In this document: positions 1 to 64,000 of the stretch, in pieces | How positions within the stretch are numbered: the first letter of the stretch is position 1 | Layout: each line of letters opens with the position of its first letter | Source: a virus | Direction: 5' to 3' (one strand) | Virus genome (UHGV): UHGV-0170778 | Length of the DNA: 64,000 nt | Program-made: the position numbers and the translations under genes | The notes under the pieces: generated by a model | The model's database searches: none | Seen by the model: the letters and a program-made list of their open reading frames with translations, nothing else | Told to the model about the DNA's origin: nothing

Positions 1-603
1 CTTAGATATGAAATATCAGATTGGCATCAATTAAGCAAATGTCTGTCTAATAACACAACAAAAACACACATAGAAGTGAGTGACATTGTAAACAATTGTG
101 TATTGACAGGTATTAAAATATCTTTAATTCATGAGGATTTCGGTGCTTTATTTACATGTGTTCTTAATGCAAAAGGAAACATGATTTCAGAAACAGCTCC
201 GAATATTGTTTATCAATTAGATGCACAAACAATATTAGATGAATTATATAAATACGGATACGTCATAACTTACAAAGCAGGTAAAAGTATATCCACAAAA
301 CAGCTCAATTATTTGATGACATTGAGAAAACTACATTTTGATAAACTAAGAATATTAAGTGTTTATGATGTAGATAGATTCGGGCATAATATACATACGC
401 AGTATATTGTTGCTTTCAATTCAAATAAAAACAAATATTGGCTCAATAATGCTTATTCATGTAGTAGAAATGAATTCAGCGAGTCAATATATAACGGAAG
501 CGCTTGTAATATTTCTGGTATAAGCAAGAAGGAGAATTATGACTGGTCTTGGCTTTATAATTTTGTCGCAAATATTGATGATATTCTTTCTGATAACGGA
601 TGA
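1..603 (+). CDS. hypothetical protein, probably 5'-partial
   Basis: Reading frame of ORF 76..603 is open back to nt 1; track start is a GTG. Gene likely begins upstream of the window. No recognisable motifs. Confidence 0.4.
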   Translation, partial: LRYEISDWHQLSKCLSNNTTKTHIEVSDIVNNCVLTGIKISLIHEDFGALFTCVLNAKGNMISETAPNIVYQLDAQTILDELYKYGYVITYKAGKSISTKQLNYLMTLRKLHFDKLRILSVYDVDRFGHNIHTQYIVAFNSNKNKYWLNNAYSCSRNEFSESIYNGSACNISGISKKENYDWSWLYNFVANIDDILSDNG

Positions 604-618
604 TACAGGTGAAAACGA

Positions 619-1164
619 ATGATTTCTAATTTAATTGGAAAAGACATAGAACAGTATAGAATATATTATGACGAAGCACTTGCAGCTCAAGGAATACCTT
701 GTAAGTATCAATATCCTAATTTAGCAGAAACAAACAATCAAGGAGAGTCTGTAGTAGATAGCTATTCTGAGTATATAGATACATTTATATTCTTTGATGG
801 TTCTCCTAAGATAAAAACATTCAAAAGATATGGTTGGGTTGTGGAAAACAATTCCGACCTACCTTTTTTGATACATTGCAGTTTTAACTTGCCTGAGCTA
901 CAAAGAGATTGTTTATTTCATGTTTCTGGACAATACACTAACATGCCAGATAGAATATTTAGAGTAACTGAACTTACTTGTGATTTGCAAGCTCCTGATC
1001 ATATGATTGCTCAAGTAGTTCCTGTATATGGAAATGAAAGTAAAGATGTAGTAGGACGAACAGAGAAAGAAATTGAAACTACTTTCAACAAAAGCAATCA
1101 TTTTATAAAACAACCTGTAGATTACAGAGGCGATTACAGAAGTGAGCTTAAAGGAGATAGGTAA
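619..1164 (+). CDS. hypothetical phage protein
   Basis: 181-aa ORF, packed head-to-tail with neighbours; no recognisable motifs. Confidence 0.5.
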   Translation: MISNLIGKDIEQYRIYYDEALAAQGIPCKYQYPNLAETNNQGESVVDSYSEYIDTFIFFDGSPKIKTFKRYGWVVENNSDLPFLIHCSFNLPELQRDCLFHVSGQYTNMPDRIFRVTELTCDLQAPDHMIAQVVPVYGNESKDVVGRTEKEIETTFNKSNHFIKQPVDYRGDYRSELKGDR

Positions 1165-1766
1165 TGTTATATAAGTATGATAATGCAATAGTTGATGATT
1201 TGAAGAGGAGCTTCAATCCAGAAAATGTACCAAATCCAGTTGTCAGCGTTGTATCTCCGGATCAAATTATTGGACTTGCTGCTCAATTACAGAATGATTC
1301 TATCAAACTTCCTATTGTTGCATTAACAAGAAACCAAGAACAGATAGATTCAAGCCGTACTAACTTTACATCAATGCACAGAGGTGTAGCTACTGTAATT
1401 GATAATGAAACAAATGAATTGTATCATGAAAAAGTAATTCCTATCACTTTATCATATAACTTAACTATTATAACTTCCAATACTGCAGATATGGACGAGA
1501 TGATAAGAGAATTGATGTTTAAGTATATTAACATGTATTTTCTAACAATCAAACTACCTTATGAATCTAACAGAAAAATAAGATTTGGTGTTTCTCTTTC
1601 AAAGGATAGTGAAATAGATAGGACAAGCGGTGTGAGTGAATATCTAAGTAAAGGAAAACTTTATCAAAGTATACTTACATTGAATTGCGAGGGTGCTGTT
1701 TTAGTTTCATATACTCCAGTCAAGCTAAAAAGATTAGAATATGAAATAGATCCAATATCTAAGTGA
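1164..1766 (+). CDS. hypothetical phage protein
   Basis: 200-aa ORF, ATGA overlap with upstream gene, GGAGATAGG RBS. Confidence 0.5.
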   Translation: MLYKYDNAIVDDLKRSFNPENVPNPVVSVVSPDQIIGLAAQLQNDSIKLPIVALTRNQEQIDSSRTNFTSMHRGVATVIDNETNELYHEKVIPITLSYNLTIITSNTADMDEMIRELMFKYINMYFLTIKLPYESNRKIRFGVSLSKDSEIDRTSGVSEYLSKGKLYQSILTLNCEGAVLVSYTPVKLKRLEYEIDPISK

Positions 1767-1803
1767 AATCTAGAACCTTAAATAAAATCAAAGGAGATTT
1801 AGT

Positions 1804-2031
1804 ATGAGATATTTGAATCTAAACAATTATTCTAGATCCTTTTACGGTGTAGAGTTTCATCCTTATGAAGAACACGATGTACCAGGATACATAAATGCAG
1901 ACGGTTTCTTTCGTGTTGCGGATGTATCTAAGGAACCTCCTAAGATAGATAAACAACTTCCTAAAGATGTAACTGTAAAAAAGCTCGAAAAGAGTCAAAC
2001 CAAATTAAAATCTAAACAGGAGGAAAAGTAA
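1804..2031 (+). CDS. hypothetical small protein
   Basis: 75-aa ORF with AAAGGAGAT RBS, abuts next gene. Confidence 0.4.
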   Translation: MRYLNLNNYSRSFYGVEFHPYEEHDVPGYINADGFFRVADVSKEPPKIDKQLPKDVTVKKLEKSQTKLKSKQEEK

Positions 2032-4026
2032 ATGGCTAAAATAGTCATAAATGAAATTTCACAAAACTATACATACAACATTGGTTCATCTTCTTTTGCA
2101 ACTGTTGCATTTCCGATTACAGCTGCTTGGGGACCTGCTTTTGTTGACGAAGAGACTTCTTTCTTTCAGCCTGCATCAAAGGCAGCTGGAAAAACAATAG
2201 ACGATGCATTAGAAAATACTGCATTTATTAGATTCCCTGCAACTCAAGCAGGTCTAGAGGCATTTGTTTCTACTTATCGTGGACCAGAAACAAATTATAG
2301 AATGACAAAAGATTATTCTTACTACATTGCAATGACTCTGCTTACTGCAGGATATGATGTTCTGGTGTGTCGTGTTTGCCCAGGAACGAAAGCAGAGGTT
2401 TGGTATGATTCAGATAAGCATTCATCTTCTGCAGTAGCTCCCACAAATGGATTGCATATATCTGCAAAATATCCTGGTAGTTTTGGTAATCAACTTTCTG
2501 TAGTTGTTAAAGAAGTGTCTAAAGGTACTGTATCTGTAACTACTGGAGAAGAAGCTCATCAGAAAACAGAAACTAAAGCTGCTCCTGAGGCCTATTGGAA
2601 CTTGATTGTATATGCAGAAGATTCATCAGGTACAAGAACAGCAGTTGAGAATCTCTCATTTGTATGTGACGAAACTGATTCAACAGATACATTGCTTTAT
2701 GTAGATGAAGTTTCTTCTTCTTTTATAGATATAACTAAAATAGGCAATATAAATGATGAGTTAATGCAGAGTAAAATGAGCACCATTGAACTGTCTGGCG
2801 GAGATGATTATGCAAAGGTCGATGGTTCAGCTACTTCTTCAACTTTATTAGCTGAAGCTGTAAAATACGCAACATATAGATACACTGCTGCATTAGGTAC
2901 AGAGATCGGAGCAAATAGTAAATATGTTAAAGCTCTTACAGCTGTAGATGGGTCTAAGACAGATAAATCTAAAGCAAAAGCAATTCGACACAATGAGTGG
3001 GTATATTGTGCAGCTTACACAGTATATGATTTGTTGACAGACAGATTGTCCTACAATCCAAATAGAATTGTTTCTCCTGGTTGGGATGATCAGTGGTTTG
3101 AGTTTTTCGGAAGTAAAGTAGATGAATCTACTGGAATTACAGAAATTTCTCCTTTACATAAGAAATTGATGTATGTAGGATATTACAGCCGTTGCGGAAC
3201 TGCATTGATCGACATCCCTCGTTCAGAGCCTAGAAAATTTGTATATAATGATAAAGTAGGCTCTGAAGGATATGCGCAGATGCTTTCAGCGTCCGGTACA
3301 GCTACAAATGTAGGCATTGAAGGATCTACAGTAGTTGTAGCAGGACTTACAGACAATCTGTATGATACACATTCTGCTTTGTTTGCTCCTTGGGGACAAT
3401 ATAAATACGTAGGAACAGGAAAGCAAAACGCTGCTGCTCCGTCATTCTTAGCATTGATGATCCAGAGAGCAATGATTCTAAATCAGTCACTTCAGTATGA
3501 ATGGGCTTTACCTACAAACAGACAGCATAATCTAAAAATCGGCAAACTTGATTACATTGTTAACAACAAACTTCTAAATGAGTGGCAGTCATTAGAAGGT
3601 GTAGGCGTAAATGTAATCACAGATATTCCAGGTTCAGGTACAACATTATGGGGCAACTCTACTCTATATGATGTTCCACCTGCAACATATCAAGCACTTG
3701 CAAACCTTTCAACTCGTTATCTAGTAAACGCAGTAGAAGATGTAGCTTTCAGATGTGGTATGCAGATTACATTCCGCTACAATAACCAAGAAGCTTACAG
3801 TTCATTCTATGCAGGATGTACTCCAATTCTAGACACTATGAAGAATGTAGGTGCAATTGAAGATTATTACATTGAGATGTCTGCTGACATTGATAAATTA
3901 TCTTCAGTCAATGCAAATACAGTTGTAGGTAAAATCTATCTAGTCGTAAACGGCGTAATCAATGATATCTACATCGACCTTATCGCATTGCCACAAGGTA
4001 CAGATCTGAGTCAGTATAGAAGCTAA
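2032..4026 (+). CDS. putative tail sheath protein
   Basis: 664 aa. C-terminal EGVGVNVITDIPGSGTTLWGNSTLY resembles the GVNxIR...G.VWGARTL signature of contractile-tail sheath C-terminal domains. RBS AGGAGGAAAAG. Confidence 0.5.
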   Translation: MAKIVINEISQNYTYNIGSSSFATVAFPITAAWGPAFVDEETSFFQPASKAAGKTIDDALENTAFIRFPATQAGLEAFVSTYRGPETNYRMTKDYSYYIAMTLLTAGYDVLVCRVCPGTKAEVWYDSDKHSSSAVAPTNGLHISAKYPGSFGNQLSVVVKEVSKGTVSVTTGEEAHQKTETKAAPEAYWNLIVYAEDSSGTRTAVENLSFVCDETDSTDTLLYVDEVSSSFIDITKIGNINDELMQSKMSTIELSGGDDYAKVDGSATSSTLLAEAVKYATYRYTAALGTEIGANSKYVKALTAVDGSKTDKSKAKAIRHNEWVYCAAYTVYDLLTDRLSYNPNRIVSPGWDDQWFEFFGSKVDESTGITEISPLHKKLMYVGYYSRCGTALIDIPRSEPRKFVYNDKVGSEGYAQMLSASGTATNVGIEGSTVVVAGLTDNLYDTHSALFAPWGQYKYVGTGKQNAAAPSFLALMIQRAMILNQSLQYEWALPTNRQHNLKIGKLDYIVNNKLLNEWQSLEGVGVNVITDIPGSGTTLWGNSTLYDVPPATYQALANLSTRYLVNAVEDVAFRCGMQITFRYNNQEAYSSFYAGCTPILDTMKNVGAIEDYYIEMSADIDKLSSVNANTVVGKIYLVVNGVINDIYIDLIALPQGTDLSQYRS

Positions 4027-4035
4027 TTCGTTATA

Positions 4036-4108
4036 TATGTTGAAGAGGGACACCGACGGCCATCGTTGCTTTGCTTCCTTGACAAGTTAAGCTAACCTCT
4101 TCAACATA
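4036..4108 (+). other. 13-bp perfect inverted repeat with about 47-nt GC-rich loop directly after sheath gene stop
   Basis: tatgttgaagagg ... cctcttcaacata. Loop gggacaccgacggccatcgttgctttgcttccttgacaag is conspicuously GC-rich for this genome. No T-run follows. Confidence 0.45.
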
Positions 4109-4135
4109 CATATATATTAGATTATAGGAGATATT

Positions 4136-4468
4136 ATGAAAATATACGCAAAGCAAGTAAATTCAGATTATCAACTTTTGTATCAACTTTTCTTAGATGC
4201 ACTAGAAGATAAAGTTCGTTCTTATGGTAAAGACATCTTAGATGATATGTTGTCTCCGATTGATCAGTACAACAATTCATTTATAGTAAAAGATGGAAGA
4301 TACATACATGTAATTGAGGTAAAACGAGAAGATGGTAGTAGGTTTATCTTAAAGTACTATAAAGAAGACGAATTGAAATATATTGATTATTACAAGTCAG
4401 CAGAAAAGGCAGCTATTGCATGGTACTCAAAAATTGTGTATCCAGAAATATCTAAAAATAGATATTGA
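4136..4468 (+). CDS. hypothetical protein
   Basis: 110-aa ORF, GGAGAT RBS. Confidence 0.45.
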   Translation: MKIYAKQVNSDYQLLYQLFLDALEDKVRSYGKDILDDMLSPIDQYNNSFIVKDGRYIHVIEVKREDGSRFILKYYKEDELKYIDYYKSAEKAAIAWYSKIVYPEISKNRY

Positions 4469-4497
4469 TATGTGTAGACAATAGAAAGTTATGATAT

Positions 4498-5034
4498 ATG
4501 GTAATAAACAAAATATTAACTAAAATAAAAATATATGATGTAAATGAATTTGCTCACAAAGTGTATGAGAATTATGAATATTTTAATAAGCTTTGTAGAC
4601 AATTAGCGGATGCTTTAGGGTACATGGTAGATGCTAATATCAGATATTCGGACAGTTCTATTGAATTTATACAAGATGACGCAGGAGGGCACCTAATCAT
4701 TAGTATAAATGTTAAATACATTTCAGGGAACAAATATCTGGAGAATTCCACCTATTATAAAGACACAGAGTGTTATGTGGAAAGGATAGGCGATACTTTT
4801 AAGATAATATTCCCATTTGTAAGAATGAATGTAGTACCTGAAAACATACCTCATAGCCAAATTCGAAACTTTAATTTTTTTGTAAATTATTTTGTAGAGA
4901 GTTTTCTTTATTGCTATTTGGGATATAGTTCTTTTACTTTTGATATCTATGACGCATTAGAATCACGTTATGCAGATATTGATCAAAGACGACGAGAGAT
5001 AATTAGTTATAAAAATAGATTTATGGAGGAATAA
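4498..5034 (+). CDS. hypothetical protein
   Basis: 178-aa ORF. Confidence 0.45.
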   Translation: MVINKILTKIKIYDVNEFAHKVYENYEYFNKLCRQLADALGYMVDANIRYSDSSIEFIQDDAGGHLIISINVKYISGNKYLENSTYYKDTECYVERIGDTFKIIFPFVRMNVVPENIPHSQIRNFNFFVNYFVESFLYCYLGYSSFTFDIYDALESRYADIDQRRREIISYKNRFMEE

Positions 5035-5036
5035 AA

Positions 5037-5423
5037 ATGAAAATATATATTAAATGTAATAGTTCTGACTTTAAGATTTCTTATAGAGGAAATTACAATC
5101 TGGATAACAAGCTAGTAAGTAAAGATAAATTCATAAATGATATGAAGAATTTCTTTGCACGTGTTTTACCTGATTTTGGAATCTATTCTGTTATAATCAG
5201 CAATGCAAAATTGGATATGAATATAACAGACACAGATGTAAAAGGTTTTAATTTTGAAGAAGATGACAGATTAGGTATTTCGTTCAATATTTCTGCAAAC
5301 GGTCAAAAATTGAACGTTTCTACAGAATATGTATATGTTGATGATGAATTTGTAAATGCAGATGATATATATGACAGAACAGATGAAGCTCAAGAGATAG
5401 GAGAATTATTGTCTGGTGAATAA
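5037..5423 (+). CDS. hypothetical protein
   Basis: 128-aa ORF, GGAGGAATAAAA RBS. Confidence 0.45.
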   Translation: MKIYIKCNSSDFKISYRGNYNLDNKLVSKDKFINDMKNFFARVLPDFGIYSVIISNAKLDMNITDTDVKGFNFEEDDRLGISFNISANGQKLNVSTEYVYVDDEFVNADDIYDRTDEAQEIGELLSGE

Positions 5424-5473
5424 ATAAATCAAAAAGAGCTATTGTAGCTAAATAAAATAAAGGATTACGCAAA

Positions 5474-5656
5474 ATGAAAATATATACATCTAGATGGGTA
5501 GATAAACCTGGGGAGATGTTAGATTTAGGTAATAAATTAGCTGATTTATTTGTTACTACTAATATACATGAATATCTCAGTGAAGATGAAATGGATCAGA
5601 TAGCAGAAGTTTCAGATATGCTAAAAGATGTTGCTAAGTTGATGAAAGAAAAATAA
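5474..5656 (+). CDS. hypothetical small protein
   Basis: 60-aa ORF, AAGGAT RBS. Confidence 0.4.
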   Translation: MKIYTSRWVDKPGEMLDLGNKLADLFVTTNIHEYLSEDEMDQIAEVSDMLKDVAKLMKEK

Positions 5657-5683
5657 TTTAGTGTATATAGCCGAATAGCCCAA

Positions 5684-5716
5684 GCAGCAAGACTTTGATC
5701 TTGCTGCTGTTTCTAT
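5684..5716 (+). terminator. rho-independent terminator (cassette copy 1)
   Basis: 9-bp stem gcagcaaga/tcttgctgc, 6-nt loop, followed by tgtttctatatt. Confidence 0.6.
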
Positions 5717-5746
5717 ATTAAAACATTAAGAAACTATTAAGATCTA

Positions 5747-5775
5747 TTGAAATTAGGTCAATATTTCGTTATAAT
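5747..5775 (+). promoter_or_regulatory. sigma-A-type promoter (cassette copy 1)
   Basis: TTGAAA - 17 bp - TATAAT. Part of a conserved approximately 60-bp element aaaacattaagaaactattaaga...tcaatatttcgttataatat. Confidence 0.6.
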
Positions 5776-5825
5776 ATGTATGTGTAAAGTAGATAAATTG
5801 ATACACACAGGGAGAAAAATACAAA

Positions 5826-6692
5826 ATGGATACAAATGTTGACTATGAGAATCTGAAAGAAATTACAGTAAACACACAAGAAGAATTAAACAGAATACCG
5901 CTTGATTTCAAAGGAAGAATTTATGTAGAGTTTGGTACTTATGATAATCCAGCTATTGTTGAGAATGAGTATAGTTTAAGGGTTGTTGCTAGAAAAGGTT
6001 CATGTATAGAAGCTAGAAAAGACGCATATGTTGAGGCTGAAGATAAATCAATGGTTATTGCTCGAGAGGAGTCCAATGCAGTTGCGAATGATAATTCAAG
6101 CATTGAGGCTCGAGATAATTCAAAAGTTTATGCATATAATACTTCAAGAATTGTTGCTTGGGGTCGTTCAAGAGTTTTCTCTGAGGATGATGCAATCATT
6201 GAAGCTCGAGAGCATTCGACAGTTAAAGCTTGGAAGAGGTCAATCATCGCTGCATATGATAGGTCAACCGTCATTGCTTACAATAAGTCTAGTGTTGTTG
6301 CTTGGGGTAAGTCAAAAGTTCATTCTGAGAATAGATGCAGCGTTGAGACTCATGATCAGTCAAAGGTGACTGCGTTAGGGTATTCAAAAGTTGAGGCATA
6401 TGATCAGTCAACTGTTCAAGCTTATCAACAGTCAGACGTTGTGTCCTATGATAATTCAGTTGTTGTTGCTAAAGAGTCAGCAATCGTTAATTCTTATGAT
6501 AATTCAATCGTTGTTGCTAATGGGCATTCAAGCGTAGAGGCTGAAGGAAAATCATTAGTTACTGCTCATAACAATTCTAGCGTTGTTGCTCGTGACAATT
6601 CAGACGTTACGGCTATGGATGATTCAACTGTTGAGTCCTATGATAATTCAACTGTTGAGCTTCGCGATAATGCACAGCTGGTCAATGCGTAA
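5826..6692 (+). CDS. octapeptide-repeat protein (about 28 tandem 8-aa repeats, consensus S-x-V-x-A-x-[DN]-x)
   Basis: 288 aa. From about aa 55 the protein is an uninterrupted array such as SRIVAWGR SRVFSEDD AIIEAREH STVKAWKR SIIAAYDR STVIAYNK ... First gene after cassette copy 1. Confidence 0.6.
   Translation: MDTNVDYENLKEITVNTQEELNRIPLDFKGRIYVEFGTYDNPAIVENEYSLRVVARKGSCIEARKDAYVEAEDKSMVIAREESNAVANDNSSIEARDNSKVYAYNTSRIVAWGRSRVFSEDDAIIEAREHSTVKAWKRSIIAAYDRSTVIAYNKSSVVAWGKSKVHSENRCSVETHDQSKVTALGYSKVEAYDQSTVQAYQQSDVVSYDNSVVVAKESAIVNSYDNSIVVANGHSSVEAEGKSLVTAHNNSSVVARDNSDVTAMDDSTVESYDNSTVELRDNAQLVNA
5990..6692 (+). repeat. degenerate 24-bp tandem repeat array (coding)
   Basis: DNA-level periodicity underlying the octapeptide repeats. 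Also generates a spurious periodic ORF in another frame (6028..6369). Confidence 0.6.
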
Positions 6693-6740
6693 AGTTTGTA
6701 GGTAAATATATAAGCAGTCAGGACATTATATTTAACAAAA

Positions 6741-6773
6741 GCAGCAAGAAATTGATCTTGCTGCTATTTTTAT
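6741..6773 (+). terminator. rho-independent terminator (cassette copy 2)
   Basis: Same 9-bp stem gcagcaaga/tcttgctgc, loop aattga, then tatttttat. Confidence 0.6.
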
Positions 6774-6804
6774 GTCCAAAATATTAAAAAACTATTAAGA
6801 ACAC

Positions 6805-6833
6805 TTGAATTTATATCAATATTTCGTTATAAT
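6805..6833 (+). promoter_or_regulatory. sigma-A-type promoter (cassette copy 2)
   Basis: TTGAAT - 17 bp - TATAAT. Flanks are near-identical to copy 3. Confidence 0.6.
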
Positions 6834-6867
6834 ATATGTGTAATAAAAGATAGCGGAGGTTAATATT

Positions 6868-7062
6868 ATGTCTACTCTAAAAGAATTATATAAAACAGAG
6901 AAGGGTTTCGACAAAGGTGCAACTCTTTCAGTTTATGAATACTCAGACGGAAGTATACATTATACTTTTCGTGATAGACTTGGAAAACCTTCTAATGTAG
7001 ATGGTCACAATGAAGCAGAATTTCTGATTGAAACTTTTAATATGCAGAAACAGAATGCATGA
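6868..7062 (+). CDS. hypothetical small early protein
   Basis: 64 aa, GGAGGT RBS, first gene after cassette copy 2. Confidence 0.45.
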   Translation: MSTLKELYKTEKGFDKGATLSVYEYSDGSIHYTFRDRLGKPSNVDGHNEAEFLIETFNMQKQNA

Positions 7063-7295
7063 AGATTGATTTTTGGAAAGGAGAAAGCACAATGCCAAGA
7101 GTATTGACAGTGGACGGTAGTGTAAAAATCGGAGCATACAGTTTTCCTGATAGGAAAAAGCCCTGTATATGTGTCGAGAAAGGAAACGCTTGTGTTGTGT
7201 ACGGCTCTTTCATTGATATTGACCGTGCAAAAGAATTTATGGATGAACTCGCAGCTCTTGTGGGTGCGAGGAATGATAAGGAGGACGAAGAATGA
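7059..7295 (+). CDS. hypothetical small protein
   Basis: 78 aa, ATGA overlap, GGAGAAAG RBS. Confidence 0.45.
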   Translation: MKIDFWKGESTMPRVLTVDGSVKIGAYSFPDRKKPCICVEKGNACVVYGSFIDIDRAKEFMDELAALVGARNDKEDEE

Positions 7296-7462
7296 CAAAC
7301 TACGAGCGAATAAAAAATATGAGCATTGATGAAATGGCGAACGCCATAAAAAAAGGCCATTTCGGAGACCCGTGTGAGCATTGTTCTTTAAGAAACGAAC
7401 CATGTGCATTCTTATGTGTTAAGGGTATTTTAATGTGGCTTAATAGTGGGTTGAAGGAATGA
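7292..7462 (+). CDS. small Cys-containing protein, tandem paralogue of 7459..7650
   Basis: 56-aa ORF below the track cutoff: MTNYERIKNMSIDEMANAIKKGHFGDPCEHCSLRNEPCAFLC... It shares MTN[YF]ERIKNMS[IV]DEMA with the next gene. ATGA overlaps on both sides. Confidence 0.45.
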   Translation: MTNYERIKNMSIDEMANAIKKGHFGDPCEHCSLRNEPCAFLCVKGILMWLNSGLKE

Positions 7463-7650
7463 CGAATTTTGAGCGAATCAAAAATATGAGTGTTGATGAA
7501 ATGGCATCCGAGATTGATAGAATTTCTCATTATTTATGTGATGATTACGGAGGTTACGGATGTAAAGAATGTCCATTTAATTTTTTAGAAAATCGAAATT
7601 GTAATGCAACAGAATTTGCAAACTGGCTCAATAGTGAGGTAAAAGAATGA
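7459..7650 (+). CDS. small Cys-containing protein (paralogue of 7292..7462)
   Basis: 63 aa, MTNFERIKNMSVDEMASEI..., CDDYGGYGCKECPF. Confidence 0.5.
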   Translation: MTNFERIKNMSVDEMASEIDRISHYLCDDYGGYGCKECPFNFLENRNCNATEFANWLNSEVKE

Positions 7651-8018
7651 TAAATAAAACAATGTATGAAAAAGAAAAAGAAATTACTGACAAAATAGAT
7701 GCAAAAGAAGCAATAAAAATGTTTCAAAATCTTATATTTGCAGAAAATCATAGAATTGCAGAAAACCATTGTAGAAAACTTGCAATAAAAGCCCTTGAAA
7801 AGCAAACACCACAAAAGCCTATCAAAGAAACGGTAAATCGTGGTATATCAGCATCGGGCGAATATGACATTGATTTTAATTATCTTTGTCCAAATTGCAC
7901 GACTGTTGTTGGTGACTATGAAACCAATGATTTTTTTATAAATTTTGCCCCGAGTGTGGTCAAGCATTGGATTGGGGTAAGAGGCCTATTAATTATGAAA
8001 TTTATTTTCAAAATCTAA
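7647..8018 (+). CDS. hypothetical protein carrying the first half of a Cys4 zinc ribbon (CPNC)
   Basis: 123 aa. CPNCTTVVGDYETNDFF lies immediately before a T7 run at about 7931-7937. Confidence 0.45.
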   Translation: MINKTMYEKEKEITDKIDAKEAIKMFQNLIFAENHRIAENHCRKLAIKALEKQTPQKPIKETVNRGISASGEYDIDFNYLCPNCTTVVGDYETNDFFINFAPSVVKHWIGVRGLLIMKFIFKI

Positions 8019-8197
8019 CCGCTCTAATGAACAGGTATAACGACGATAATGAAAATTGCATTACATGCAAAGATTGTCTAAATTACGGGCCTTGTGCAGC
8101 CCCATTTAAGTGTGACGATAATACTAGCGTGTATTTCTGTGATGAATTTGTAAACAAAAATTGCAGTGATATTGAGTTAAAGGAGAAAACAAAATGA
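7967..8197 (+). CDS. hypothetical Cys-rich protein; its frame is open from 7931 and begins with the second zinc-ribbon half (CPEC)
   Basis: Track ORF starts at a TTG. The same frame upstream reads FFYKFCPECGQALDWGKRP... with a TGA immediately before the T7 run. Contains CITCKDCLNYGPC. Likely expressed by a -1 shift from 7647..8018, or the two ORFs are split by a homopolymer error. Confidence 0.4.
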   Translation: MDWGKRPINYEIYFQNLTALMNRYNDDNENCITCKDCLNYGPCAAPFKCDDNTSVYFCDEFVNKNCSDIELKEKTK

Positions 8198-8415
8198 GTA
8201 ATCTCACGCTTAACAACGGCTGGATTAGTGTAAATGACAGACTACCGGACACAAGTAGATATGTGATTGCGTGTTCCGATTTACAAGACGTATTCGAATG
8301 TTGGTATCGCACCATAGACAAATGTTGGGTAAGACACGGCCATATAGTTGTTGAAAACATTACGCATTGGCGAGAACTACCTGACCCGCCGATAATGGAG
8401 GAGAGCAAAGAATGA
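8194..8415 (+). CDS. DUF551-like small phage protein
   Basis: NGWISVNDRLPDTSRYVIAC matches the W-I-S-V-x-D-x-LP signature of DUF551. Paralogue at 8774..9046. Confidence 0.5.
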   Translation: MSNLTLNNGWISVNDRLPDTSRYVIACSDLQDVFECWYRTIDKCWVRHGHIVVENITHWRELPDPPIMEESKE

Positions 8416-8522
8416 CTTGTAAAGATTGTCCACATTTTGATGTGTGCAAAATGTATGGTGCATTCCATACAAAGACACGCTGGAAATCATCGGCAACATC
8501 CACGATAATCCCGAATTGTTGA
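8412..8522 (+). CDS. very small CxxC protein (MTCKDCPHFDVCKMY...)
   Basis: 36-aa ORF with ATGA overlap. It shares its N-terminal motif with the 10226..10627 product. Confidence 0.3.
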   Translation: MTCKDCPHFDVCKMYGAFHTKTRWKSSATSTIIPNC

Positions 8523-8773
8523 AAGGAATAAAAAATGTTTAACTATAAAAAAGCCATACAGAGATATAGAGTTGCTAAAATTTTTGGATTACCTTTTAAG
8601 TTACGCATTAAAGTGTTTTTCAGGGGCAAAGGAACTCCAAAAGAAAATTTTGAAAAAAAGATAATTAATCATAAAAAAGGAGAGCAGGAATGACAGATGA
8701 AGATGAAATCAATATTGACATCGATTGCTTATAAGCAATGCTTATATATGCAAAACTGGAAAGGAGTAGAAGA

Positions 8774-9046
8774 ATGAACTTAAATTTTGCTGACATTATT
8801 AAAGACACAAAACTTATTAACCGTTTCTTAAAATGCCACGATGACAGCATTTTAACAGATAACGGTTGGATTAGTGTAAACGACAAACTTCCAAATAACG
8901 ATGAAGACGTAATTGCGCTGTCTGATTCTGGAGATTCACTTGTCTGTCGATATAATAATGATATGAAGCGTTGGGAAAAGTACGGTTTTACATTAGATAT
9001 GAATTTTATTTATTGGAGAGAACTGTACAAATACAGAAAGGATTAA
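8774..9046 (+). CDS. DUF551-like small phage protein (paralogue of 8194..8415)
   Basis: Start moved to the ATG preceded by AAGGAG. NGWISVNDKLPNNDEDVIALSD. Confidence 0.5.
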   Translation: MNLNFADIIKDTKLINRFLKCHDDSILTDNGWISVNDKLPNNDEDVIALSDSGDSLVCRYNNDMKRWEKYGFTLDMNFIYWRELYKYRKD

Positions 9047-9050
9047 GTCA

Positions 9051-9425
9051 ATGACCAACAAAGAAAGAAAACAGACCGGTCTGTTGCATTCAGCAGATGA
9101 ACTGAAACGGCTCATTTTAGAACACCAAGAGTTGCCGATTTTGGTACTTGCCGGAGATAATGCGAACACTGGCGACTATGGCTTTATGAGTTGTAGCCGT
9201 GTACGCGCACAAGAAGGCGAGTTTCTTGATTGTAAGCAGAAAATCGACGCATGCAAGTGCTACACAGATAGGGATGACTTTGAAGACGATGTGGCAGATT
9301 TTTTGGCTGGTGAAGAACAGTATAGAGATTTGCCGGACGATGAATTTAATGCCCTCGTTGAGCAAACAGTCAATGAGTACGATGATTTTTGGAAGCCATG
9401 CATTCTATTGCATGTAGACAATTGA
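9051..9425 (+). CDS. hypothetical acidic protein
   Basis: 124-aa ORF. Confidence 0.45.
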   Translation: MTNKERKQTGLLHSADELKRLILEHQELPILVLAGDNANTGDYGFMSCSRVRAQEGEFLDCKQKIDACKCYTDRDDFEDDVADFLAGEEQYRDLPDDEFNALVEQTVNEYDDFWKPCILLHVDN

Positions 9426-9436
9426 GGAGGATTAAC

Positions 9437-9616
9437 TATGATGCTCTCATGTAATCGATTTGCGTTTATTCCACATTTGTGTCTTGAATGCAAACGTTAT
9501 ATTTGGCTTGAGGGATATAGAAGAGCTGAAGTTTGGAAAAAATCTGTAGATATGAACATCAAAGAAAATATTTGCAAAAGTTGTCTAGAAAAATTTGATG
9601 TTGGGATTGATAAATG
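9437..9616 (+). CDS. small zinc-ribbon-like protein
   Basis: 59-aa ORF below the track cutoff with GAGGAGG RBS. CLECKRY...CKSC. Confidence 0.35.
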
Positions 9617-9627
9617 AAAGGAGAAAA

Positions 9628-9807
9628 ATGGCTGACAAATTTGTTATTTGCAATAACGAAGACGAAATAAGATCGAATGAATCATGTTATGGTAATCAAA
9701 CATTTGAAATTTCGGCAAAAGATCTTATAGCTCTTTTTGAAGGAAAGACACTTGCTGCAATGGTAAATGATGAATACGGTATATTTATTGAAATAGAGCC
9801 AACTTAG
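9628..9807 (+). CDS. hypothetical small protein
   Basis: Start at MADKFVICNN with AAAGGAG RBS (the track start at 9595 lacks an RBS). Confidence 0.4.
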   Translation: MADKFVICNNEDEIRSNESCYGNQTFEISAKDLIALFEGKTLAAMVNDEYGIFIEIEPT

Positions 9808-9850
9808 AATCTCAAGGAGAATCAAGCATGAAATTTATAGAGGTAGAAGA

Positions 9851-10027
9851 ATGAAAGCAGGAGCACATAGAAAAAAGTATAAGTATATACCGCCTGAAAA
9901 GAGAGTAAGCAAAAAAGAGCAAGAAAGGATAATGCGTAGGGAGCTTCGTAAAGCTATGCGAAAAGCAAGTCCGTTTTATGCTTGGGTTGAAGATAATTGT
10001 GAAAGGTATTTTGATGATGAAGTGTGA
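9851..10027 (+). CDS. small basic protein
   Basis: 58-aa ORF below the track cutoff, MKAGAHRKKYKYIPPEKRVSKKEQERIMRRELRKAMRK... Confidence 0.3.
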   Translation: MKAGAHRKKYKYIPPEKRVSKKEQERIMRRELRKAMRKASPFYAWVEDNCERYFDDEV

Positions 10028-10229
10028 AAATTGTATTCATTTTGAGCTTTGTCCTGTGTGGGACAAGGATAACAATCGCCCTTATAAAGACGGCTATAGT
10101 TATTTCTGTCAAAATTACAGTAGATTCATAGATAAATCGCAAATAATCAAGTTACCTATGAAGACAACAGATAAACTGAAAGAAGAATTAACAAAATACT
10201 GTTACGAAAGGTGTGTTGATGAGTTATGA
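10014..10229 (+). CDS. small CxxC protein (MMKCENCIHFELCPV)
   Basis: Start moved to the internal Met, overlapping the upstream stop. A member of the CxxC-x-H[YF]-x-xC small-protein family. Confidence 0.4.
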   Translation: MMKCENCIHFELCPVWDKDNNRPYKDGYSYFCQNYSRFIDKSQIIKLPMKTTDKLKEELTKYCYERCVDEL

Positions 10230-10627
10230 CTTGCAAAGATTGTTACCACTATGGTGTATGCAAATTTTATAATAAGAATTTACCAGAAGAATATGACCAT
10301 ATTGAGTGGCAATGCGACAGTTTCAAGGACAAATCATGCATTGTTGAATTGCCCTGTAAGGCTGGGGAAACAGTATATTGTCTTGATGACATTGTAGATA
10401 ATGAATTATGTGCTGACTGTGAACACTATTATGAGGGTGGTATGGGTGATTATCCGAGTTGTCAAAAAACTCGTTATGGTTTTAGACCTGCAAAATGTAT
10501 CGAAATTATCGAGATAGTCGCAGATAATGATTTCGTGTTGAAATATTACAACGAGTTTGGTGAAAAAATATTTCTCACCAAAGAGGAAGCAGAAGCAAAA
10601 CTGAAGGAGTTGAACGGAAATGAATAA
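10226..10627 (+). CDS. Cys-rich protein (MTCKDCYHYGVCKFY ... CADCEHYYEG)
   Basis: 133 aa, ATGA overlap. Confidence 0.5.
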   Translation: MTCKDCYHYGVCKFYNKNLPEEYDHIEWQCDSFKDKSCIVELPCKAGETVYCLDDIVDNELCADCEHYYEGGMGDYPSCQKTRYGFRPAKCIEIIEIVADNDFVLKYYNEFGEKIFLTKEEAEAKLKELNGNE

Positions 10628-10826
10628 AGAATTAGCAAGATATTTTGTGAAATTGATTGCGGAAGATTTGCAATTTTCATTCAATGGGATGGGTATTCCA
10701 AGTTATCTTTGTGAATGGTTAGAAAATCAGTTAATACAAGAAAATTATGATGAAGTCGAAGAATTTATAAAGAAAAGATATGACGAACGCGAAAGCACAA
10801 GAAAGAAAACACGTGATGAAACTTAA
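10620..10826 (+). CDS. hypothetical small protein
   Basis: 68-aa ORF. Confidence 0.4.
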   Translation: MNKELARYFVKLIAEDLQFSFNGMGIPSYLCEWLENQLIQENYDEVEEFIKKRYDERESTRKKTRDET

Positions 10827-10864
10827 AATTATTGATAGCTTAAAATCAAGGAGGTAAGTTAGCT

Positions 10865-11326
10865 TTGGAAATAGATGAAATGAAATATTTCCTTAGTAAT
10901 GAACTAAGTGAACTTTCAGATATAACAGGGATGTACTTTGATATTCAGTCAGTTGTATATCGAGAAAATTTACATATATGCATTCAAAAATTAAAGTTAA
11001 GGGCATTTCATCAAGATATCTGCTTTGAATGTAAACTAGACATAAACAATGCAATAGCACACTTTGCTTCTTTGATAGCTATGTGCTATGTTATAGATGG
11101 TGAATATTTATATGAAACAGACAGCTTACTTTATGCTAACCAATTCAAAGCACAAAAATTCGTCATCGAAGTTGTAGATAAGTTCAATGAAATATACAAC
11201 AACTGCAAAGATGTAGAAAAGAGCATAAACGCACTTGAAGCATTTTATGAAACAAACTATGAAGTAAACACACAGGTTGACGATGAAAGATCATTTAGTA
11301 TGAGTAAGGATAATAGTGAACTATGA
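10865..11326 (+). CDS. hypothetical protein
   Basis: 153-aa ORF, AGGAGGTAAG RBS. Confidence 0.45.
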   Translation: MEIDEMKYFLSNELSELSDITGMYFDIQSVVYRENLHICIQKLKLRAFHQDICFECKLDINNAIAHFASLIAMCYVIDGEYLYETDSLLYANQFKAQKFVIEVVDKFNEIYNNCKDVEKSINALEAFYETNYEVNTQVDDERSFSMSKDNSEL

Positions 11327-11438
11327 CACATTAGATGCGTTGTTGTACAGAGTATGTCTACTATATTGCAATGCAAGACTAAAGTATTCATATATGTACA
11401 TAGAAATGACCAGGTAAATTACCTGTTCTGTATTTTTG

Positions 11439-13091
11439 TTATTTTACATATGCATAAACAGCTTGACCACAATCATAAACAGGTAACCATCCGTGATCAA
11501 TCATCAATTCTTCATTTGAGGTTCCTTTTCCGTAATCTGTGTTGAAAAGTTGATCGTATCCTCGTTGACGTAAGAGATTTGCAGTTATTTTATTATTCTC
11601 CAACGACCATATTTCTTGAGGAGGTGTATTCTTAACAAAATGCATACCTAATTTGCTATAAACAGATCCGTCAAATTTAGATAAATCACAATAGGAAATT
11701 ATATTGTTCAGATGATAATGAGAGACGGCGTATTTGAAGAGTTTTGAAGCCCCGCCAGTAATTTTATATCTACTGTTTGAGCAAAGTCGAAGAAGTTCAT
11801 ATTGATAGTTTCTATTATATCTAGAATTACCAAAAGTCATCACTTCAACAAGTTCTCCTTTATACATCAATCCTACTCGAATATTCTGTCCTTTACATGT
11901 ATTCTGGATATGATACTTACATAAGAATTCGTCGCATTCTTTCTTACCTATCTCTACAATTTTGCAGTTACGGGCATATATAACTTCTTTCTTTGTCAAT
12001 AGCTGGATGACTTTGTCCCAGTTATCCCAATCAAAGATATGAATACATCTGAATCCGTTTTCTTTAGCAATATTAGTCTTCTCTAAATGGTAACCTTTAT
12101 CTACAGTAACATTCCAATGGTTTCCAACAATGTTGTGAGTATAAGTAGGATCAATTTCTATTAGAATGTTAGTGTCAAGTATGTGTAAGTCGTAAAATTT
12201 TCCACTTAGATAAAATTCTAACTCTCCGTTTTCATTTGCTGCTTTTACAGCATCTAAAAATTTCAAATTTGTTTTAGATATCCTGTTTTTTCTGCACTGA
12301 GCGTCATTTGTCAAGCAGCCATAAGGAACTCCGTATTTCTTCATACATGTTTCTTGTATTTTCATTTGAATTGTTTCAGATTTTGAAGGGTTATCTACTC
12401 CTAAGTGTTCGATCCAAGTCTGCTTTGCTTTTTCGTCTATTTCGTCAGGCCAAAAAGACCCATAGTTCGCTATTCTATGTTCCATAGCTATTTTATTTAT
12501 TGATTCCACCTGCATTGGATTTTCTTTTCCATATCGTTCCATCATTGTTTGTTTTGCTTTTTCTGTAAATTGATCTATTTTAGATGGATTAGCTTTGCCA
12601 TACTTTGCCTCCATAGTTGCTTTGTATTTATCATATAACTGTTTACTCTGTAAAGTAGTAGGAGCACCGTATCGTTCAGTCATAGTTTTCATTGATTTTT
12701 TCTTTATTTCTGGATCGCTCAATGCCCAGTCAACACCAAATTTCTTCTGGTTAGATGCTTTTGCTTTTTCATAAAATTGATCTGATTGCAAAGCAAATTC
12801 AACACCATACTTATCTTTCATAGATTTTCTGTGATGAGCTTGAACTTCTTTGTTTTGCATAGGATGATCTACACCATATTTTTCTCTACATCTCATCTTT
12901 CGTAATTGAGCTTTACATTCTTTGGAACACGGAGGAGGCTGTTGTCTTGAATTCCATATCATTTGTTTACCACAAACAGGGCAAGGAACATAATGATCGT
13001 CATTACATATTTTAGTAGAACTTCTTTCTGGCATAAATATTTTGCCACATATAACACATTTCTTCGGACTCTTTGGAACACCTTTAGGCAT
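11439..13091 (-). CDS. homing-endonuclease-like protein, paralogue A
   Basis: The only substantial minus-strand gene. Architecture: zinc ribbon (CVICGKIF ... CPVCGK), about 9 tandem approximately 33-aa [KR]YG[VA]xxPxQ repeats, PD-(D/E)xK core (ILIEIDPTYTHN ... YHLEKT ... GFRCIHIFDWDNWD), and a conserved C-terminal domain. Start moved to MPKG. Confidence 0.65.
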   Translation of the reverse strand: MPKGVPKSPKKCVICGKIFMPERSSTKICNDDHYVPCPVCGKQMIWNSRQQPPPCSKECKAQLRKMRCREKYGVDHPMQNKEVQAHHRKSMKDKYGVEFALQSDQFYEKAKASNQKKFGVDWALSDPEIKKKSMKTMTERYGAPTTLQSKQLYDKYKATMEAKYGKANPSKIDQFTEKAKQTMMERYGKENPMQVESINKIAMEHRIANYGSFWPDEIDEKAKQTWIEHLGVDNPSKSETIQMKIQETCMKKYGVPYGCLTNDAQCRKNRISKTNLKFLDAVKAANENGELEFYLSGKFYDLHILDTNILIEIDPTYTHNIVGNHWNVTVDKGYHLEKTNIAKENGFRCIHIFDWDNWDKVIQLLTKKEVIYARNCKIVEIGKKECDEFLCKYHIQNTCKGQNIRVGLMYKGELVEVMTFGNSRYNRNYQYELLRLCSNSRYKITGGASKLFKYAVSHYHLNNIISYCDLSKFDGSVYSKLGMHFVKNTPPQEIWSLENNKITANLLRQRGYDQLFNTDYGKGTSNEELMIDHGWLPVYDCGQAVYAYVK

Positions 13092-13139
13092 ATAATAAAT
13101 CTCACTTTCAATATTATTATTAAATATAAGGTACATATA

Positions 13140-13168
13140 ATATAACGAAATTCAAAAACGAATTGAAA
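13140..13168 (-). promoter_or_regulatory. diverged minus-strand copy of the cassette promoter, driving paralogue A
   Basis: The minus strand reads TTTCAA - 17 bp - TTATAT within tttcgttatattatatgt, one mismatch from the cassette tttcgttataatatatgt. Confidence 0.4.
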
Positions 13169-13219
13169 CCTTATATACTCATAGAACAACAAAGTTAAAA
13201 ATATAAAGGAGATTTATAT

Positions 13220-13765
13220 ATGTTTACACCATTAGCAATGGGAACAAATCACATGTTAGGCGTAGATTCTTATGTCCCCCTAACAACAAACAACTTTGAA
13301 ATTCGAGTGTATAACATGGATGGAAGTGTACCAACAGAATTCTCAGAATTGTTAACATTGAGCACTGATGAAATTGGAGCTATCCAGGAAGAAGAAGATC
13401 AGATCGTTGTACATTATGGAAATGGTCTAATCAAATTCCCGAGTAAAGTATCTTTCAACGATGTAGACTGGACATTGAATTGCTATTGCTCTCCTAATGT
13501 TTATGAAAATCTTCGTGCTTGGAGAAAAATGGTTTATGATCCTGATACAGAGAGAATGGGTCTTCCTACGGAGTATATGAAGCAAGTCTATTTCATTAGA
13601 TATGATGGCCAAGGAAATTGCAGAGATGTAATTAAGTGTCCAGGCTGCTGGCCAGGAGCTCTCAATAATGGTTCCATGAACCAGACTGGTGGTGAACTAG
13701 TTAAAGTAAGTTTGCCGCTAGTTATTTCCAGAGTCATCTACTTGAAACCTGAAGATTTTCAGTAA
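13220..13765 (+). CDS. hypothetical protein
   Basis: 181-aa ORF between the two endonuclease paralogues, GGAGAT RBS. Confidence 0.5.
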   Translation: MFTPLAMGTNHMLGVDSYVPLTTNNFEIRVYNMDGSVPTEFSELLTLSTDEIGAIQEEEDQIVVHYGNGLIKFPSKVSFNDVDWTLNCYCSPNVYENLRAWRKMVYDPDTERMGLPTEYMKQVYFIRYDGQGNCRDVIKCPGCWPGALNNGSMNQTGGELVKVSLPLVISRVIYLKPEDFQ

Positions 13766-13848
13766 TTGAAGTCAAAATTTACAGTCAAGGCAAGCTAAGG
13801 AACATAACCTTTTATCTATTCGTTATATAGATAGGAGGTTATGTTTTT

Positions 13849-15408
13849 ATGATCAAAAAATGTAAGATATGCGGAAAAGAGTTTGAAGCATATGGTACTT
13901 CTGAATATTGCCCAGGCCCTCACTATAAAAAATGTGCTGTTTGTGGTAAAGAGTTTGAATGGGATAGATTGCATCCTAAGAAATGTTGTTCGAGGAAATG
14001 TGCAGCAGCTCTTCGACTTTCTACTATATCATCAGAAACAAGAATATGCGAACTTTGTGGGAAAGAATTTCATCCTAATAATAGTACGCAAAAATACTGT
14101 AAAGATGATCATTACAGACCTTGTCCTGTGTGTGGGAAACCAATTAAAATAACTGAAGACACAAGCATTACTTCTTGTTGTTCTGTTGAATGTAGTAATG
14201 AGCTTAGAAAGAGGACATGTATTGATAAATATGGAGTTCCTATTGTATCTCAGAATGACGAAATACGACAGAAATTGAGTCAAGCTTCAATAGAATCAGA
14301 AAATAAGAGAAAAGAAACATGTATCAAACGATATGGAGTTGAATTCGCTTCTAAATATTCTGAGGTTAGAAGAAAAATATCGAATACAGTTAAAAGCAAA
14401 GAATGTCAAAGTAGAATTAGAAATACGACACAACACAAGTATGGAGTTCCGTTCGTAATGCAATGCGAAGAAGGATTATCTAGATATAGAAAAACAATAG
14501 AATCTAAATATGGAGTTCCATATTTTTGTATGACAGATAAATGCAAAGACTCGCAAGGGAAAGTAATTTCGACTCTAAATAAAAGTTTTGGAAACTTATT
14601 GAGTCAAAATAACATACCATATACATTTGAATACAAGATAGAGAATAGATCGTATGATATTTGCGTCCCTGGATCAAAAACACTGATCGAAATTGATCCT
14701 ACATATACTCATAATGTTATTGGAAATTGTTGGGGACCTGGCTTAGAGATCAATTATCATATAGAGAAGACAAAATTAGCAAATGAATATGGATTCAGGT
14801 GTATTCATATTTGGGATTGGGATGATTGGGATAAGATAATAAATATCATCAGGCCAAAATCCGTCATATATGCTAGAAAATGTAAAATAAGTGTGATTGA
14901 TCGAAAAACAGCAGAATCTTTTGAAATTGATAATCATTTACAAGGCGCTGTAAAAGGACAATCTATTTGCTTAGGTCTATTTTATTGCAATGATCTAGTA
15001 CAGGTCATGACTTTCGGTAAACCTAGGTACAATAAAAACTACGATTGGGAACTGCTTAGACTCTGTTCCATTTCTGATTATGCAGTTGTAGGCGGAGCAG
15101 AGAAGCTATGGAAATATTTCATAAGTAGACATGTATCAGATTCAGTTATTTCTTATTGTGATTTGTCTAAATTCAAAGGAGATGTTTACACGAGATTAGG
15201 TATGTCCTTAGACTTTGTAAACGAACCCAATAAAATATGGTCTAAGAAATCTGAAATGATAACCAATAACTTACTCCTTCAACGAGGGTACGATCAATTA
15301 TTCAATACAAATTATGGAAAGGGGACCTCAAACGAAGAATTGATGCTGGAACACGGATGGTTGCCGGTTTATGATTGTGGTCAAGCAAGATATACATGGA
15401 GTAATTGA
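13849..15408 (+). CDS. homing-endonuclease-like protein, paralogue B
   Basis: Two tandem approximately 60-aa Cys zinc-ribbon modules (CKICGKEF..CAVCGKEF..CCSRKC, CELCGKEF..CPVCGK..CCSVEC), 4 KYGV repeats, LIEIDPTYTHN...YHIEKTKLANEYGFRCIHIWDWDDWD, and C-terminal IYARKCKI...NHLQG...VVGGAEKL. Confidence 0.65.
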   Translation: MIKKCKICGKEFEAYGTSEYCPGPHYKKCAVCGKEFEWDRLHPKKCCSRKCAAALRLSTISSETRICELCGKEFHPNNSTQKYCKDDHYRPCPVCGKPIKITEDTSITSCCSVECSNELRKRTCIDKYGVPIVSQNDEIRQKLSQASIESENKRKETCIKRYGVEFASKYSEVRRKISNTVKSKECQSRIRNTTQHKYGVPFVMQCEEGLSRYRKTIESKYGVPYFCMTDKCKDSQGKVISTLNKSFGNLLSQNNIPYTFEYKIENRSYDICVPGSKTLIEIDPTYTHNVIGNCWGPGLEINYHIEKTKLANEYGFRCIHIWDWDDWDKIINIIRPKSVIYARKCKISVIDRKTAESFEIDNHLQGAVKGQSICLGLFYCNDLVQVMTFGKPRYNKNYDWELLRLCSISDYAVVGGAEKLWKYFISRHVSDSVISYCDLSKFKGDVYTRLGMSLDFVNEPNKIWSKKSEMITNNLLLQRGYDQLFNTNYGKGTSNEELMLEHGWLPVYDCGQARYTWSN

Positions 15409-15560
15409 TTGTAAATTGCATACTAGTATGATATTTTGAATATGTATGCATGAAATTTAATTCAATGATATGTATAATATATAATACAGTAATTAAATAA
15501 AAATAGTCATCTAAATATAACCTTATTTACGTGTAAATAAATATTATTAAGGAGTTTATC

Positions 15561-15929
15561 ATGAAAATCAAACGTACTAAAGTCAATTGTTCAACTGATT
15601 CTGACGGATATATGTTTATCGATGAGCTTGAAAGACTTGTTAAAGAGGAATATGGTGACAAAACAGAATTTTATTCTGAACCTTCTGCACAAGGAGATTA
15701 TACAGGGTACGATATGATTCAAGTCATTTTACCTCATGATATATATGATGTTGAAGAAGACTATATCTTTAACTTTTCTTTCAAACTTAAGGAGGAAGAT
15801 TCAGTTATACAAGATGTAGGATATTTAGATGCAGCTAAACATTACTTCGATATTATCAAAGATGAAATTGATGAATCCAGAAAATATTATACAGATGAGT
15901 ATGATGATGAATACGATGAGTATGCCTAA
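15561..15929 (+). CDS. highly acidic small protein
   Basis: 122 aa ending DEYDDEYDEYA, AAGGAG RBS. Confidence 0.5.
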   Translation: MKIKRTKVNCSTDSDGYMFIDELERLVKEEYGDKTEFYSEPSAQGDYTGYDMIQVILPHDIYDVEEDYIFNFSFKLKEEDSVIQDVGYLDAAKHYFDIIKDEIDESRKYYTDEYDDEYDEYA

Positions 15930-15942
15930 TTAAAATCAAAAC

Positions 15943-15975
15943 GCAGCAAGATCAAATTCTTGCTGCTATTTTTAT
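15943..15975 (+). terminator. rho-independent terminator (cassette copy 3)
   Basis: Stem gcagcaaga/tcttgctgc, then tatttttat. Confidence 0.6.
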
Positions 15976-16006
15976 GTCCAAAATATTAAAAAACTATTAA
16001 GAACAC

Positions 16007-16035
16007 TTGAATTTATATCAATATTTCGTTATAAT
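16007..16035 (+). promoter_or_regulatory. sigma-A-type promoter (cassette copy 3)
   Basis: TTGAAT - 17 bp - TATAAT. About 90 bp near-identical to copy 2. Confidence 0.6.
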
Positions 16036-16115
16036 ATATGTGTAATAAAAGATAAATAGATGTAATGAGGTGTCACAAAGAACTACAAACCTACCAATAC
16101 AGAAAGGTGTTTATT

Positions 16116-16268
16116 ATGAAGTATTATGTAATATCTTATGAAAACGGAGAAACAAGATACGGTGAATTTGCAGACTATATGAGTGCGTTAAATTATGCAG
16201 AAAGCCGTAACGGAGGTTATGAATTTACGATTGAAGAATATGACAGCGAAGATGATTACTTTTGCTAA
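16116..16268 (+). CDS. hypothetical small protein
   Basis: Track ORF 16065..16268. The internal Met MKYYVISYENG has an AAAGG RBS. Acidic C-terminus. Confidence 0.35.
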   Translation: MKYYVISYENGETRYGEFADYMSALNYAESRNGGYEFTIEEYDSEDDYFC

Positions 16269-17099
16269 TTGAAAGGAGTATTACACATGACTAAAACAGA
16301 ATTGAGAGAGGTACTCGATTTGCATCAGAAATGGCTGAATCTTGAAGACGATGGAGTCAGAGCTAATCTGCATGATTGTGATCTAAGTGGTGCTGACTTG
16401 CAAGGTGTAGATTTAAGTAGGGCTAACCTGCTGAGAGCAAATCTACACGGAGCTGATTTACGAGGAGCATATTTAGGTGGGTGTAACTTGTATGAAGCTG
16501 ATCTCAGTTGCGCAGATATGCAAGGAGCTATCTTTCACAATGCTAACTTTACAGGAGCTAACCTTCGAGAATCAAATCTAAGCGGTTCTGATATGTTTTT
16601 AGCTAACTTGAAGAGAGCAAATTTGCAAAAAGCTAATTTAGTAGAAGCAGACCTATTTCAAGCTAACTTGAAGAGAGCAAATTTGCGTGAATCTGACTTG
16701 CGTGAAGCTAACCTAGTAGGGGCTGACTTACGGGGAGCAGATTTGCGTAGTGCAAGAAATGTACCTTTCATTCCTCTCATTTGTCCGGAAAAGGGTGAAT
16801 TTACTTCTTTCATTAGATGTGGTGACTATATTGTAGAACTTTTGATTCCAGCTGACGCTAAACGGTTTTCTGCAACCACAAGAAGATGCTGGGCAAATTA
16901 TGCTAAAGTTCTGTCAATCACAACATTGTCTGGAGACCCTGTCGAAACGATTAGTGTAACAGATACTGAAGTTTCTCCAAACATTGTATACACAGTCGGA
17001 GAATTTGTATATCCGAATTACTTTAGTGATGACCGGTGGGACGAATATTACGGTGGTATCTATTTTTTCATCAATCGACAAGAAGCTGTAAACCATTGA
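16269..17099 (+). CDS. pentapeptide-repeat protein
   Basis: About 27 consecutive A[DN]LxG-type pentapeptides (ANLHD CDLSG ADLQG VDLSR ANLLR ANLHG ADLRG ...), then an approximately 110-aa non-repeat C-terminus. GAAAGGAG RBS. Confidence 0.75.
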   Translation: MKGVLHMTKTELREVLDLHQKWLNLEDDGVRANLHDCDLSGADLQGVDLSRANLLRANLHGADLRGAYLGGCNLYEADLSCADMQGAIFHNANFTGANLRESNLSGSDMFLANLKRANLQKANLVEADLFQANLKRANLRESDLREANLVGADLRGADLRSARNVPFIPLICPEKGEFTSFIRCGDYIVELLIPADAKRFSATTRRCWANYAKVLSITTLSGDPVETISVTDTEVSPNIVYTVGEFVYPNYFSDDRWDEYYGGIYFFINRQEAVNH

Positions 17100-17118
17100 C
17101 GAAAAGGAGAAAATAGAT

Positions 17119-17307
17119 ATGAATAAGGAATATCGTTATGGTATGCTACACAGACCTTACGGTATTGGATGTCAACCTAGTAAAGGTCTAATTCTCGCTT
17201 ACGGTGAATATCCAAACTTCGGCAAGAAGTATTTCAGTGTATTAGTATACGACAGAAAATTGACTAAGAAAGAAATTGACGAATATGAACTGGAGGAAAT
17301 CAAATGA
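17119..17307 (+). CDS. hypothetical small protein
   Basis: 62 aa, AAAGGAGAAAA RBS. Confidence 0.4.
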   Translation: MNKEYRYGMLHRPYGIGCQPSKGLILAYGEYPNFGKKYFSVLVYDRKLTKKEIDEYELEEIK

Positions 17308-17489
17308 GAGTGGAGTATGTCGTTAATAACTATACATTAAGAGCTAAAGTAAAAACAACTCCTAAACATAAACTAGTCGATGTAGATCGAATTGATCGCA
17401 ACCACACGAAGCTCATCTACCGAAATCTAACTCAGCAAGAAAAAGAATTCACTGATAAAGTTCTTGCTAAAAAAGGTAAAGTAGAATAA
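17304..17489 (+). CDS. hypothetical small protein
   Basis: 61 aa, ATGA overlap. Confidence 0.4.
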   Translation: MRVEYVVNNYTLRAKVKTTPKHKLVDVDRIDRNHTKLIYRNLTQQEKEFTDKVLAKKGKVE

Positions 17490-17534
17490 TATCAAAAACA
17501 AATTACCTTTTATATTATACAGAAAGAAACAATT

Positions 17535-17975
17535 ATGAAAATGTATTTGAAATCCTCTAGATCTAATGGTCAAATAGGTATTTGGTGGTACACAGATAAT
17601 AAAGATATATGGGCCAAATTAAAACCTACAGATCAAGGGTATCTAGACGGTTTATATTATCAGTACGACAATACAACAAATCATCTGAATGCTTGGAGAC
17701 AAGTAGTATCAGATAATGTTGAAAACAGAGAAGAAGCAAACACAATCATTGCTAAAGGTTACAAGTCATTAGAACGAGGAAGAGTAATCTACAACACAGC
17801 AACACAATGCTATGAAGTAATTTGTAGTAAAGAACTTGTAAACGATAAAGAGTTCAGAGATAAATTAGTTGATGTATTCAATTTATCTGGTAATAGGGTA
17901 GAATTCAATGCTCTTTCTCATTACTATAAATCAGAGTTGACTGGAAACCCTGCTTTAGATTCATTTGAATATTAA
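17535..17975 (+). CDS. putative tail tube / major tail protein
   Basis: 146 aa. The call rests on position: immediately upstream of the chaperone pair and tape measure. Confidence 0.3.
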   Translation: MKMYLKSSRSNGQIGIWWYTDNKDIWAKLKPTDQGYLDGLYYQYDNTTNHLNAWRQVVSDNVENREEANTIIAKGYKSLERGRVIYNTATQCYEVICSKELVNDKEFRDKLVDVFNLSGNRVEFNALSHYYKSELTGNPALDSFEY

Positions 17976-18044
17976 GTTTGAACATATACAAATTTAATAT
18001 TAAATTAAATATATAAATTCTAAAACCGTTAGGAGAAAAACAAA

Positions 18045-18830
18045 ATGCCAGTATCAGAAAAAATTCAGCTTCTAGGAAAAGGAATGTACAAAGACATTCC
18101 AGATGAGCTGACACTAAACGCAATCCCAACATCTGCTGAACTTGATTATGTAGGTGGAGATGATTTTGACAAAACAATGATTGAAAAAATCTTCCCACAA
18201 GCGATTACAGAAGACATTAACTTCAGCGAACTACTTCAAATAGATTATCAGTGGATCTGTAGATGTTTAAGAATTCTAAATTATGGTCCATATCATACAA
18301 CAAATAACATCATGTGTTCAGCTTGTGGAGAAGTATCCTCCGGAGAATATCAAGTAGACCTAAGAACAGTAAATTGTGTTCCAATCCCTGCTGGAACAAA
18401 GAATGAATTCCAGTTAACAAAAGAAAGCTTCATCGACTTCGACGGAGAAATCACATTCAAGATGTTAACAATGAAAGAGCTCTTTGCATCACAGCAAGAT
18501 AAGACATTTGCAAACAAAGATGGATCCATCAACAAACAGCTTTCCAGAATCTGTTATATGATTAAGTCATTCAAAGGAAAAACAGGTATGCTTCCACTTG
18601 AAGTAAAAACACTTATCAACAAGAAGCTATCACCTGCTGATTTCGTAATCTTGAGAAACAAGATGGATGAGATGACTGACTTCGGTCTAAGAGCAGGAGG
18701 AACATGTACTTGTCCAAAATGCGGAAATACAACAGCAGCATATCTTGCTCTAGTAGATGAAAGATTTTTTCGCCCGACCGTGGGAGATCTCTACGCATGG
18801 AGAGACGATCCAGATCGCAGGAAAGACTAA
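18045..18830 (+). CDS. putative tail assembly chaperone
   Basis: 261 aa with Cys pairs. It overlaps the next ORF in another frame, just upstream of the tape measure gene. AGGAGAAAAACAAA RBS. Confidence 0.4.
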   Translation: MPVSEKIQLLGKGMYKDIPDELTLNAIPTSAELDYVGGDDFDKTMIEKIFPQAITEDINFSELLQIDYQWICRCLRILNYGPYHTTNNIMCSACGEVSSGEYQVDLRTVNCVPIPAGTKNEFQLTKESFIDFDGEITFKMLTMKELFASQQDKTFANKDGSINKQLSRICYMIKSFKGKTGMLPLEVKTLINKKLSPADFVILRNKMDEMTDFGLRAGGTCTCPKCGNTTAAYLALVDERFFRPTVGDLYAWRDDPDRRKD

Positions 18831-19029
18831 AACATTCGCAGAAGTAAGACAACAACAATACGAAAACATAGTAGACGAAACATTATTCATAGCAAGAGCA
18901 TCAGAAGGTGCAGTATCAGCTGATTGGATAATGACACAACCAATATTTATCAGAAAGAAATATGTAGAATCGTTTACAGAAGAATTGAAACAGCGAGAAG
19001 CTGAAATGAAGAAAGTAAAAAACAAATAA
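18757..19029 (+). CDS. putative frameshift extension of the tail assembly chaperone
   Basis: The ORF lies in the +1 frame and overlaps about 74 nt. A T6 run (aga ttt ttt cgc) sits at the start of the overlap. Confidence 0.4.
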   Translation: MKDFFARPWEISTHGETIQIAGKTKTFAEVRQQQYENIVDETLFIARASEGAVSADWIMTQPIFIRKKYVESFTEELKQREAEMKKVKNK

Positions 19030-19041
19030 AAGACGGCGTCT

Positions 19042-19090
19042 GGGTAGGATAAACTTCTAAGGGTTGCGGGGAGTTGTCCTACCCTTTTAT
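19042..19090 (+). terminator. hairpin plus T-tract between chaperone and tape measure genes
   Basis: gggtagga ... tcctaccc 8-bp stem with a long loop, followed by ttttatatt. Confidence 0.35.
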
Positions 19091-19127
19091 ATTGTATATA
19101 AGAAACAAAACATCTAGGAGTGATAAT

Positions 19128-22106
19128 ATGGCAGACAGAAATCCAGATGCTAATATATTACAGAATGAATTCAAAGTAAAGTCCGATGACGGCAATGAAA
19201 CAACTGCAAGACGGAAAGGGGCTAATCCTAAGAATTCAGAAGAATATTTGAAAGCAATATATGATCTACTTAAAGATTCTACTAGATCATCACAATCATC
19301 TGCAAAAAGAAAGCAGAGTGATATTGATGTAGATAACATATTTAGAAATAAACATGCTTTCAAAAATTCTGGAAAAGGTGTACTTGACGGATTTGAAGAT
19401 GCACTTAAAGAACAAATACTAGGAGATAACTTCAAAAAAGAAGTGAGTAAATCTTTAAGTGGATTTGCAGATTCATTAGGCGTAAGTGTAAAGGACTTGC
19501 CGAATGGTATTGGACAGAAACTAGGCAAAGATCTATTTACAGAGTTAGGTAAATCAAAAGCCGGAGCAAAAGTAGCTAATACATTTACAAAAGCAGGTAG
19601 TCAAGCAGCCTCTGCAATTACTGGAGGATTAAGTACTGCAACTAAAGTAATTAAAGACGGAGGGTCTGTTTTATCTGCAGGTGTAAAAGGATTAGGAACT
19701 GCTGCAGCTGCTGTTGGTCCTGAATTATTAGCTATAGGTGCTGCAGCTTCTGTTGTAACAGTTGCTTTGCTTGCTATAGATCCTGCGCTAGAAGGGTTTG
19801 TAAATTACGCAAAAACAGCTCTCAAGACGATGAATAGAGACAATGATCAGCGAAAGAAAAATACAGAGCTGATGAAAAAGCGTCTTGAAGCTGATGTTAA
19901 TACGCTTGTTGAACAACCATTTGCAATACTAAAGCAATCAGCACAAGAAGTATATGATGCTTGGGACAAAAATGTAAGACTGATCAATGCAACTCAAGGG
20001 TATAACAAATCAGACTTACAGAACTTGATGTCTAATTATGCTTCTAGACTTCGTTCAGAAGGATTAGATAATGTAATAAGCGGTACAAGTATCATTGATA
20101 ATTTAGCTTCCGTTCTACAATCTGGGCTATCTGGAAGAGTAGCAGAAGAATTTGCATACTTAGCTACAAAGCTGAATGCAGAGATACCAACACAAGACTT
20201 TTTCAATTATGCAGATACATATGCTTCACTTGCTGCTAATGCTATAAAGAATGGTGCATCTCAATCAGAAGCAATCAGTTATGCAAACTCACAGCTAGAA
20301 CAATTTGCTAGTGATATACTTTATGCTTCAAGACAGCTGTCAGGTGGGTTCAGTACAGGACTTAAGAACGCAAGTACATTATTTGAACAGTCTACTAAAA
20401 TAGCAACAGCTGCTAAAACAGGTAATGCGTCACAGATAGCTGGAGTACTTACATCTGTTTCTGCAATAGTAGGAGCAGTAGCACCTGATCTTACAGATTC
20501 AATAACATCTGCTATATATGATACAGCAACAGGTGGAAACACCTCACAGATAGTTGCATTAAGATCGCTTGCAGGCATAAATGCATCTAATACAGAATTC
20601 TTACAACAGCTTGCAAGAGACCCACAAGGTGTATTTTCAACACTATTTTCCAATCTAGCAAATCTCCAGAATATGTCCAAGAGCAACTATATGGAGGTTG
20701 CAGAAGGTTTATCCGATGTATTTGGAATTTCGTCTGAAGCATTTCAACGAATAGATTTCAATTACTTAGCAAAAGCTATATCTCAGATGAATTTGAACAA
20801 TGCTTCTTTATCTGAGAACTTAGAGCATCTAGCTTCGGGACAAACAACTACAACAACTGAACAGCTTAAGATGCAACAGATAAACAAGTATTTGATAGAT
20901 GAAGGTCTGTCTTATGTACTTGATAATGAAGCAACACGAGCTATTCAAGAGCATATGTGGGATGAACAGCTTGCAAGACAAATGACTGAAGCTGAATACG
21001 CTGTTAACTTGCAAGGGTCTGCACTTGACTACTTAGAAAGTATTGTCCATACTATATCTAATTTGCTCAAGTTATTGAATCCGTATTATGCTATAGCAAA
21101 CGGTGTATCTAATCTTGCAAAAACTGCAATAGCAGCTAACAAGCAAAGAGATGCTGTGAAAACTCTTCTGAAAGCATCGAATGTAGGGTCTGCAAATGCA
21201 AGAACATTCTATAATCTAAGCACTCCAGGTATAGATGCTGGATTAACATCTGGGTTGATCAGCATGATGTATGGATTAAAATTATCTTCAGGTAGTTCTT
21301 CGTCCTTACAAAGAAGAGTCAAATCTGTATATGGGTGGGGTACCTTAAGCAAATCACAAGCAGCAGCAATACAAGGACATATAGCATCACCTTATACATT
21401 CACAGACACATCTGTAGCAAGTGGGACATCATTATCATCTTCTGCTGCAAGTTCTGCACGAGTAGAAAAAATGCTTGCTACTATGGAGTCCATGGCAAGT
21501 GCACAGAATAAAGATAAATCATACAAGTACTCTTATTCGGATTGGGCTAAAACAGCAAGACGATATGGTATATCTAATTTAGATGAAGCATTAGAAGCTG
21601 CTGGATATTCTACATCAGATGTAAAATATCAATATGAACAATATCAAACATTATCTGCAGCAAAGCAGCAGCAAGAAAGACTCGAGAAAGAAGAAGAAAC
21701 TTGGGACATGTTATTAACAAATGTACCTGATATTGATACATTGATAAAAAATAGTATAGTCCCTAAGTTAGAGTCAATAGGTATTGATCTTAATAAGTTC
21801 TTGACACAATGGATAAACTACTATGTGAAACATACAGCATACTTAGAAGCAACTAGATATAAGAGTTCTGATTATGATAAGATACGGAAAAAAGAAAAGA
21901 AGGGTTCAGATTCTATAGTTGCTAAACTTGCAAATACATTAACAAGTAACTTAGTAGATATAAAAGACCCAACAGTTCAGACAAATGTTTTACTTGCAGA
22001 GATGCTGAAAGTGTTAACTACCATAATGCAACAGAACAATAACAAAACAACAAGCACAGAACTTGCAGATTCTTTGAAAGGTCTGTCATTAGGGTTGCTT
22101 AAATAA
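19128..22106 (+). CDS. tail tape measure protein
   Basis: About 990 aa, Ala/Gly/Ser-rich with long helical stretches. Start moved to MADRNPD preceded by AGGAG (the track start at 19074 overlaps the hairpin). Confidence 0.7.
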   Translation: MADRNPDANILQNEFKVKSDDGNETTARRKGANPKNSEEYLKAIYDLLKDSTRSSQSSAKRKQSDIDVDNIFRNKHAFKNSGKGVLDGFEDALKEQILGDNFKKEVSKSLSGFADSLGVSVKDLPNGIGQKLGKDLFTELGKSKAGAKVANTFTKAGSQAASAITGGLSTATKVIKDGGSVLSAGVKGLGTAAAAVGPELLAIGAAASVVTVALLAIDPALEGFVNYAKTALKTMNRDNDQRKKNTELMKKRLEADVNTLVEQPFAILKQSAQEVYDAWDKNVRLINATQGYNKSDLQNLMSNYASRLRSEGLDNVISGTSIIDNLASVLQSGLSGRVAEEFAYLATKLNAEIPTQDFFNYADTYASLAANAIKNGASQSEAISYANSQLEQFASDILYASRQLSGGFSTGLKNASTLFEQSTKIATAAKTGNASQIAGVLTSVSAIVGAVAPDLTDSITSAIYDTATGGNTSQIVALRSLAGINASNTEFLQQLARDPQGVFSTLFSNLANLQNMSKSNYMEVAEGLSDVFGISSEAFQRIDFNYLAKAISQMNLNNASLSENLEHLASGQTTTTTEQLKMQQINKYLIDEGLSYVLDNEATRAIQEHMWDEQLARQMTEAEYAVNLQGSALDYLESIVHTISNLLKLLNPYYAIANGVSNLAKTAIAANKQRDAVKTLLKASNVGSANARTFYNLSTPGIDAGLTSGLISMMYGLKLSSGSSSSLQRRVKSVYGWGTLSKSQAAAIQGHIASPYTFTDTSVASGTSLSSSAASSARVEKMLATMESMASAQNKDKSYKYSYSDWAKTARRYGISNLDEALEAAGYSTSDVKYQYEQYQTLSAAKQQQERLEKEEETWDMLLTNVPDIDTLIKNSIVPKLESIGIDLNKFLTQWINYYVKHTAYLEATRYKSSDYDKIRKKEKKGSDSIVAKLANTLTSNLVDIKDPTVQTNVLLAEMLKVLTTIMQQNNNKTTSTELADSLKGLSLGLLK

Positions 22107-22160
22107 CACCTATTATATACATGACCGTTACAGAAACATTCTATACAGAGGAGTTAATCA

Positions 22161-24800
22161 ATGAACTTCAAAACATTTAGTGTAAATACTACTAATATAT
22201 TCCCTATTGCTAACACCACAAAAGGTGGGCAGCTTGTAACAGAATTCAATCTAAAATCAAGAGAAAGTGTTGCAACAGACCCTAATGTGAAATATACATA
22301 CGGTCCGTCATATACACATGGACAAGATGATTTTGCAATAGGGACAGCAACAGACTCTGAAACAGGAGCAAGCATATCTACAACAGTATTACAGATAAGT
22401 CCAGGAAGATGTGTTCTAAATGGACATTTTGTAGAAAACTTAGTCGATATGCAAATTGATATTGTTCAAGCAAACGCGCAAGCAAAGAAATTAGGGCAGT
22501 CACTTATTCAAGGAGTATGCTGCGTAGGGCTTAAAGCAATGTATAGCACAGAAGTAAACATTGCAGGCAGCTTGCAAGCAGAGAACAATGATACAGATTT
22601 ATATGAAGGCGTTCAGGTAGTTATTCTTCCTGTTGCAGAATTCAAACTTCCATCAGATGTACCTGATAACCAAAATGAAGTAACAGCTCATCTTAAACTA
22701 GGTACATTCACATACAACAATGGAATCATAAAATCATCTATATCACAGAACACAGATAAGATAAAAAATATTGACGGTTCTCGCATATACAATATTGATT
22801 CATTGTTATCAAAACAATATATTTCTAAAGCAAACTTAGATCCGCATAAGCTGTATACATTCGCAACAAAGAATGTGGATGATTCAAGTGACTTACAAGA
22901 CACTTGGTGCGATTCTACAGATTCATTGATGGTTTGGGACTCTTCTCCGCAAGAAGAAAAACTAACCAAAACATCTGATAATCCGAAAGAAGCGTCATTT
23001 AAGATTGATAGCTCAACAGAACAGATAAAACTTGTTGTTCCTCATAAACAAATAGACGGTATGAGAAATACACATGGAGAAGCAACATATTATGTTCCCA
23101 AAACATTGAACATACCTGTTGCAGATTATGACAATTCTACTCCGGGTACAGTTAGTTCTTCGTTTATAAAAACAATAAAGAAAATAGAAGATAAAGTTAA
23201 AAATCTATACAGCAATAACAAGGAAAAAGTAACCCAAGGAAATCTAATTGGTGTTATAAATGTATTAGATGCAGATAACTCATTGCCTACAATCAATAAA
23301 TCATGGGCAATTGGTGATTATATCTTAGTAGTACAAGACACATTAGTTGGATCTTCTGCAGATTCAGAAAGAGATCCTTCTACAATGTATATAGTTACAC
23401 CTGGATATGTTAAAACAGTTAAATATATTGCAGATCCTTCTTCATTGTCAGGTATGTGTGTTGGAACAGTTTCAGGTACAGATCCTGGAGAGACAACAAA
23501 CACACCTAGTTACTTCGATTTCAGCATAGAAGAGTACAGAGGTATTCCAAATAAAGATTACTTAGTTTATGTATATGTTAATCCAGAAACCAATGCAAGC
23601 ACTAAGTTTTATTATCAAATTGCAACCTCTTCTGGAAATGATTGGAGCGAGCCTATTATGCTTACTGCTTCAATTCCTTATGCAACAGAAGATCTAGTTG
23701 GTGGATTCAAAAATGTACCGGATGATGCAATAGACGAAGGATATATCAAGATTGACGAAAACGGACATCTAGTTCTAATTGACTACAGTCTACTTCGTTC
23801 TGGTACACTTGCATATCAGCTTGGAGAAGATTACACATCTCCTTCAGGAATTACAAATGAAGCAATACAAGATGAACTAAACGATTATGTAAACGATAGA
23901 GTTGCATTTGCTAACTTAGAACAACGAGCGAAAAAAGGTTCTTCTGCAAATGTAATTGATATTACTTTGAACTTAAGCAAAGAAGAGGAAGAATCAACAA
24001 TAACAATACAGAATATTGATTCTAGATTCAATACTTGTGTTTACCTCCATATAGCAGGAACAGAAGTTGACAGTAATACTATTATAAACATAGTAAATTG
24101 TGAGAAGATAAGAATAGATAGTAACATTGGTGGAGTTAACGGAAACAAGCCTAGAATAAATCTTTATAATTCTTGTTTATACTATGATTCAGGTGTACTT
24201 AGTACATTGAATAGCATTTCAGGATTGAGCTTGTGGTATGAAAAGTATGAAAACACAGATCCTGATATTCTAGTAAACAACATGACTGTACAAGCTGTAA
24301 ATAGTCCTATCATTGCTGAATCAACAGATTTCTGGGCAACAGACACTCCAAATGATAACCATTTTAGATATGCTTTACAAAGTGTAACATATGGAAAAGA
24401 TGGCAACATAATTGGATTTGGTATATACATAAATAACTCAACTACATCGAACATTATGGACGGTAGGTCTATATATGTATCTGATTTTACTATTCCTCAA
24501 GGGTCTGCTCTAACATATCCAGAAAACAGAGTAACTAACAAATTGAAGATATCTGGAGCATTTGTAACATCTTATGCAACAACACTTGAAGACGGAACAA
24601 CAGGATATCAAGTAATTGAAACAATGTTCTCTGCAGTAACTGGTACATATGACGGAGAGTCTATTGAGAAGGGAGTTATTTCGTTCAGCGTAAATGCAAA
24701 TAAAGTGTATGGTACAGTTTATGGTATAACTCCAGGAGATCCAATAGATGCTTGGGACTCTGGTGCATATCATGTATTTACAGGAGGAGCATTGAACTAA
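22161..24800 (+). CDS. large tail/baseplate structural protein
   Basis: 879 aa directly after the tape measure gene, GAGGAG RBS. Ser/Thr/Asn-rich. Confidence 0.5.
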   Translation: MNFKTFSVNTTNIFPIANTTKGGQLVTEFNLKSRESVATDPNVKYTYGPSYTHGQDDFAIGTATDSETGASISTTVLQISPGRCVLNGHFVENLVDMQIDIVQANAQAKKLGQSLIQGVCCVGLKAMYSTEVNIAGSLQAENNDTDLYEGVQVVILPVAEFKLPSDVPDNQNEVTAHLKLGTFTYNNGIIKSSISQNTDKIKNIDGSRIYNIDSLLSKQYISKANLDPHKLYTFATKNVDDSSDLQDTWCDSTDSLMVWDSSPQEEKLTKTSDNPKEASFKIDSSTEQIKLVVPHKQIDGMRNTHGEATYYVPKTLNIPVADYDNSTPGTVSSSFIKTIKKIEDKVKNLYSNNKEKVTQGNLIGVINVLDADNSLPTINKSWAIGDYILVVQDTLVGSSADSERDPSTMYIVTPGYVKTVKYIADPSSLSGMCVGTVSGTDPGETTNTPSYFDFSIEEYRGIPNKDYLVYVYVNPETNASTKFYYQIATSSGNDWSEPIMLTASIPYATEDLVGGFKNVPDDAIDEGYIKIDENGHLVLIDYSLLRSGTLAYQLGEDYTSPSGITNEAIQDELNDYVNDRVAFANLEQRAKKGSSANVIDITLNLSKEEEESTITIQNIDSRFNTCVYLHIAGTEVDSNTIINIVNCEKIRIDSNIGGVNGNKPRINLYNSCLYYDSGVLSTLNSISGLSLWYEKYENTDPDILVNNMTVQAVNSPIIAESTDFWATDTPNDNHFRYALQSVTYGKDGNIIGFGIYINNSTTSNIMDGRSIYVSDFTIPQGSALTYPENRVTNKLKISGAFVTSYATTLEDGTTGYQVIETMFSAVTGTYDGESIEKGVISFSVNANKVYGTVYGITPGDPIDAWDSGAYHVFTGGALN

Positions 24801-24801
24801 G

Positions 24802-25356
24802 ATGTCATTTACAAAAGATTTAGTTAAGATACATCTGATAAATGAAGGTTACTTACCTAACTATCCATACCATCTAATATCAGATGAGGAAATGTGTGAT
24901 GCATTTATACATGAAGATGAAGGGTACTTTTTTGATGAGTACCCTCTTCTCTCTGATAAAGAAGAAACATCTAACGCATATAAAGATTTAGTAAATGTAA
25001 TCAAATATTTCATAGCCGAATTGAAGTTATCAAAACAGGACAGTTATGAACTTCCAGATTGGATATACTCTTATATGTTAGGAAAAGTAATAAGTGTAAA
25101 TTCGGACATACTTGATATACACGATTTGATCTATCCATTAGGTGTAGATAATATAGAGGATATATTTGATGCAAAATGTGAAGATAGATGTTTAGAAATA
25201 AGTAAACTTCAAGTATCTGTTATGGAAACATATAAATTGAAAGACTCTTCTGGAAACTATATCATAGGAGCCAATGGTAATCCATTAACAAATAGACCTC
25301 CTACGATATTTGGAGAACCTCATATAATAAAGTATATAAGAGTAAATATCCTTTAA
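24802..25356 (+). CDS. tail-module protein, hypothetical
   Basis: 184 aa, ATGA-type abutment. Confidence 0.45.
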   Translation: MSFTKDLVKIHLINEGYLPNYPYHLISDEEMCDAFIHEDEGYFFDEYPLLSDKEETSNAYKDLVNVIKYFIAELKLSKQDSYELPDWIYSYMLGKVISVNSDILDIHDLIYPLGVDNIEDIFDAKCEDRCLEISKLQVSVMETYKLKDSSGNYIIGANGNPLTNRPPTIFGEPHIIKYIRVNIL

Positions 25357-25374
25357 GAAAGGCAGAGATAATGT

Positions 25375-26388
25375 ATGCAATTTTTATCTATATCTGATAA
25401 CACTACATTATCACAATTAAATAGTTTAGTAGGGCATGAAAATACAGATGCTATATTGAATGTTAATGGGTTGAAACGAGCTCCAAAAGTAGGAAAACAA
25501 CTTGTTGATAAAGCTAATAGTATAATAAATTCAGAAGATGTTAAACCTGTAAATTGGCAGAAAAAATTATCTGTCCTTAATACATTTACAGGTGATTCTG
25601 ATATATATGAATATGCATCATTGTTAGGTTCCGATGGTTGGAAAGTATTATCTACTATAAACACATTTCCAAGTATGTTAAGGATACCGGAGTCTATAAC
25701 ACTTCCAGATAACTTCCAGATACTAGGAAATAATCAGCCTGTGTCTAGAGATGTATATGAAAAAGTAAGAAGTTATTTGATAGAAGAGCCTCATGAAATA
25801 GATCCAAAAGTATTCAACACATTTCAAAATGTTTCTAATTCTAGTATACTCGGATATGATGTAGGTAAAAATCCAATTGACTGGTTCAACCTACCTTGGG
25901 GTAAAATATCATTATATTCCTCCATAAATAATGAATATGTAGATTTCCCAGTATATCCAGAAACTATTAGTGATGGTGTAAGCGCTACATATGATACAAT
26001 GCCTGATATGATTTATCAATATGAACCATGGCAAACATATCAAAGTTCAGGCCCTCGCACAATAACATATGAATTTCATATGCATAGAGATATGTGGTCA
26101 GGTAATCATAATGATGGTAGATGTTATGATTTAGTTAATTTCTGTAAAGCTCAGTGTTATGCAGAATACAGTGGTGCTGCAGTGAATACATCTACATGTA
26201 CAATGTATATATCTGGTAAATCTCATCTTTCTGGTATTGTTACACAAGTAGAAGAAGATTGGGGAGGCCCATTGGGGCATGATGGATGGTACTTAGAACT
26301 AACACTTAGAATAACAATGACAGAAGTATCTCAGAAAGCATTGAATTATCAAAGTGTAAGAAATGAAAGGACAACATATTCAATATGA
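25375..26388 (+). CDS. baseplate/tail structural protein, hypothetical
   Basis: 337 aa. Confidence 0.45.
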   Translation: MQFLSISDNTTLSQLNSLVGHENTDAILNVNGLKRAPKVGKQLVDKANSIINSEDVKPVNWQKKLSVLNTFTGDSDIYEYASLLGSDGWKVLSTINTFPSMLRIPESITLPDNFQILGNNQPVSRDVYEKVRSYLIEEPHEIDPKVFNTFQNVSNSSILGYDVGKNPIDWFNLPWGKISLYSSINNEYVDFPVYPETISDGVSATYDTMPDMIYQYEPWQTYQSSGPRTITYEFHMHRDMWSGNHNDGRCYDLVNFCKAQCYAEYSGAAVNTSTCTMYISGKSHLSGIVTQVEEDWGGPLGHDGWYLELTLRITMTEVSQKALNYQSVRNERTTYSI

Positions 26389-26822
26389 GTTATGTAAAGC
26401 CTATATACTATAACACATTAGATCCTTACATTCAAATTGAACATGAAGGTATTCAATATACAACATGCAGGGATTTTAATCATATAAGCAGATACAAAGG
26501 GCTTCGTCAAATAATACACTGTCCAGATACATCAAGATACATATCGCTAGAAACACCTAATTCCATTTCTATAAATGATCTTGATTTCGATTACTATGAG
26601 GTTCCAAAATCAGAAGAAAACAGATTAGATATAATTGCAAATAAATTCTTAGGATCTCCACAATATAGTTGGGTCATAAGTTACATAAACGGTATAGAAG
26701 ACGGTTTTACAGTAAGAGAAGGACAGAAGATAAAGATAATCAGAAGTTTTACAGATCTATTCAATAAAGGTGAGATACTCGCAACAATATCTGCACTTAC
26801 ATTGAATTTAGGGTCTGAGTAA
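26385..26822 (+). CDS. LysM-domain baseplate protein
   Basis: RLDIIANKFLGSPQYSWVISYINGI matches the LysM consensus (xDxxxxIAxxY...W..I...N). Confidence 0.5.
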   Translation: MSYVKPIYYNTLDPYIQIEHEGIQYTTCRDFNHISRYKGLRQIIHCPDTSRYISLETPNSISINDLDFDYYEVPKSEENRLDIIANKFLGSPQYSWVISYINGIEDGFTVREGQKIKIIRSFTDLFNKGEILATISALTLNLGSE

Positions 26823-26845
26823 ATATAGATGAAAGGAGATTAGGT

Positions 26846-28300
26846 ATGAAGAAACAACCATTTGTTACATTTGTTTTAGCTGGTGTGTCTCTCACAGACT
26901 TCGGCTGGAAAATACCTTCTCCGTTTTCTTCTCTAGAATTAACAAACAGTGAAATATCTTCAATGACAAGCTGGACATTAAATTGTATGGTATCAGGAGA
27001 TTCAGATAAACAAGTAAATGTAGCTTCATTTGAAGCATTGCTTTATAGCGCAGCACAAGCAGCATCTTCTAATCCAAATACAGCTGGTATTCCTGTTTCT
27101 TTCAATTTTGGATGGTTAGATGATGACGGAAATGTAGTCGAGTATCTATCATACCAAGGATTTTCAATAAACTTTGATGTAAGTGTGTCTGGTAGATATA
27201 TGAACTACACCATGAAAGGATACGCTTCTACTGTTGTTCAAAGTAGTATGCCTGTACTTAGAATACCTGCAATAACAGGAATAGTCCAACCGTCTGCTAT
27301 AGTAGAATCTCTTGCAAAGTCAATAAAAGCAACTTCATATTATCAATTAGACATTGATCACAATGACGCTCCAACACTTGTTAATCACAATGCACTTACA
27401 ACATCATTTAACAGATATGTTAGAGGTACATTCGCACCTACAGATGATTATGATAACTTCCCTGGACTTTTACCATTAAGTAAATCATACAGTGGGTCAA
27501 GAGATGCAGCTGGGTTGAAATATCCTTTCAAGAAATTAAGTCAAGTGATGAATAATTTGAAATCAAGTCCTCTTTCTAATTTCTTGAAACAAAGCAATAC
27601 AGATACTACACCACAATGTTCATCATTTTCTTATTGGGTAGATGAACCGACAATGAATAAGCCAGGTGTAATACATTACAAAAGTAATGCTAATCTGTTA
27701 ACAAAACAGAGCGGTCAAGTATTACAATATGGTACAGCAGATACAAATGTATTATCAATTTCAGGTTCATATAATGGTGTAGCATATAATATGACTGATA
27801 TGAATTTCACTCAACTTGGTTTTGCTGTAGATGGTAGCGGTAATACAATTATGAAAGGCGCCGAAGTTGTTAATAGCTGGAGTTCATCTCTTGCAGATAC
27901 ATTCCAGACATCTAACATAATCAATGATGTAAATGCACTTGCATCTCAGTTCAGCGGAGATTTCTCTGTTGAAATTCCAGGTTCACTTAAAGTATATGAA
28001 GTAGCTCAACCTATATCTTTAATCGTACTTTCAGGAAATACATTATCTCCTATATCAGGGATATACAATATTGTATCTGTAACACATAGGCTGTCAAATA
28101 CATTTATCACAACATTAAAGATACAAAGACTTGTAATGAGTTCTGCAAATACAACAGCAAGCTATCAAGGAATATATGTATCTGGTTCAAGCAAATATCC
28201 TAGAAGCTCGTTTACTCCTACATCTAATATAAAATCACCTTATTCTGTAGATCTAGGCATAATGTATCCAACATTCGAGCACATGCAAATTTCGTTATAA
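26846..28300 (+). CDS. baseplate/tail structural protein, hypothetical
   Basis: 484 aa, AAAGGAGATTAGG RBS. Confidence 0.45.
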   Translation: MKKQPFVTFVLAGVSLTDFGWKIPSPFSSLELTNSEISSMTSWTLNCMVSGDSDKQVNVASFEALLYSAAQAASSNPNTAGIPVSFNFGWLDDDGNVVEYLSYQGFSINFDVSVSGRYMNYTMKGYASTVVQSSMPVLRIPAITGIVQPSAIVESLAKSIKATSYYQLDIDHNDAPTLVNHNALTTSFNRYVRGTFAPTDDYDNFPGLLPLSKSYSGSRDAAGLKYPFKKLSQVMNNLKSSPLSNFLKQSNTDTTPQCSSFSYWVDEPTMNKPGVIHYKSNANLLTKQSGQVLQYGTADTNVLSISGSYNGVAYNMTDMNFTQLGFAVDGSGNTIMKGAEVVNSWSSSLADTFQTSNIINDVNALASQFSGDFSVEIPGSLKVYEVAQPISLIVLSGNTLSPISGIYNIVSVTHRLSNTFITTLKIQRLVMSSANTTASYQGIYVSGSSKYPRSSFTPTSNIKSPYSVDLGIMYPTFEHMQISL

Positions 28301-28305
28301 ATAAT

Positions 28306-28848
28306 ATGGAACAAAATATATTTAAGACCATTAAATATTCACCACTAACAAAATCAAAATTAAATATATTGATACCATATATAGACGACAATATATCTGA
28401 TCTATATAAAAAGTATAAAATATACAACACTGGTGTTTATGCTAATTCAGATTCGACAAAGAATGTTTACAGCGTAGCTTCCGGTGTTGTTCTATTTATA
28501 GTTAAGTCATATGATAATAAATTAGCAATCACAATACAATTTGACGCAGATGTTTGTTTTATATACTCAGGGATAACAAAAACAAACCTTTCAGAGAATG
28601 ATGTAGTAAACCAAGGTCAGTTAATAGGTCAATATTCTGATAAATTTCATTTTCAGTATTTGAAAAGAAACTATATTTCTACTAACAACCAAAATATAAA
28701 TGTTGGGACATCATATATCTATAACATGAGTTATTTTCAACTTGATCCTATTGATTTTGTAGAAGGTAAAAAAGATCTAGATAAAGAAAGCATAATAAGT
28801 GAATCAGAAATAAACCCTCTTTTAGAAACAGATTTCGGTGAAGGATAA
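28306..28848 (+). CDS. hypothetical tail-module protein
   Basis: 180-aa ORF. Confidence 0.4.
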   Translation: MEQNIFKTIKYSPLTKSKLNILIPYIDDNISDLYKKYKIYNTGVYANSDSTKNVYSVASGVVLFIVKSYDNKLAITIQFDADVCFIYSGITKTNLSENDVVNQGQLIGQYSDKFHFQYLKRNYISTNNQNINVGTSYIYNMSYFQLDPIDFVEGKKDLDKESIISESEINPLLETDFGEG

Positions 28849-29984
28849 TGGCAGCATACAAAGTAGTTATAGGTCCAAAAACATTTACACTTAGAATAGA
28901 TACAGATGGTGCAAGCAAGAATTATGGATCTACAAGTCATCAAAGTCAAACATCATTTACATTCAATGGTAAATCAATAGCAGCAGATAAAGTTCCTTTC
29001 ATAGTTAAACCTATATCTGATAAAAGTACGAAAATGGGGCAATGCGCTGTTTTAATTGATAACAATAAACATACTAACACTTATTGTATAATAGGCGACG
29101 CTGGTCCATCTGCTAATGGATGGGGCGAGGTTTCACTTAAAACTGCGTGGAACTTAGGTTACTCTGAAAAACAAGCAAATGGATCAAGAGGACCTCATTC
29201 TAATTTTACAATTATTGTATTTACAGATAGTGTACCTAAATGGGACAGTAAAAAAGATCTTAATTCTCAAATAGAGGAAGAATGCAAGAAACGATGTGAA
29301 ACATATAAACAAGTAGTACAGACTTACACAGCTAAATCTGCACATAATGCTTCATCAGGAGAATCGTATGATCCTTCTATAGTTGTTACTACAGGCACAT
29401 ATAAAGAATCACAACAACTTGTTAATCTAGATGTGATCAAACAGTATCTGATAACAATAAATAGAAATACAGATGTTAGTAAGTTGAATTTCAGTAAGCT
29501 CAAAAAAGAAGATGTTGTTGGTGCAATGGTAGAAGCTGGATACTATATGAATTCAAAACGACATATAGCTTCTAGGTTTAGAAATCCAAGTATTGACCTA
29601 CAAGTAAAAACATTAAATAGAAACAATATTCTTTACGGACTGTATACATACTCAAGAGCTAATTCAGTTGTAGAAGCTAAGAAAGAGCTAGAACAGTTAG
29701 AATATGTATTAGACCAATATCCACCAATCCTTGGAATCTGGGTCAGAATTCAGCTTCACGGAAAAACAAAAGCAATAAATGATAAAATATTAGATGAATA
29801 CAGATCTAAACTAGTTGAATACGGATTGAAATCCAAGATCGGTATAATAGCAACTAAATCTGAATTAAATAATATACACTGGAAAAATCACAAGAACAAT
29901 TGGTTCCTTTGGTATATAGATAAAGTAAAAAACATAGACACAGTAGATGATCAACTATTGACACCTACATTTTTTGATATTTAA
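28848..29984 (+). CDS. tail-associated protein with N-terminal DPBB/3D (RlpA/MltA-like) domain
   Basis: CAVLIDNNKHTNTYCIIGDAGPSANGWGEVSLKTAWNLGY resembles the vrVxxxxNGxxvvVrVnDRGP...iDLSxaAAxxLG core of the double-psi beta-barrel of lytic transglycosylase-like 3D/RlpA domains. Confidence 0.45.
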   Translation: MAAYKVVIGPKTFTLRIDTDGASKNYGSTSHQSQTSFTFNGKSIAADKVPFIVKPISDKSTKMGQCAVLIDNNKHTNTYCIIGDAGPSANGWGEVSLKTAWNLGYSEKQANGSRGPHSNFTIIVFTDSVPKWDSKKDLNSQIEEECKKRCETYKQVVQTYTAKSAHNASSGESYDPSIVVTTGTYKESQQLVNLDVIKQYLITINRNTDVSKLNFSKLKKEDVVGAMVEAGYYMNSKRHIASRFRNPSIDLQVKTLNRNNILYGLYTYSRANSVVEAKKELEQLEYVLDQYPPILGIWVRIQLHGKTKAINDKILDEYRSKLVEYGLKSKIGIIATKSELNNIHWKNHKNNWFLWYIDKVKNIDTVDDQLLTPTFFDI

Positions 29985-29986
29985 TT

Positions 29987-31591
29987 ATGGGAAAGTATAG
30001 ATCACCATTTGGAAGAAAAGTTAGAGTATCAACACCATTTCATAAACCTGGTAGCTGGGCTGCTGGGTTTCATACTGGTGTGGATCTTGTGCCGATAGAT
30101 GGATCCAAACATCCTCCGTTGTACGCGATAGCTAATTGTACTATACTCAATTCGTCTGGTGGAAGTTCTTATGGAAATCATATCATAGCAAGAACAACAG
30201 ACAATCGTGTTTTCTTAATGGCACATATGCGAGACAAACCGCTTGTTAAACCTGGACAAAAAGTGTATGCAGGACAACAAGTAGGGTACATGGGCAATAC
30301 TGGTAACTCTTTTGGTGAGCATTTACATATTGAAGTAGAAACATCAACTAAATGGGCATACAACTCTCATTTAGTTAATCCATTAGATTACATAGATATA
30401 AATAAATTTTCTAATTCAGGTTGCTCTTCAACTTCTATAATCGATACTTTCATAAAAGAAGCTGAATCGCACAAAGGACAACAAGGCGATTGGGTTTGGA
30501 AACGAATGGGTCGTCCTGTAGGAGAAGCATGGTGTGCTTCTTTTATATGTGCGTGTGCGGATAAAGTAGGAAAACTATTAAACTATGTAATATACAACAG
30601 TCCCTCTGTTCGTAGAATGGTAACAGAAGGGCAGAAGAAGAAATATGGGAAGTACTTAAAAGGACCTATGTATGGAAATTCTCCTACACCTCAAAAAGGA
30701 GACTTGATTACATTTGATGAAGGGTTCAATACTTCTGGATATGATCACATAGGGATAGTAATCAAAGTATCTAAATCTAGAGTATTCACAATTGAAGGTA
30801 ATGTAGGTGGAAGAGGTAGTAGATACAATCATGTTGACTATAGAGATTATTCAAGAACAAACAAGATGATATCTGGGTACTATCGTCCGGATTGGTCTAA
30901 GGTAGACGAATCATATACAACAGAGGAAGATGAATCTGTTGTAGAGCTCGCTCCTTTGTATGATCATCTAAATGATAGAAATGATATGACACTTAGAGAG
31001 GTAGGGTACATATATAACAACCAACCTTCTATAAAACAAAGTAATGTAGGGCTTGTTGTTATAAATTATACAGATATGCTTTACAACATTTTTGAAGTTG
31101 TAGCAAGACAAGGTACACAGAATAACAATAATCCACAGTACAGCACAGCAAGTTTATCTGCAGGTCCAAAAAATACAATAAATTTCTTAGTTGACAAAGG
31201 ATTGAATACAGCAGCAGCTGTTGGAATAGCAGCAAATATAAAACACGAAAGTAGTTTCAATACAGCGTCAATAGGTGATAATGGAACATCTTTTGGAATA
31301 TGTCAGTGGCATCTAGATCGTGGGGATAACATGAAAAAGATGGCTGGCAAGAATTGGAAAACAAATTTAACAGGTCAATTAAATTATTTATGGTATGAAT
31401 TAACAAATAGCTACAAATATTCTGTACTTAGTCCTTTGCGTTCTGTTTCTAATACATTATCAGGAGCTAAAAAAGCAGCAGATATATTTGTACGACATTT
31501 TGAAGTTCCTGCAAACATAGACTATCAGTCAGAGCAAAGACAGAAGACTGCAACAAAATATTGGGGCAAATTGAAACAATATCTACAGTAA
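29987..31591 (+). CDS. tail-associated multidomain peptidoglycan hydrolase (M23 peptidase + CHAP + phage-tail-lysozyme-like)
   Basis: M23: HTGVDL ... GNTGNSFGEHLHIEVE. CHAP: GDWVWKRMGRPVGEAWCASFICACA ... DHIGIVIKV. C-terminus: FGICQWHLDRG, as in phage tail lysozyme domains. Confidence 0.7.
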   Translation: MGKYRSPFGRKVRVSTPFHKPGSWAAGFHTGVDLVPIDGSKHPPLYAIANCTILNSSGGSSYGNHIIARTTDNRVFLMAHMRDKPLVKPGQKVYAGQQVGYMGNTGNSFGEHLHIEVETSTKWAYNSHLVNPLDYIDINKFSNSGCSSTSIIDTFIKEAESHKGQQGDWVWKRMGRPVGEAWCASFICACADKVGKLLNYVIYNSPSVRRMVTEGQKKKYGKYLKGPMYGNSPTPQKGDLITFDEGFNTSGYDHIGIVIKVSKSRVFTIEGNVGGRGSRYNHVDYRDYSRTNKMISGYYRPDWSKVDESYTTEEDESVVELAPLYDHLNDRNDMTLREVGYIYNNQPSIKQSNVGLVVINYTDMLYNIFEVVARQGTQNNNNPQYSTASLSAGPKNTINFLVDKGLNTAAAVGIAANIKHESSFNTASIGDNGTSFGICQWHLDRGDNMKKMAGKNWKTNLTGQLNYLWYELTNSYKYSVLSPLRSVSNTLSGAKKAADIFVRHFEVPANIDYQSEQRQKTATKYWGKLKQYLQ

Positions 31592-31600
31592 GGTGATAAT

Positions 31601-31900
31601 ATGATAACATATGGATATGCAAAAGATTATTACTACACAGACGCAGGAACGCTCATGGTCAAAGTTAGAATTCCATCTATTCATGGTGCTTACAGTCAAG
31701 CTGATTACAAAGGTAAAACAATTCGTAATTATGTGGTAGATAGTGATCTTCCTTATTATCCTTCACTTTTGTTACAGCATTTGCCTACTGACGGAGATGT
31801 TGTAGCATTGATGTCATCTAATAATAGTAAAAATAATCTGCTTGTTATTGGATTAACAGGCGGGTCATATAATTCAGGTAATACAAATCTAGAGGATTAA
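31601..31900 (+). CDS. small baseplate-module protein
   Basis: 99 aa. Confidence 0.4.
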   Translation: MITYGYAKDYYYTDAGTLMVKVRIPSIHGAYSQADYKGKTIRNYVVDSDLPYYPSLLLQHLPTDGDVVALMSSNNSKNNLLVIGLTGGSYNSGNTNLED

Positions 31901-31902
31901 AT

Positions 31903-32334
31903 ATGTCAACTTCTTCACTTGCTTTTCCAAATTTAATAGATGTTGCTAGAAACAAAGTATCTGTTTTAGAAAATGACGCATCTGTAGTAAACAGAACCCG
32001 TCTACTTATACTTACAGAGCCGAATGAATTATACAATTCATTAGATTTCGGTGTAGGTCTAAAACAGTATTTGTGGCAATACAATACAAAGAATGTCAAA
32101 GCAATAATTCAAGATAGAATCATTGCACAGCTTAGGAAATATGAACCTTGTTGTGTTCCAGACCAAACAGTATTTTCTGACGGCCTTATTTCTGACAGCG
32201 AATATGACTCAATGTATGTAAAAGAACAAGATAAATTGAAGATGACAGTAGGATTGAAAACATCATATAGCGACAATGTTTCTATTGATCTATCCGATGT
32301 TTATACTTTGATCAACGGAGGTAAATCTAATTGA
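31903..32334 (+). CDS. putative baseplate wedge protein (gp25/W-like)
   Basis: 143 aa. The call rests on size and on position directly before the J-like gene. Confidence 0.35.
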   Translation: MSTSSLAFPNLIDVARNKVSVLENDASVVNRTRLLILTEPNELYNSLDFGVGLKQYLWQYNTKNVKAIIQDRIIAQLRKYEPCCVPDQTVFSDGLISDSEYDSMYVKEQDKLKMTVGLKTSYSDNVSIDLSDVYTLINGGKSN

Positions 32335-34250
32335 AAACATCTGAATATTATCAGAACGGAATGATAAAATATACATCTAGAGATTATGAATCAATAATGG
32401 AGGAGTTTTGGGAACTTGTTCCTAAATTGACAGATCTTTGGAAACCAGAAGCAGATGCAGATCCAGGAGTAGTGCTTGGAAAATATCTAGCTTCTATTGC
32501 AAGTATGCTTGGAGTTAATTTAGATTGGTTAGCAAATGAACTTTTTGCTCCGTCTGTTACTCAGAGAAAAAATGCAGAAAAACTATTCGATTTAATTGGA
32601 TATAACTTAGTGTGGTACACAGCAGCAAAAACCGAAGTTACTTTCAAAAACAACACAACACAAGATTTAACATTAAACTTTTCATTTAATGGGAATAACT
32701 TTGCTACACTTAATGCGTACACAGATATAACACAACAACCTAGAGTAATAACTTATAATATAATTCCATTCACTAATGTGTATGGAGCAAAAGACACAAG
32801 GAGTAAAAGAGAAACAACTACTGATAATGTTGACATCTTCACGAAATCAGATAAAGTTCGTCTTGCTCCTGGAGGAAGTGTAACTCGTGTAGCTGTAGAA
32901 GGTGAGCTAAGGCAAGTAAGTGTTTCTGTAGCAGACATCAAGAGTAACAACTATATAATCAATCTACCATCTCAGCATGTAGATACAACAGCAATTTGGG
33001 TTGTAGCTAAACCTTCGTTATCAGAATCATCAGAATATTTGAAAACACAATGGATACAAGTAGACTCTCCTTCAGAATTCATTGTACCAGAACCTAGATT
33101 TGCAGTAACATATGATTCATATTCAAATGCAAGAATTCAAGTATCTAATTATCTCAATCAGCTTGAAAATTATGATAACAACTGGATAATGGTATATTGG
33201 TTAGATTGTTCAGGTGTTATTGGGAGCGTAGGTAAAAATGTATTAAGCAATTACCTAGAAGCTGCTACAGATGGTGACACAACAGTAAGCGATTCATCTG
33301 GAGACATTACAATTTCTAATCTTTCCAATACTGTAGAACTTCCACACACTCATACAGTAACAGGAAAGAGTCCAGAAACAGCAAAAGAAGCATATTATAA
33401 TAGTAGAAATTATATAAACACATTTGATTCTTTAGTCACTTTACCAGATTTCAATAGATTTTTGAATAGAGAAGCAGGAGTCGATTGTGGATTAGTTATA
33501 GATTGCCAAAAGGCATTAGAAATTAACTTAGCTATCTACAACGATAAGAATCTAACAGATACTCAGAAATCTAAGATGTATATTACAAACAATGATTTCC
33601 CAGCATCTGGAGATACAGTGCTGGATTGGGGCAAAGTGCTTAATTTAGGATTTGATCCTACAGATCCACAGAAATTTGTATTTGCAGCAAATTTCAAAAA
33701 ATATACAGCGATGTGTTATGCTATACATAATGATTTCCAGAATAGCGATTTTGGACAAAGTCAAACATCTAATGCACAAATAAGAAATGTAAGAAAATTC
33801 ATTCAATATAAACCACCTATAATGTTCATTGATAATGTAGTTGCAGATTATAAACCTCTACAAGCAATGACAGTAGAATTAGAATTTGGATATGTTAGAG
33901 TATTTCCTTGGTACTGTGTAGGTACTATAACACCTTATTCTCCTGTTGATAGTATGAATGCAGAGAACATAATCAATAAAGTAAAAGAAGATTTAGCTCT
34001 TTACTTTTCTCCTGCTAATCGACAAATAGGGCAGAAACCTACTTTGATGGAAGTAGTAGATGTAATAGAAAAAGCAGATGATAGAATTCGTCATTTTGAT
34101 CCAGGTGCTCCTGGAACTAAGAATTATGGAATAGTATGGGACAAATGTGATATAGAATACTTCAACCCAATTTCATTTGCTCAATATGAAACATTAGATA
34201 ATTCTACATTGAATATTCGAATCAATCCTGATTATTTGATTGAAAGCTAA
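32331..34250 (+). CDS. putative baseplate J-like protein
   Basis: 639 aa, overlapping start. The call rests on position and size in the baseplate module. Confidence 0.35.
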   Translation: MKTSEYYQNGMIKYTSRDYESIMEEFWELVPKLTDLWKPEADADPGVVLGKYLASIASMLGVNLDWLANELFAPSVTQRKNAEKLFDLIGYNLVWYTAAKTEVTFKNNTTQDLTLNFSFNGNNFATLNAYTDITQQPRVITYNIIPFTNVYGAKDTRSKRETTTDNVDIFTKSDKVRLAPGGSVTRVAVEGELRQVSVSVADIKSNNYIINLPSQHVDTTAIWVVAKPSLSESSEYLKTQWIQVDSPSEFIVPEPRFAVTYDSYSNARIQVSNYLNQLENYDNNWIMVYWLDCSGVIGSVGKNVLSNYLEAATDGDTTVSDSSGDITISNLSNTVELPHTHTVTGKSPETAKEAYYNSRNYINTFDSLVTLPDFNRFLNREAGVDCGLVIDCQKALEINLAIYNDKNLTDTQKSKMYITNNDFPASGDTVLDWGKVLNLGFDPTDPQKFVFAANFKKYTAMCYAIHNDFQNSDFGQSQTSNAQIRNVRKFIQYKPPIMFIDNVVADYKPLQAMTVELEFGYVRVFPWYCVGTITPYSPVDSMNAENIINKVKEDLALYFSPANRQIGQKPTLMEVVDVIEKADDRIRHFDPGAPGTKNYGIVWDKCDIEYFNPISFAQYETLDNSTLNIRINPDYLIES

Positions 34251-34261
34251 TTGGAGGTACA

Positions 34262-35500
34262 ATGATGGATTTCAAAGATATATCTGTACCAGAAATATAT
34301 AAATCAAGTCAAGATTTTAGATTCTTCCTTGACTGGTTCAATACTGCATTAACTAAGATAAAATATGACACAGAGAATTTATCTGACATATATGACCCAT
34401 TGAGATGCCCAGACAACTTAGTCTGGGCTCTTGCTGATACTATGGGATACAAATTTGATGATAGATTACCTATATCTTTCAATAGACTTGTGCTTCTTTA
34501 CTTTATGAGCATGATTCGTAACAAAGGAAGTAATGACGGGGTAACACTTGCAGCAGAAATCAATCTAGCCCAATTCAAATTATTGATGAATGCGTCAGGA
34601 TATACAGATGAAAATGGTGATGTTCATCAACCTAAAAACATATTATATAGTAGACTTGATGATACTTCTATACCTGTAAATGCTGTATATGTTACTTCTA
34701 ATGTTGAAGAAGGATATATCGACATAGTATACTTTTCAACAAATATACCAAAAGATGCATGTATCGAATATGTAAGACCATTAGGTATGTATTGTTTCCA
34801 ACATGCAGGAGTTAGAATGGATACTAGAACAAAAATATCTATTGATTCTAGATTAACTAATATAAATGATATACTTACAAATTCTGGAATAGTCAAGATG
34901 AACTTTGGTCCTACCTACTTGACACACTATACAAGAAGAGATTATGCTTCATTGCAGAAAATGGAAGTGATCACAGACAATGATAAACAGCATGCACAGC
35001 CTTCCGAAAAAAGAGATAATACTATGTATCCTGCAAATGAATATGTAAATATTACAGCATTGAAAAAACTTGGAAATCCTGGATATAGAACAATCTATTC
35101 ATTACAACTAAGTAACAATGAAGAAGTGATGAAGGCTTTGATAGATCCAATATTCAGTTTAGGTCAAGGTCCTTTAGATGTAACTGTTGAATATGCTGAT
35201 GATTATCTAAAATATCCATATAAAGATAAATATGCAAATGCAACTCCAAACGAAGATACAGCTAAAGCACATAATTTAAGATATGATTTGGAAAGAGAAA
35301 CTTCTATCACATCAAATGTATACACTGATGATAACCCGAAATTGAGACCAGAAACACAGCCTGCTGTTAATCCTATGATGGCATCTATTGGAGATTCAAT
35401 AGCCTTAAATTCGGATAATACACTTTATACTGATGTAGATAAAACTACTGGAGAAATCAAACAGGTTAGTAGCACAGACAAGAAAGGCAAGAATTCATGA
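34262..35500 (+). CDS. baseplate/tail fibre module protein
   Basis: 412 aa, GGAGGT RBS. Confidence 0.4.
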   Translation: MMDFKDISVPEIYKSSQDFRFFLDWFNTALTKIKYDTENLSDIYDPLRCPDNLVWALADTMGYKFDDRLPISFNRLVLLYFMSMIRNKGSNDGVTLAAEINLAQFKLLMNASGYTDENGDVHQPKNILYSRLDDTSIPVNAVYVTSNVEEGYIDIVYFSTNIPKDACIEYVRPLGMYCFQHAGVRMDTRTKISIDSRLTNINDILTNSGIVKMNFGPTYLTHYTRRDYASLQKMEVITDNDKQHAQPSEKRDNTMYPANEYVNITALKKLGNPGYRTIYSLQLSNNEEVMKALIDPIFSLGQGPLDVTVEYADDYLKYPYKDKYANATPNEDTAKAHNLRYDLERETSITSNVYTDDNPKLRPETQPAVNPMMASIGDSIALNSDNTLYTDVDKTTGEIKQVSSTDKKGKNS

Positions 35501-36018
35501 AGATATATGTAAGATGCTCTAATGATGTAGAAGATTATAGAGACTGTGTTATAGAAAAATTAGACACAGGATATTCTGTATATGACAGTTCTGGAAACGA
35601 ATTAACTTCTGGATTAGAAGATATATATGAAGCAAAAGATTATGTAGATGCATTGAACAAAGACGATATTGATTTCAATAAGTATTTATCTGAAGATGTA
35701 AATACTATCAAAGTATTGTATCGATCATTTTCAGACGACCAAAAGCAAGCATTTGATGAATATATGACATATTATTTGTATGCCGATTTCTTGAGATATT
35801 GTAGCATATCTCTAGATGAGGACAACGCTATTCAGCAAAATGTTTTATTCAAAAAACAACCAGTATCTATTGATTCAATACATAACGCATACAATCAATT
35901 CCTAAAGGTGACTAAACATAAATCGTTCAAATTCTATAAAATACTTGTTAACACTGAAAGAACAGATATGTCTGAAAAGTATAAAATACATTTTGAACAT
36001 AGATATGTACAACCTTAA
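35497..36018 (+). CDS. hypothetical protein
   Basis: 173 aa. Confidence 0.4.
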   Translation: MKIYVRCSNDVEDYRDCVIEKLDTGYSVYDSSGNELTSGLEDIYEAKDYVDALNKDDIDFNKYLSEDVNTIKVLYRSFSDDQKQAFDEYMTYYLYADFLRYCSISLDEDNAIQQNVLFKKQPVSIDSIHNAYNQFLKVTKHKSFKFYKILVNTERTDMSEKYKIHFEHRYVQP

Positions 36019-36046
36019 TTATTTGTAGAGAGAAGGTACTTAGTTT

Positions 36047-36352
36047 ATGGCAAATACACCTAAATCTTTAGATGACATAGTTCCTATTGCTCAAGGACCT
36101 GCTACTGCAATAGCGCCTGGATCAGAAGAAGAAAAGAAAGACCAACAAACAGGATATACTAATCCTAATCTTCACAGACGAATTGTCGAAGGAGAAGATG
36201 TTTCTAATGAAGATAAATCATTTGAATTATCTGGATATTCTGGATCTTCTATATCTGTTTCATATAAATTAGGGGTACACGGAACTAATTCATATAGAAC
36301 AACAGATTATGTAGTACATGATGAAAATTCTACTACATCTGAAATTCCGTAA
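36047..36352 (+). CDS. hypothetical protein
   Basis: 101 aa. Confidence 0.4.
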   Translation: MANTPKSLDDIVPIAQGPATAIAPGSEEEKKDQQTGYTNPNLHRRIVEGEDVSNEDKSFELSGYSGSSISVSYKLGVHGTNSYRTTDYVVHDENSTTSEIP

Positions 36353-36370
36353 TGTCTAAGTAGGTATATT

Positions 36371-36610
36371 ATGAACAATACAGGTCAGAAACATAAGAAA
36401 TATGTTTTCAATATTTATCAATATGGTAGATTGATTGATACATTAGTGTTCAATGATTTTGGTGCAGCAAAACAATACTATTATAGAACATGGGCTCATT
36501 ATGATGTAGCTACTGTACCAATAGTAGATGGAAAAGAGCTAACTCTAACAGAAGCTGATAGATTATTTGAATACGCTAGATATTTATGGGAGTATAAAAG
36601 TGTCCAATAG
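36371..36610 (+). CDS. hypothetical protein
   Basis: 79 aa. Confidence 0.4.
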   Translation: MNNTGQKHKKYVFNIYQYGRLIDTLVFNDFGAAKQYYYRTWAHYDVATVPIVDGKELTLTEADRLFEYARYLWEYKSVQ

Positions 36611-37733
36611 TTTAACACCTAACAAAAATTTAGGTATCAAACACAATGTAACATTTAGAGTAATAGATGAACGAACTGGAAATGTTGTTCAAACATATCA
36701 AGGGCATAATTCAGCAACAAACTCATTGTTGTATGGAATAGCTCATTATCTAAAAGGTGATGGAGTTCTTAATCAAGGTGCTCATATGCTAAGTTCATTT
36801 GTTCCTAGATATATAAGTTTAGGCACAATGGGACTTTCTAGTCAAGAAGAAGACGAAAATCATTTGCCTGTAGGTATTGGTGGTACCCCTAATCCAGATG
36901 ACCCAAATGATGAAGAAAACAGATTTGTTAATTACATGTCACATAGACCTGGATACGGTGCTGACGGATATGACATAAATCTAAATAATGGTCGAGATGT
37001 TTTTGGATTAGGTAAACCGTTTTCAAAAACTGATAATGTAATATCTGGTACAACAGAAACATTGAAACTAGGAGATATAAACAACGATGGAGTAGTAGAT
37101 GTGAATGATCTGCTTCTTCTAGTTGATTATATGTGTGATAAAGTAACATTATCTGAAAAACAATTGAAATGTGCAGACATTGATAAGGACGGACATATTG
37201 ATTGTGAAGATGTTCAATTGCTTCGCCAAGCTATTGATAATAAAACAGATCTAGGTACAATTGAATATACAAACACAACTTATCAAACAATAAATTGTGA
37301 GTTGATATCTAATTCATTTCCTCGTCAGCTCATTTCGTATAGAGAAATAATACCAGAAACAAAAGCAGAACAGCCTCAAACAATTGATGTTGTATACAGT
37401 GCAATGATATCAACAGGGGCACTATCACAATTCAGAGATCCTGGTAAAGATTATATATTTATAACAGAAGCAGGTTTATGGTCAAGTGATGAATATACTG
37501 ATGGTGCAGATAACGGACTTTTAGCTGGATATCGGCTTGTTCCTACAAATGATAACTATTGGGATATGACCGAACCGTCAAATAGAATGCAGCTTAAGCG
37601 TTCAATCCTGAGAGTAGGAATAAATCAAGTAGTTCAAGTTATTTGGAAAATACAAATAGGGTCAATTGATGATATACTTGATTACTATCATGTAAATACA
37701 ATATCTGATACAGGAAGTGAAACAGATGTATAA
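36567..37733 (+). CDS. tail fibre/receptor-binding candidate with a dockerin type I module
   Basis: GDINNDGVVDVNDLLLLVDYM ... ADIDKDGHIDCEDVQLLRQAI is the duplicated 22-residue calcium-binding dockerin repeat (DxNxDGxVxxxD + helix), at nt about 37071-37245. The true start may be the GTG at about 36600, which has a GGAG RBS. Confidence 0.6.
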   Translation: MNTLDIYGSIKVSNSLTPNKNLGIKHNVTFRVIDERTGNVVQTYQGHNSATNSLLYGIAHYLKGDGVLNQGAHMLSSFVPRYISLGTMGLSSQEEDENHLPVGIGGTPNPDDPNDEENRFVNYMSHRPGYGADGYDINLNNGRDVFGLGKPFSKTDNVISGTTETLKLGDINNDGVVDVNDLLLLVDYMCDKVTLSEKQLKCADIDKDGHIDCEDVQLLRQAIDNKTDLGTIEYTNTTYQTINCELISNSFPRQLISYREIIPETKAEQPQTIDVVYSAMISTGALSQFRDPGKDYIFITEAGLWSSDEYTDGADNGLLAGYRLVPTNDNYWDMTEPSNRMQLKRSILRVGINQVVQVIWKIQIGSIDDILDYYHVNTISDTGSETDV

Positions 37734-37971
37734 CGATGATTTCAGTTATTACAGAGACAAACTAACAACAATGAGTAATTACATATTGGACTGTGCAGGA
37801 TGGATGGATAGATTAGCAACATATGAGGATATCTATCAATCCGATATTGACGCATTAGAAGATATTGTACAAGACATTGTTGATGGCGTTAGTCGTCTAG
37901 AAAATGAAATAAAAGCAATACGAAAATTTAGTTTAAGGAGAAGTCTCGATGAAACGAAAAGTAACGATTAA
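37717..37971 (+). CDS. hypothetical protein
   Basis: 84 aa. Confidence 0.4.
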   Translation: MKQMYNDDFSYYRDKLTTMSNYILDCAGWMDRLATYEDIYQSDIDALEDIVQDIVDGVSRLENEIKAIRKFSLRRSLDETKSND

Positions 37972-38296
37972 AGCAAATAACAGCTCAGATAGATTAGAAA
38001 ATCCAGCATATTCAAAATTAAATTCTGAGTGCCAGTCAGCTGGGTACAGACTTGATTATGCTGTATGGATTAAAAATAGACTGTTTCTGAGCATAATTCC
38101 TGTAGCTAATTACGCAACGGAGCTTACCTTAGATAGGAAAGAACCTAACACTGTCAGAGCACAGACAACTGCATATGGTTCACTATCTCTGGACAAATAC
38201 AAAGATTTTGCAGACCAAGTAGCTAAAACTGCTCATCTACTTAGAGTTTTAGAAGAGTTTGATTTTGACAAATTGCCTCATGAGGACGAGGAGTAA
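37949..38296 (+). CDS. hypothetical protein
   Basis: 115 aa. Confidence 0.4.
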   Translation: MKRKVTIKANNSSDRLENPAYSKLNSECQSAGYRLDYAVWIKNRLFLSIIPVANYATELTLDRKEPNTVRAQTTAYGSLSLDKYKDFADQVAKTAHLLRVLEEFDFDKLPHEDEE

Positions 38297-38299
38297 TAA

Positions 38300-38659
38300 A
38301 TGGAACAATACATTTTTACACCATCTAGTGTTCTAGATTTGTTAACACAGATAGATGAACTTAAAGATTATGATATTGGTCTAACAGAGACATTTGACAA
38401 TCAGTTTAGGTTGACTATTGGAGATTCTGTATATGATATAAATTCAGAAAATACTGATATTGTAAGTATAGATGACTCTGCGTTAAACAACATTGTTGGA
38501 CTGAATGAAGATACTTATGAAGATCTTCAAGAGTCTGGAAGTGTTGAAATTGAAAACAAAGATGTAGATATAACATCTGGCATCATAAAAGAAGCACTTA
38601 AAACTTTGCTTGTAGGCGGTATGGTTCGCTTAACAGGTAAACTCCTAAGGAACAAATGA
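38300..38659 (+). CDS. hypothetical acidic protein
   Basis: 119 aa. Confidence 0.4.
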   Translation: MEQYIFTPSSVLDLLTQIDELKDYDIGLTETFDNQFRLTIGDSVYDINSENTDIVSIDDSALNNIVGLNEDTYEDLQESGSVEIENKDVDITSGIIKEALKTLLVGGMVRLTGKLLRNK

Positions 38660-38674
38660 TGGAGGGTATACAAT

Positions 38675-40000
38675 ATGGCAAAGAATAATTCTATATTAGG
38701 CACATTCAGCGGTGAATGCGCCGATTCTGCTATTACTAACTTGAATGGGATGGACATTAGCAGAGAAGTATTTGAAAAACTATTTGAGTCTGATGAATAT
38801 AAAAAAGCATTAGAGTGTAAACAGTACATCGGATTTTTAGGACATCCAGAAGACCCTGATTGTCAAGATTACAAAGATGCTTGCATTACAATGACAGATT
38901 GCAGAATTGATGATGACGGCAAAGTTTATGGTGATTTTGATCTAATTGACACACCTACAGGACGAGTTGTAAAGGCATTTATCGACGCAGGTGTAAAGTT
39001 TGGCATTTCTATCAGAGGTGCAGGCGACTTAATTGGAAATTCAGTAGACCCAGATACTTTTGTATTTAGAGGCTTTGACTTAGTTTCATTTCCTGCTTAT
39101 CCAGACGCTATTCCTACATTTACAGAAATAGCAGCTTCAACAGATATGCAAAAACGAAAGAAATATCAGAAAGTATGCAAGTCACTTAAAGATAACCTAT
39201 CTTCTATTACAAGTTCCTCTGCAATAGATGTAATGAAGTCTCAATTTGCTCCACAGTCTGATGAATATAAATCACTTCAAGATAGAGAAGATGAACTTTC
39301 TAAAAATTCTGTAGTTGATATAGATGACGATATGGAAGAAATCTATGCAGAAAAAGTTCGTGACTTAGTAGATGCTTATGTAGAAGAGCACGAAAAAGCA
39401 GAGTCTGCTCTATCCGAACTTGATAGAGTTAGAAAAAGATCAAAGGATGAGCTTGATCAGTCTCAGAGAGTATCTAACCGCATAAAAAGAATTGCAAGTT
39501 CTCAGCTTGCTTCTGTTAAACAAGAAGTTGTAAAAGCAAATAAACAGATAGATTCTTTGAAATCTAAAATAATTGCAACCAGAAATGCCAACCTTATATA
39601 CGAACAAGAGATAGAGAAACAGAAGAAAAAGATTTCTGAACAGACACAGATTATTTCTAGTTTGAAGGCTTATCGCTCTGAAACCGTCTTAGCGAAAAAA
39701 GAACTTCAGTCTAGAACATCTAACTTAGATGCAGAGAATAAGAAGTTGATGTCAGAAAAAGCATCTCTTGAAAAGGTAATCGCAAGTTACCAAGACGCAT
39801 TTGCTAGCTTATATGCGTTAAACATCGGTGCTAATCTAAATGATTCTGTTACAGTAACTGCTTCAACAAGTGTACAAGAGTTAAAATCTATGATAAACAA
39901 ATGTTCACATGGTAAGCAGATTTCGAAATCAAATTCAGTATATGCTTCAGCTTCAATAGAAGATGTAGCAGATAATGACGAAAATTTGATTTGTCTATGA
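38675..40000 (+). CDS. putative prohead protease / scaffolding fusion protein
   Basis: The N-terminal approximately 150-aa domain (LGHPED ... GVKFGISIRGAGD) resembles the His/Ser region of HK97-type prohead proteases. The C-terminal approximately 250 aa is charged coiled coil (scaffold-like). It sits immediately upstream of the capsid candidate. Confidence 0.45.
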   Translation: MAKNNSILGTFSGECADSAITNLNGMDISREVFEKLFESDEYKKALECKQYIGFLGHPEDPDCQDYKDACITMTDCRIDDDGKVYGDFDLIDTPTGRVVKAFIDAGVKFGISIRGAGDLIGNSVDPDTFVFRGFDLVSFPAYPDAIPTFTEIAASTDMQKRKKYQKVCKSLKDNLSSITSSSAIDVMKSQFAPQSDEYKSLQDREDELSKNSVVDIDDDMEEIYAEKVRDLVDAYVEEHEKAESALSELDRVRKRSKDELDQSQRVSNRIKRIASSQLASVKQEVVKANKQIDSLKSKIIATRNANLIYEQEIEKQKKKISEQTQIISSLKAYRSETVLAKKELQSRTSNLDAENKKLMSEKASLEKVIASYQDAFASLYALNIGANLNDSVTVTASTSVQELKSMINKCSHGKQISKSNSVYASASIEDVADNDENLICL

Positions 40001-40047
40001 TTCTATCTTCAATAAAATTTTAATATATTTATAGGAGTGTAAATAAA

Positions 40048-41511
40048 ATGGCTATCAAAAGAACAAGCTATGCGCCTACACAGCGCACTCGTAGACCTGT
40101 TACTGCCAGCCAGAGCATTACCTCCGGTGCTACTCGTCGTCAGTCAGCTCCTTCTAAGGTGATGGCTAACATGCAGCAGCTTTCTCCGGAGAAGCGCGCC
40201 TTTGCTCGTCAGCTGATTTCTAATACTCAGCGTCAGTCAAAGATTATGGCAGCTACAAACACATCAAACATCATGGCTAAGCCCGAGTTCATGGACCTTC
40301 TGCCTCTGTTCGTTCAGAAGCTGATTGTTGCTGATGTATTCGGTACTGTAGCAATGAGATCTCGTCAGCAGATTATCCCTTATTTCAAGGTAACTGCTGA
40401 GAACACAAAGGGCGAGACTCAGGCTAACACAATCCTGAACAGCCCGATGGTAAACCGTCAGGGTAGAGATGCAAATTATTCTAGCAATATTGTTAAGAAT
40501 GAGATTGTTGCTTCTGCTACTGGTTCTTTCCAGACTGCAAACCTGATGTATACTCCAGTACTTCCTGGTTCTGTTACTGTTTCTGCTAATCTTGCAGCTG
40601 GTGTTAAGAAGTATTTCGATGACCGTACTGGTAAATTAGTAGATGCTGAGGGTAGAGACAAAGGCACTATTGAATATGCAACTGGTAAAATCAACTTGAC
40701 TACTCCTGAAACACTTGCCTCTGGTGATTCTGTTACCGCTACTTACATGTATGATAATGAGACTGTAGGTCCTCATCCGACTTCCGACACTACTCTTGAC
40801 CATGGTCAGTATGGTGCTCGTATGGGCAAGTTGTCACTTCAGTTAGATGAATTCGACATGAAAGCTACTGCTCATCAGCTTGCTTGCTATTGGAGTGTTT
40901 ACTCTGCATTTGCTGCTCAGAATGAGTATGGTGCTTCTGTTGCTGATATGGCTCGTGAAGCTGCTATGTCTGAGATCACTGCTGAGATTAACACAGAAGG
41001 CTTCCAGCTGTTGAAGAATGCTTCAATGTATCAGCCTCAGTTCAACTGGGATGCAGCTCCTGTACTGTCTGGCTCTGTTGTTCCTTCTGATTACTTGAAC
41101 ATGTTCAAGCTGAAGCTGAACCAGGCTGCTGCTAGTGTATATCAGGCAACTAACCTTGCTCGTCCGAACAGACTTGTAGTTGGTACTAACGCTGCTGAGT
41201 ACATGGCAATGATTAACGGCTTCCAGGCAGATAGCATTGAAGATACCGTTGGTCCTTATCATTTCGGTAAACTTGACCAGTTCGAGATCTATGTTGATCC
41301 GTCTTATGATCCCAATGAGTGGGTTATGGCTTGTAAATCTAATGATATTCGTCGTAACTCAGCATTGTTCGGTGAATATATGCCGCTTACATCTACCGAT
41401 GCAATTGGTCTTGCAGATGCTTCTGTTCAGCAGGGTATCGTGTCAATGTACGGTATGAAGGTGGTCAATGCGGCCAGCGTAGTTAGCGGTAAAATTATCG
41501 GCACTTTCTAA
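40048..41511 (+). CDS. putative major capsid protein
   Basis: 487 aa, position after protease/scaffold. GC content and codon usage (cgt, ctg, gct) are markedly shifted versus surrounding genes, as expected for a very highly expressed gene. A terminator follows. Confidence 0.5.
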   Translation: MAIKRTSYAPTQRTRRPVTASQSITSGATRRQSAPSKVMANMQQLSPEKRAFARQLISNTQRQSKIMAATNTSNIMAKPEFMDLLPLFVQKLIVADVFGTVAMRSRQQIIPYFKVTAENTKGETQANTILNSPMVNRQGRDANYSSNIVKNEIVASATGSFQTANLMYTPVLPGSVTVSANLAAGVKKYFDDRTGKLVDAEGRDKGTIEYATGKINLTTPETLASGDSVTATYMYDNETVGPHPTSDTTLDHGQYGARMGKLSLQLDEFDMKATAHQLACYWSVYSAFAAQNEYGASVADMAREAAMSEITAEINTEGFQLLKNASMYQPQFNWDAAPVLSGSVVPSDYLNMFKLKLNQAAASVYQATNLARPNRLVVGTNAAEYMAMINGFQADSIEDTVGPYHFGKLDQFEIYVDPSYDPNEWVMACKSNDIRRNSALFGEYMPLTSTDAIGLADASVQQGIVSMYGMKVVNAASVVSGKIIGTF

Positions 41512-41564
41512 GTCAGCGAAGGCTTAGATAAAATATTTCAATAACTCAATAATTTCTCTCGATT

Positions 41565-41598
41565 TAGCTGCTCTTTCATTAGGGCAGCTATTTTTATG
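41565..41598 (+). terminator. rho-independent terminator after capsid gene
   Basis: tagctgc / gcagcta stem, followed by tttttatgtg. Confidence 0.45.
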
Positions 41599-41666
41599 TG
41601 TAAATTTCGTTAAATAACCTTTATTAAATCGTTATAATAGTTGTAATGGTAGTAAAGGTGGTTTAT

Positions 41667-43280
41667 ATGACTAAAATATGTGCAGAATGCGGGAAAGAAT
41701 TTGAAGGAAAAGGAAAACAAAAGTATTGTAATAGAAAACACTATAGAAAATGTGTTATATGCGGGCAGAATTTTGAAATTTCGCGAGATCAACTTCAAAA
41801 TGGAGACCAAAGGAGAACCTGTTCTAAAAAATGCACTATAGAGCTTAGAAAACAAACTAATACTAAGAAGTATGGAGGCGTAGCTCCGGCGTGTTCAGAA
41901 TCTGTTAGAGAAAAGATGCAATCTACTACCTTAGAAAGATATGGAGTGAAGCATGCAGCGCAAGCTGATATTTTCAAAGAGAAGTCAAAGCAAACAGCTC
42001 TATCTAAGTATGGTGTTGAATATTATGCAAAAACAGACGAAAGCAAACAAAAACTAACGGAACGATGGAGAGACGAAGAATATAAACGCAAAGTTGTTTC
42101 TAAAATAGCAGCTACAAATCTTGAGAGATATGGGTTTAGAAGTTCTATGCAGTCATTAGATGTTCAATTACGAAATGTAACATCTAAGATGACAGATTCA
42201 TCTAAATATCAAACCTTTCTGAAATTCAAAAAGAATCCAAGAGAAGTTATAGAAAGTTTAGAATTAGACCATAAACCTACTTTATATGAATTAACTTCAT
42301 ATATAGGAGTAAACGAAAGCACTGTCGGTGTATATATACATTTGAATAATTGCGAAGATTTGATTTCCCATAGATCTTCTATTATGGAAACTGATGTTGT
42401 TGCTTTTTTGAAAGAATTAGATCCGGAAATTGTCATATCTAGATGTGATAGAACTATCATTTCTCCATATGAAATAGACATCTACTTACCTGAATACAAA
42501 ATAGGGATAGAATGTAACCCAACAGCTACACATAATGTAGATATAAATGTGTTCGACAATAGTAAACCTACAATGTCCATAAGTTACCATCAAATGAAAA
42601 CTAACATGTGTGAAGATAAGGGTGTACGATTGATTCACATATTTGGATATGAATGGAAATATAAACAAAAAATATTAAAATCTATAATCAGCAATGCTTT
42701 ATGTAAGAACAAAAATAGAATATATGCAAGAAAATGCGAGATACGAAAAGTAGACAGTTATGAATGTTCTAAATTTCTAAATGAAAATCATCGACAAGGG
42801 AAAGTAGGTTCGTCTGTAAGATTAGGGCTGTATTTTGAAAATAAACTAGTTTCTATAATGACATTTGGAAAATTAAGAAAAACTATAGGCTCAAATGGAG
42901 ACGGGTATGAACTGTTAAGATTCTGTTCCACTCTAAATACATGTGTTGTTGGTGGTGCAAGTAAACTGTTTAATTATTTCATAAAAACATACAGTCCAAA
43001 TTATATTAGATCTTTTTCAGATAGAGCACATACAACAGGAAATATTTACAAATTATTAGGTTTTGTAGAAGTTAATAGAAGCACTCCTGGATATTGTTGG
43101 GTGAATATCAATACAGAAAAAGCATATCATAGAATGAATGCACAGAAACATAATATAAAGAAATTTCTAAATGATGATAGCATTGATCTATCTAAGTCAG
43201 AACGAGAAATAATGACAGAACATAGATTCGCTAGAGTATTTGATTCAGGTACAATTACATGGGAATGGCATTCTATATAG
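41667..43280 (+). CDS. homing-endonuclease-like protein, paralogue C
   Basis: CAECGKEF..CVICGQNF..CSKKC zinc ribbon, 4-5 KYGV-type repeats (ERYGVKHAAQ, SKYGVEYYAK, ERYGFRSSMQ), IGIECNPTATHN...YHQMKT...GVRLIHIFGYEW core, and C-terminal IYARKCEIRKVD...NHRQG...VVGGASKLF. Start moved to MTKICAECG, which has an AAAGGTGG RBS. Confidence 0.6.
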   Translation: MTKICAECGKEFEGKGKQKYCNRKHYRKCVICGQNFEISRDQLQNGDQRRTCSKKCTIELRKQTNTKKYGGVAPACSESVREKMQSTTLERYGVKHAAQADIFKEKSKQTALSKYGVEYYAKTDESKQKLTERWRDEEYKRKVVSKIAATNLERYGFRSSMQSLDVQLRNVTSKMTDSSKYQTFLKFKKNPREVIESLELDHKPTLYELTSYIGVNESTVGVYIHLNNCEDLISHRSSIMETDVVAFLKELDPEIVISRCDRTIISPYEIDIYLPEYKIGIECNPTATHNVDINVFDNSKPTMSISYHQMKTNMCEDKGVRLIHIFGYEWKYKQKILKSIISNALCKNKNRIYARKCEIRKVDSYECSKFLNENHRQGKVGSSVRLGLYFENKLVSIMTFGKLRKTIGSNGDGYELLRFCSTLNTCVVGGASKLFNYFIKTYSPNYIRSFSDRAHTTGNIYKLLGFVEVNRSTPGYCWVNINTEKAYHRMNAQKHNIKKFLNDDSIDLSKSEREIMTEHRFARVFDSGTITWEWHSI

Positions 43281-43426
43281 GGAATAGTAATCGTTCAAAA
43301 TATGGTGCAGATTGGTTCACACATACCAATAAATATGTAAAAGTAGAAAAAGAAACTTGTATATACATTCAGAATTCTAATTTTGTTATTTCTATACCCA
43401 AAATATTAAGAAACTATTAAGAAGAC

Positions 43427-43455
43427 TTGAAATTATATCAATATTTCGTTATAAT
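43427..43455 (+). promoter_or_regulatory. sigma-A-type promoter (cassette copy 4, no obvious upstream hairpin)
   Basis: TTGAAA - 17 bp - TATAAT within ccaaaatattaagaaactattaagaagacttgaaattatatcaatatttcgttataatat. Confidence 0.55.
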
Positions 43456-43512
43456 ATAGGTAGTCAGGTAGATAAAAAGTAACAAACTACATGAATTATA
43501 GGAGATTTACAA

Positions 43513-43773
43513 ATGAAAGAAATCAGACTTATTTCTAGTGTTAAAGTTCGGAATGCATGTGTTGAGCATAACTGGTTCACTTGTGGTAGCCAAGAAGAAT
43601 ACGAAATATTCTCAGAACATATCTATAAACTGGACCTTGAAACTAGAAATATAACAACTAATCGACTTGAACACATTGCAAAGAAAATTAAACAATATAG
43701 CGATACAGAGTACGATGTAGCAGCTATTATGTTTGTCTTAGCCAATGATTGTTGTAAGTCTTATTTCAGATAA
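43513..43773 (+). CDS. hypothetical small protein
   Basis: 86 aa, AGGAGAT RBS. Confidence 0.45.
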   Translation: MKEIRLISSVKVRNACVEHNWFTCGSQEEYEIFSEHIYKLDLETRNITTNRLEHIAKKIKQYSDTEYDVAAIMFVLANDCCKSYFR

Positions 43774-43836
43774 GCACAAGTACATCTTCTGCTATATATT
43801 GACACAGTTATTCAATTTTCAAGAAAGGTTACACAT

Positions 43837-44427
43837 ATGAATGTAATACTTAACAACATGATGAAGGTAGAACTTAATATACCTAGAGATCATCTGAATG
43901 CTAAAAATACAATACATGAATTGTTAGCCAACTATACTGAATTCCATTGCGATGAATCTGTAGAAACTGCAAGTCTCAGTAAAGTGTATTTTCAATCATG
44001 TCCGGAGTGTTCTAAACGATATATTCGTTCTGCTGTTTTAGAGCCTATTAACATTGGTGGAACATCATGGTATATGTATGTAAGTATAGAAGAGGAAACT
44101 AAATACAAAGATTTTGATTTTGAATACTTTTCATTGAAGGATATTATTTCCTCTGCAAATAATTCTAAGCTGCCTCTTAGACTGATAGGCTATAATTTGC
44201 AAGGTATGGACTTTGAAGGTATGGATTTGTCTTGTTGGGCACTTATCGGATGTAATTTGAAGAATGCTAAATTCAACAACTGTAATTTACAAGATGTAGT
44301 GTTTACTGGCTGTGATATGACTCGTACAGATATGTATGGAGCTAATACAGAAACTATTAAAGTAAACATGTGCAATTTAGACGAACTAATTCACGACCAC
44401 AATTTAGAAATAAAACAAACGATCTAA
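43837..44427 (+). CDS. pentapeptide-repeat-containing protein
   Basis: The C-terminal half carries about 11 pentapeptides: LIGYN LQGMD FEGMD LSCWA LIGCN LKNAK FNNCN LQDVV FTGCD MTRTD MYGAN. Confidence 0.55.
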   Translation: MNVILNNMMKVELNIPRDHLNAKNTIHELLANYTEFHCDESVETASLSKVYFQSCPECSKRYIRSAVLEPINIGGTSWYMYVSIEEETKYKDFDFEYFSLKDIISSANNSKLPLRLIGYNLQGMDFEGMDLSCWALIGCNLKNAKFNNCNLQDVVFTGCDMTRTDMYGANTETIKVNMCNLDELIHDHNLEIKQTI

Positions 44428-44463
44428 TATTTTTATTTCGTTATTTATATCAGGAGGGATGTT

Positions 44464-44688
44464 ATGAAAACAGAAAATGTAAATCATCCAAGTCACTATA
44501 CACAAGGAAATATAGAGGTAATTGATATCATTCAGTCAGTTACTAAAGACTTGAAAGGTGAACAAGCATTCTGTATTGGAAATGCAATCAAGTACATTGC
44601 TAGATTCAATTACAAAAATGGTGCAGAAGATCTAAAGAAAGCTATTTGGTACATTGAACGAACGATTAAAACTTTGAAGGAGGACTAA
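44464..44688 (+). CDS. DUF3310-like phage protein
   Basis: N-terminal VNHPSHYTQGNIEVIDII resembles the NHPxHY...IExID signature of the phage DUF3310 family. Confidence 0.45.
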   Translation: MKTENVNHPSHYTQGNIEVIDIIQSVTKDLKGEQAFCIGNAIKYIARFNYKNGAEDLKKAIWYIERTIKTLKED

Positions 44689-44689
44689 T

Positions 44690-45076
44690 ATGTCAAAATC
44701 ATTTTATACTCAAGAACAGATAAATCAAGTTATTGAACTCTACAAAGATAGGACTAAATCAATTAAAGAAATTGCAGATATTGCAAATGTATGTGCATCT
44801 TCTGTTAGCAGAATAGCTGCTGAAGCTGGACTTCCTCTTCGGCATCCTAAGAATGCTAAAGTAGTATGTCAGAAATGTGGGCATGTTTGTGAAAATGAAG
44901 CGAAGTTTTGTTCTATGTGTGGTGCTGAGATTTTAAGTCCAAAGAGAAGTGCGATAAAAGCATCCAAATCACTATATCGCCTTGTGCCTTCTATGCCTAG
45001 CTCTATACGAGAAAAAGTAGATGAATACATTAAAATCATTGATCATTACATTGCAAACTCAAAGGAGGCGAAATAA
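44690..45076 (+). CDS. putative DNA-binding regulator (HTH + zinc ribbon)
   Basis: IKEIADIANVCASSVSRIA is helix-turn-helix-like, followed by CQKCGHVC...CSMCGAEI. Confidence 0.4.
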   Translation: MSKSFYTQEQINQVIELYKDRTKSIKEIADIANVCASSVSRIAAEAGLPLRHPKNAKVVCQKCGHVCENEAKFCSMCGAEILSPKRSAIKASKSLYRLVPSMPSSIREKVDEYIKIIDHYIANSKEAK

Positions 45077-45078
45077 GA

Positions 45079-45282
45079 GTGATTTGTCCTAAATGTGGTA
45101 GCGAAGATATTTGCGTAATTGATACAAGATCTTATGAAGGATCTGTATTCAGAAAGAGAAAATGTAAAACATGTAAAGCTAAATTCTGCACAGAAGAGTA
45201 TGTTATGTGTGATAACACAGAATACAATGCTGCATGTGTTGCATTGAAACATGCTCGGGAAGATAAAAAGAAAGACATTTAG
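45079..45282 (+). CDS. NrdR-like zinc-ribbon mini-protein (no ATP cone)
   Basis: MICPKCGSEDICVIDTRSYEGSVFRKRKCKTCKAKFCTEEY aligns with the NrdR N-terminus (MxCPFC...VIDSR..EG.SxRRRRxCxxCxxRFTTxE). The protein ends after 67 aa, where the ATP cone would begin. Confidence 0.5.
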   Translation: MICPKCGSEDICVIDTRSYEGSVFRKRKCKTCKAKFCTEEYVMCDNTEYNAACVALKHAREDKKKDI

Positions 45283-45285
45283 AGA

Positions 45286-45537
45286 ATGTATTATGTAATT
45301 CATGTTGAATTAACCAAGAAAGGCATTTCTAATAAATCTGAATGGGTGATAGACGAATTCTTTTCTGAGGAAGACTTACTAACTTACATTCGTAATCATC
45401 TAAATGCTTGGAAATACAAATTCAGACGCCTTAAACTATTTATGTATGAAAATGCAAAACTTGTAGGTTCGTATGAATATAAATATCTACTTGACAATCT
45501 ACTTCAAGATGTAAAAGAAGATATTGAATATAGGTAA
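45286..45537 (+). CDS. hypothetical small protein
   Basis: 83 aa. Confidence 0.4.
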   Translation: MYYVIHVELTKKGISNKSEWVIDEFFSEEDLLTYIRNHLNAWKYKFRRLKLFMYENAKLVGSYEYKYLLDNLLQDVKEDIEYR

Positions 45538-45660
45538 TATTTGCTTGCAAACACCAACCTTATATAGAAACAAGTAAAAGCCTGAGAACCTTTTACCTAT
45601 TGAGTTATTGATTTGAAAATGGTGTACACACACCAAAAATAAATACGGAGGTAAAACTTA

Positions 45661-46035
45661 ATGGCAGAGTATAAAGTAACAATTACTTACAAAGCTCTAG
45701 AAGACGAGAGAAACAAGCATATTGTTGCACCTATTTGCAGAATCTACGAACCTAATAATGCTTACATTGATATGAAAGCTTATGATGGCACTGTATATGA
45801 TACTAATGTAGATGGCTTTGGCAATGTTAGTGTTCCTGAGCCTTATGCAAGTACTTCTATCCCGTTCCCGGTTCCGCTTGCTCAGTTCAAGCTGGCTGCT
45901 GTTGGTAATGGTAACACAGTAGAGTTCAAAGTAAGCGATTATGCAGAAGCTTTCTATTACAAGCAGGTTGGTCTTGCGATGGCTTCACAGGGCTTCACAG
46001 TTGCTATTGAAGAAGTCCAAGCTCCTGGTAAGTAA
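45661..46035 (+). CDS. probable abundant virion protein
   Basis: 124 aa, GGAGGT RBS, partially GC-shifted codon usage like the capsid gene. Confidence 0.35.
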   Translation: MAEYKVTITYKALEDERNKHIVAPICRIYEPNNAYIDMKAYDGTVYDTNVDGFGNVSVPEPYASTSIPFPVPLAQFKLAAVGNGNTVEFKVSDYAEAFYYKQVGLAMASQGFTVAIEEVQAPGK

Positions 46036-46084
46036 TTAGACCTACAAGGTTAGGTTTTGTATAAATAGGCGAGGAGGCTAAAAC

Positions 46085-46795
46085 ATGAACATGGAAGAGA
46101 TTGTATCTCAAGTTAGTTTCATGTTAGGCCTACCTACTACTGAAAATAATACTAAACAGCAGATAGAGATGGGTGTAATGATTGCATTCAGAGAGTTGAA
46201 GCGATACATGAGAACACCTACTGACAAAACTGTCCCATATTCTACAAGAATAGATCTATCTGCTGTTGGTATTAAAACTCAGAAAGTGCTCAGTGTATTT
46301 GCAGCACGACCTAGAATAGGCTTAACGATGAGTTCTATTGACAGCGGAAATGTATTCCAAACAGCTGCCGCTGTAAATGTGTATAGCCAGATAGGTAACA
46401 CAGCGTCAATAAATATAGACCCGATAGTTACAGAAATGGCGATGGCACAAGTTAGAAATACACTAACTACTGATTTTCAATGGACTTATGACAGGAATAA
46501 TGATGTTGTATATGTACCTCATAGAGATCCAGTACCTTCTGAGGTAACTATTCGATATGTTCCTGAATATTCAGATGTATCTGAAATCAATTCTCCATCT
46601 TGGATTGATTATCTGATTAGAATGTCAGAAGCAAATGTTAAAAAGTCTTGGGGTAGGGCTAGATCTAAATATACTATAGAAGGATCTAATGTCACCTTAG
46701 ATGGCCAGACCCTATTAGACGAAGCAAATGCTGAACTTGAACAAATAAGATCAGAGTTAGAATCAAGTAGAAACAAGATGGTTGTTATAAACTAA
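46085..46795 (+). CDS. hypothetical (head-module?) protein
   Basis: 236 aa, GAGGAGG RBS. Confidence 0.4.
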   Translation: MNMEEIVSQVSFMLGLPTTENNTKQQIEMGVMIAFRELKRYMRTPTDKTVPYSTRIDLSAVGIKTQKVLSVFAARPRIGLTMSSIDSGNVFQTAAAVNVYSQIGNTASINIDPIVTEMAMAQVRNTLTTDFQWTYDRNNDVVYVPHRDPVPSEVTIRYVPEYSDVSEINSPSWIDYLIRMSEANVKKSWGRARSKYTIEGSNVTLDGQTLLDEANAELEQIRSELESSRNKMVVIN

Positions 46796-46814
46796 ACTAT
46801 AAAGGAGATCAAAT

Positions 46815-47180
46815 ATGTATATTCAGAAAAAACGCGCTACTAAATCTATCAAAGCTGCTGAAGACATCGATGATGTTGACATCACTGTAAATAATGCAGA
46901 TGTAGATGTAGCTCCTGAAGCTTCCGATCTTTTGTTTGAAGCAGAAGATGTAGCTCAGTTAGTTGCAGAGGTTACCGGTGACGATGTTGTTGTAGAGACT
47001 GATGACGAGGCTGATACCGTTACATTCACTGTTGGTGACGATCAGTTCGAGGTACAGCCTGACGGTGACGAGGAGATTGTTGAAGCTTCTACTCGTTTTT
47101 CTCGTAAGAAGAAAACCGTGTCCGCTTCTACTCGTCGTTCTGCTGGTCGTGCAAGAACAATTAAGCGCACTCGCAAATAA
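46815..47180 (+). CDS. acidic protein with strongly basic C-terminal tail
   Basis: 121 aa. The D/E-rich body ends in SRKKKTVSASTRRSAGRARTIKRTRK. cgt-rich codons suggest high expression. Confidence 0.45.
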   Translation: MYIQKKRATKSIKAAEDIDDVDITVNNADVDVAPEASDLLFEAEDVAQLVAEVTGDDVVVETDDEADTVTFTVGDDQFEVQPDGDEEIVEASTRFSRKKKTVSASTRRSAGRARTIKRTRK

Positions 47181-47276
47181 TTTTGTAGAAAGCTTAAATA
47201 TAAACCTAAGATATATGCGAGTGCATATACAGCAAATGCTGTATCTGTATTCGCATTTATTATTTGTGAGGTAGTT

Positions 47277-48296
47277 ATGAGAAAAGTTATAAAATGCTCA
47301 ACTAGAATTGAAGCAGGAGTATTGCAGAAAATAAAAGAAAAGTTAAAGAAGTTAGGAACTAAGGTAAATAAATTCATATCCGGTCTACCAAATATCGGGA
47401 TTGAAGTCATTTCATCTAAGGTCAATGATGCAGAAGGTGTAGATTTGAAGCTTAGGATAAATGAAAACGAAGCTAATGTTACTTTGAACCCTACAGATAC
47501 AGAAAATGTAGTGAATGTTATTATCAAAGATAAGAATGGTTCAATTAAAACAGAAGTAGATAATGTAGACGAGGATAAAGTAGAAAGTCTATTACTTGAT
47601 AATTTTGATAAATTATTTGGGTACAATGAAGATGTAGAAGCTTGTGCATACATCAACTGCACATTATCTAAAACTAAAACAAAATCAGGATATAATATCA
47701 ATCTACATAAGATATCAGCAAGTTTAGATGTAAACCCTGAAGTTAATGTCGAATGCTTAAATGATCTATGTGCAGATACACAATTTTGCAATGAACTAAC
47801 AGAAACTCCTTCATCATATTCATTAGAATGTTATGATGACCATATTGACTGTTTTGAATGTGACGGAGTTGAAGAAGTAGATACAACAGAAAGCATTATA
47901 TTGCATCTGGTTCATTTTCATAATGTTATGGCCTTCGCACATTGGAATATAAGAGGATCTAACTTTTTTGAGTTACATGGCGTATTAGAAAACTACAAAT
48001 CACAGTCTAGCTTTGAATTAGATGAATTCATGGAACTCTATGCAGAAGCTCATACAGAAAAATGCACACCATATCCGTATGACATATATGAATGTCCATT
48101 TACAGCTAATGATTTTGAAGATTGTGATCAAAACAGAATTATGAAAGTAGTTCAAGAAGAATTAAGAAATCATGTAGACATTCTAGAGTTGTATTATTGC
48201 AATTATCCTTCTGATGTACAGAGCAGATTAGATGATATGATCAGATATTGGTCTAAAGAAGCAAATTATAAATTAGATCATACTATATGTGAGTAA
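47277..48296 (+). CDS. protein with C-terminal Dps/ferritin-like domain
   Basis: MAFAHWNIRGSNFFELHGVLENY ... ELDEFMELYAEAH matches the Dps helix-A signature (HWNVxGxxFFxLH) and downstream acidic metal-ligand region. The N-terminal approximately 200 aa is Cys-containing and unrelated. Confidence 0.5.
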   Translation: MRKVIKCSTRIEAGVLQKIKEKLKKLGTKVNKFISGLPNIGIEVISSKVNDAEGVDLKLRINENEANVTLNPTDTENVVNVIIKDKNGSIKTEVDNVDEDKVESLLLDNFDKLFGYNEDVEACAYINCTLSKTKTKSGYNINLHKISASLDVNPEVNVECLNDLCADTQFCNELTETPSSYSLECYDDHIDCFECDGVEEVDTTESIILHLVHFHNVMAFAHWNIRGSNFFELHGVLENYKSQSSFELDEFMELYAEAHTEKCTPYPYDIYECPFTANDFEDCDQNRIMKVVQEELRNHVDILELYYCNYPSDVQSRLDDMIRYWSKEANYKLDHTICE

Positions 48297-48341
48297 TCGT
48301 TATCAAATACGAAATATACATTAAACTTTGATGGTGTTCGT

Positions 48342-48764
48342 ATGTCTCTTGGAAATGACGAAAAAATAACAACATATATGCGACGATGTGATAATCCATA
48401 TATGCTTGTACGAAATATAGCAGAAATAGCACGAGAAAGGGCAGATGTAGTAGGAGATGGTGTTCACATCTCTGAATCAGATGCCCTTACTTGGGTTATA
48501 CAGAATAAAGAGCCTGAATTACTTCAAGAGTATAAAAAAGGAGAAGTAATGACAAAATCTCAGAAAAACAAAGAAATAGTAGATGAAACACTTTGCTATA
48601 TAGAAGATGCAGATATTCGTCTTGGTTATAAAAAGTCTATCATAGAATGCTTACAAAGGAAGAAAATTTATTTTGTATATCCTTCTGCTATCAATAAAGA
48701 TGAATCTAAGAAAGCAAGGATACGAATACTAGTTAAAATGACATTTGAGAAATTATACTTCTAA
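48342..48764 (+). CDS. hypothetical protein
   Basis: 140 aa. Confidence 0.4.
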   Translation: MSLGNDEKITTYMRRCDNPYMLVRNIAEIARERADVVGDGVHISESDALTWVIQNKEPELLQEYKKGEVMTKSQKNKEIVDETLCYIEDADIRLGYKKSIIECLQRKKIYFVYPSAINKDESKKARIRILVKMTFEKLYF

Positions 48765-48817
48765 ATTGAACATATACCTTATATAAACTTAGAATTTAAT
48801 ACAGAAAGGGTATGTTC

Positions 48818-49336
48818 ATGACTAAAGAAGCAAAAGAGAAGGAGTTAGTTGAAGAAAAACCTACTCCTGATGTAAAACCAGAAACTAAGAGCAGTAAAGA
48901 TGCTGTATCAAAGGTATCTGAAAAGAAGAAAACAACCGAAGATAAAATAGATACAACACCTAAAAAAGTTGAAGCTGAGAAGAAAGAAGATATAGCTGAA
49001 AAGCAAAAAGACAGTTTAGTACAGACAGAAACTGTGGATGACAAAAAACAGATAGTAGAAAATAAGATATCTGAAGCAGCTGTATGTTCCTCAATTGATC
49101 TTCTACCAGTAAATACTGGAGAAGAAATTAAATTTGCTGTAAGAGGAAAAGATTACAAACTACACATATATGATAACAGATTAGGTACACAAATCAAAAC
49201 TGTTGCATTTGGTGCTGTTACTGCTGTGATAAACAAAGACGAACCTTGCAATAAAGTATTGGTGTACGCAGATCCTAGTTGTTCTAAAGAAAGTATTCTT
49301 GGATGGGCAAACATCTCTGACTTAGTTGCTTTATAA
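48818..49336 (+). CDS. Lys/Glu-rich protein, hypothetical
   Basis: The start is probably the Met at MTKEAKEKE. A low-complexity charged N-terminal half is followed by a compact C-terminal domain. Confidence 0.4.
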   Translation: MTKEAKEKELVEEKPTPDVKPETKSSKDAVSKVSEKKKTTEDKIDTTPKKVEAEKKEDIAEKQKDSLVQTETVDDKKQIVENKISEAAVCSSIDLLPVNTGEEIKFAVRGKDYKLHIYDNRLGTQIKTVAFGAVTAVINKDEPCNKVLVYADPSCSKESILGWANISDLVAL

Positions 49337-49359
49337 ACAATTAAGGAGATGAAAAAGAA

Positions 49360-49995
49360 ATGTCAATCGGGGATATGATAAAAGCTGTTGCAGATAATGG
49401 AATAACTGTAGTTATATGTTCTGTTGCTATCTGGGTTGCATGCAAGCTAATTGGTATTGCTTTTAAGCGTATGAATACTAGATCTAACAACAAAAAGCAT
49501 GATAAACTGATAAATGTTAGAGATGAAGTAGGAAAAGAAATACAAATTCTATTAGATGAATTCATATCAAATTCAGGAGGAAGAAGTATACAAGTAATAG
49601 AATTTTCTAATTCAGTTACATCTGTAGCTTTTTTGCCTTTCCGATATATGACTTGTACATATGAATCTTGCAGATTTGGTGTACCAAGCATTGGAAACAA
49701 AATAGATCACATGTCTACTTCTTTATTTACACCATTTTTCAATGCTATGAAGAATAAACAGTATTGTGTATTTGATGTAAATTCAAAAGACACCCTAATG
49801 GGAGGGGCAATGTATGATTTGTTTTTGTCATTAGGAACATCTAAATCGTTATGTTCTATGCTTTTTACAGTAAAAGGAAAAGCTGTAGGGTACATAACAT
49901 TCCAGCGTGACGAACCCTTCACAGAAAAGGATATGGAAGGAATACAGTCATTATCTAAACAGATTCAAGCATTATTATGTGTATTAGATAATTAG
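49360..49995 (+). CDS. N-terminally membrane-anchored protein, lysis-module candidate
   Basis: One predicted TM segment (ITVVICSVAIWVACKLIGIAF) is followed by a 170-aa soluble domain. It lies directly upstream of the secreted hydrolase gene, AAGGAGAT RBS. Confidence 0.3.
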   Translation: MSIGDMIKAVADNGITVVICSVAIWVACKLIGIAFKRMNTRSNNKKHDKLINVRDEVGKEIQILLDEFISNSGGRSIQVIEFSNSVTSVAFLPFRYMTCTYESCRFGVPSIGNKIDHMSTSLFTPFFNAMKNKQYCVFDVNSKDTLMGGAMYDLFLSLGTSKSLCSMLFTVKGKAVGYITFQRDEPFTEKDMEGIQSLSKQIQALLCVLDN

Positions 49996-50011
49996 AAAGG
50001 AAATTCAAACC

Positions 50012-51628
50012 ATGAAAACCAAATGTAAATCTATTGTATGCATTAGTATGTCTATTCTGCTTATAGTTTGTTGCTTCTTTGGATGCACAACTAAGCAAGA
50101 AGAACCTACTACAACTCAGACTAGTACTACTCAAAAAGAAGGATCTGTTGTAATTTCTAATGAAGTTATATCAGATGTAGACAAAACTTTAAGAGACATC
50201 AAAGCCAATAAAGACTTGTCAACTAATGAACCTGTTTCTGGTTCAGAGTCGTCTGAATTGTCTATTGAAGCAGAAGAAGGAGTAGAATCTGATGCTGTTG
50301 TAGAGCAAGAAAACATTTCTTACGACGGAACAAATTCAGGGAATGGCAAAAAACTGCTTGGCAAATACCAAGGACTTACATATTACAACCAAGGTGACAG
50401 CCGCTGGGCTAATCGTCCTTATACTTCCTCTGGTAACAGATCACAGACCATTAAATCATCAGGTTGTGGACCTACATCTGCTGCAATGGTAATAAGCTCA
50501 TCAAAAGGTGCTATTTTACCAACAACAACTGCAAATCTTTTTGTTTCTAATGGTTATAGAACAAAAAACAACGGAACGGCTTGGGCATGTTGGTCATTTG
50601 TAGCTGATTATTTTGGGTTCAAAGAATATCATACAACTACTAATTTCAACAAAGCATTATCTTACTTGAAAACAGACAAAGATAAAAATGGTATTTCTGA
50701 TTACTTTGTTGTAGTTTCTGTTAACTCTGGACTTTGGACAACCGGTGGACATTACATCGTGCTTATCGGACATTCAGGAAAAACAATTACTGTATATGAC
50801 CCATATCTGTATGCTGGTAAATACAAAACAGCTTCTAGAAAAGCTGCAAAAGTAAAAGTTGTAGGAAATTCTGCATATGTTAGCGAAGCTAGTTTCAAAA
50901 AGTATTCAAATGCAGTTAAATATTGGGTATTCAGCAATGACCAGACCGGTAAAGCACCTAAGGTAACTAAAGTAAATTATGTTAGATATGTAGCTACATC
51001 TGAATCAGTATTGAATGTTAGAAATACATATTCTAATTCAGGTAAGATAGTAGGTACAGTGAAAAAAGGTGAAAAAGTTAAAGTATCTGCTATATGTAAT
51101 GGGTACAGTCAAATTGGTTCAAATAGATGGGTTTCTTCTAAGTACCTAACATCTACTAATCCTAATGCAAAACCTGCAAAGAAGCCTGCAGCTAAGCCAA
51201 AATATATTACAGAAGTAGGTAAAACATATAAATTTGCAAAAGATACAGTTCTTTATTCTAAATCAAATCTTTCAGGTACAAAGTACCAATACAAGAAAGG
51301 TACTTCTGCAAAAGTTAAAAAGCATATATCTGAAAAAGTAGATTATGTTTTAATTCCTGCTACAGGAAGATCCGCTTACATTAAATCATCAGATTTGAAA
51401 GCTAACAGTTCTACTAAATCAAAGAAGAAATCTACTGTAGGAAAAACAAAAACACTTAAATCAGATAGAACATTGTATTCTAAATCAAACTTATCTGGTA
51501 CAAAATATCAATATAAGAAAGGCACAACAGTTACAATTTTGAAGAATGTGTCTTCTAAAGTAGATAAAGTTAAAGTTAAAACAACTGGTAGAGTAGCTTA
51601 CATTGATTCAACAAAGAGCTATAAGTGA
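50012..51628 (+). CDS. secreted/lipoprotein cell-wall hydrolase candidate (papain-fold peptidase + 2 SH3b-like repeats)
   Basis: Signal peptide with a lipobox-like LIVCCFFGC. Acidic linker. SSGCGPTSAAMVISS is like the C39-type Cys-peptidase nucleophile region. Two approximately 70-aa C-terminal repeats (K..YK.AKDTVLYSKSNLSGTKYQYKKGT...V) are like SH3b wall-binding modules. Confidence 0.5.
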   Translation: MKTKCKSIVCISMSILLIVCCFFGCTTKQEEPTTTQTSTTQKEGSVVISNEVISDVDKTLRDIKANKDLSTNEPVSGSESSELSIEAEEGVESDAVVEQENISYDGTNSGNGKKLLGKYQGLTYYNQGDSRWANRPYTSSGNRSQTIKSSGCGPTSAAMVISSSKGAILPTTTANLFVSNGYRTKNNGTAWACWSFVADYFGFKEYHTTTNFNKALSYLKTDKDKNGISDYFVVVSVNSGLWTTGGHYIVLIGHSGKTITVYDPYLYAGKYKTASRKAAKVKVVGNSAYVSEASFKKYSNAVKYWVFSNDQTGKAPKVTKVNYVRYVATSESVLNVRNTYSNSGKIVGTVKKGEKVKVSAICNGYSQIGSNRWVSSKYLTSTNPNAKPAKKPAAKPKYITEVGKTYKFAKDTVLYSKSNLSGTKYQYKKGTSAKVKKHISEKVDYVLIPATGRSAYIKSSDLKANSSTKSKKKSTVGKTKTLKSDRTLYSKSNLSGTKYQYKKGTTVTILKNVSSKVDKVKVKTTGRVAYIDSTKSYK

Positions 51629-51714
51629 TTGATATTTGTTTTTGAGAACATAATAAATCAATAATATACCAAAGAGGTGTTACAATAGTTCCTTTTGATG
51701 TATAATTCGATAAT

Positions 51715-51746
51715 AGTGCTGAGAGAAATCTCGGCACTATTTTTAT
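51715..51746 (+). terminator. rho-independent terminator after the hydrolase gene
   Basis: agtgctgaga-GAAA-tctcggcact (10-bp stem with one G.U, GNRA loop) followed by atttttatg. It lies inside the N-terminus of track ORF 51695..52165. Confidence 0.55.
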
Positions 51747-51793
51747 GTTTAGATAGACCATATTTCGTTAATAAATATGAAGGAGTGGTTATA

Positions 51794-52165
51794 TTGAAAT
51801 TTGAAGTTTATAATTCTGAAAACAAGATTATGGAATGGACAGAAGACTTTGAATGTATTAAAGACAGTTATCAAAAAGGTCATTTAGCTGAAATGCGAAA
51901 GCAGAAATGGAAATTCAAACTAGACGGAAAATTGATTTCATATCCACAAATTGAGGATATGATACTTAGAAATATATGTAAGAAAGATTACAAACCAGCG
52001 CCAAAAAAGAAAGTACGAAAAATACTGTGTAAAAATAATAACACTACATACAACAACATGAGCGAATGTGCAAAAGATCTTGGTTTTGATCCAGCTGCTA
52101 TTTCATATGTTATGAAGAAAGGTACAAATGAATACAAAGGATATAAATTTGAATTCGTCGAATAA
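51794..52165 (+). CDS. small protein with C-terminal HTH-like motif
   Basis: Start moved to a TTG that has a GAAGGAGTGG RBS, downstream of the terminator (alternative start at the ATG at 51830). C-terminal NNMSECAKDLGFDPAAISYVMKKG is HTH-like, as in endonuclease-associated DNA-binding modules. Confidence 0.35.
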   Translation: MKFEVYNSENKIMEWTEDFECIKDSYQKGHLAEMRKQKWKFKLDGKLISYPQIEDMILRNICKKDYKPAPKKKVRKILCKNNNTTYNNMSECAKDLGFDPAAISYVMKKGTNEYKGYKFEFVE

Positions 52166-52166
52166 T

Positions 52167-52346
52167 ATGCCTAAGGAATTAGCAAAACTGCTTGCTGTAG
52201 GCGTTATGTATACTTTGAATGGTATTCCTAAAGATCTATACGAAACAGTGTATGCAAAATTGATAACCGGAGACTATGAAGAATTACTAGACATCTTGGT
52301 ATGCTATTCTAGATCACCACAAGAGGAGACGTATTACATTCAATGA
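52167..52346 (+). CDS. hypothetical small protein
   Basis: 59 aa from MPKELAKLL. The track ORF 52128..52346 overlaps the previous gene. Confidence 0.3.
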   Translation: MPKELAKLLAVGVMYTLNGIPKDLYETVYAKLITGDYEELLDILVCYSRSPQEETYYIQ

Positions 52347-54151
52347 ATAAAATAAATGTAATAGAATCAGATAATGTTTATGAAATCTCTTTCCAATATG
52401 ATCCTAATGTTATTGAATTGATCAAAAATGTTCCTGGAAGACGATGGAATTCTGAAGAAAAATTATGGACAATACCATCATCTAATCTAGGAATGTTACT
52501 CAATCAATTCAAAGGCACTATGTATGAACATTCATTGAACATCTATTCAAGTGAAAATATAGATGTAACTCCTTCTTTAGATGTTAGCGTAAAAATACCT
52601 GATGTAGACATATCTGATTTTGAATTTCAAGTTGCAGAAGGAATGCATCCATACAAACACCAATTAGATTTTATCAAATACGCGTCTAATAAAGAGGGCA
52701 AAGGATTTTTACTTGGAGATGATATGAGACTTGGCAAGAGTCTAGAAGTATTGAATCTTGCCCTTTATAGAAAACAACATAACTCAAAGTTCAAGCGATG
52801 TCTAATTATATGCAACATAGCAACATCTAGATTCAATTGGATCGATGATATAAACAAACACATCCATTCTGAAGAATGCGGATATATACTAGGATCTAGA
52901 ATAAAGAGAAATGGAGATATAACATACAAAGATAGCAAAGAGAAGTTAGAAGATCTGGAATTAAATAGAACTTATGGAAAGAAAGGGTCAGACCCACTAC
53001 CTTTCTATATAATAACAAATGTAGAATCAATAAGATATAAAGCAGGAAAGTCATATCCTATTGCTGAAGCTATCATAGATATGGTGAATGCAGGTGAGAT
53101 AAACATGATCGCAATTGATGAAGTTCATGTAAATATGTCACCTCAATCAATGCAAGGTAAAGTAATCAGCAAAATATTCAATGATACTTTAGGTAATGTA
53201 GAATGGATACCTATGTCAGGTACTCCTATAACTAAATCGCCTATAGATCTTTATTTACCTTTGAAGTTAGTTAAGGGGCATTCATTCAAAAGTTACTGGG
53301 CATGGTGCCAACATTATTGTATCTATGGTGGGTATGGAAACCATGATATAATAAGCTTCAAGAATATTCCTGAAATTAAAATCATGCTTCAAATGAATAT
53401 GCTTCGTAGACTTAAATCACAAGTACATGATATGCCGCCTAAAAATAGAATAATTGAATATGTCGAAAACACAGAATATCAAAAGAAGTTATATAAAGAG
53501 CATCAATTGGATTTGATGAGTAGACGAGAAGCTATAATCAACAGTATGAATCCAATGACGGAATTACTGATTCTTCGACAAATCAATGGTAGTCCTGAAT
53601 TAGTAGACACAGATATAGAAATTGATACTAATTATGTAAAATATAATGCTAAATTGCAGAGATTACTTGATCTTATCCACGAGATAGTCGATATTAGACA
53701 GGAAAAAGTAATAATATACTCTAATTGGGTGAAGCCTCTTCAAACCTTGTATAAGTTTATCTCAAAGGAACACAAAGTGTGCTGTTTTACAGGGACAATG
53801 AAAGAAGAAGTAAGGCAGAAACATAAAAGAGTATTTATCAATAATCCTAACTATAAAATATTGATAGGTACTATTGGTGCTTTGGGAACAGCTCATACAC
53901 TTACTGTTGCAAACAATGTAATATTCTATGACGAACCTTGGAACCCAGATATACGGACACAAGCAGAAGATAGAATATACGGTTTGAATACAACAAAAAC
54001 AGCTAATATATACACAATTTTAACTAAAGACACTGTAGATGACAGAGTCCACAATATATTAGCAAACAAACAAATGATATCAGACTATATGATTGATGGA
54101 GATATGTCTATTCGTAAAAATCCACAATTATTTGATATGTTATTGAGGTGA
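52343..54151 (+). CDS. SNF2-family DNA-dependent ATPase/helicase
   Basis: Motif I GFLLGDDMRLGKSLE. Motif II IAIDEVHV. The C-terminal helicase lobe (VIFYDEPWNPDIRTQAEDRIYGLNTTK) is typical of SNF2/Rad54-like proteins. Confidence 0.75.
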   Translation: MNKINVIESDNVYEISFQYDPNVIELIKNVPGRRWNSEEKLWTIPSSNLGMLLNQFKGTMYEHSLNIYSSENIDVTPSLDVSVKIPDVDISDFEFQVAEGMHPYKHQLDFIKYASNKEGKGFLLGDDMRLGKSLEVLNLALYRKQHNSKFKRCLIICNIATSRFNWIDDINKHIHSEECGYILGSRIKRNGDITYKDSKEKLEDLELNRTYGKKGSDPLPFYIITNVESIRYKAGKSYPIAEAIIDMVNAGEINMIAIDEVHVNMSPQSMQGKVISKIFNDTLGNVEWIPMSGTPITKSPIDLYLPLKLVKGHSFKSYWAWCQHYCIYGGYGNHDIISFKNIPEIKIMLQMNMLRRLKSQVHDMPPKNRIIEYVENTEYQKKLYKEHQLDLMSRREAIINSMNPMTELLILRQINGSPELVDTDIEIDTNYVKYNAKLQRLLDLIHEIVDIRQEKVIIYSNWVKPLQTLYKFISKEHKVCCFTGTMKEEVRQKHKRVFINNPNYKILIGTIGALGTAHTLTVANNVIFYDEPWNPDIRTQAEDRIYGLNTTKTANIYTILTKDTVDDRVHNILANKQMISDYMIDGDMSIRKNPQLFDMLLR

Positions 54152-54155
54152 TAAA

Positions 54156-54425
54156 ATGAAAAAGTTAATTCTTTCTTCTACAAAGATTGAAGCAAAAACA
54201 GATCTAGATGAAAACCTTCAGTTGCAGATTGATGATGTCAAAGATAATTTTGACTACGCAATTGACGGCATTGTAAAGATATCTAAAGAAAGTAAAGATG
54301 GTTTGAATAAAGCAAATCAGATCATTTTGAAATTAGCAGAAGGCGTTGAAGCTGCAAATAAACAAGTAGCTGGAGCTATTTCTGGTTCAAATTCAGCAGA
54401 AGGAGTCAAGAATAATGAATATTAA
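54156..54425 (+). CDS. hypothetical small protein
   Basis: 89 aa. Confidence 0.4.
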   Translation: MKKLILSSTKIEAKTDLDENLQLQIDDVKDNFDYAIDGIVKISKESKDGLNKANQIILKLAEGVEAANKQVAGAISGSNSAEGVKNNEY

Positions 54426-55350
54426 GAAGAAGTCTAAAGGTACACCAGAACAAATGCTTGAAGCATTTGAAAATAAAATCAATGAGTTAGAAGGTAATGC
54501 TTCTATCGAAAGTTCTGTAGATGTGCTAGGTACAAATAATGACGATAATATTGGAAGATGGGCTCAAATTGATTTAAACGCAGAAGATGAATATAAATAC
54601 TCAGGAAATTTAGGTCGTAGTTGGGTTAGTGTTGATTCTGACGCAATTGATATTTGGCCATCTAAAGAAGCTGCAATTGAAAACGGCAAGTCTTCATTTA
54701 AACGCAATTATAAATACGGTAGAGATTGGGATGTTGTAAACATTGATGATGTTGTAGATATTACATCTGCAGATGCAGCTATTGACACAGATTATCTCGA
54801 AAAATTATGTGAATATGTAACTGCTGATCTAGATGATGCAGGTTATGAAGCAGTTGCTCGTGTTGAAGGCGAGTACATTGTAATTGAATCAATGTATGAT
54901 GCAGATAGCAGATATGTCCAGCCTATTGATGATATTGAACCTAATTGGGATGGCTTGAATGACGATGCTGCAGAACTCGCAGACGCATATATGGACGAGT
55001 ATCCTGATTCTGAAGGTTACACCTCTTTTCAGGCTTGGTATAATAAAAACTATGCAACTGATATGACTCAAATGGATTACTTCTTGGATCGAGCAGAAGA
55101 CCTAGCAATGTATTATGATGAGGATGAGCTTCCGCTTGAGAAACTACCCGAAATTGCAAAGAGATGGGCGGAGATTGCAAAGGAAAAATCTTGGAGCGGG
55201 GCTTGGAACTATCCAGGTCTTTGGCATAATTATAGTGATGAGCTGAATGATATTCGCGAAGACTTATATGACGAGCTTGAGAGAGACGGATATCCGGATT
55301 GTTACTTCCGACAAGCTGCAGAAGAAGTATTAGGACATCGATTAAGTTAA
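54415..55350 (+). CDS. highly acidic protein
   Basis: 311 aa, D/E/Y-rich. Confidence 0.45.
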   Translation: MNIKKKSKGTPEQMLEAFENKINELEGNASIESSVDVLGTNNDDNIGRWAQIDLNAEDEYKYSGNLGRSWVSVDSDAIDIWPSKEAAIENGKSSFKRNYKYGRDWDVVNIDDVVDITSADAAIDTDYLEKLCEYVTADLDDAGYEAVARVEGEYIVIESMYDADSRYVQPIDDIEPNWDGLNDDAAELADAYMDEYPDSEGYTSFQAWYNKNYATDMTQMDYFLDRAEDLAMYYDEDELPLEKLPEIAKRWAEIAKEKSWSGAWNYPGLWHNYSDELNDIREDLYDELERDGYPDCYFRQAAEEVLGHRLS

Positions 55351-55457
55351 TTGGTGAAAATGGAGCAATCGAAGTTGAATATCAATAATATACTTCAGTC
55401 AGATGCTAACAACACTATTACGGAAATTTACTTTAAGGCTAAGGAGCAAGAGTTCTT

Positions 55458-55859
55458 ATGAAAAGATATATCAAAAGTGCTACACAAGAAAAAGCGTTTA
55501 CAAAAGATGGACGAATTGAATTGCCCAAAAATATATCCACAATCATAGAAAGCACGATGCCGTCTCTCGATAATGTAGTATTTACTTATAATATTGATGA
55601 AGACAGCATATATTTACGTGCAGATTTGTCAGATGAGTTTGATTATGAATATGAAGACAAGGAATTAGAGCTAGACGCTAGATTTGCAATAGAGGATTGG
55701 GCAGATGCAATTGCAAATAGCGTAGACGATGAAAAATTAAAGGAGTGTATACTTCGAAGCATAAAATCTGATTGGTATTCTGGAATGACTTTCTATGGCG
55801 GAGGGGATAGACCTTTCACATATGCGGGGTTCGAATATCCAATATATTTAGAAATTTAA
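55458..55859 (+). CDS. hypothetical protein
   Basis: 133 aa, AAGGAG RBS. Confidence 0.45.
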   Translation: MKRYIKSATQEKAFTKDGRIELPKNISTIIESTMPSLDNVVFTYNIDEDSIYLRADLSDEFDYEYEDKELELDARFAIEDWADAIANSVDDEKLKECILRSIKSDWYSGMTFYGGGDRPFTYAGFEYPIYLEI

Positions 55860-55880
55860 AACATAGAATTATACAATATA

Positions 55881-56165
55881 ATGAACATTTTACTAGGTTA
55901 TGTATTTAAATGGAGTGAAGTTGGTCCTACAGTTAGGGTTAGAAACGATTTAAGTGTTGCTAAACAGTATTCTAATCTATCTAGTGCTAAAAGAGCGTTA
56001 GCTCATATCAATTACTACAATAAAATTTACCTTTATGACGATACCTCAGAATTTCCTGTTGTACAATATGTAAAGGAAAATATACTTCAAAATTACAAAA
56101 GACATAATGTATCGGGTAATTTTGAAGATGTAAGTAAATGTAAATTAGAGGTGGTAGAATTATGA
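55881..56165 (+). CDS. hypothetical protein
   Basis: 94 aa. Confidence 0.4.
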   Translation: MNILLGYVFKWSEVGPTVRVRNDLSVAKQYSNLSSAKRALAHINYYNKIYLYDDTSEFPVVQYVKENILQNYKRHNVSGNFEDVSKCKLEVVEL

Positions 56166-56461
56166 AAAGAATGATTAAAGCAAGTTATAATAAAGTCAAT
56201 ACATTGAATTTTGTATTAGATGAGAATGAAAGGGAGCGATATATTCATACACTTATTGGTGAAATACAAGATATATTGTTTCATTCAAAAGGTATGAAAG
56301 CTGAAATTTATGACATAGATTATAATCTGATTATTGATATTCTTGGTGTTTCTGATAAAGATATCATTGATACAATTACAATTCCTTATAGTGATATCAT
56401 ATATGATTGGGATGATGTCTATTTTGCAGCAACTAAAATTGTTGAAACTATAATGGAATAG
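56162..56461 (+). CDS. hypothetical protein
   Basis: 99 aa, ATGA overlap. Confidence 0.4.
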   Translation: MKRMIKASYNKVNTLNFVLDENERERYIHTLIGEIQDILFHSKGMKAEIYDIDYNLIIDILGVSDKDIIDTITIPYSDIIYDWDDVYFAATKIVETIME

Positions 56462-56471
56462 GATTTATATT

Positions 56472-56999
56472 GTGCATATAACAGATACACTTGGAAAAGA
56501 TGCAGAAAAGAAAATAAAAGAGTGGTTAGACCGTCCTGAAAACGGATATTGCTTTGATAGAATTCCTGACCAACTTTCAGGATTTTATGGAAGTTCTAAT
56601 ATATGCGATTTCACTTTATTCAAATATCCTGAAATGTATTATATAGAAAGCAAAGCTACTTACAATGCTAGATTTGATTTCAGTATGATATCAGATAATC
56701 AGTTTCAAGGATTGCTAACAAAATCTCAGATTGATCATGTGAATGGACTAATAGCTATTCTATTTGCTTCATACAAGAGAGCATTTATCTTAGATATAAA
56801 TCAAATAAAATCTATAATAGATTCAGGTAAAAAATCTATAAATATAGATAAGATAGACAAATGGGATTTCAAATATGGAGAAATACCTACTATACCTAAC
56901 AATAGAAAAAAGCTTCTGGACTATTCAGGTGAGATAGAAGAAGTTTGGAAAACAGCAAAATTACAACATAAAGGAGAAACTTATGAAGAAATATGTTAA
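56472..56999 (+). CDS. PD-(D/E)xK nuclease, Hjc-type Holliday junction resolvase-like
   Basis: GSSNICDFTLFKYPEMYYIESKAT fits S...D-(hydrophobic)-x(n)-E-x-K of archaeal-type Hjc resolvases. Confidence 0.4.
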   Translation: MHITDTLGKDAEKKIKEWLDRPENGYCFDRIPDQLSGFYGSSNICDFTLFKYPEMYYIESKATYNARFDFSMISDNQFQGLLTKSQIDHVNGLIAILFASYKRAFILDINQIKSIIDSGKKSINIDKIDKWDFKYGEIPTIPNNRKKLLDYSGEIEEVWKTAKLQHKGETYEEIC

Positions 57000-57237
57000 A
57001 GCGCAGAAAAGTAAGCAAGATATTTATACTAATCTGAAAGATAACTTGGAAAACGAACTATTATCTGAATTTGAAGATAATTTAGCTTTAGTTATGAATA
57101 ATAAAGACGGATATGATGCAGACTATGCGCCAGGTGATTATGGATCTCATCCAGATTTAGAAAAACATGTAGACGAAGCTAGAAATGAGTATTTATCTGC
57201 ATTAGCACATCTAATGTTAGCAGAATATACAGAATAA
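56983..57237 (+). CDS. hypothetical small protein
   Basis: 84 aa. Confidence 0.4.
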   Translation: MKKYVKAQKSKQDIYTNLKDNLENELLSEFEDNLALVMNNKDGYDADYAPGDYGSHPDLEKHVDEARNEYLSALAHLMLAEYTE

Positions 57238-57280
57238 AGTTTGTATTTTTGCATGTATTAAATAAAATACATAAATCAGA

Positions 57281-57309
57281 TAGCTCGCTCATATGCGGGC
57301 TATTTTTAT
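57281..57309 (+). terminator. rho-independent terminator (cassette copy 5)
   Basis: tagctcgc-tcatat-gcgggcta (8 bp with one G.U), then tttttat. Confidence 0.5.
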
Positions 57310-57340
57310 ACTAAAAATATTAAGAAACTATTAAGAAGAC

Positions 57341-57369
57341 TTGAAATTATATCAATATTTCGTTATAAT
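57341..57369 (+). promoter_or_regulatory. sigma-A-type promoter (cassette copy 5)
   Basis: TTGAAA - 17 bp - TATAAT within ctaaaaatattaagaaactattaagaagacttgaaattatatcaatatttcgttataatatatg. Confidence 0.55.
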
Positions 57370-57395
57370 ATATGTAAATAAAGGAGGAATAATAA

Positions 57396-58310
57396 ATGAT
57401 TCTAGAAAAAGAAAAACCTGGTATGATTTATTCAGACTACAAGTACATTTTCGTTCCGTTTACATGGATAGTACGCTGTAGACATTGGGAAGTTAGAGAT
57501 TTTGAAGGATCTCTCTTAGGCGAGGTAGTAGAAGATATTCTATCAGGGCCGCCTAAGTTTAGTCCAAATTGTAGCGACGTAGAAGATGAAGATGTGTTGA
57601 ATCAGTTTGATATCTTCAAGAATAATTGCCCTGCTTATTATGTTCATCCTGTTCGAATGTTCGAAGTAATGGAAGATATGGAATATGATGACAAATACTT
57701 CACTTTATTTTTAGGATCATTAGTATACAGACAATGGTGTTCTACTGGAAAGATTGAGAGAAGCAGAGAAATGAAAATATGTGATCGCTTTTTTATGATG
57801 CGTTCATGGCTAACAACTACAGACTTCTTATATGCTCCAGCATCTAGTAGATACCACGATAGCGAGCACAGAGGCTTGTTAAAACATACAATAAAGGTAG
57901 TAGAAAAACTGAGTGAACTTTTTCAATGTTATTCATTCCAAAGATACTCTTCGTCATATTCATTTGCTTCTGCTGTACTTGTTGCATTAGTACATGATTG
58001 GTGCAAGATTAACTATTATGAAGCTTACAATAGAAATGTTAAAAATGATAAAACAGGGCAATGGGAACAAGTAGAATCTTACAAAATAAAAGATGTCATC
58101 GGTACTTGTTTAGGTCACGGAGTATCATCCATGTTCCTTGCAAACAAATTCTTTAACTTAACGAGAGCAGAAGCAGAAGCAATTAGATGGCACATGGGTG
58201 AATACAATGTAGCTCCTAACGAAATGAATGAACTACATCAAGCAAATGCTTATAATCCTTTATGTTATTTGATCCAATTTGCAGATAGACTCGCATGTAC
58301 AAAATACTAA
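57396..58310 (+). CDS. HD-domain phosphohydrolase-like protein
   Basis: RYHDSEHRGLLKH and LVHDWCK supply H..HD..H and a second HD. First gene after cassette copy 5, GGAGGAATAATAA RBS. Confidence 0.4.
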   Translation: MILEKEKPGMIYSDYKYIFVPFTWIVRCRHWEVRDFEGSLLGEVVEDILSGPPKFSPNCSDVEDEDVLNQFDIFKNNCPAYYVHPVRMFEVMEDMEYDDKYFTLFLGSLVYRQWCSTGKIERSREMKICDRFFMMRSWLTTTDFLYAPASSRYHDSEHRGLLKHTIKVVEKLSELFQCYSFQRYSSSYSFASAVLVALVHDWCKINYYEAYNRNVKNDKTGQWEQVESYKIKDVIGTCLGHGVSSMFLANKFFNLTRAEAEAIRWHMGEYNVAPNEMNELHQANAYNPLCYLIQFADRLACTKY

Positions 58311-58380
58311 ACAGCAAGGTTGTATGTTTCTTGCATACAACCTTATCTATTTTTGAATCTAATTATACAGGAGGTACAAA

Positions 58381-59070
58381 ATGTTCATAGATTTTGATGA
58401 TGATGTATATGTAAATCAGGTAACTATTCCTGAAGTTCGAAACTATATCAAATCAGATGCACAGATTGCTCAAGAAGAAGTAGAGAAGCAAGGATATAAA
58501 TGCAGTGTTTCTTATGACTACAATTCTGCTAGAAATACAGAATCAGAAGAAATAGTAACACGAGTATTATTCTCTGTTAAGATTGATGATGATAAAGTAG
58601 AAGTTCCGGCAGAGTATGTAGTATCTAAATCAGGTGAAATCTATTCTGATGTAGACGGAAATGATATAGCAGAGAATGCTATCAATCGACATCTAAACCC
58701 TGAAATTTTTGCTAGTACGAAATCTAGAAAAACTAAAATTACAGCAGCTGAGGATGGTTACGATTTTGCAGAAGATGTAGACGATTTTTCAGATACAGTA
58801 GACGATCTGTCCGATACTGTAGACGACCTAAAAGATGCAGTCGATGACGATGTTTTTGATCCAGACGAACCTAATATTGAGATGGATAATAACATTTCTG
58901 GACATTACATTGCAGAATGCGATAGATGTCATGGAATCTTCATTTCTGCTGTAATTGAATCTGATCAAGAAATTGATACCATTTCCGGTGTTTGTCCTGT
59001 ATGCAACAAAGATACAGAACAGCATCTCAAATGGGTAATCAAGGATATTGATACAAAAGAGAATAGTTAA
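58381..59070 (+). CDS. acidic protein with C-terminal zinc ribbon
   Basis: 229 aa. Approximate tandem DDxSDTVDDL repeats. CDRCHG ... CPVCNK. Confidence 0.45.
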   Translation: MFIDFDDDVYVNQVTIPEVRNYIKSDAQIAQEEVEKQGYKCSVSYDYNSARNTESEEIVTRVLFSVKIDDDKVEVPAEYVVSKSGEIYSDVDGNDIAENAINRHLNPEIFASTKSRKTKITAAEDGYDFAEDVDDFSDTVDDLSDTVDDLKDAVDDDVFDPDEPNIEMDNNISGHYIAECDRCHGIFISAVIESDQEIDTISGVCPVCNKDTEQHLKWVIKDIDTKENS

Positions 59071-59227
59071 TTATAACAAACAAAACAACACAAACATTAG
59101 TTACTTTACTTCTTCTAACTACAGTGATTATTGTAATTGTGCTACTTTACATTAAACAATAGCTTAATGCTATATTGCTAAACAGATTAAATCTGCTATT
59201 ATTTGTAATAAGGAGGAGAATTGATAT

Positions 59228-59503
59228 ATGAAACGATTAATCAAAGCAAGCACACAATTAAAAAGAATTTCATCTTACAACGAGTTCGACAATGGTCGCA
59301 TATTGCATAATTGGGTAAAAATGACTGATGAGGAAGCGGAAGAAGCTGCTAGAATAGCTTCTTTGAAAGACCCTACAAATGTATATTATGTAGCTTATGA
59401 TGATTTAATGGACAGTTCATCAAGTATATGTTGGATAAATGGTAAATCTTATAGTTCAACTGAAGGTTATAAATTTTATGTAGAAAATATTAAAAACAAA
59501 TAA
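59228..59503 (+). CDS. hypothetical small protein
   Basis: 91 aa, AGGAGGAG RBS. Confidence 0.45.
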   Translation: MKRLIKASTQLKRISSYNEFDNGRILHNWVKMTDEEAEEAARIASLKDPTNVYYVAYDDLMDSSSSICWINGKSYSSTEGYKFYVENIKNK

Positions 59504-59557
59504 AGCATCAGCTGAATGCGTATATATTAAAGATATAAATACTTCGGAGGATAACAA

Positions 59558-59947
59558 ATGAACGATACATTGAATACTATACTAACACAAGTTATTGAAA
59601 TTGTAATTGCTACTCTAACAACAGTAGTTGTTTCTGTATTGCTACCAAAACTCAGAGATTACATTACAAGTAAAATAGAAAACGAAAAATTCAAAGCAGC
59701 TATTAGTGAAATAGAGACAGTTGTAGCTACATCTGTTCAGTATGTTAATCAAACGCTAGTAGATGACTTAAAGAAAAATAACAAATGGGACGCTGCATCT
59801 CAAAAAGAAGCATTTGAATTAGCATTAAAAACAGTCATGGAGAACTTATCTACAGAAACTAAGAGTTATTTAGCTGTTAATTCAGACAATATAGTAAACA
59901 CATTGACAAAGTATATTGAAGCTGCAGTGAACAAGGAGAAAAAATGA
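59558..59947 (+). CDS. single-TM membrane protein, holin-like
   Basis: N-terminal hydrophobic helix ILTQVIEIVIATLTTVVVSVLLP, followed by a charged helical C-terminus. GGAGGAT RBS. Confidence 0.3.
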   Translation: MNDTLNTILTQVIEIVIATLTTVVVSVLLPKLRDYITSKIENEKFKAAISEIETVVATSVQYVNQTLVDDLKKNNKWDAASQKEAFELALKTVMENLSTETKSYLAVNSDNIVNTLTKYIEAAVNKEKK

Positions 59948-60993
59948 AAGAAGATTACAAAGAAATATTCAATGCAAATAGAGATTTAAGGATATTGTTG
60001 TTGCAATTGAAAGAAAAAACAACAAATTTCTTTTCTGATATAACTGAAATGGATTATTCTGATGCAGAAGATTACATTGATGTATATTATTCTGTAGTAG
60101 ATAATTATTATAAAATATATGTAGGTGCAGAACTCACGTATGAGTCATTATATGAGTTAGGGCAGAAATTAACAGATATTATAAATGATTACAACGAAGA
60201 TTCTTATTTTGAGCCTGCAGAGCCAGGAATTTTAGTTGCTGCATTACCTACAGATTCAATTACAGCTTCTACTGTAATGTCTTCAATCAAATTAGATGAT
60301 CCTGATATGTCACTGTATAAATTTGGTGAAACTGTACTTGATATAGTAACATACAAAACAGGCTTGAATCTTCGTCTAGATGATGTAACTATAGACGAAA
60401 ACGAGTACAGAACACAAGTAGAAGTGTCTTTAATAGATGTAGATACAGAAGAATTTTATTCTAGTACATTATATATTCATCCGGATGAAAATGTAGATGA
60501 AAATTATCTTATGGATGCTGCAGAAGGTTTCGCTTTGTCATTTGCAAAAGATCTAACATCTAATGATTACTCAAATCAAACAGTATTAGGATATGCAGAC
60601 GCAGACGAACCTCAGTACTTGAGTTATGATCCAGGAGAAGGAGTAGACGAAGACACAGACGAATCTGTAAAAGCATATTTTGATATTGAATTAAAATCAT
60701 CTAACGACGGAGATATAGAAGTATATGAAGATGTCTCAGATATAACACTAGAATTCAGCTATGATTCGTTGATACCTGAAAATGACAAATATTACAGTGA
60801 CATCATAAAAGAAGATGTTTTAGATTTAGTAGCTGATTATCTATACAAGAACAGAAAGTTCGGTAGACTACATGTAAGTGGAATAGCTACTATGAAATAT
60901 CATTTCTCAGATGTAGATACTGTAGACCCAGATTCTAATTTCTATCTAACACTAGAAGATAGTTATTTAGATGTTAATGTAGATAAAATATAA
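59944..60993 (+). CDS. very acidic protein
   Basis: 349 aa, D/E/Y-rich. Confidence 0.45.
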   Translation: MKEDYKEIFNANRDLRILLLQLKEKTTNFFSDITEMDYSDAEDYIDVYYSVVDNYYKIYVGAELTYESLYELGQKLTDIINDYNEDSYFEPAEPGILVAALPTDSITASTVMSSIKLDDPDMSLYKFGETVLDIVTYKTGLNLRLDDVTIDENEYRTQVEVSLIDVDTEEFYSSTLYIHPDENVDENYLMDAAEGFALSFAKDLTSNDYSNQTVLGYADADEPQYLSYDPGEGVDEDTDESVKAYFDIELKSSNDGDIEVYEDVSDITLEFSYDSLIPENDKYYSDIIKEDVLDLVADYLYKNRKFGRLHVSGIATMKYHFSDVDTVDPDSNFYLTLEDSYLDVNVDKI

Positions 60994-61021
60994 TTTCATT
61001 TGATAACTACGAGGTATTTAC

Positions 61022-63847
61022 ATGGAAAAAGTAAAATTTTGGAAAAACACATCTTCTGAGTTTGACAAGATAACATCAAAAGATGCAAACACGATATATT
61101 ACCTAACAGATACAGGTAAGATCTATTTAGGTGAAAAAATGTATGGTGGCACTGATATGCCATTCACAATAGTTAGTAAAGATGACAAAAGATTCTCTTC
61201 GTTTGATACTTTATTCCTCAAAGGAGAGAACGACGGTGAATTCAAATTAAGCGTAGATCCGGGTGTATACTGTTTAGCTGACGATATGGAATTCGCATTT
61301 AGTGCTTTTATACTCCTTGAAGATTATCTCAAGTTTATGTACCAAGGTCAGTCTGCGGATCTAGGAAACTTAGTATATAAGAGTACACAATGTACATTAC
61401 CTAAAGGTTCATTCATATATATTACAGAAAATATGCTTGAAATATATTGCACATATACTGATGTAAAAACATATGGTCCTGGTGGTGGGTCAAGTGAATC
61501 TTTCACTCATTGTGAAGTTTATATCATAGGAACATCTCCTGTTGCATTAGACGACAATGAACACGTATGTGGTTTGATTGAATTCGACAGCATAATGCGC
61601 GACATGGAAGACGGAATATTAACATATCCACTCGAATATGCAATGATGAATATAGAAGGATACAAAGAAGGAGATACATTAGTTGTAACTAATAATGATG
61701 ATGACCCTTCTTCTCCAGGATCTTGGTCAGGACCTAAATTCAAAATAGGGTCTGCAGGTGTTCAAGCAACACAGATTACTGATGTCAACTACACGAACTA
61801 TCAGACCATGGATCAGTGGTCAGCATTGAACGATGGTATGTATCTTGTAAATACAGATAAGCTTTCAATCAATGTAGTTGGTAAAAACAAAGTATATTCT
61901 GTTGGTTCTGCTGGATTTTGTGCTCTACTAGGAATAGAAGAAAATTACAACAAATCTTTATCTATCCCTAAAGGAAATTATATTTCAGTATATACTACTG
62001 AAGCTGGAAGATCATCTTATTACAAATATAAGATGATGGTTATATACCAAATTGAAGCAAATCCAGATGCTGAATCAAATAACAGACCTAGTGCTGGACA
62101 AGCTGTTGTAATTACTTTAGGTAGTACCTATATGAGTAATCCTTTTTCAAAAGATGTAAAAGTATATGATTTCAACGAATCGTTGATGCTTCAGTCAACA
62201 TTAAACAACTATATCAGTTTAATATTTACTCCGTTATCGTCTCCAGATACTGTACCAAAAGATGGACAGTTAGCACAGTGGGAAGGAGATGCTGATCACG
62301 GATTTAAGTTGAAAGGTGTCGATGCTCCTAAAGGTGTTCCTATTACAACAATCAATACCACTAACAAATCAGAATTTACTACACTTAAAGGTATATTAGA
62401 CCATCCAGACGGTATGTATCTTGTAGATGATTGTGGTGTTACTAATGGCGATGCACAACTTACTATTGCTCCTTTCAAAGGACATTGTTCAACAATATTG
62501 TTGGCTTCTAAGGCTCAATTCCAACAAGTAGTGGATTCAGGGGAGATAAAGTGCTATAAAGGTTCTGTTATCTATGTACAAACAGATGGTGACATATCCA
62601 ATGGTGCAACAAGATACGTATCTATTTGTAATGTTCCAGTGGGTGTGAGCGGAGAGCCAAGCGACCTAAATCGTGCATATCCAGATGCAGGAACATCTAT
62701 TTTTAATATAGAAATACAGCCTGCTATGGACAATATTTATGACATAGATGGCGGTACAAACACATTCTTTACACATCCAGGATATGCAAGTTTGCTCAAT
62801 TCTTATGCAAATGCTTATGTAGCAGGAGGTTTAATATCTGGAAAATCATCGTACTCTCCTGGACAGTTGATCCAAGTTGTTAATGATACAGATTCTTGGG
62901 CTGGCGAGTGTAGGTTCACAGGCGTAGATGCTTCTGAATTCAAATCACCATTTACACTAATTACTAATGAAAACGCAACAAACTATAATACACTTGATAA
63001 ACTTTGTCATTTAGAAGATGGTTTGTATCTATGTAAAGATACTTATAAAGCTAATCAAGATTATATCGTTGATATAACATTCAAAGGTATAAATCTTGCT
63101 GATGCTGCTACAGCTTCGTTTACTGGAACTCAACCTACTCCTGATACAAACGGAGATACTAAGTGTAAAAATGGAGCAATCATAAGTGTAGTAACTCAAG
63201 AAGGAAGTACTAAAAACAAAATAGTTCGTATCACACACGGACTAAGTGCAAACATAAAAACTCAAGGTAACGGATTTGACGATATATACATTGTCGCACA
63301 ACCAGATGATAGTAGTGCTTCTACTCTTGTTTATGGTGTTACTGGTACAAATGTTAAATATTATAGACCTTTTAGTGTAAATGCTATCTATGGTAGTCTG
63401 CTTCCATTTGCTGCTATGAGTAACTCATTGACGGGTGGCAGTGTTAACGGGAAGAAGATTGCTGTATGGAATAGACCAGAAGGCACAGATATGCCTACTC
63501 TTGGTTTTGCAGATATGCCTACTTCAGATAAGTTCCAAGAGAATGAAAGTACATCAGTTGTATTAAACAATCATACTGAGTATAGATGTAAAGTGATGGC
63601 TTCACTTAATCTGTCATTACCTGAAACAATACCTGACGATTATAACTCAAGGATAATATTTGAAAGTGGAGAGACTGCTACTACTCTGTCATATACTGCT
63701 GGCTCAATAAAGTTTACTGGTGATGACTGTGATAGTAGTAATGCATTTGTCCCAGCTAAGAATACTTCATATGAAGTTGATATAAAGTATTTAGGACTTG
63801 ATAGTTCAGGTAATAAAAGAATCATTGCGAGAGTTGGTGCATTTTAA
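61022..63847 (+). CDS. large hypothetical protein (possible virion or host-interaction protein)
   Basis: 941 aa, GAGGTATTTAC RBS. Gly/Thr/Ser/Asn-rich. No catalytic motifs seen. Confidence 0.45.
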   Translation: MEKVKFWKNTSSEFDKITSKDANTIYYLTDTGKIYLGEKMYGGTDMPFTIVSKDDKRFSSFDTLFLKGENDGEFKLSVDPGVYCLADDMEFAFSAFILLEDYLKFMYQGQSADLGNLVYKSTQCTLPKGSFIYITENMLEIYCTYTDVKTYGPGGGSSESFTHCEVYIIGTSPVALDDNEHVCGLIEFDSIMRDMEDGILTYPLEYAMMNIEGYKEGDTLVVTNNDDDPSSPGSWSGPKFKIGSAGVQATQITDVNYTNYQTMDQWSALNDGMYLVNTDKLSINVVGKNKVYSVGSAGFCALLGIEENYNKSLSIPKGNYISVYTTEAGRSSYYKYKMMVIYQIEANPDAESNNRPSAGQAVVITLGSTYMSNPFSKDVKVYDFNESLMLQSTLNNYISLIFTPLSSPDTVPKDGQLAQWEGDADHGFKLKGVDAPKGVPITTINTTNKSEFTTLKGILDHPDGMYLVDDCGVTNGDAQLTIAPFKGHCSTILLASKAQFQQVVDSGEIKCYKGSVIYVQTDGDISNGATRYVSICNVPVGVSGEPSDLNRAYPDAGTSIFNIEIQPAMDNIYDIDGGTNTFFTHPGYASLLNSYANAYVAGGLISGKSSYSPGQLIQVVNDTDSWAGECRFTGVDASEFKSPFTLITNENATNYNTLDKLCHLEDGLYLCKDTYKANQDYIVDITFKGINLADAATASFTGTQPTPDTNGDTKCKNGAIISVVTQEGSTKNKIVRITHGLSANIKTQGNGFDDIYIVAQPDDSSASTLVYGVTGTNVKYYRPFSVNAIYGSLLPFAAMSNSLTGGSVNGKKIAVWNRPEGTDMPTLGFADMPTSDKFQENESTSVVLNNHTEYRCKVMASLNLSLPETIPDDYNSRIIFESGETATTLSYTAGSIKFTGDDCDSSNAFVPAKNTSYEVDIKYLGLDSSGNKRIIARVGAF

Positions 63848-64000
63848 TGAATCGAAGAAGGTCTTTAATACTTTTTAATAATTCAGAAGTACCTAAGGAA
63901 TTTACAAGAGTATCCTATATTCAAAAGAATGGTCATACTCAGTACATTGACACAGGAGTTGTTGCTATACCTGAGTGGACTTACGGATTTGATTTTGAAA
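63847..64000 (+). CDS. hypothetical protein, 3'-partial
   Basis: TAATG stop/start overlap. The ORF runs to the window end. Confidence 0.3.
   Translation, partial: MNRRRSLILFNNSEVPKEFTRVSYIQKNGHTQYIDTGVVAIPEWTYGFDFE

Follow-up and report, generated by a model that had tools for sequence, protein, structure and literature searches.

What is a short unit, made of a hairpin followed by promoter-like sequence, doing at several well-separated places in one phage genome, and how do its copies relate to the genes behind them? The original prediction, made for a stretch of 64,000 nucleotides that we call the window, placed units of ~90 bp at five sites, described each as a composite of intrinsic terminator and promoter, and took them together as an early regulon. 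Here, we examined these units in the window, in contigs that extend beyond it, and in related strains and genomes.

Phage and host context

Human-gut metagenome contigs of ~119 kb contain sequence that matches the window at 100% identity; in ERZ1307801 NODE_54, the window corresponds to positions 54804-118803. Pfam matches identify several T4-like virion proteins in the window, including a Gp23-type capsid protein, an S77 prohead protease (Peptidase_S77), a tail sheath, a tail lysin, and a gp13-like neck protein (Phage_T4_gp13), with a T4-type portal (Portal_T4) just upstream. The capsid protein is at most 29% identical to that of any cultured phage, with the best matches in phages of Bacillus, Streptococcus, and Listeria. 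Therefore, the relationship to T4-type phages is remote. The window has 33% G+C, GGAGG Shine-Dalgarno (SD) sites, and a dockerin domain. The SD sites, the dockerin, and the nearest capsid relatives point to a host that is probably a member of the Bacillota with a sigma-A polymerase. No tRNAs were found within the window, and no sigma or RNA polymerase domain was present among the Pfam matches of the window and its ~17 kb flanks (~81 kb).

Cassette copies in the window

Using a profile HMM built from all strain copies, we found exactly five full cassettes in the window, one at each predicted site and all on the + strand, with E values of 2e-19 to 5e-17. The next match has an E value of 0.14, with no intermediate copies and none on the - strand. 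The 44-nt core pattern has four exact matches compared to 0.00 expected (none in 100 shuffles). The 18-mer TCAATATTTCGTTATAAT has five exact + strand matches, and allowing up to three mismatches gives six matches compared to 0.42 expected, the sixth being a 3-mismatch match on the - strand. A repeat search of the window returned two families, one of 73 nt with five copies and one of 116 nt with four. Between copies 2 and 3, the stretches 6768-6852 and 15970-16054 match at 100% identity, and cassettes 4 and 5 have an identical 58-nt core. A cassette-like stretch at 59474-59505 (26/32 matches, beside an indel in L052) is within chance for A+T-rich DNA and is not claimed as a copy.

Cassette 1 (5683-5792) begins with a hairpin at 5683-5708 (stem AGCAGCAAGA, loop CTTTGA), followed by an A-tract block at 5720-5746, the -35 element TTGAAA at 5747-5752, the -10 element TATAAT at 5770-5775, and then the leader. 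Judged by position, as are all gene assignments given here, it drives the octapeptide-repeat gene at 5826-6692, which stands alone between cassettes 1 and 2 and follows the tail sheath module. Cassette 2 (6740-6852) has its hairpin at 6740-6765 (loop AATTGA), the A-tract block at 6778-6804, the -35 element TTGAAT at 6805-6810, and the -10 element at 6828-6833, with the leader running up to 6852. It ends the single-gene unit of cassette 1 and drives an island of small ORFs at 6868-11326. The hairpin of cassette 3 (15943-16054) lies at 15943-15966 and carries the loop TCAAAT, the inverted form; the block follows at 15980-16006, the -35 element at 16007-16012, and the -10 element at 16030-16035. 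The genes assigned to it are a 50-aa ORF at 16116-16268 and a pentapeptide/DUF5758 gene at 16269-17099. Cassette 4 (43400-43472) consists of the block at 43400-43426, the -35 element TTGAAA at 43427-43432, and the -10 element at 43450-43455. It is positioned directly 3' of a homing-endonuclease-like gene (41646-43280) and drives an 86-aa ORF (43513-43773) and a pentapeptide gene (43837-44427). Cassette 5 (57278-57386) has a hairpin of another sequence at 57278-57305 (-16.0 kcal/mol), the block at 57314-57340, the -35 element at 57341-57346, and the -10 element at 57364-57369, and drives a phosphohydrolase-like gene at 57396-58310.

All cassette copies stand 5' of genes of unknown or accessory function. 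They are located between structural modules and share the + strand with nearly all genes of the window. The gene products named in the original prediction, namely octapeptide repeats, pentapeptide repeats, and a metal-dependent phosphohydrolase, are supported by our analysis, except that the pentapeptide genes are not directly next to their cassettes, as each has a small ORF in front (16116-16268 and 43513-43773).

Two other + strand units may be degraded cassettes. One, at 41565-41639 upstream of a homing-endonuclease-like gene, has a terminator hairpin at 41565-41590 with the same tail CTATTTTTATGT, then ATTTCGTTA at 41604-41612 and TTAAAT, a 17-bp spacer, and TATAAT at 41610-41639. The other, at 51712-51772, has a terminator hairpin at 51712-41 (-19.2 kcal/mol) with the tail TTTTTATGT, and ATTTCGTTA at 51762-51770, just 5' of the SD of a gene whose start is at 51794. 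Cassettes 3 and 4 and the unit at 41565 have three paralogous homing-endonuclease-like genes (PHROG 3339, DUF7487) as neighbours.

Terminator hairpins and predicted read-through

The hairpins of copies 1, 2, 3, and 5 have energies of -15.7 to -18.3 kcal/mol with z about -5, and each is followed by a T-run. In sequence, every hairpin-bearing copy thus has the G+C-rich hairpin directly 5' of a U-run that characterizes an intrinsic terminator. The T-run after the hairpins of copies 2, 3, and 5 is UAUUUUUAU, and the tail of copy 1, GUUUCUAUAU, is weaker. In a terminator scan, copies 2 and 3 have hairpins that score on both strands. The unit at 43400 (copy 4) had been described as a promoter only, and indeed we found no significant hairpin there (z = -0.5). 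Three terminators were said to combine one stem with different loops; the common stem, GCAGCAAGA/TCTTGCTGC, is present, and the loops are a single loop in two orientations.

Downstream of copy 3 (16035), no + strand terminator was predicted before 41565, and downstream of copy 4 (43455), none before 51712. On paper, these two units therefore run on into late-type genes, namely baseplate and head genes, a gp13-like neck gene, and a lysin-like gene, and are not cleanly "early." The "early regulon" label is plausible and yet too simple, with early timing suggested by analogy to known systems.

Promoter and upstream A-tract block

All five copies have TTGAAA or TTGAAT, a 17-bp spacer, and TATAAT, as had been predicted, and match 10-11 of the 12 sigma-70 consensus positions. 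The cassettes are the top-ranked + strand promoter-like sites of the window (~60 kb), while the total number of promoter-like matches in this A+T-rich window is no higher than in shuffles. The proposed composite of an intrinsic terminator and a promoter is therefore supported at the sequence level, with a promoter of the sigma-70/sigma-A type.

The block upstream of the promoter is 27 nt long (AAAAYATTAARAAACTATTAAGA..) and does not vary across strains save at three or four single positions. When +1 is set 7 nt after TATAAT, its A-tracts fall at -43..-39, -54..-49, and -62..-59, with centres at approximately -41, -52, and -61. They are about one helical turn apart, and so their phasing matches that of UP-element subsites. 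Position by position, the block matches the E. coli UP-element consensus only moderately. An UP-element reading is plausible from the phasing and conservation rather than from the consensus match, with a putative contact to the alpha subunit C-terminal domain (alpha-CTD) by analogy. The block also holds a direct repeat in which TATTAAGAA occurs twice, 11 bp apart (TATTAAGAA-N2-TATTAAGAA), and this could equally be the site of another protein. An operator-like dyad, TGAAAT-N9-ATTTCG, was considered and dropped, since the -30 position varies between A and T among copies. Rfam covariance models gave no match at the gathering threshold anywhere in the window.

The conserved AT-rich block of the original prediction is real in the copies, with copy 1 deviating (aaaaCattaag...gaTCTAttgaa). 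The leader given as atatgtgtaataaaagata is exact in copies 2 and 3 only, and copies 1, 4, and 5 match it in part. Conservation was also said to extend well upstream of the -35 element, and this holds across strains, where the A-tract block is unvarying while neighbouring positions vary freely.

Conservation was assessed from 18-19 distinct cassette sequences (the count varies with the flank included) of about ten strains. No variation was seen in the block from -62 to -41 (AAACTATTAA), in the -35 element TTGAA, or at positions -23 to -5 (CAATATTTCGTTATAATAT). Free variation, with at least nine different states, was seen at -39 to -36 and -29 to -24, which are the four bases 5' of the -35 element and the first six or seven spacer bases. 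In strain L018, where the flanks are 87-89% identical, the two cassettes have no changes at 68 invariant positions, compared to ~8 expected (0.88^68 = about 2e-4 by our own calculation). The varying positions are those that a primary-sigma holoenzyme does not read, which supports a promoter that is read by host polymerase and whose upstream block is functional. The pattern fits the contacts of host RNA polymerase, save in the spacer. The invariant spacer at -23..-13 (CAATATTTCGT) is not accounted for by standard sigma contacts, and we regard this spacer, not the upstream block, as the strongest unexpected conservation.

Copies beyond the window and in other genomes

Extending the motif search beyond the window, as the original prediction had suggested, revealed a sixth full copy and a variant seventh promoter just past the window end. 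The sixth copy lies ~1.5 kb past the end in near-identical contigs, 5' of a 147-aa ORF and a UvrD-type helicase gene. It also has a stable hairpin with a T-run, within the energy range given above for the other copies. The seventh promoter, ~5 kb past copy 6, stands before a cluster of eight tRNA genes and shares the upstream block with the cassettes, along with TTGAAT and TATAAT set 17 bp apart. Its spacer sequence differs, which indicates that the spacer is an element in its own right.

A scan of metagenome contigs with the invariant 19-mer gave 28 loci, 10 of which are true cassettes, and all 10 are orthologues of copies 1-6. Since all fall at the six known positions, the genome probably has six full copies, a count that for ~35 kb of the genome comes from this 19-mer scan alone. 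Several assemblies break inside cassettes, as expected for repeats.

Wider searches returned little. Megablast with a 12-kb query found nothing in cultured phages, and a sensitive blastn search with the cassette gave only chance A+T-rich matches in Lak phages (E = 8e-3). In IMG/VR, an exact 18-mer had three unrelated single matches only, and an 18-mer from the upstream block had 55 matches, none followed by the promoter pattern; most of these 55 read as openings of coding sequences, e.g., ATG ATT AAA AAA CTA TTA AGA. The 19-mer had seven scattered single matches in bacterial genomes, which gave no clue to the host. Relatives with 53-64% capsid identity have no cassette copy and at most ordinary consensus promoters, which indicates that the repeat is species-level. 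However, in the relative L008 (64% capsid identity), the syntenic position behind the capsid gene is occupied by a terminator and then by TTGACA and TATAAT with a 17-bp spacer between them, in a unit otherwise unrelated in sequence to the cassettes. The architecture is therefore older than the repeat.

Occurrences of the ATTTCGTTA element

The 9-mer ATTTCGTTA occurs 11 times in the window compared to 0.86 expected. Six occurrences are outside cassettes, and five of these six are just upstream of genes. The related pattern TTCGTTAWW occurs 13 times compared to 2.96 expected. Terminator, ATTTCGTTA, and SD follow one another in this order at 41565/41604 and 51712/51762 and, in L031, at about 290-240. 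A free-standing ATTTCGTTA lies past the seventh promoter, 53 nt downstream and immediately ahead of the tRNA cluster. At 13819, 44435, 51762, and in L031, only 7-10 nt separate ATTTCGTTA from the SD. Were the motif a -10 element there, a transcript beginning ~7 nt after it would cut into the SD, so the motif is too close for a normal -10 at these sites. The non-cassette sites were found by an exact 9-mer search, which carries an ascertainment bias, and they may be either decayed cassettes or a separate cis-element.

Probable recombination between cassettes

The variable blocks of the cassettes fall into types that are common to non-orthologous positions. The type GAAGAC/ATTATAT is carried by copies 4 and 5 in this strain and by copy 2 in ERZ1034928, whose copies 4 and 5 carry other types. 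The type GATCGC/ATTAAGC is carried by copy 6 and also by copy 1 of L020, and copies 2 and 3 share one variable-block type. Furthermore, the window is homologous to strains L018, L019, and L026 up to 6843-6853, at the 3' edge of cassette 2. Past this edge, these strains have unrelated genes (YopX, GIY-YIG, and others) until about 9036-9050. The gene content 3' of copy 2 differs in L018, L019, L020, L026, and L027. The exchange of types, together with gene replacement at the edge of cassette 2, supports the view that the cassettes recombine with each other. From the strain comparison, they appear to homogenize each other and to mark the left edge of a hypervariable, strain-variable island. A cassette lies at the left junction of the replaced stretch, and none at the right junction (about 9036-9050). 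No deletion, insertion, or circle junction bounded by two cassettes was found in the strain comparison.

Proposed function of the cassettes

Taken together, we conclude that the cassettes are probably terminator-promoter units used by host sigma to express accessory genes early in infection, and that they also act as recombination points. In the proposed mechanism, the G+C-rich hairpin and U-run would halt transcription coming from upstream. Twelve nucleotides after the terminator, the three phased A-tracts would form an UP-element-like docking or curvature site for the alpha C-terminal domains. TTGAAW, the 17-bp spacer, a perfect TATAAT, an A+T-rich discriminator, and a purine 7 nt on would make a very strong primary-sigma promoter. 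Host polymerase should therefore fire the cassettes as soon as the DNA enters the cell, with early timing and alpha-CTD contact suggested by analogy to known systems. The cassettes would express accessory genes set among the late structural operons, namely those for the octapeptide protein, the small-ORF island, the two pentapeptide proteins, and the phosphohydrolase, and beyond the window cassette-type promoters would express the helicase module and the tRNA cluster. The 60-115 bp of near-identity would serve as a substrate for homologous recombination, through which copies are homogenized by gene conversion, and the cassettes would provide a fixed left junction where downstream gene sets swap between strains.

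This reading gives a ready transcription map for an uncultured ~119-kb gut phage lineage without a close cultured relative. It nominates probable immediate-early genes for host takeover or anti-defence, namely the two pentapeptide genes, the octapeptide gene, the phosphohydrolase gene, and the small-ORF island. The cassette is also predicted to be a compact strong promoter-plus-insulator part for a Bacillota-type host.

Alternative explanations

A reading compatible with the one above, which we consider unlikely, is that the cassettes are dual-input promoters that combine host sigma with a phage-encoded (or host) factor binding ATTTCGTTA and/or TATTAAGAA-N2-TATTAAGAA. Such a factor might act as a repressor to turn the cassettes off, or as a sigma-appropriating activator under which ATTTCGTTA promoters stay on later, and the "terminator + ATTTCGTTA" units lacking a -35 element might then be a second promoter class, like the PmSLs of phage nt-1. 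The excess of ATTTCGTTA and TTCGTTAWW over expectation and the location of five of the six non-cassette ATTTCGTTA copies just 5' of genes speak for it, as do the recurring order of terminator, ATTTCGTTA, and SD and the motif standing alone before the tRNA cluster. The spacer is also unvarying in all strains though adjoining spacer positions vary, and the seventh promoter shows the upstream block and ATTTCGTTA to be separable modules. However, the motif lies too near the SD at the four sites named above, no operator-typical dyad symmetry was seen, and no candidate regulator was found. The non-cassette sites carry the ascertainment bias of the 9-mer search, and their conservation data are thin. 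They can also be explained as remnants of decayed cassettes, as degraded "1/2" elements are common among the promoter-early stem-loops of T4-type phages discussed below (PMC4122927). We doubt that ATTTCGTTA is an independent cis-element for a phage factor, with the six cassettes read first by host sigma-A and later repressed or sustained by that factor. If it were, the "terminator + ATTTCGTTA" units before homing endonuclease genes, the tRNA cluster, and others would form a second phage-specific class of promoter or operator built from the same modular parts.

It is very improbable that the cassettes are middle or late promoters of a phage-encoded sigma or polymerase, with a sigma-70 likeness that comes from A+T-richness only. 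The lineage-specific invariant sequence around the -10 element would fit this, as would the position of the cassettes among structural gene blocks of the same direction. In copies 1-4, CGTTATA is followed 17-19 bp later by GATAAA, which resembles the SPO1 late promoter consensus (CGTTAGA/GATATT), but copies 5 and 6 lack the GATAAA leader motif, and this CGTTATA-N17-19-GATAAA reading was dropped. A T4-type late box, TATAAATA, was also dropped as an alternative promoter class because it is not enriched (16 compared to 12.2 expected). Against a phage sigma or polymerase, the cassettes have the three canonical elements together, with optimal 17-bp spacing and phased upstream A-tracts, and the varying positions are exactly those unread by a primary-sigma holoenzyme. 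The terminator and TTGACA-17 bp-TATAAT promoter at the syntenic place in L008, otherwise unrelated in sequence, and the lack of a visible sigma or polymerase gene in ~81 kb likewise argue against it. We also give almost no credence to the repeat being a selfish or mobile element with incidental promoter activity, either MITE-like or a recognition or co-conversion tract of the neighbouring homing endonucleases. The three homing-endonuclease-like genes beside cassettes 3 and 4 and the unit at 41565, the movement of cassette types between positions, and the long invariant 19-mer would agree with such an element. However, an alignment of the copies with their flanks shows homology from hairpin to leader, with no terminal inverted repeats and no target-site duplications. 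All copies are intergenic, in one orientation, and correctly set before an SD and start codon, and cassettes 1, 2, 5, and 6 have no adjacent endonuclease gene. Furthermore, an endonuclease site present six times in its own genome would be self-destructive unless protected.

Comparison with known systems

The host-sigma reading places the cassettes beside several known arrangements. Lambdoid morons are genes with their own promoter and terminator set between core genes; these signals are individual and typically act in the prophage state. The octapeptide-repeat gene is similar, having its own promoter (cassette 1) and terminator (the hairpin of cassette 2), but the cassettes are a repeated family, and this phage shows no sign of lysogeny. 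UP elements of the rrnB P1 type and phased upstream A-tracts in Bacillus subtilis sigma-A promoters are comparable to the cassette A-tracts near -41, -52, and -61, which are directly upstream of the -35 element and unvarying across strains, with the difference that the match to the E. coli UP consensus is partial. T4 early promoters, which the unmodified host sigma-70 holoenzyme uses immediately after infection, also show A-rich conservation upstream. Like these and the early promoters of SPO1, the cassettes have near-consensus -35 and -10 elements and A+T-rich conservation upstream. Unlike the cassettes, which are sequence-predicted, near-identical repeats, T4 and SPO1 early promoters are mapped, defined by function, and loose in consensus. 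In SPO1, the host sigma-A holoenzyme transcribes the early promoters without delay (PMC13401047).

The closest likeness is to the promoter-early stem-loops (PeSLs) of the T4-type phages phi1/RB49, PST/T4, and nt-1/KVP40 (Arbiol et al. 2010, PMC2839356; Comeau et al. 2014, PMC4122927). In a PeSL, ~100 bp of conserved sequence bring together a terminator stem-loop and a strong, sigma-70-like early promoter with an A+T-rich region upstream. PeSLs are found mostly 5' of ORFans in hyperplastic regions and have been linked to modular shuffling, and both degraded half-elements and a variant with a middle promoter, the PmSL, have been described (PMC2839356; PMC4122927). By their predicted features, the cassettes belong to this known kind, as most of its in silico features are present, including the promoter, the A+T-rich upstream region, the stem-loop (four of the five copies and copy 6), and the hyperplastic location. 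Both are conserved over ~100 bp and stand before ORFans or accessory genes among core modules, and the stem-loop lies just upstream of the promoter, as in the PST type. Both are also found at strain-specific gene-replacement junctions and occur in phages with T4-like structural genes, and the possible degraded cassettes parallel the degraded half-elements of PeSLs.

However, there are 6-7 copies here compared to about 50 per genome in phi1/RB49, and the cassettes are much more alike, with 58-nt cores identical in pairs. This phage probably has a Gram-positive-type host and is remote from T4 (capsid under 30% identical to cultured phages). As for the insertions, deletions, replacements, and mini-circles attributed to recombination between PeSLs, the cassettes show type exchange and the breakpoints at cassette 2, with no two-cassette event or mini-circle found. 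The current understanding of phage transcription is unchanged by the cassettes. They would extend beyond the Gram-negative T4 group the PeSL principle that a regulatory cassette serves as a recombination scaffold, with new genes plugged in behind a strong promoter. The architecture was already known from PeSLs, and the residual novelty is the invariant ATTTCGTTA element. The spacer element ATTTCGT, which the cassettes carry without variation, has not been described for PeSLs.

Loop inversions and leader motifs in the repeated cassettes

We compared orthologues of the terminator-promoter cassettes between strains and found both orientations of the 6-nt loop in the hairpin that they share. Loops of this shared type lie at 5692–5699, 6749–6756, and 15952–15957 in the window, with orthologues in the related contigs L045, L018, L019, L020, and L031. 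The loop of copy 1 reads CTTTGA in the window; L020 and L045 carry TCAAAG, which is exactly its reverse complement. That of copy 2 reads AATTGA in the window versus TCAAAT in L018 and L019. In copy 6, a further full cassette ~1.5 kb beyond the window end, one strain has the loop TTAAAT and a second has ATTTGA. The loop variants are short “flip-flop” inversions of the segment enclosed by the two arms of the inverted repeat, and they are polymorphic among strains.

The leaders of copies 1, 3, and 4 have in common the motif (G)TAGATAAA, located ~13–22 nt past the predicted start (5795–5803, 16050–16058, and 43467–43475, respectively). When the cassette leaders were compared, this motif was missing in copies 5 and 6. 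In copy 2 of the window strain, it is cut by a ~21-nt deletion relative to L020 and L027.

Intergenic motifs

The 9-mer ATTTCGTTA, part of the invariant spacer and −10 region of the cassettes, is strongly enriched (11 occurrences versus 0.86 expected), including at sites outside the cassettes, and TTCGTTAWW occurs 13 times versus 2.96 expected. Non-cassette sites of these motifs are found at 4027, 13143–13151 (minus strand), 13819, 28289, 41604, 44435, and 51762, and beyond the window at L022 20691–20702 and L031 ~250. They usually lie shortly upstream of a gene; three are immediately downstream of a terminator, and one precedes a tRNA cluster.

A third intergenic motif, ACCTTWTAT(A), is present in seven copies versus 2.07 expected, with sites at 13124 (minus strand), 13168, 13807, 17505, 45557, and 48776 and variants at 22108 and 15520. 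All but one of the seven copies fall between genes and precede a gene, the neck-gene region being among these locations. Strain L053 retains the motif, which is a candidate element of middle or late promoters.

Strain-variable gene content and homing-endonuclease-like genes

Gene content at 6868–9050 and 4485–5475 differs between the window and L018, L019, L020, L026, L027, and L045. The island downstream of cassette 2 is swapped for YopX, GIY-YIG, or other ORFs in the compared strains. L045 lacks 4658–5490, L020 has an additional 189-aa gene at ~5453, and L052 lacks 59047–59525, including a 91-aa ORF. The variable island holds tandem-duplicated small ORFs, one of which is annotated on contigs as a DUF551-type protein; the DNA repeats are 86% (7290–7338/7457–7505) and 70% (8215–8281/8861–8927) identical.

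Three paralogous, free-standing homing-endonuclease-like genes (11439–13136, 13849–15408, and 41646–43280) match DUF7487 and PHROG 3339/559 and contain repeated CxxC zinc ribbons. The C-terminal region of one of them is Mom-like, and the gene at 11439–13136 is the sole clear minus-strand gene of the window. Separately, a virion-module protein (36567–37733) carries a dockerin domain.

tRNA cluster and putative DNA modification genes

Eight tRNA genes (Ile-TAT, Lys-TTT, Leu-TAG, Gly-TCC, Leu-TAA, Pro-TGG, Ser-TGA, and Thr-TGT) are grouped just past the window end, and an ORF interrupts this cluster. The promoter ahead of it, a variant with the cassette upstream block, is predicted to drive the cluster (L022 20586–20880; L031 3260–750, minus strand). 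At the other end, upstream of the window and 5′ of the portal module, L020 and L021 (1–895) carry genes for GTP cyclohydrolase I and for a radical-SAM protein, which suggests that the phage has a 7-deazaguanine-type DNA modification pathway.

Follow-up and report, generated by a model that had tools for sequence, protein, structure and literature searches.

A small early zinc-ribbon gene of a myovirus-like phage split by a one-base homopolymer frameshift: very recent mutation or sequencing miscall rather than programmed recoding

Genome context and anatomy of the locus

The gene considered here belongs to the early region of a myovirus-like phage of roughly 119 kb and specifies a protein of 183 aa. 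It was studied in a 64-kb window, by which the whole stretch of phage DNA that was analysed is meant; the features of this window include a tail sheath, two HNH homing endonucleases and a helicase. The neighbouring genes are likewise small, of early or accessory type and coupled to one another in translation, and the run that they form with it lies 3' of a terminator-promoter cassette. The consensus TTGAAT-17 nt-TATAAT promoter found at 6805-6833 suggests that the run is transcribed by the host RNA polymerase.

Two ORFs are found at 7647-8197, on the + strand, as are the other parts of the locus. ORF1 (7647..8018) encodes 123 aa and ends in ...CPNCTTVVGDYETNDFF-INFAPSVVKHWIGVRGLLIMKFIFKI*, and a second ORF is listed at 7967..8197. 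A GAGG Shine-Dalgarno sequence is present 5' of the ATG of ORF1 at 7647, and this ATG overlaps the stop codon of the preceding gene as ATGA. As judged from its translation, the part 7647..7937 forms the 5' segment of a single gene (frame 0, codons 1-97) and contains an N-terminal helical region, a conserved EKQ-P-K-P linker and the first cysteine knuckle, C81-P-N-C84. It is followed by the 3' segment of the same gene at 7937..8197, recognized from its translation and from homologues, which is read in the -1 frame (codons 98-183 and the stop) and encodes the second knuckle, C101-P-E-C104, followed by a linker and by the Cys-rich domain at the C-terminus. The remaining part of ORF1, at 7938..8018, is an out-of-frame tail of 26 codons and a stop (INFAPSVVKHWIGVRGLLIMKFIFKI*) and is not conserved as coding sequence.

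The frame breaks at a homopolymer. The run TTTTTTT was confirmed at 7931..7937, where relatives have T8, and a -1-frame TGA lies directly 5' of it at 7928..7930. Since this TGA closes the -1 frame on the upstream side, the frame change must fall at or after 7931. From there the -1 frame is open as far as the TGA at 8195-8197, over 88 sense codons, and reads FFYKFCPECGQALDWGKRP...; stop-to-stop spans of at least 88 codons make up 73 of the 4440 on the + strand, where the median span is 6, and an open -1 frame of this length at this place is no chance event. The 0-frame codons at the site are GAT TTT TTT ATA, which brings T TTT TTT into X XXY YYZ phase. The 183-aa product results if the frame shifts by -1 or if an eighth T is present, and in it C81-P-N-C84 and C101-P-E-C104 are separated by 16 residues; the predicted trans-frame peptide of the fused product is ...YETNDFFYKFCPECGQALDWGK, and the junction k-mer of the T7 allele is AATGATTTTTTTATAAATTTTGCCCCGAG. 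Re-reading of the sequence thus confirmed what the sequence-only reading had described, namely a T7 run with a -1-frame TGA just 5' of it, at which a shift fuses CPNC-x16-CPEC. Runs of A or T with lengths of 4, 5, 6, 7 and 8 occur 668, 209, 67, 4 and 0 times in the 64-kb window; the T7 at 7931-7937 is among the four runs of at least seven, and there are none of at least eight.

The listed start of the second ORF, a TTG at 7967, is merely the first start codon found mechanically, and no Shine-Dalgarno sequence was found 5' of it or of the in-frame ATG at 8027. The -1-frame stop overlaps the ATG of the next gene as ATGA, and the same arrangement is seen in the intact relatives L115-L118. This next gene (8194..8415) encodes a DUF551 protein (PF04448) and has its own AAGGAG Shine-Dalgarno sequence; its position after the intact gene is synteny shared by L115-L118.

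Two ORFs, one gene

Used as a query, the fused protein gave 81 relatives. It had been proposed from the sequence that both ORFs are a single gene with a zinc ribbon across the junction, and this is borne out by homologues that carry both CxxC knuckles in a single ORF: the invariant knuckles flank the T-run, one on each side, and every homologue outside the T7 contigs is a single ORF. In an alignment of 25 homologues, the sole invariant residues were E51, K52, Q53, C81, C84, C101, C104 and G105, so that all four cysteines of the CPNC-x16-CPEC arrangement, that of a Cys4 zinc ribbon, are invariant in the 25 sequences. The junction NDFF-YKFCPECGQ (hyphen at the frame break) occurs verbatim in P0001, P0083-P0085 (P0084 included), P0087, P0090-P0093, P0095, P0024, P0025 and P0097, and in the 90% cluster, of which 14 members are listed, 13 are intact.

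Both segments are matched by such proteins. The 5' segment shares 84-91% identity with the single-ORF homologues P0001-P0004, and the translation of the -1 frame agrees with the intact homologue P0006 at 65 of 81 positions (80%), with all cysteines kept. The 3' segment agrees in every residue with the last 100+ residues of P0097, an intact ORF, and the Cys-rich C-terminal domain is fused to the zinc ribbon in the single ORFs P0005, P0006, P0008, P0010, P0012 and P0037. Substitutions relative to L115 fall at codon positions 1, 2 and 3 in the numbers 13, 7 and 15, too weak a distribution to strengthen what the proteins show. On the evidence of the relatives' sequences, it is proven that the two ORFs are one gene.

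The possibility of two separate genes, one for a one-knuckle protein and the other for an independently translated Cys-rich protein, was weighed against these results and has next to no chance of being correct. An ORF of 56 aa starting at ATG 8027 was called by one annotation pipeline (P0096), and P0011, from L114, consists of the C-terminal domain and the second knuckle only, behind an unrelated N-terminus. Against this, the break sits within the invariant Cys4 unit; TTG 7967 and ATG 8027 are without a Shine-Dalgarno sequence, and clear ones are seen at the neighbouring genes; the stretch 8019-8193 was left uncalled by gene callers in L004-L006; and L118 has this very sequence as a single ORF. 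The two-gene reading is effectively refuted by L118 and P0097. P0011 was also considered as a second frameshifted homologue and was rejected, being an N-terminal replacement that has no first knuckle.

With regard to the protein itself, three parts can be told apart in the fused form: N-terminal helices, the Cys4 zinc ribbon and the Cys-rich C-terminal domain. Residues 20-112 match positions 7-103 of the 109 in the profile phrog_10714 (E = 5.4e-11), a match which straddles the frame break. Neither Pfam nor NCBIfam gave anything above cut-off for the fused protein; Pfam zinc-ribbon models reached E = 0.015-0.5, below their cut-offs, and a profile search against the PDB gave weak zinc-finger and zinc-ribbon matches (E = 0.05-0.2). 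The AlphaFold2 model of the fused protein, built with 25 sequences, had a mean pLDDT of 54.6, with about 55-78 in the ribbon and values below 50 in the C-terminal domain; at such low values the model is too weak to confirm the Cys4 geometry, and Foldseek found no match in the PDB at E <= 0.001.

The closest known proteins are phrog_10714 and other small zinc-ribbon proteins from the early regions of Firmicutes-type phages; the EKQxPxKP linker and the invariant Cys4 are common to the fused protein and its 81 database relatives. Modularity is high in this family: at least three N-terminal modules and two variants of the ribbon occur, the C-terminal domain may be present or absent, and rearrangements happen readily, as in P0011, P0062, P0074 and P0087. 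No intact ORF was found with the three-module combination of the window, the nearest intact form, P0097, having another N-terminal module. The exact 183-aa fused protein was absent from a collection of 15 billion proteins, and a blastn search with 7000-9000 gave no match among annotated phages.

The T-run in relatives and the question of recoding

The length of the T-run was compared among related loci. T8 is present at the site (GATTTTTTTTATAAA) in seven of them, all from other studies, namely L001-L003, which are about 90.5% identical to the window, L007 (from IMG/VR), L059, L066 and L118. The last of these is a Logan contig from a separate study (SRR12795793) and carries the intact 162-aa ORF P0097, whose N-terminal module is a different one but whose sequence from CPNCTTVVG onwards, up to the last residue, is that of the predicted fused product. 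At the DNA level, 7857-8698 of the window and L118 are identical over 842 nt except for T7 versus T8. Other homologues, such as P0002-P0004, have D-A/V-F-Y at the site, and a long T run is impossible where the residues are D-A-F-Y or D-V-F-Y. The junction pattern was also scanned with T6-T10 in IMG/VR, JGI metagenomes and GTDB genomes, followed by a tblastn filter; most hits were chance matches, and the only true homologues were L007, L059 and L066, all with T8.

T7 is restricted to the window and to L004, L005, L006 and L119, which are near-identical assemblies from one ENA ERZ series. L004 (ERZ1307801 NODE_54, 118,880 bp, coverage 7.9) is 100% identical to the window and probably the assembly from which it derives, and T7 is likewise found in L005 (ERZ1310706, coverage 2.4), L006 (ERZ1307796, coverage 2.8) and L119 (ERZ1310710, coverage 2.3). 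The lesion is thereby placed in the T-run and amounts to one base, with T8 as the ancestral or intact state; T7 is not conserved. The sequence-only reading had left room for an error in the length of the T-run or a recent indel, and the T8 of the relatives, one of them otherwise identical over 842 nt, supports that part of it. The comparison of orthologues that it had called for gave a single ORF with T8, which points away from recoding. The split is an ordinary one-base homopolymer frameshift and not programmed recoding; either a mutation arose very recently or the sequence was miscalled.

Programmed -1 frameshifting is well known in bacteria and phages, examples being the A AAA AAG site of dnaX and the G/GT tail-assembly chaperone of tailed phages. 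The present site resembles these in its X XXY YYZ heptamer in the correct phase, in a hairpin that follows at a distance of 5 nt and in a -1 frame that leads into a conserved domain. It is unlike them in that the shift site and both products are not conserved, the relatives are single-frame and the hairpin is incidental, and also in that the locus is a small accessory early gene. T7 was therefore weighed as a programmed -1 ribosomal frameshift or transcriptional slippage site, which would set a fixed ratio of the 123-aa and 183-aa products. The hairpin beginning 5 nt past the T-run has a predicted energy of -16.5 kcal/mol, E. coli RNA polymerase slips detectably on T-runs of seven but not on shorter ones, and the gene cluster lies 3' of a consensus sigma-70-type promoter, suggesting use of the host enzyme. 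This explanation is nevertheless highly unlikely, as the frame break is seen in one near-identical lineage only and the relatives have either an in-frame T8 or no run at all (D-A/V-F-Y).

The hairpin is predicted at 7943..7982 in the RNA, with 11 bp that include three G-U pairs, and the 60-nt fold containing it (-16.5 kcal/mol, z = -1.66) was equalled in 12 of 200 shuffles. It is missing in L001, L007, L114 and L115, and it is unchanged in the in-frame T8 allele L118; as the two sequences do not differ here, an allele that needs no frameshift has it as well. Its position coincides with an approximate mosaic junction at 7950..7959, where similarity to two gene types meets: similarity of the P0001 type ends at 7959, and that of the P0006 type (zinc ribbon and Cys-rich domain) begins at 7950. 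Identity to L001 is 90.5% over 7457-7959, and identity to L115-L117 is 85% over 7950-8249. The predicted hairpin arises from this mosaic junction of two gene types and is probably incidental.

Further evidence against recoding comes from the products and from the heptamer itself. Neither the 81 relatives nor the cluster members contain a counterpart of the 26-aa 0-frame tail, save P0082, the window's own product. In E. coli, U_UUU_UUU is far less shift-prone than A_AAA_AAG (PMC5009743). The sole Shine-Dalgarno-like element, GGTGA at 7909-7913, lies 17 nt upstream, encodes a conserved VGD and is common to the T8 alleles. Of the hallmarks of a frameshift site, the in-phase slippery heptamer is present; a conserved stimulatory structure, a two-frame layout in diverged homologues and a conserved non-shifted product were not found. 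As for transcriptional slippage, a run of seven is below the usual length of at least nine, and the out-of-frame state is not conserved. A programmed -1 frameshift with an additional short in-frame product, as had been proposed, is thus not supported, T7 being confined to one lineage, the tail being without a homologue and the hairpin being non-significant.

Contraction, miscall or switch

The most probable history is a real and very recent contraction. In this account, the tract GAT TTT TTT TAT, which encodes Phe-Phe-(Tyr), would have lost one base in this lineage, giving T7, with replication slippage at the homopolymer as the most likely cause; the contraction would have to be very recent, since an allele with 842 identical flanking nucleotides still has T8. 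The lesion would then lie in the phage DNA rather than in the reads. Standard decoding of the T7 allele would give the 123-aa product, with the first CxxC knuckle only and a 26-residue nonsense tail, and the second knuckle and C-terminal domain would have no translation start of their own, leaving the gene, we infer, mostly inactivated in the T7 lineage. Full-length protein may be restored to a few percent at most, in a non-programmed way, either through a U added by slippage of RNA polymerase on T7 or through spontaneous -1 slippage of the ribosome on U UUU UUU. For E. coli RNA polymerase, the reported rescue of a -1 reporter through insertion is about 5% with a T7 run and about 10% with T8 (PMC6260861). 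By analogy, a non-programmed leak to full-length protein is plausible if the T7 allele is real, and nothing suggests selection for such a leak.

The other explanation with appreciable weight is an artefact, in which the 183-aa gene of the phage would be intact, with T8, and one T would have been missed in the data of one study, by a flow-based or otherwise homopolymer-error-prone platform or by slippage during amplification; together, these routes are regarded as possible but rather unlikely. T7 occurs solely in one ERZ series, and other studies all have T8, including the allele identical over 842 nt. A T8 would be the only 8-mer of the window and hence its most undercall-prone site. In addition, L005 and L006, with k-mer coverages of 2.4-2.8x, show three singleton homopolymer indels in about 9 kb (relative to the window, A5/A6 at 7123, A7/A6 at 7348 and G4/G3 at 10364), each of which disrupts a gene whose frame is unbroken in the window. 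Singleton substitutions are absent from these two contigs, the only substitutions being two that are common to both, and this pattern of indels is the signature of homopolymer-error-prone data. The discrepancy at the T-run is limited to one data set, and that set holds other discrepancies in homopolymer length.

Several observations stand against a miscall. T7 was called in all four separate assemblies (ERZ1307801, ERZ1310706, ERZ1307796 and ERZ1310710), and the calls for the other three 7-mers were concordant in eight of nine cases, which makes four random miscalls in the same direction unlikely. The 64-kb window, at about 7.9x, is without another long gene broken at a homopolymer; when it was scanned for homopolymer changes of +/-1 nt, only ordinary gene boundaries (e.g. 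59944, 18830) were found beyond this gene. Real homopolymer indels are also known within this gene family: the L007/L059 lineage has A7 where L001 has A9 in the same gene, which forces the use of an alternative start (P0083), and the P0083 form is present on 10 contigs from JGI, Logan and ENA. It was concluded that such indels are genuine and recur naturally in the family.

A special case of a real allele is a reversible contingency tract, with ON (T8) and OFF (T7) forms in phage populations. T7 and T8 are seen on an otherwise identical background of 842 nt, a second homopolymer in the same gene varies by lineage (A9 versus A7), and the T8 tract is kept in several lineages. Phase variation is nonetheless very unlikely, as there is a single OFF lineage among dozens of homologues, T8 is the simple outcome of GAT TTT TTT TAT in a genome of 34% GC, and the run is replaced (DAFY, DVFY) in many relatives without consequence; the evidence amounts to one T7/T8 pair on an identical background and one OFF lineage. 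Slightly more doubtful still is a combined switch in a gut myovirus, in which T8/T7 slippage and U insertion by the host RNA polymerase would tune the dose of the early zinc-ribbon protein and the adventitious hairpin would boost -1 decoding. If this were true, the combined switch would be a phage contingency locus.

A homopolymer frameshift of this kind is an ordinary phenomenon. Frameshift alleles in homopolymer tracts with compensatory slippage include the G7 indels in the thymidine kinase of herpesviruses (reviewed in PMC5009743) and tssM of Citrobacter rodentium, reported to be rescued by transcriptional frameshifting (PMC4256274). The T7 allele is like those alleles in that a one-base homopolymer change splits the ORF and in that the tract is slippery enough for low-level restoration of the frame. 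It is unlike them in that the runs usually exploited are longer, in that it is possibly an artefact, and in that there is no sign of selection for the broken state.

For annotation, the stretch 7647-8197 should be entered as a single gene with a frameshift or possibly a miscall, and neither as two genes nor as a recoding site. The locus also illustrates that an accidental in-phase heptamer with a well-spaced hairpin can come from a one-base homopolymer change; hence, conservation of the shifted state, and not the anatomy of the motif, is the test that counts. If the T7 is real, it would represent a natural knock-down of an early zinc-ribbon protein and would suggest that the gene is dispensable for the phage.

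Homopolymer tracts and indels

In the window as a whole, A/T runs of four, five, six and seven nucleotides numbered 668, 209, 67 and 4, respectively, and none of eight was found; the number thus falls sharply with length. All four 7-mers (4875, 7348, 7931 and 8653) lie inside the 4.8-8.7 kb interval, the one at 7931 being the run that splits the zinc-ribbon gene (7647-8197, + strand). A/T runs of eight and nine nucleotides are present in the related 6-10 kb loci of other studies. The abrupt drop in the window may be caused by selection or by the platform.

When ERZ1310706 and ERZ1307796, two near-identical, low-coverage sister assemblies, were compared with the window, singleton one-base homopolymer indels were found at 7123 (A5/A6), 7348 (A7/A6) and 10364 (G4/G3). 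Every one of these singletons disrupts a gene whose window copy is intact, which suggests that the data of this ERZ series are prone to homopolymer errors.

Another homopolymer change was observed near the 5' end of the zinc-ribbon gene in other relatives. Two homologous loci, L007 (IMG/VR; 8655-8700) and L059, which correspond to window 7647-7690, carry A7 where the locus of another relative (L001) has A9. This is a loss of 2 nt, after which the original frame runs into a stop; the gene of this lineage is called from an alternative ATG, giving the protein P0083 (MKKKKITDK...). The P0083 form occurs on 10 contigs from three sources, which indicates that the A7 is a real homopolymer indel within the zinc-ribbon gene.

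Surrounding genes and the repeated cassette

A conserved cassette of ~115 nt is present in three copies in the window (6741-6833, 15937-16054 and 57299-57382), the first of them immediately before the cluster of small genes to which the zinc-ribbon gene belongs. Its parts are, in order, a G+C-rich hairpin and TATTTTTAT, which together look like an intrinsic terminator, and a sigma-70-type consensus promoter (TTGAAT-17 nt-TATAAT, 6805-6833 in the first copy). Directly upstream of the zinc-ribbon gene lie two small Cys-rich genes with ATGA overlaps (7292-7462 and 7459-7650), which are tandem paralogues (MTNYERIKNMSIDEMA... and MTNFERIKNMSVDEMA...).

Further upstream, nearly the whole of the 288-aa ORF at 5826-6692 is a degenerate ~10-residue repeat (..S.V.A....), suggesting a beta-helix-type repeat protein. 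Two paralogous HNH homing-endonuclease genes (phrog_3339) are located on opposite strands ~700 nt apart, at 11439-13136 (-, E = 1.6e-87) and 13849-15408 (+, E = 9.6e-71).

Gene fusion and fission downstream

Between the DUF551 gene (8194..8415, +) and the next called gene, two short overlapping ORFs are found at 8412-8542, one beginning MTCKDCPHFDVCKMYG... and the other terminating ...EIIGNIHDNPELLKG, an end that resembles the C-terminus of YopX-family proteins. They are probably leftovers of decayed or recombined genes.

Window regions 8738-9046 and 9051-9425 were compared with L118 (a Logan contig, 1219-1788) and with the protein P0074. In these relatives, the homologue of ORF 9051-9425 (MTN.ERKQTGLLHSADELK...) is fused, in the same frame, to a segment upstream of it that contains a zinc ribbon, whereas the window counterpart is unfused: a stop (TAA, 9044-9046) precedes the ORF, which has an ATG of its own. 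From this comparison of sequences, it is concluded that the fusion and fission of genes are common events in the region around 8738-9425.

Follow-up and report, generated by a model that had tools for sequence, protein, structure and literature searches.

A reverse-oriented, Hef-like endonuclease gene with its own promoter-like signals ahead of the tail-tube gene of an uncultivated phage

Within the 64,000-nt stretch of viral DNA analyzed here (referred to as the window), the gene termed paralogue A probably represents a free-standing, Hef-like homing endonuclease gene that lies inverted ahead of the tail-tube gene and carries promoter-like signals of its own; spread by homing is proposed for it. 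The phage that harbors it, uncultivated and known from metagenomes, is myovirus-like and AT-rich, with a genome of roughly 120 kb. When the locus was compared by megablast with 50,697 phage records, no match was obtained, and the presence/absence comparison was drawn from metagenome and IMG/VR contigs. In kind, paralogue A is an ordinary homing-endonuclease gene, and the arrangement is already known from phage LIMEstone1, in which the Hef-like gene F-LimVIII adjoins the tail-tube gene on the opposite strand (PMC3296691). As judged from sequence comparison, the lineage of A appears to be old, holding the same site and orientation in many related phages, and that of a second copy, paralogue B, appears to hold the downstream flank. 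The genes of the locus and a hairpin are as follows:

11411–11425, no strand assigned: weak bidirectional hairpin where the 153-aa gene and paralogue A converge
11439–13091, minus strand: coding sequence of paralogue A, a 550-aa Hef-like endonuclease, stop codon included
13220–13765, plus strand: tail-tube gene, 181 aa, matching phrog_4542 'tail tube' (E = 1.9e-10) and similar to annotated tail-tube proteins
13773–15525, plus strand: cassette of paralogue B (coding sequence 13849–15408), missing as a block in the relatives L001 and L005

Assignment of A to the endonucleases, which had been made from the letters alone, was substantiated by a match to phrog_3339 'homing endonuclease' (E = 1.6e-87) and by tblastn matches to Hef of Campylobacter phages, RaK2 and LIMEstone F-LimX over 92–100% of its length, among them Campylobacter-phage Hef (100% coverage, 27% identity, E = 2e-44) and F-LimX (98% coverage). 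A search of NCBIfam yielded nothing useful. Free-standing enzymes of this type (phage U5 Hef, CP220/CPt10 Hef and LIMEstone1 F-LimIII, VII, VIII and X) resemble A over the full length and share with it the intergenic position beside conserved genes. However, identity to A amounts to only 25–28%, genes of several lineages are crowded on either side of a single gene in the phages studied here, and the experimentally studied U5 Hef is linked to A through annotation chains.

A greedy map of the open reading frames (ORFs) of the window contains 70 plus-strand and four minus-strand ORFs. Two of the latter (7005–7409 and 8124–8468) are covered by plus-strand gene calls on L002, a contig identical to the window, one of these calls showing a Pfam DUF551 match, and the fourth comprises 85 aa only. 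Paralogue A is the sole credible minus-strand gene in the window, as the initial annotation had stated. The ORF list extends it to 11439–13136 (565 aa); translation probably starts at the second methionine at 13091 (550 aa) and not at the first ATG at 13136, as deduced from the Shine-Dalgarno-like GAAAGTGAG ahead of it, the N-termini of orthologues (MPTGKPT.../MPKGVPK...) and gene calls on the metagenome contigs L001, L002, L005 and L010, which all start A at 13091. Moreover, orthologues feature GGAG-type sites at the position equivalent to GAAAGTGAG. Since the first ATG falls within the proposed -10 region, the promoter reading requires the start at 13091.

Paralogue A opposes all neighboring transcription, so that the signals for its expression must lie in the divergent intergenic region of 128 bp, which contains the following elements:

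13101–13109, minus strand: Shine-Dalgarno-like GAAAGTGAG, 9 nt upstream of the ATG at 13091, read from the sequence
13124–13132, minus strand: ACCTTATAT, a recurrent motif located by weight-matrix scan, its first base 41 nt upstream of the start codon of A
13133–13150, minus strand: TTTCGTTATATTATATGT, matching the -10 region of five plus-strand promoter cassettes at 17 of 18 positions
13162–13168, minus strand: weak -35-like sequence, TTCAAT (17-nt spacer) or TTTCAA (18-nt spacer), each 3/6 to TTGACA
13168–13176, plus strand: ACCTTATAT, upstream of the tail-tube gene

The motif described initially as one mismatch away from the cassette -10 region was recovered as TTTCGTTATATTATATGT; its -10 hexamer is TATATT (13144–13139), relative to which TTCAAT occupies 13167–13162 and TTTCAA 13168–13163. 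The cassette 18-mer was matched six times with up to three mismatches, compared with an expectation of 0.35, and in 100 shuffles this number was never attained. TTTCAA is indeed present upstream, but at 18 nt instead of the 17 bp given for it. With either -35 sequence, the promoter agrees with the sigma-70 consensus at 8 of 12 positions, a score also attained by 69% of 130-nt segments drawn at random from the window, and TTCAAT-17-TATATT remained below the threshold of the promoter scan and was not reported, which counts against the preferred explanation.

The five plus-strand cassettes, in which a terminator hairpin and a sigma-70-type promoter are packed into ~116 nt and which adjoin blocks of variable small genes, resemble the composite promoter-terminator cassettes (PeSL) of T4-type phages (PMC2839356, PMC4122927). 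A full cassette (~75–116 nt) consists of the hairpin, an A/T-rich upstream part, a TTGAAT/TTGAAA -35 sequence and TTTCGTTATAAT. Upstream of A, the hairpin, the A/T-rich part and the TTGAAT/TTGAAA sequence are absent; only the 18 nt of the -10 region are shared and the adjoining sequence is unrelated, so that a full cassette copy was rejected. Of the 'diverged copy of the early promoter' proposed initially, the -10 box with the bases flanking it was retained, whereas the rest of the cassette is missing.

Orthologues of A feature sigma-70-type promoters at the same place, 29–58 nt upstream of their start codons, with 10–12 of 12 consensus positions matched (12/12 in L011, L029, L049, L059 and L060; 11/12 in L021, L035 and L048). 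Among random 130-nt segments, 1.35% reach 10/12 and 0.15% reach 11/12. The near-consensus form is TTGACA-17-TATAAT, and the position equivalent to the weak -35 sequence of the window is occupied by TTGACA, TTGACT or TTGACG. Because TATAAT-AT(AT)GTAC and TCGTTATA features are common upstream of the inverted genes of relatives, the promoter of A looks inherited with the endonuclease unit and not captured from a resident cassette. Accordingly, of the earlier proposal that the gene had carried or captured the phage's own promoter type, the promoter-like signals of its own stand and capture from the cassette is not supported.

Transcription of A from the ACCTTATAT copy at 13132–13124, co-regulated with the tube gene and with the 18-mer as a vestige, is a tenable if less favored alternative. 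This motif, a candidate middle or late promoter element, precedes seven plus-strand genes (starting at 13220, 13849, 15561, 17535, 1804, 48812 and 58381, the first being the tube gene) at about 29–52 nt from the start codon, as measured to the first base of the 9-mer; for the six genes other than that at 13849, 31–54 nt was also recorded. In the weight-matrix scan of the 64 kb, a single high-scoring minus-strand match was obtained, namely that upstream of the sole minus-strand gene, where it follows the proposed promoter, precedes the start codon and forms an inverted pair with the plus-strand copy at 13168–13176. The latter is kept in most relatives about 40–50 nt ahead of the tube ATG. For the tube gene, the only candidate for a sigma-70 promoter on the plus strand was TTCAAA-17-TATACT (9/12; 13151–13179), which is indistinguishable from background. 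Furthermore, endonuclease-specific promoters of T4 are middle or late and never early (PMC2988022), and the low sigma-70 score of A likewise speaks for ACCTTATAT. However, in orthologues of A it is the sigma-70-type promoter that is conserved, and their minus strand has no ACCTTATAT. In addition, high-scoring copies of the motif fall within coding sequence as well (39589 and 53742), and its promoter role is itself putative.

Paralogues A and B share 39% protein identity over 548 columns (E = 6e-125) and are arranged 5'-end to 5'-end across the tube gene, in agreement with the head-to-head position noted at the outset. It had also been suggested that A was duplicated and inverted. An origin of A from B, or of B from A, by local duplication and inversion would account for their mirror-like placement around one gene and for two short segments in which nucleotide identity is higher (87% across 108 bp close to the 3' ends and 76% across ~150 bp), but was rejected, and its probability is considered close to negligible. 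Protein identity between the two is low, and each is closer to genes of other phages, A to their upstream genes (51–56% identity) and B to the downstream genes of L018 and L020 (56–57%). In a neighbor-joining tree, A falls into a single clade with all other upstream inverted genes and B clusters with the downstream genes of L018 and L020, so that the two belong to separate clades, each with positional orthologues. All four combinations of A and B allele types were seen. Both genes are under purifying selection, as dN/dS values of 0.09–0.22 for A (six alleles) and 0.10–0.17 for B were determined.

The surroundings of the tube gene vary considerably among relatives. In the compact relatives L019, L024 and L026, the sheath gene, 20 bp, the tube gene, ~45 bp and the next structural gene follow each other and no endonuclease gene is present, whereas in the present group of uncultivated phages kilobases of accessory genes have come to separate the tube gene from the sheath gene. 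Both of its flanks hold Hef-like genes of several lineages, and the tube gene is presumed to be their target or anchor. Among 40 IMG/VR loci, a Hef-like gene or fragment is located upstream of the tube gene in inverted orientation in 25 (18 full and 7 partial), in direct orientation in one and not at all in 14. In contrast, exact look-ups of the tube and upstream 153-aa proteins revealed no A-empty allele in 15 close contexts; all 15 carry A, with unchanged position and orientation. In conjunction with purifying selection, this means that A is not a recent insertion in its lineage, and recent mobility of A itself is unsupported. For B, an exact empty-site allele exists in two close relatives (L001 and L005). 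The presence/absence comparison recommended in the initial annotation supports the mobile gene envisaged there through flank polymorphism and the B-empty site, but not through any recent insertion of A. In sum, the original observation was confirmed and its interpretation partly supported.

Tube homologues at 88–99% identity were encountered on short contigs only. In the next lineages (tube identity 82–85%), the inverted upstream gene is again present. Moreover, it is still kept in a second species-level lineage with a different tube-gene neighborhood, the downstream slot of which holds alternative alleles of opposite orientation.

Eight related loci harbor ORF-less group I or group II introns in codons 8–30 of the tube gene, and all eight possess an inverted upstream Hef-like gene or fragment (one-sided p = 0.014, with kinship of the loci ignored). 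At least six insertion points were distinguished in relatives, all within the first 30 codons. Furthermore, nucleotide identity among close relatives is highest over 13053–13552 (98.4–100%). The intron positions and this identity peak hint at the 5' end of the tube gene as the target of the endonuclease; when phages with and without the endonuclease were compared over the first 35 tube codons, no discriminating pattern emerged, which counts against the preferred explanation. Introns, identity island and the four A/B allele combinations represent indirect hints of homing. The tube gene is an unusually busy landing site for homing-type elements.

Based on profile searches and structural modeling, four regions were distinguished in the protein encoded by A:

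12906–13067, minus strand: N-terminal zinc-ribbon region (about aa 9–62), with invariant Cys/His and weak YacG-type zinc-ribbon matches
12297–12923, minus strand: DUF7487 helical repeats (about aa 57–265), Pfam DUF7487 E = 7e-34
11994–12239, minus strand: Vsr-like / EDxHD-type PD-(D/E)xK nuclease domain (about aa 285–366, LIEIDPTYTHN ... RCIHIFDWD)
11442–11990, minus strand: Mom-like GNAT domain (about aa 368–550), recognized by Foldseek, hhalign and Pfam

Sequence searches of the PDB, whether run with A or with the family profile, returned zinc-finger proteins only. The zinc-ribbon residues C12, C15, C29, H33, C37, C40, C55 and C59 are invariant in the family alignment. The AF2 model shows regular helices in a run from residue 57 to 253, and the DUF7487 repeats are presumed to constitute a DNA-binding array. 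For the nuclease domain, modeled with a pLDDT of 85, a Vsr-like PD-(D/E)xK fold is predicted: the top Foldseek match in the PDB was 3r3p, the catalytic domain of I-Bth0305I (prob 1.0, TM 0.59–0.66, E = 0.02), followed by 3hrl, AbaSI, Vsr (1vsr, 1cw0), Hjc and DUF559-type nuclease domains. With the composite catalytic motif (E, D, x, H, D) in view, E312, H319, H335, K338 and H351 are invariant in the family, E292 and D301 nearly so, and D314 varies between D and N, which weighs against the preferred explanation; these residues are given independently of any residue-level alignment to 3r3p. Hef-type enzymes were placed in the EDxHD family together with I-Bth0305I by Taylor et al. (PMC3239194). 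However, I-Bth0305I is intron-encoded, binds DNA through NUMOD/HTH modules and has no Mom-like domain, whereas A is free-standing and ends in a GNAT domain; N-terminal to its nuclease, zinc ribbons and DUF7487 repeats were found and no NUMOD/HTH modules.

The C-terminal domain is predicted to adopt a GNAT fold closest to Mom of phage Mu, which, unlike A, is a stand-alone enzyme. Mom (8bv8) was the top Foldseek match of the full model, ahead of every other GNAT (E = 2.4e-7, ~200 columns). In a weak hhalign alignment (E = 0.13), Mom residues R111, S124, D149 and Y159 correspond to R435, S449, D469 and Y478 of A, each invariant or at least 90% conserved in the family; Mom R151, which like R111, S124 and D149 is essential in Mom, has no aligned counterpart, since it falls on L470, and a conserved K472 lies two residues off. 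Furthermore, Pfam Mom was detected in 7 of 35 family members, with E = 5.6e-6 for paralogue C.

The REase-Mom fusions of jumbo phages likewise carry a Mom-type GNAT domain behind a nuclease domain, and a restriction-modification-like role and not a homing function was predicted for them (Iyer et al. 2021, PMC7824862). Paralogue A might likewise act as a one-polypeptide restriction-modification-like weapon, the Mom-like domain modifying the phage's own adenines and the nuclease attacking unmodified DNA of host or competitor; its adjacency to the tube gene would then be incidental to accessory-gene flux. We regard this as unlikely, although the structural and residue matches to Mom and the precedent of the jumbo phages argue for it, purifying selection on a fixed gene suits a phage-beneficial function, and the downstream slot of L057 holds a fusion of DUF7487 with an N6/N4-methyltransferase. 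Against it stands the site-specific distribution, with flank, gene and orientation unchanged although tube-gene neighborhoods differ. Several paralogues per genome, exact presence/absence alleles and co-occurrence with ORF-less introns in the adjacent gene are, like site specificity, hallmarks of homing elements. In addition, PADLOC returned no match for A. The weapon and homing readings are not mutually exclusive.

That A might be no more than the leftover of an old insertion, silent and in decay, with a non-functional promoter-like match, is very unlikely. Such decay would be in line with the weak -35 sequence and the commonness of the full promoter score among random segments, with L003, which has a deletion in the DUF7487 array and a split reading frame of A (called as 73 + 394 aa), with the broken upstream ORFs of L062 and with the upstream fragments in 7 of the 40 loci. 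However, the low dN/dS values contradict it, and the invariant zinc-ribbon, nuclease and Mom-like residues are all intact. The DUF7487 array differs in length among alleles, but the deletions of ~79 aa in L004, L006, L007 and L008 are in frame and inside the array. Moreover, the 18-mer and the entire A/tube intergenic region are kept in all close relatives without an IS insertion.

For transcription start, cleavage, target and homing of A, we infer the following course under the preferred reading of a homing endonuclease. Transcription would proceed from the weak sigma-70/sigmaA-type TTCAAT-17-TATATT, from the adjacent ACCTTATAT-type element or from both, with a start near 13131 predicted from TATATT. 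During mixed infection, the nuclease would cleave the tube-gene region in phages with a sensitive allele or with no A at all, and repair off the endonuclease-bearing genome would copy A together with the adjacent 5' end of the tube gene. Strong purifying selection and fixation in the lineage are contrary to what is predicted for a purely selfish element.

The seg and mob genes of T4 provide a further point of comparison (PMC2988022). As in the case of A, they are inserted between genes beside conserved ones; they have their own promoters, as proposed for A, or supply promoters for the downstream gene, and the collaborative (trans) homing of mobE with the nrdB intron parallels the ORF-less introns in the neighboring, presumed target gene described above. 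On the other hand, T4 seg and mob nucleases are of the GIY-YIG and HNH families, the promoters specific to the T4 endonucleases act in the middle or late phase, in contrast to the host-type consensus promoters carried by orthologues of A, and inverted orientation, unlike in seg/mob, is the rule for the A group.

Considered alone, paralogue A is a matter of routine phage genomics, namely a reverse-oriented, free-standing homing-endonuclease gene with its own promoter-like signals. Its tube-gene context, however, represents a dense natural experiment in homing. Moreover, the family joins an I-Bth0305I-type nuclease to a Mom-like domain that appears to keep most of Mom's key residues, and the same architecture is labeled either 'homing endonuclease' or 'REase-Mom restriction-modification' in the literature, which makes it worth biochemical work. 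A quite improbable but far-reaching idea is that Hef-like proteins are self-marking homing endonucleases, in which the Mom-like domain modifies adenines at or near the protein's own recognition site. If this were true, the Vsr-type nuclease would cut only unmarked competitor genomes, and the element would combine homing with the exclusion of rival tube-gene alleles. Purifying selection on a lineage-fixed gene would then be accounted for, and the two readings of the family would merge into one.

Coding in the window (G+C content, 33.7%) is located nearly entirely on the plus strand, and a greedy ORF map yielded 70 plus-strand and four minus-strand ORFs. Paralogue A, whose mechanical ORF (11439..13136, minus strand) comprises 565 aa, had been described in the initial annotation as the only substantial minus-strand gene. 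This description stands, because the other minus-strand ORFs are either covered by plus-strand gene calls on L002, a related contig identical to the window (7005-7409 and 8124-8468, one with a Pfam match), or short (85 aa). The first ATG of A (13136) falls within the 18-mer TTTCGTTATATTATATGT; the true start is almost certainly the Met codon at 13091, which is preceded by GAAAGTGAG, agrees with the N-termini of orthologues and was selected by gene callers on L002 and three further related contigs (L001, L005 and L010). The Hef-like genes and the gene between A and B are the following:

11439-13091, minus strand: paralogue A, 550 aa
13220-13765, plus strand: 181-aa gene
13849-15408, plus strand: paralogue B
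41646-43280, plus strand: paralogue C, Hef-like, 544 aa, ~30% identical to A, best Pfam Mom match among A, B and C

As proposed previously, A and B are oriented away from the intervening gene. Their proteins are 39% identical over 548 columns, with a well conserved C-terminal and a poorly conserved N-terminal half. Near their 3' ends, an inverted repeat of 108 bp (11461-11568 vs. 15279-15386) is 87% identical, far exceeding overall A/B similarity; either gene conversion between A and B or strong constraint on the C-terminal motif may account for this.

For the 181-aa gene product, tail-tube families were hit (phrog_4542, E = 1.9e-10), as were Listeria and Bacillus phage proteins annotated as tube proteins. 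In three related loci (L019, L024, L026), its homologue begins 20 bp past the tail-sheath gene, and the next gene, within ~45 bp, is a homologue of window gene 18045-18830. These matches and this position identify the gene as the tail-tube gene. In the window, a 9.2-kb gap of small genes with promoter cassettes separates it from the sheath gene (2032-4026), and a 4.3-kb gap from the next structural gene.

Further accessory genes were observed in this neighbourhood. L003 carries an extra 670-aa Hef-like gene (487-2499) directly after the tail-sheath gene, replacing three small window genes. Other mobile elements of relatives include GIY-YIG endonuclease genes, located in the variable stretch that precedes the tube gene (L001 302-1126, L004 444-1268, L008 3021-3818, L009 2485-3309). 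Accessory regions near the tube gene (window 16269-17099 and related loci) encode pentapeptide-repeat proteins with DUF5758, one or two per genome, as well as Tad8-like and DarA_C-like proteins, which suggests an anti-defence gene island. Moreover, an intein is present in some and absent in other copies of the ribonucleotide reductase gene (1143 vs. 763 aa, L059/L064 vs. L060/L061, 1-765).

Upstream of A, two promoter-like signals were considered together with their plus-strand counterparts:

13150-13133, minus strand: 18-mer TTTCGTTATATTATATGT, one mismatch from a motif found five times on the plus strand
5682-5792, 6737-6852, 15939-16054, 43359-43474 and 57273-57388, plus strand: composite terminator-hairpin and sigma-70-type promoter cassettes, up to ~116 nt
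13132-13124, minus strand: ACCTTATAT, between the 18-mer and the A start codon
1775, 13168, 13807, 15520, 17505, 45557, 48776 and 58340, plus strand, and 13132, minus strand: ACCTT(A/T)TAT motif

In the cassettes, a G+C-rich hairpin and its T-run are combined with an A/T-rich stretch and with TTGAAT or TTGAAA placed 17 nt from TATAAT; they are similar to the promoter-terminator cassettes termed PeSL in T4-type phages (PMC2839356, PMC4122927). All five adjoin blocks of small variable genes. The one-mismatch likeness of the 18-mer to the cassette -10 region was borne out, with six matches in the window vs. 0.35 expected and no shuffle yielding six; the flank identity of twelve additional matching bases is far beyond chance. 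TTTCAA, previously placed at 17-bp spacing, is actually spaced by 18 nt, the hexamer at 17 nt being TTCAAT. The match is limited to the -10 box plus six bases on either side, the remainder being unrelated to the cassette, and the sigma-70 score of 8/12, equalled by 69% of random 130-nt segments, was not reported by the promoter scan. The core TTCGTTATA occurs in eight plus-strand copies and one minus-strand copy, all intergenic or at a gene end, one of them 30 nt ahead of B. Paralogue C has a near copy, ATCGTTATAAT, on its 5' side, where ACCTTTATT was also found. In both the window (4027-4035) and L003, TTCGTTATA directly follows the sheath stop codon.

Orthologues of A feature sigma-70-type promoter sequences at the same place, 29-58 nt ahead of the start codon:

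L011, L029, L049, L059 and L060: TTGACA-17-TATAAT
L021 and L048: TTGACT-17-TATAAT
L035: TTGACG-17-TATAAT
L015 and L020: 10/12 sigma-70 matches (a score attained by 1.35% of random segments)

Furthermore, TATAAT-AT(AT)GTAC or TCGTTATA is common to several orthologues and the upstream sequence of A in the window. Because orthologues combine strong sigma-70 matches with shared features at the same place, the promoter seems to be part of the endonuclease unit, the window copy representing a weakened form. The initial annotation had left open whether the promoter was carried or captured; its retention in orthologues favours the former, and inheritance is the more likely origin. This differs from T4, whose endonuclease-specific promoters are middle or late (PMC2988022).

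The 9-mer ACCTTATAT also occurs at 13168-13176 on the plus strand, 5' of the tube gene, so that the A-side and tube-side copies form an inverted pair, and most relatives keep the motif ~40-50 nt ahead of the tube gene. In the window, it recurs 31-54 nt before several plus-strand genes; for the ACCTT(A/T)TAT copies, distances to start codons are about 29-52 nt, the copy at 45557 being ~104 nt away. A weight-matrix scan of the 64 kb yielded the copy preceding A as the sole high-scoring minus-strand match. The motif may represent a second class of promoter, perhaps middle or late, and either it or the promoter-like 18-mer could drive A.

Fifteen close contexts (~95-100% nucleotide identity) were retrieved by exact matching of the tube protein and the upstream 153-aa protein, and A was present and inverted in every one. 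Its alleles nevertheless vary: four contigs (L004, L006, L007, L008) share an in-frame deletion within the repeat array (~79 aa), the L003 gene is broken into two ORFs of 73 and 394 aa (8458-9872), and L004 and L007 carry an IS605-type TnpB element between the A promoter region and the tube gene.

Window 12205-12513: deletion region distinguishing A alleles, DUF7487 repeat array
L004 and L007 8658-9911, L003 14698-15951, L063 837-2087: IS605-type TnpB (OrfB) elements

One TnpB insertion corresponds to window ~13175-13186 in the A/tube interval, where a 12-bp sequence (ATACTCATAGAA) can be aligned with either flank.

B is missing from L001 and L005 as a clean block of ~1,753 bp beginning 7 nt past the tube stop codon. 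At its 3' end (15409-15525), the B cassette contains a 10/12 sigma-70 match at 15450-15478 and ACCTTATTT at 15520, both lost in the B-less allele; these promoter-like signals are predicted to feed the next gene (122-aa), a parallel to T4 endonuclease genes supplying promoter signals to their neighbours. Among close relatives, B is uniform except for its N-terminal part (zinc finger and repeats; 14053-14552), which is dimorphic (99-100% vs. 84-91% nucleotide identity). A type (full or deleted) and B type (two sequence types) are found in all four possible pairings, showing that recombination has occurred across the tube gene. Nucleotide identity reaches its maximum (98.4-100%) at 13053-13552, a stretch running from the A 5' end through the intergenic region into the 5' part of the tube gene. 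Values of dN/dS were 0.09-0.22 for A and 0.10-0.17 for B.

At greater distance, Hef-like genes were mapped by tblastn in forty IMG/VR loci encoding tube proteins 64-85% identical to that of the window. The slot upstream of the tube gene is polymorphic, being occupied by a minus-strand Hef-like gene in 25 loci (18 full, seven partial), by a plus-strand one in a single locus and by none in 14. Downstream Hef-like genes are mainly on the plus strand, some two in tandem and one on the minus strand; in L022, L030 and L032 this slot is filled by relatives of C. In a second species-level lineage, the tube gene follows nucleotide-metabolism genes and retains the inverted upstream Hef-like gene, and its downstream slot harbours alternative alleles in opposite orientations. 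In a neighbour-joining tree, A and all upstream inverted genes formed one clade, B grouped with genes from the downstream slot in L018 and L020, and C was placed elsewhere; A and B therefore represent separate lineages with positional orthologues. Of the two origins initially offered for A, local duplication and inversion is contradicted by this tree. The initial observation is thus confirmed, and its interpretation is supported in part. Judged by sequence comparison, A is a mobile-type endonuclease gene of an origin independent of B, with its own promoter-like signals, and is old and fixed within the window's lineage.

In eight of the related loci, the tube gene itself is interrupted within codons 8-30:

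L044 5305-5974: two group I introns (Rfam 90.8 and 71.8 bits)
L046 5435-6000: ORF-less group II intron
L039 about 5100-5990, L031 and L045 upstream of 6001: group I matches below threshold
L030, L040 and L041, upstream of 6001 (L040 5244, L041 5240): split tube reading frame

The group I introns are ORF-less, three loci have two per tube gene, and at least six insertion points fall within these codons. An upstream inverted Hef-like gene or fragment was present in 8/8 of these loci (one-sided probability C(25,8)/C(40,8) = 0.014, kinship of loci being ignored). This co-occurrence points to the tube 5' end as a likely endonuclease target, and such a layout is known from collaborative or trans homing (PMC2988022). 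Comparison of these codons between endonuclease-bearing and endonuclease-free phages revealed no diagnostic target or immunity difference.

A belongs to an already known kind of gene. PHROGs 'homing endonuclease' families include A and B (phrog_3339; E = 1.6e-87 and 9.6e-71), and DUF7487 was the only Pfam match. Full-length relatives at 25-30% identity were found by tblastn in 423 phage records, among them Campylobacter-phage 'Hef', Klebsiella phage RaK2, Lak megaphages and F-LimX of Dickeya phage LIMEstone1, and the family comprises at least 5,300 relatives at E ≤ 1e-10. Like A, the Hef-like gene F-LimVIII of LIMEstone1 lies on the opposite strand adjoining the tail-tube gene (PMC3296691). 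An AlphaFold model of full-length A (35 sequences, pLDDT 85) predicts two alpha/beta domains, one small and one larger, in addition to zinc ribbons and nine regular helices. Modelled alone, the small (nuclease) domain had its best PDB match in I-Bth0305I (3r3p, TM ~0.6), prototype of the EDxHD family that includes Hef-type enzymes (Taylor et al., PMC3239194), followed by DUF559-type, AbaSI and Vsr nucleases. For the C-terminal domain of the whole-protein model, the top match was phage Mu Mom (8bv8, E = 2.4e-7), above other GNATs. A weak profile alignment (E = 0.13) places Mom R111, S124, D149 and Y159 at R435, S449, D469 and Y478 of A, which are invariant or almost so in the family; Pfam Mom matched paralogue C (E = 5.6e-6) and 7/35 family members. 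For such a nuclease-plus-Mom architecture, an alternative to homing is already in print: REase-Mom fusions of jumbo phages were interpreted as restriction-modification-like (Iyer et al., PMC7824862). In L057 (3214-5295) and L058 (3192-5273), the downstream tube slot encodes a 693-aa protein with DUF7487 repeats and an N6/N4 DNA methyltransferase domain; thus, the presumed DNA-binding repeats are also coupled to another DNA-modifying module. These findings are of interest mainly because the tube gene is a mobile-element hotspot and because the nuclease-plus-Mom architecture has two competing readings.
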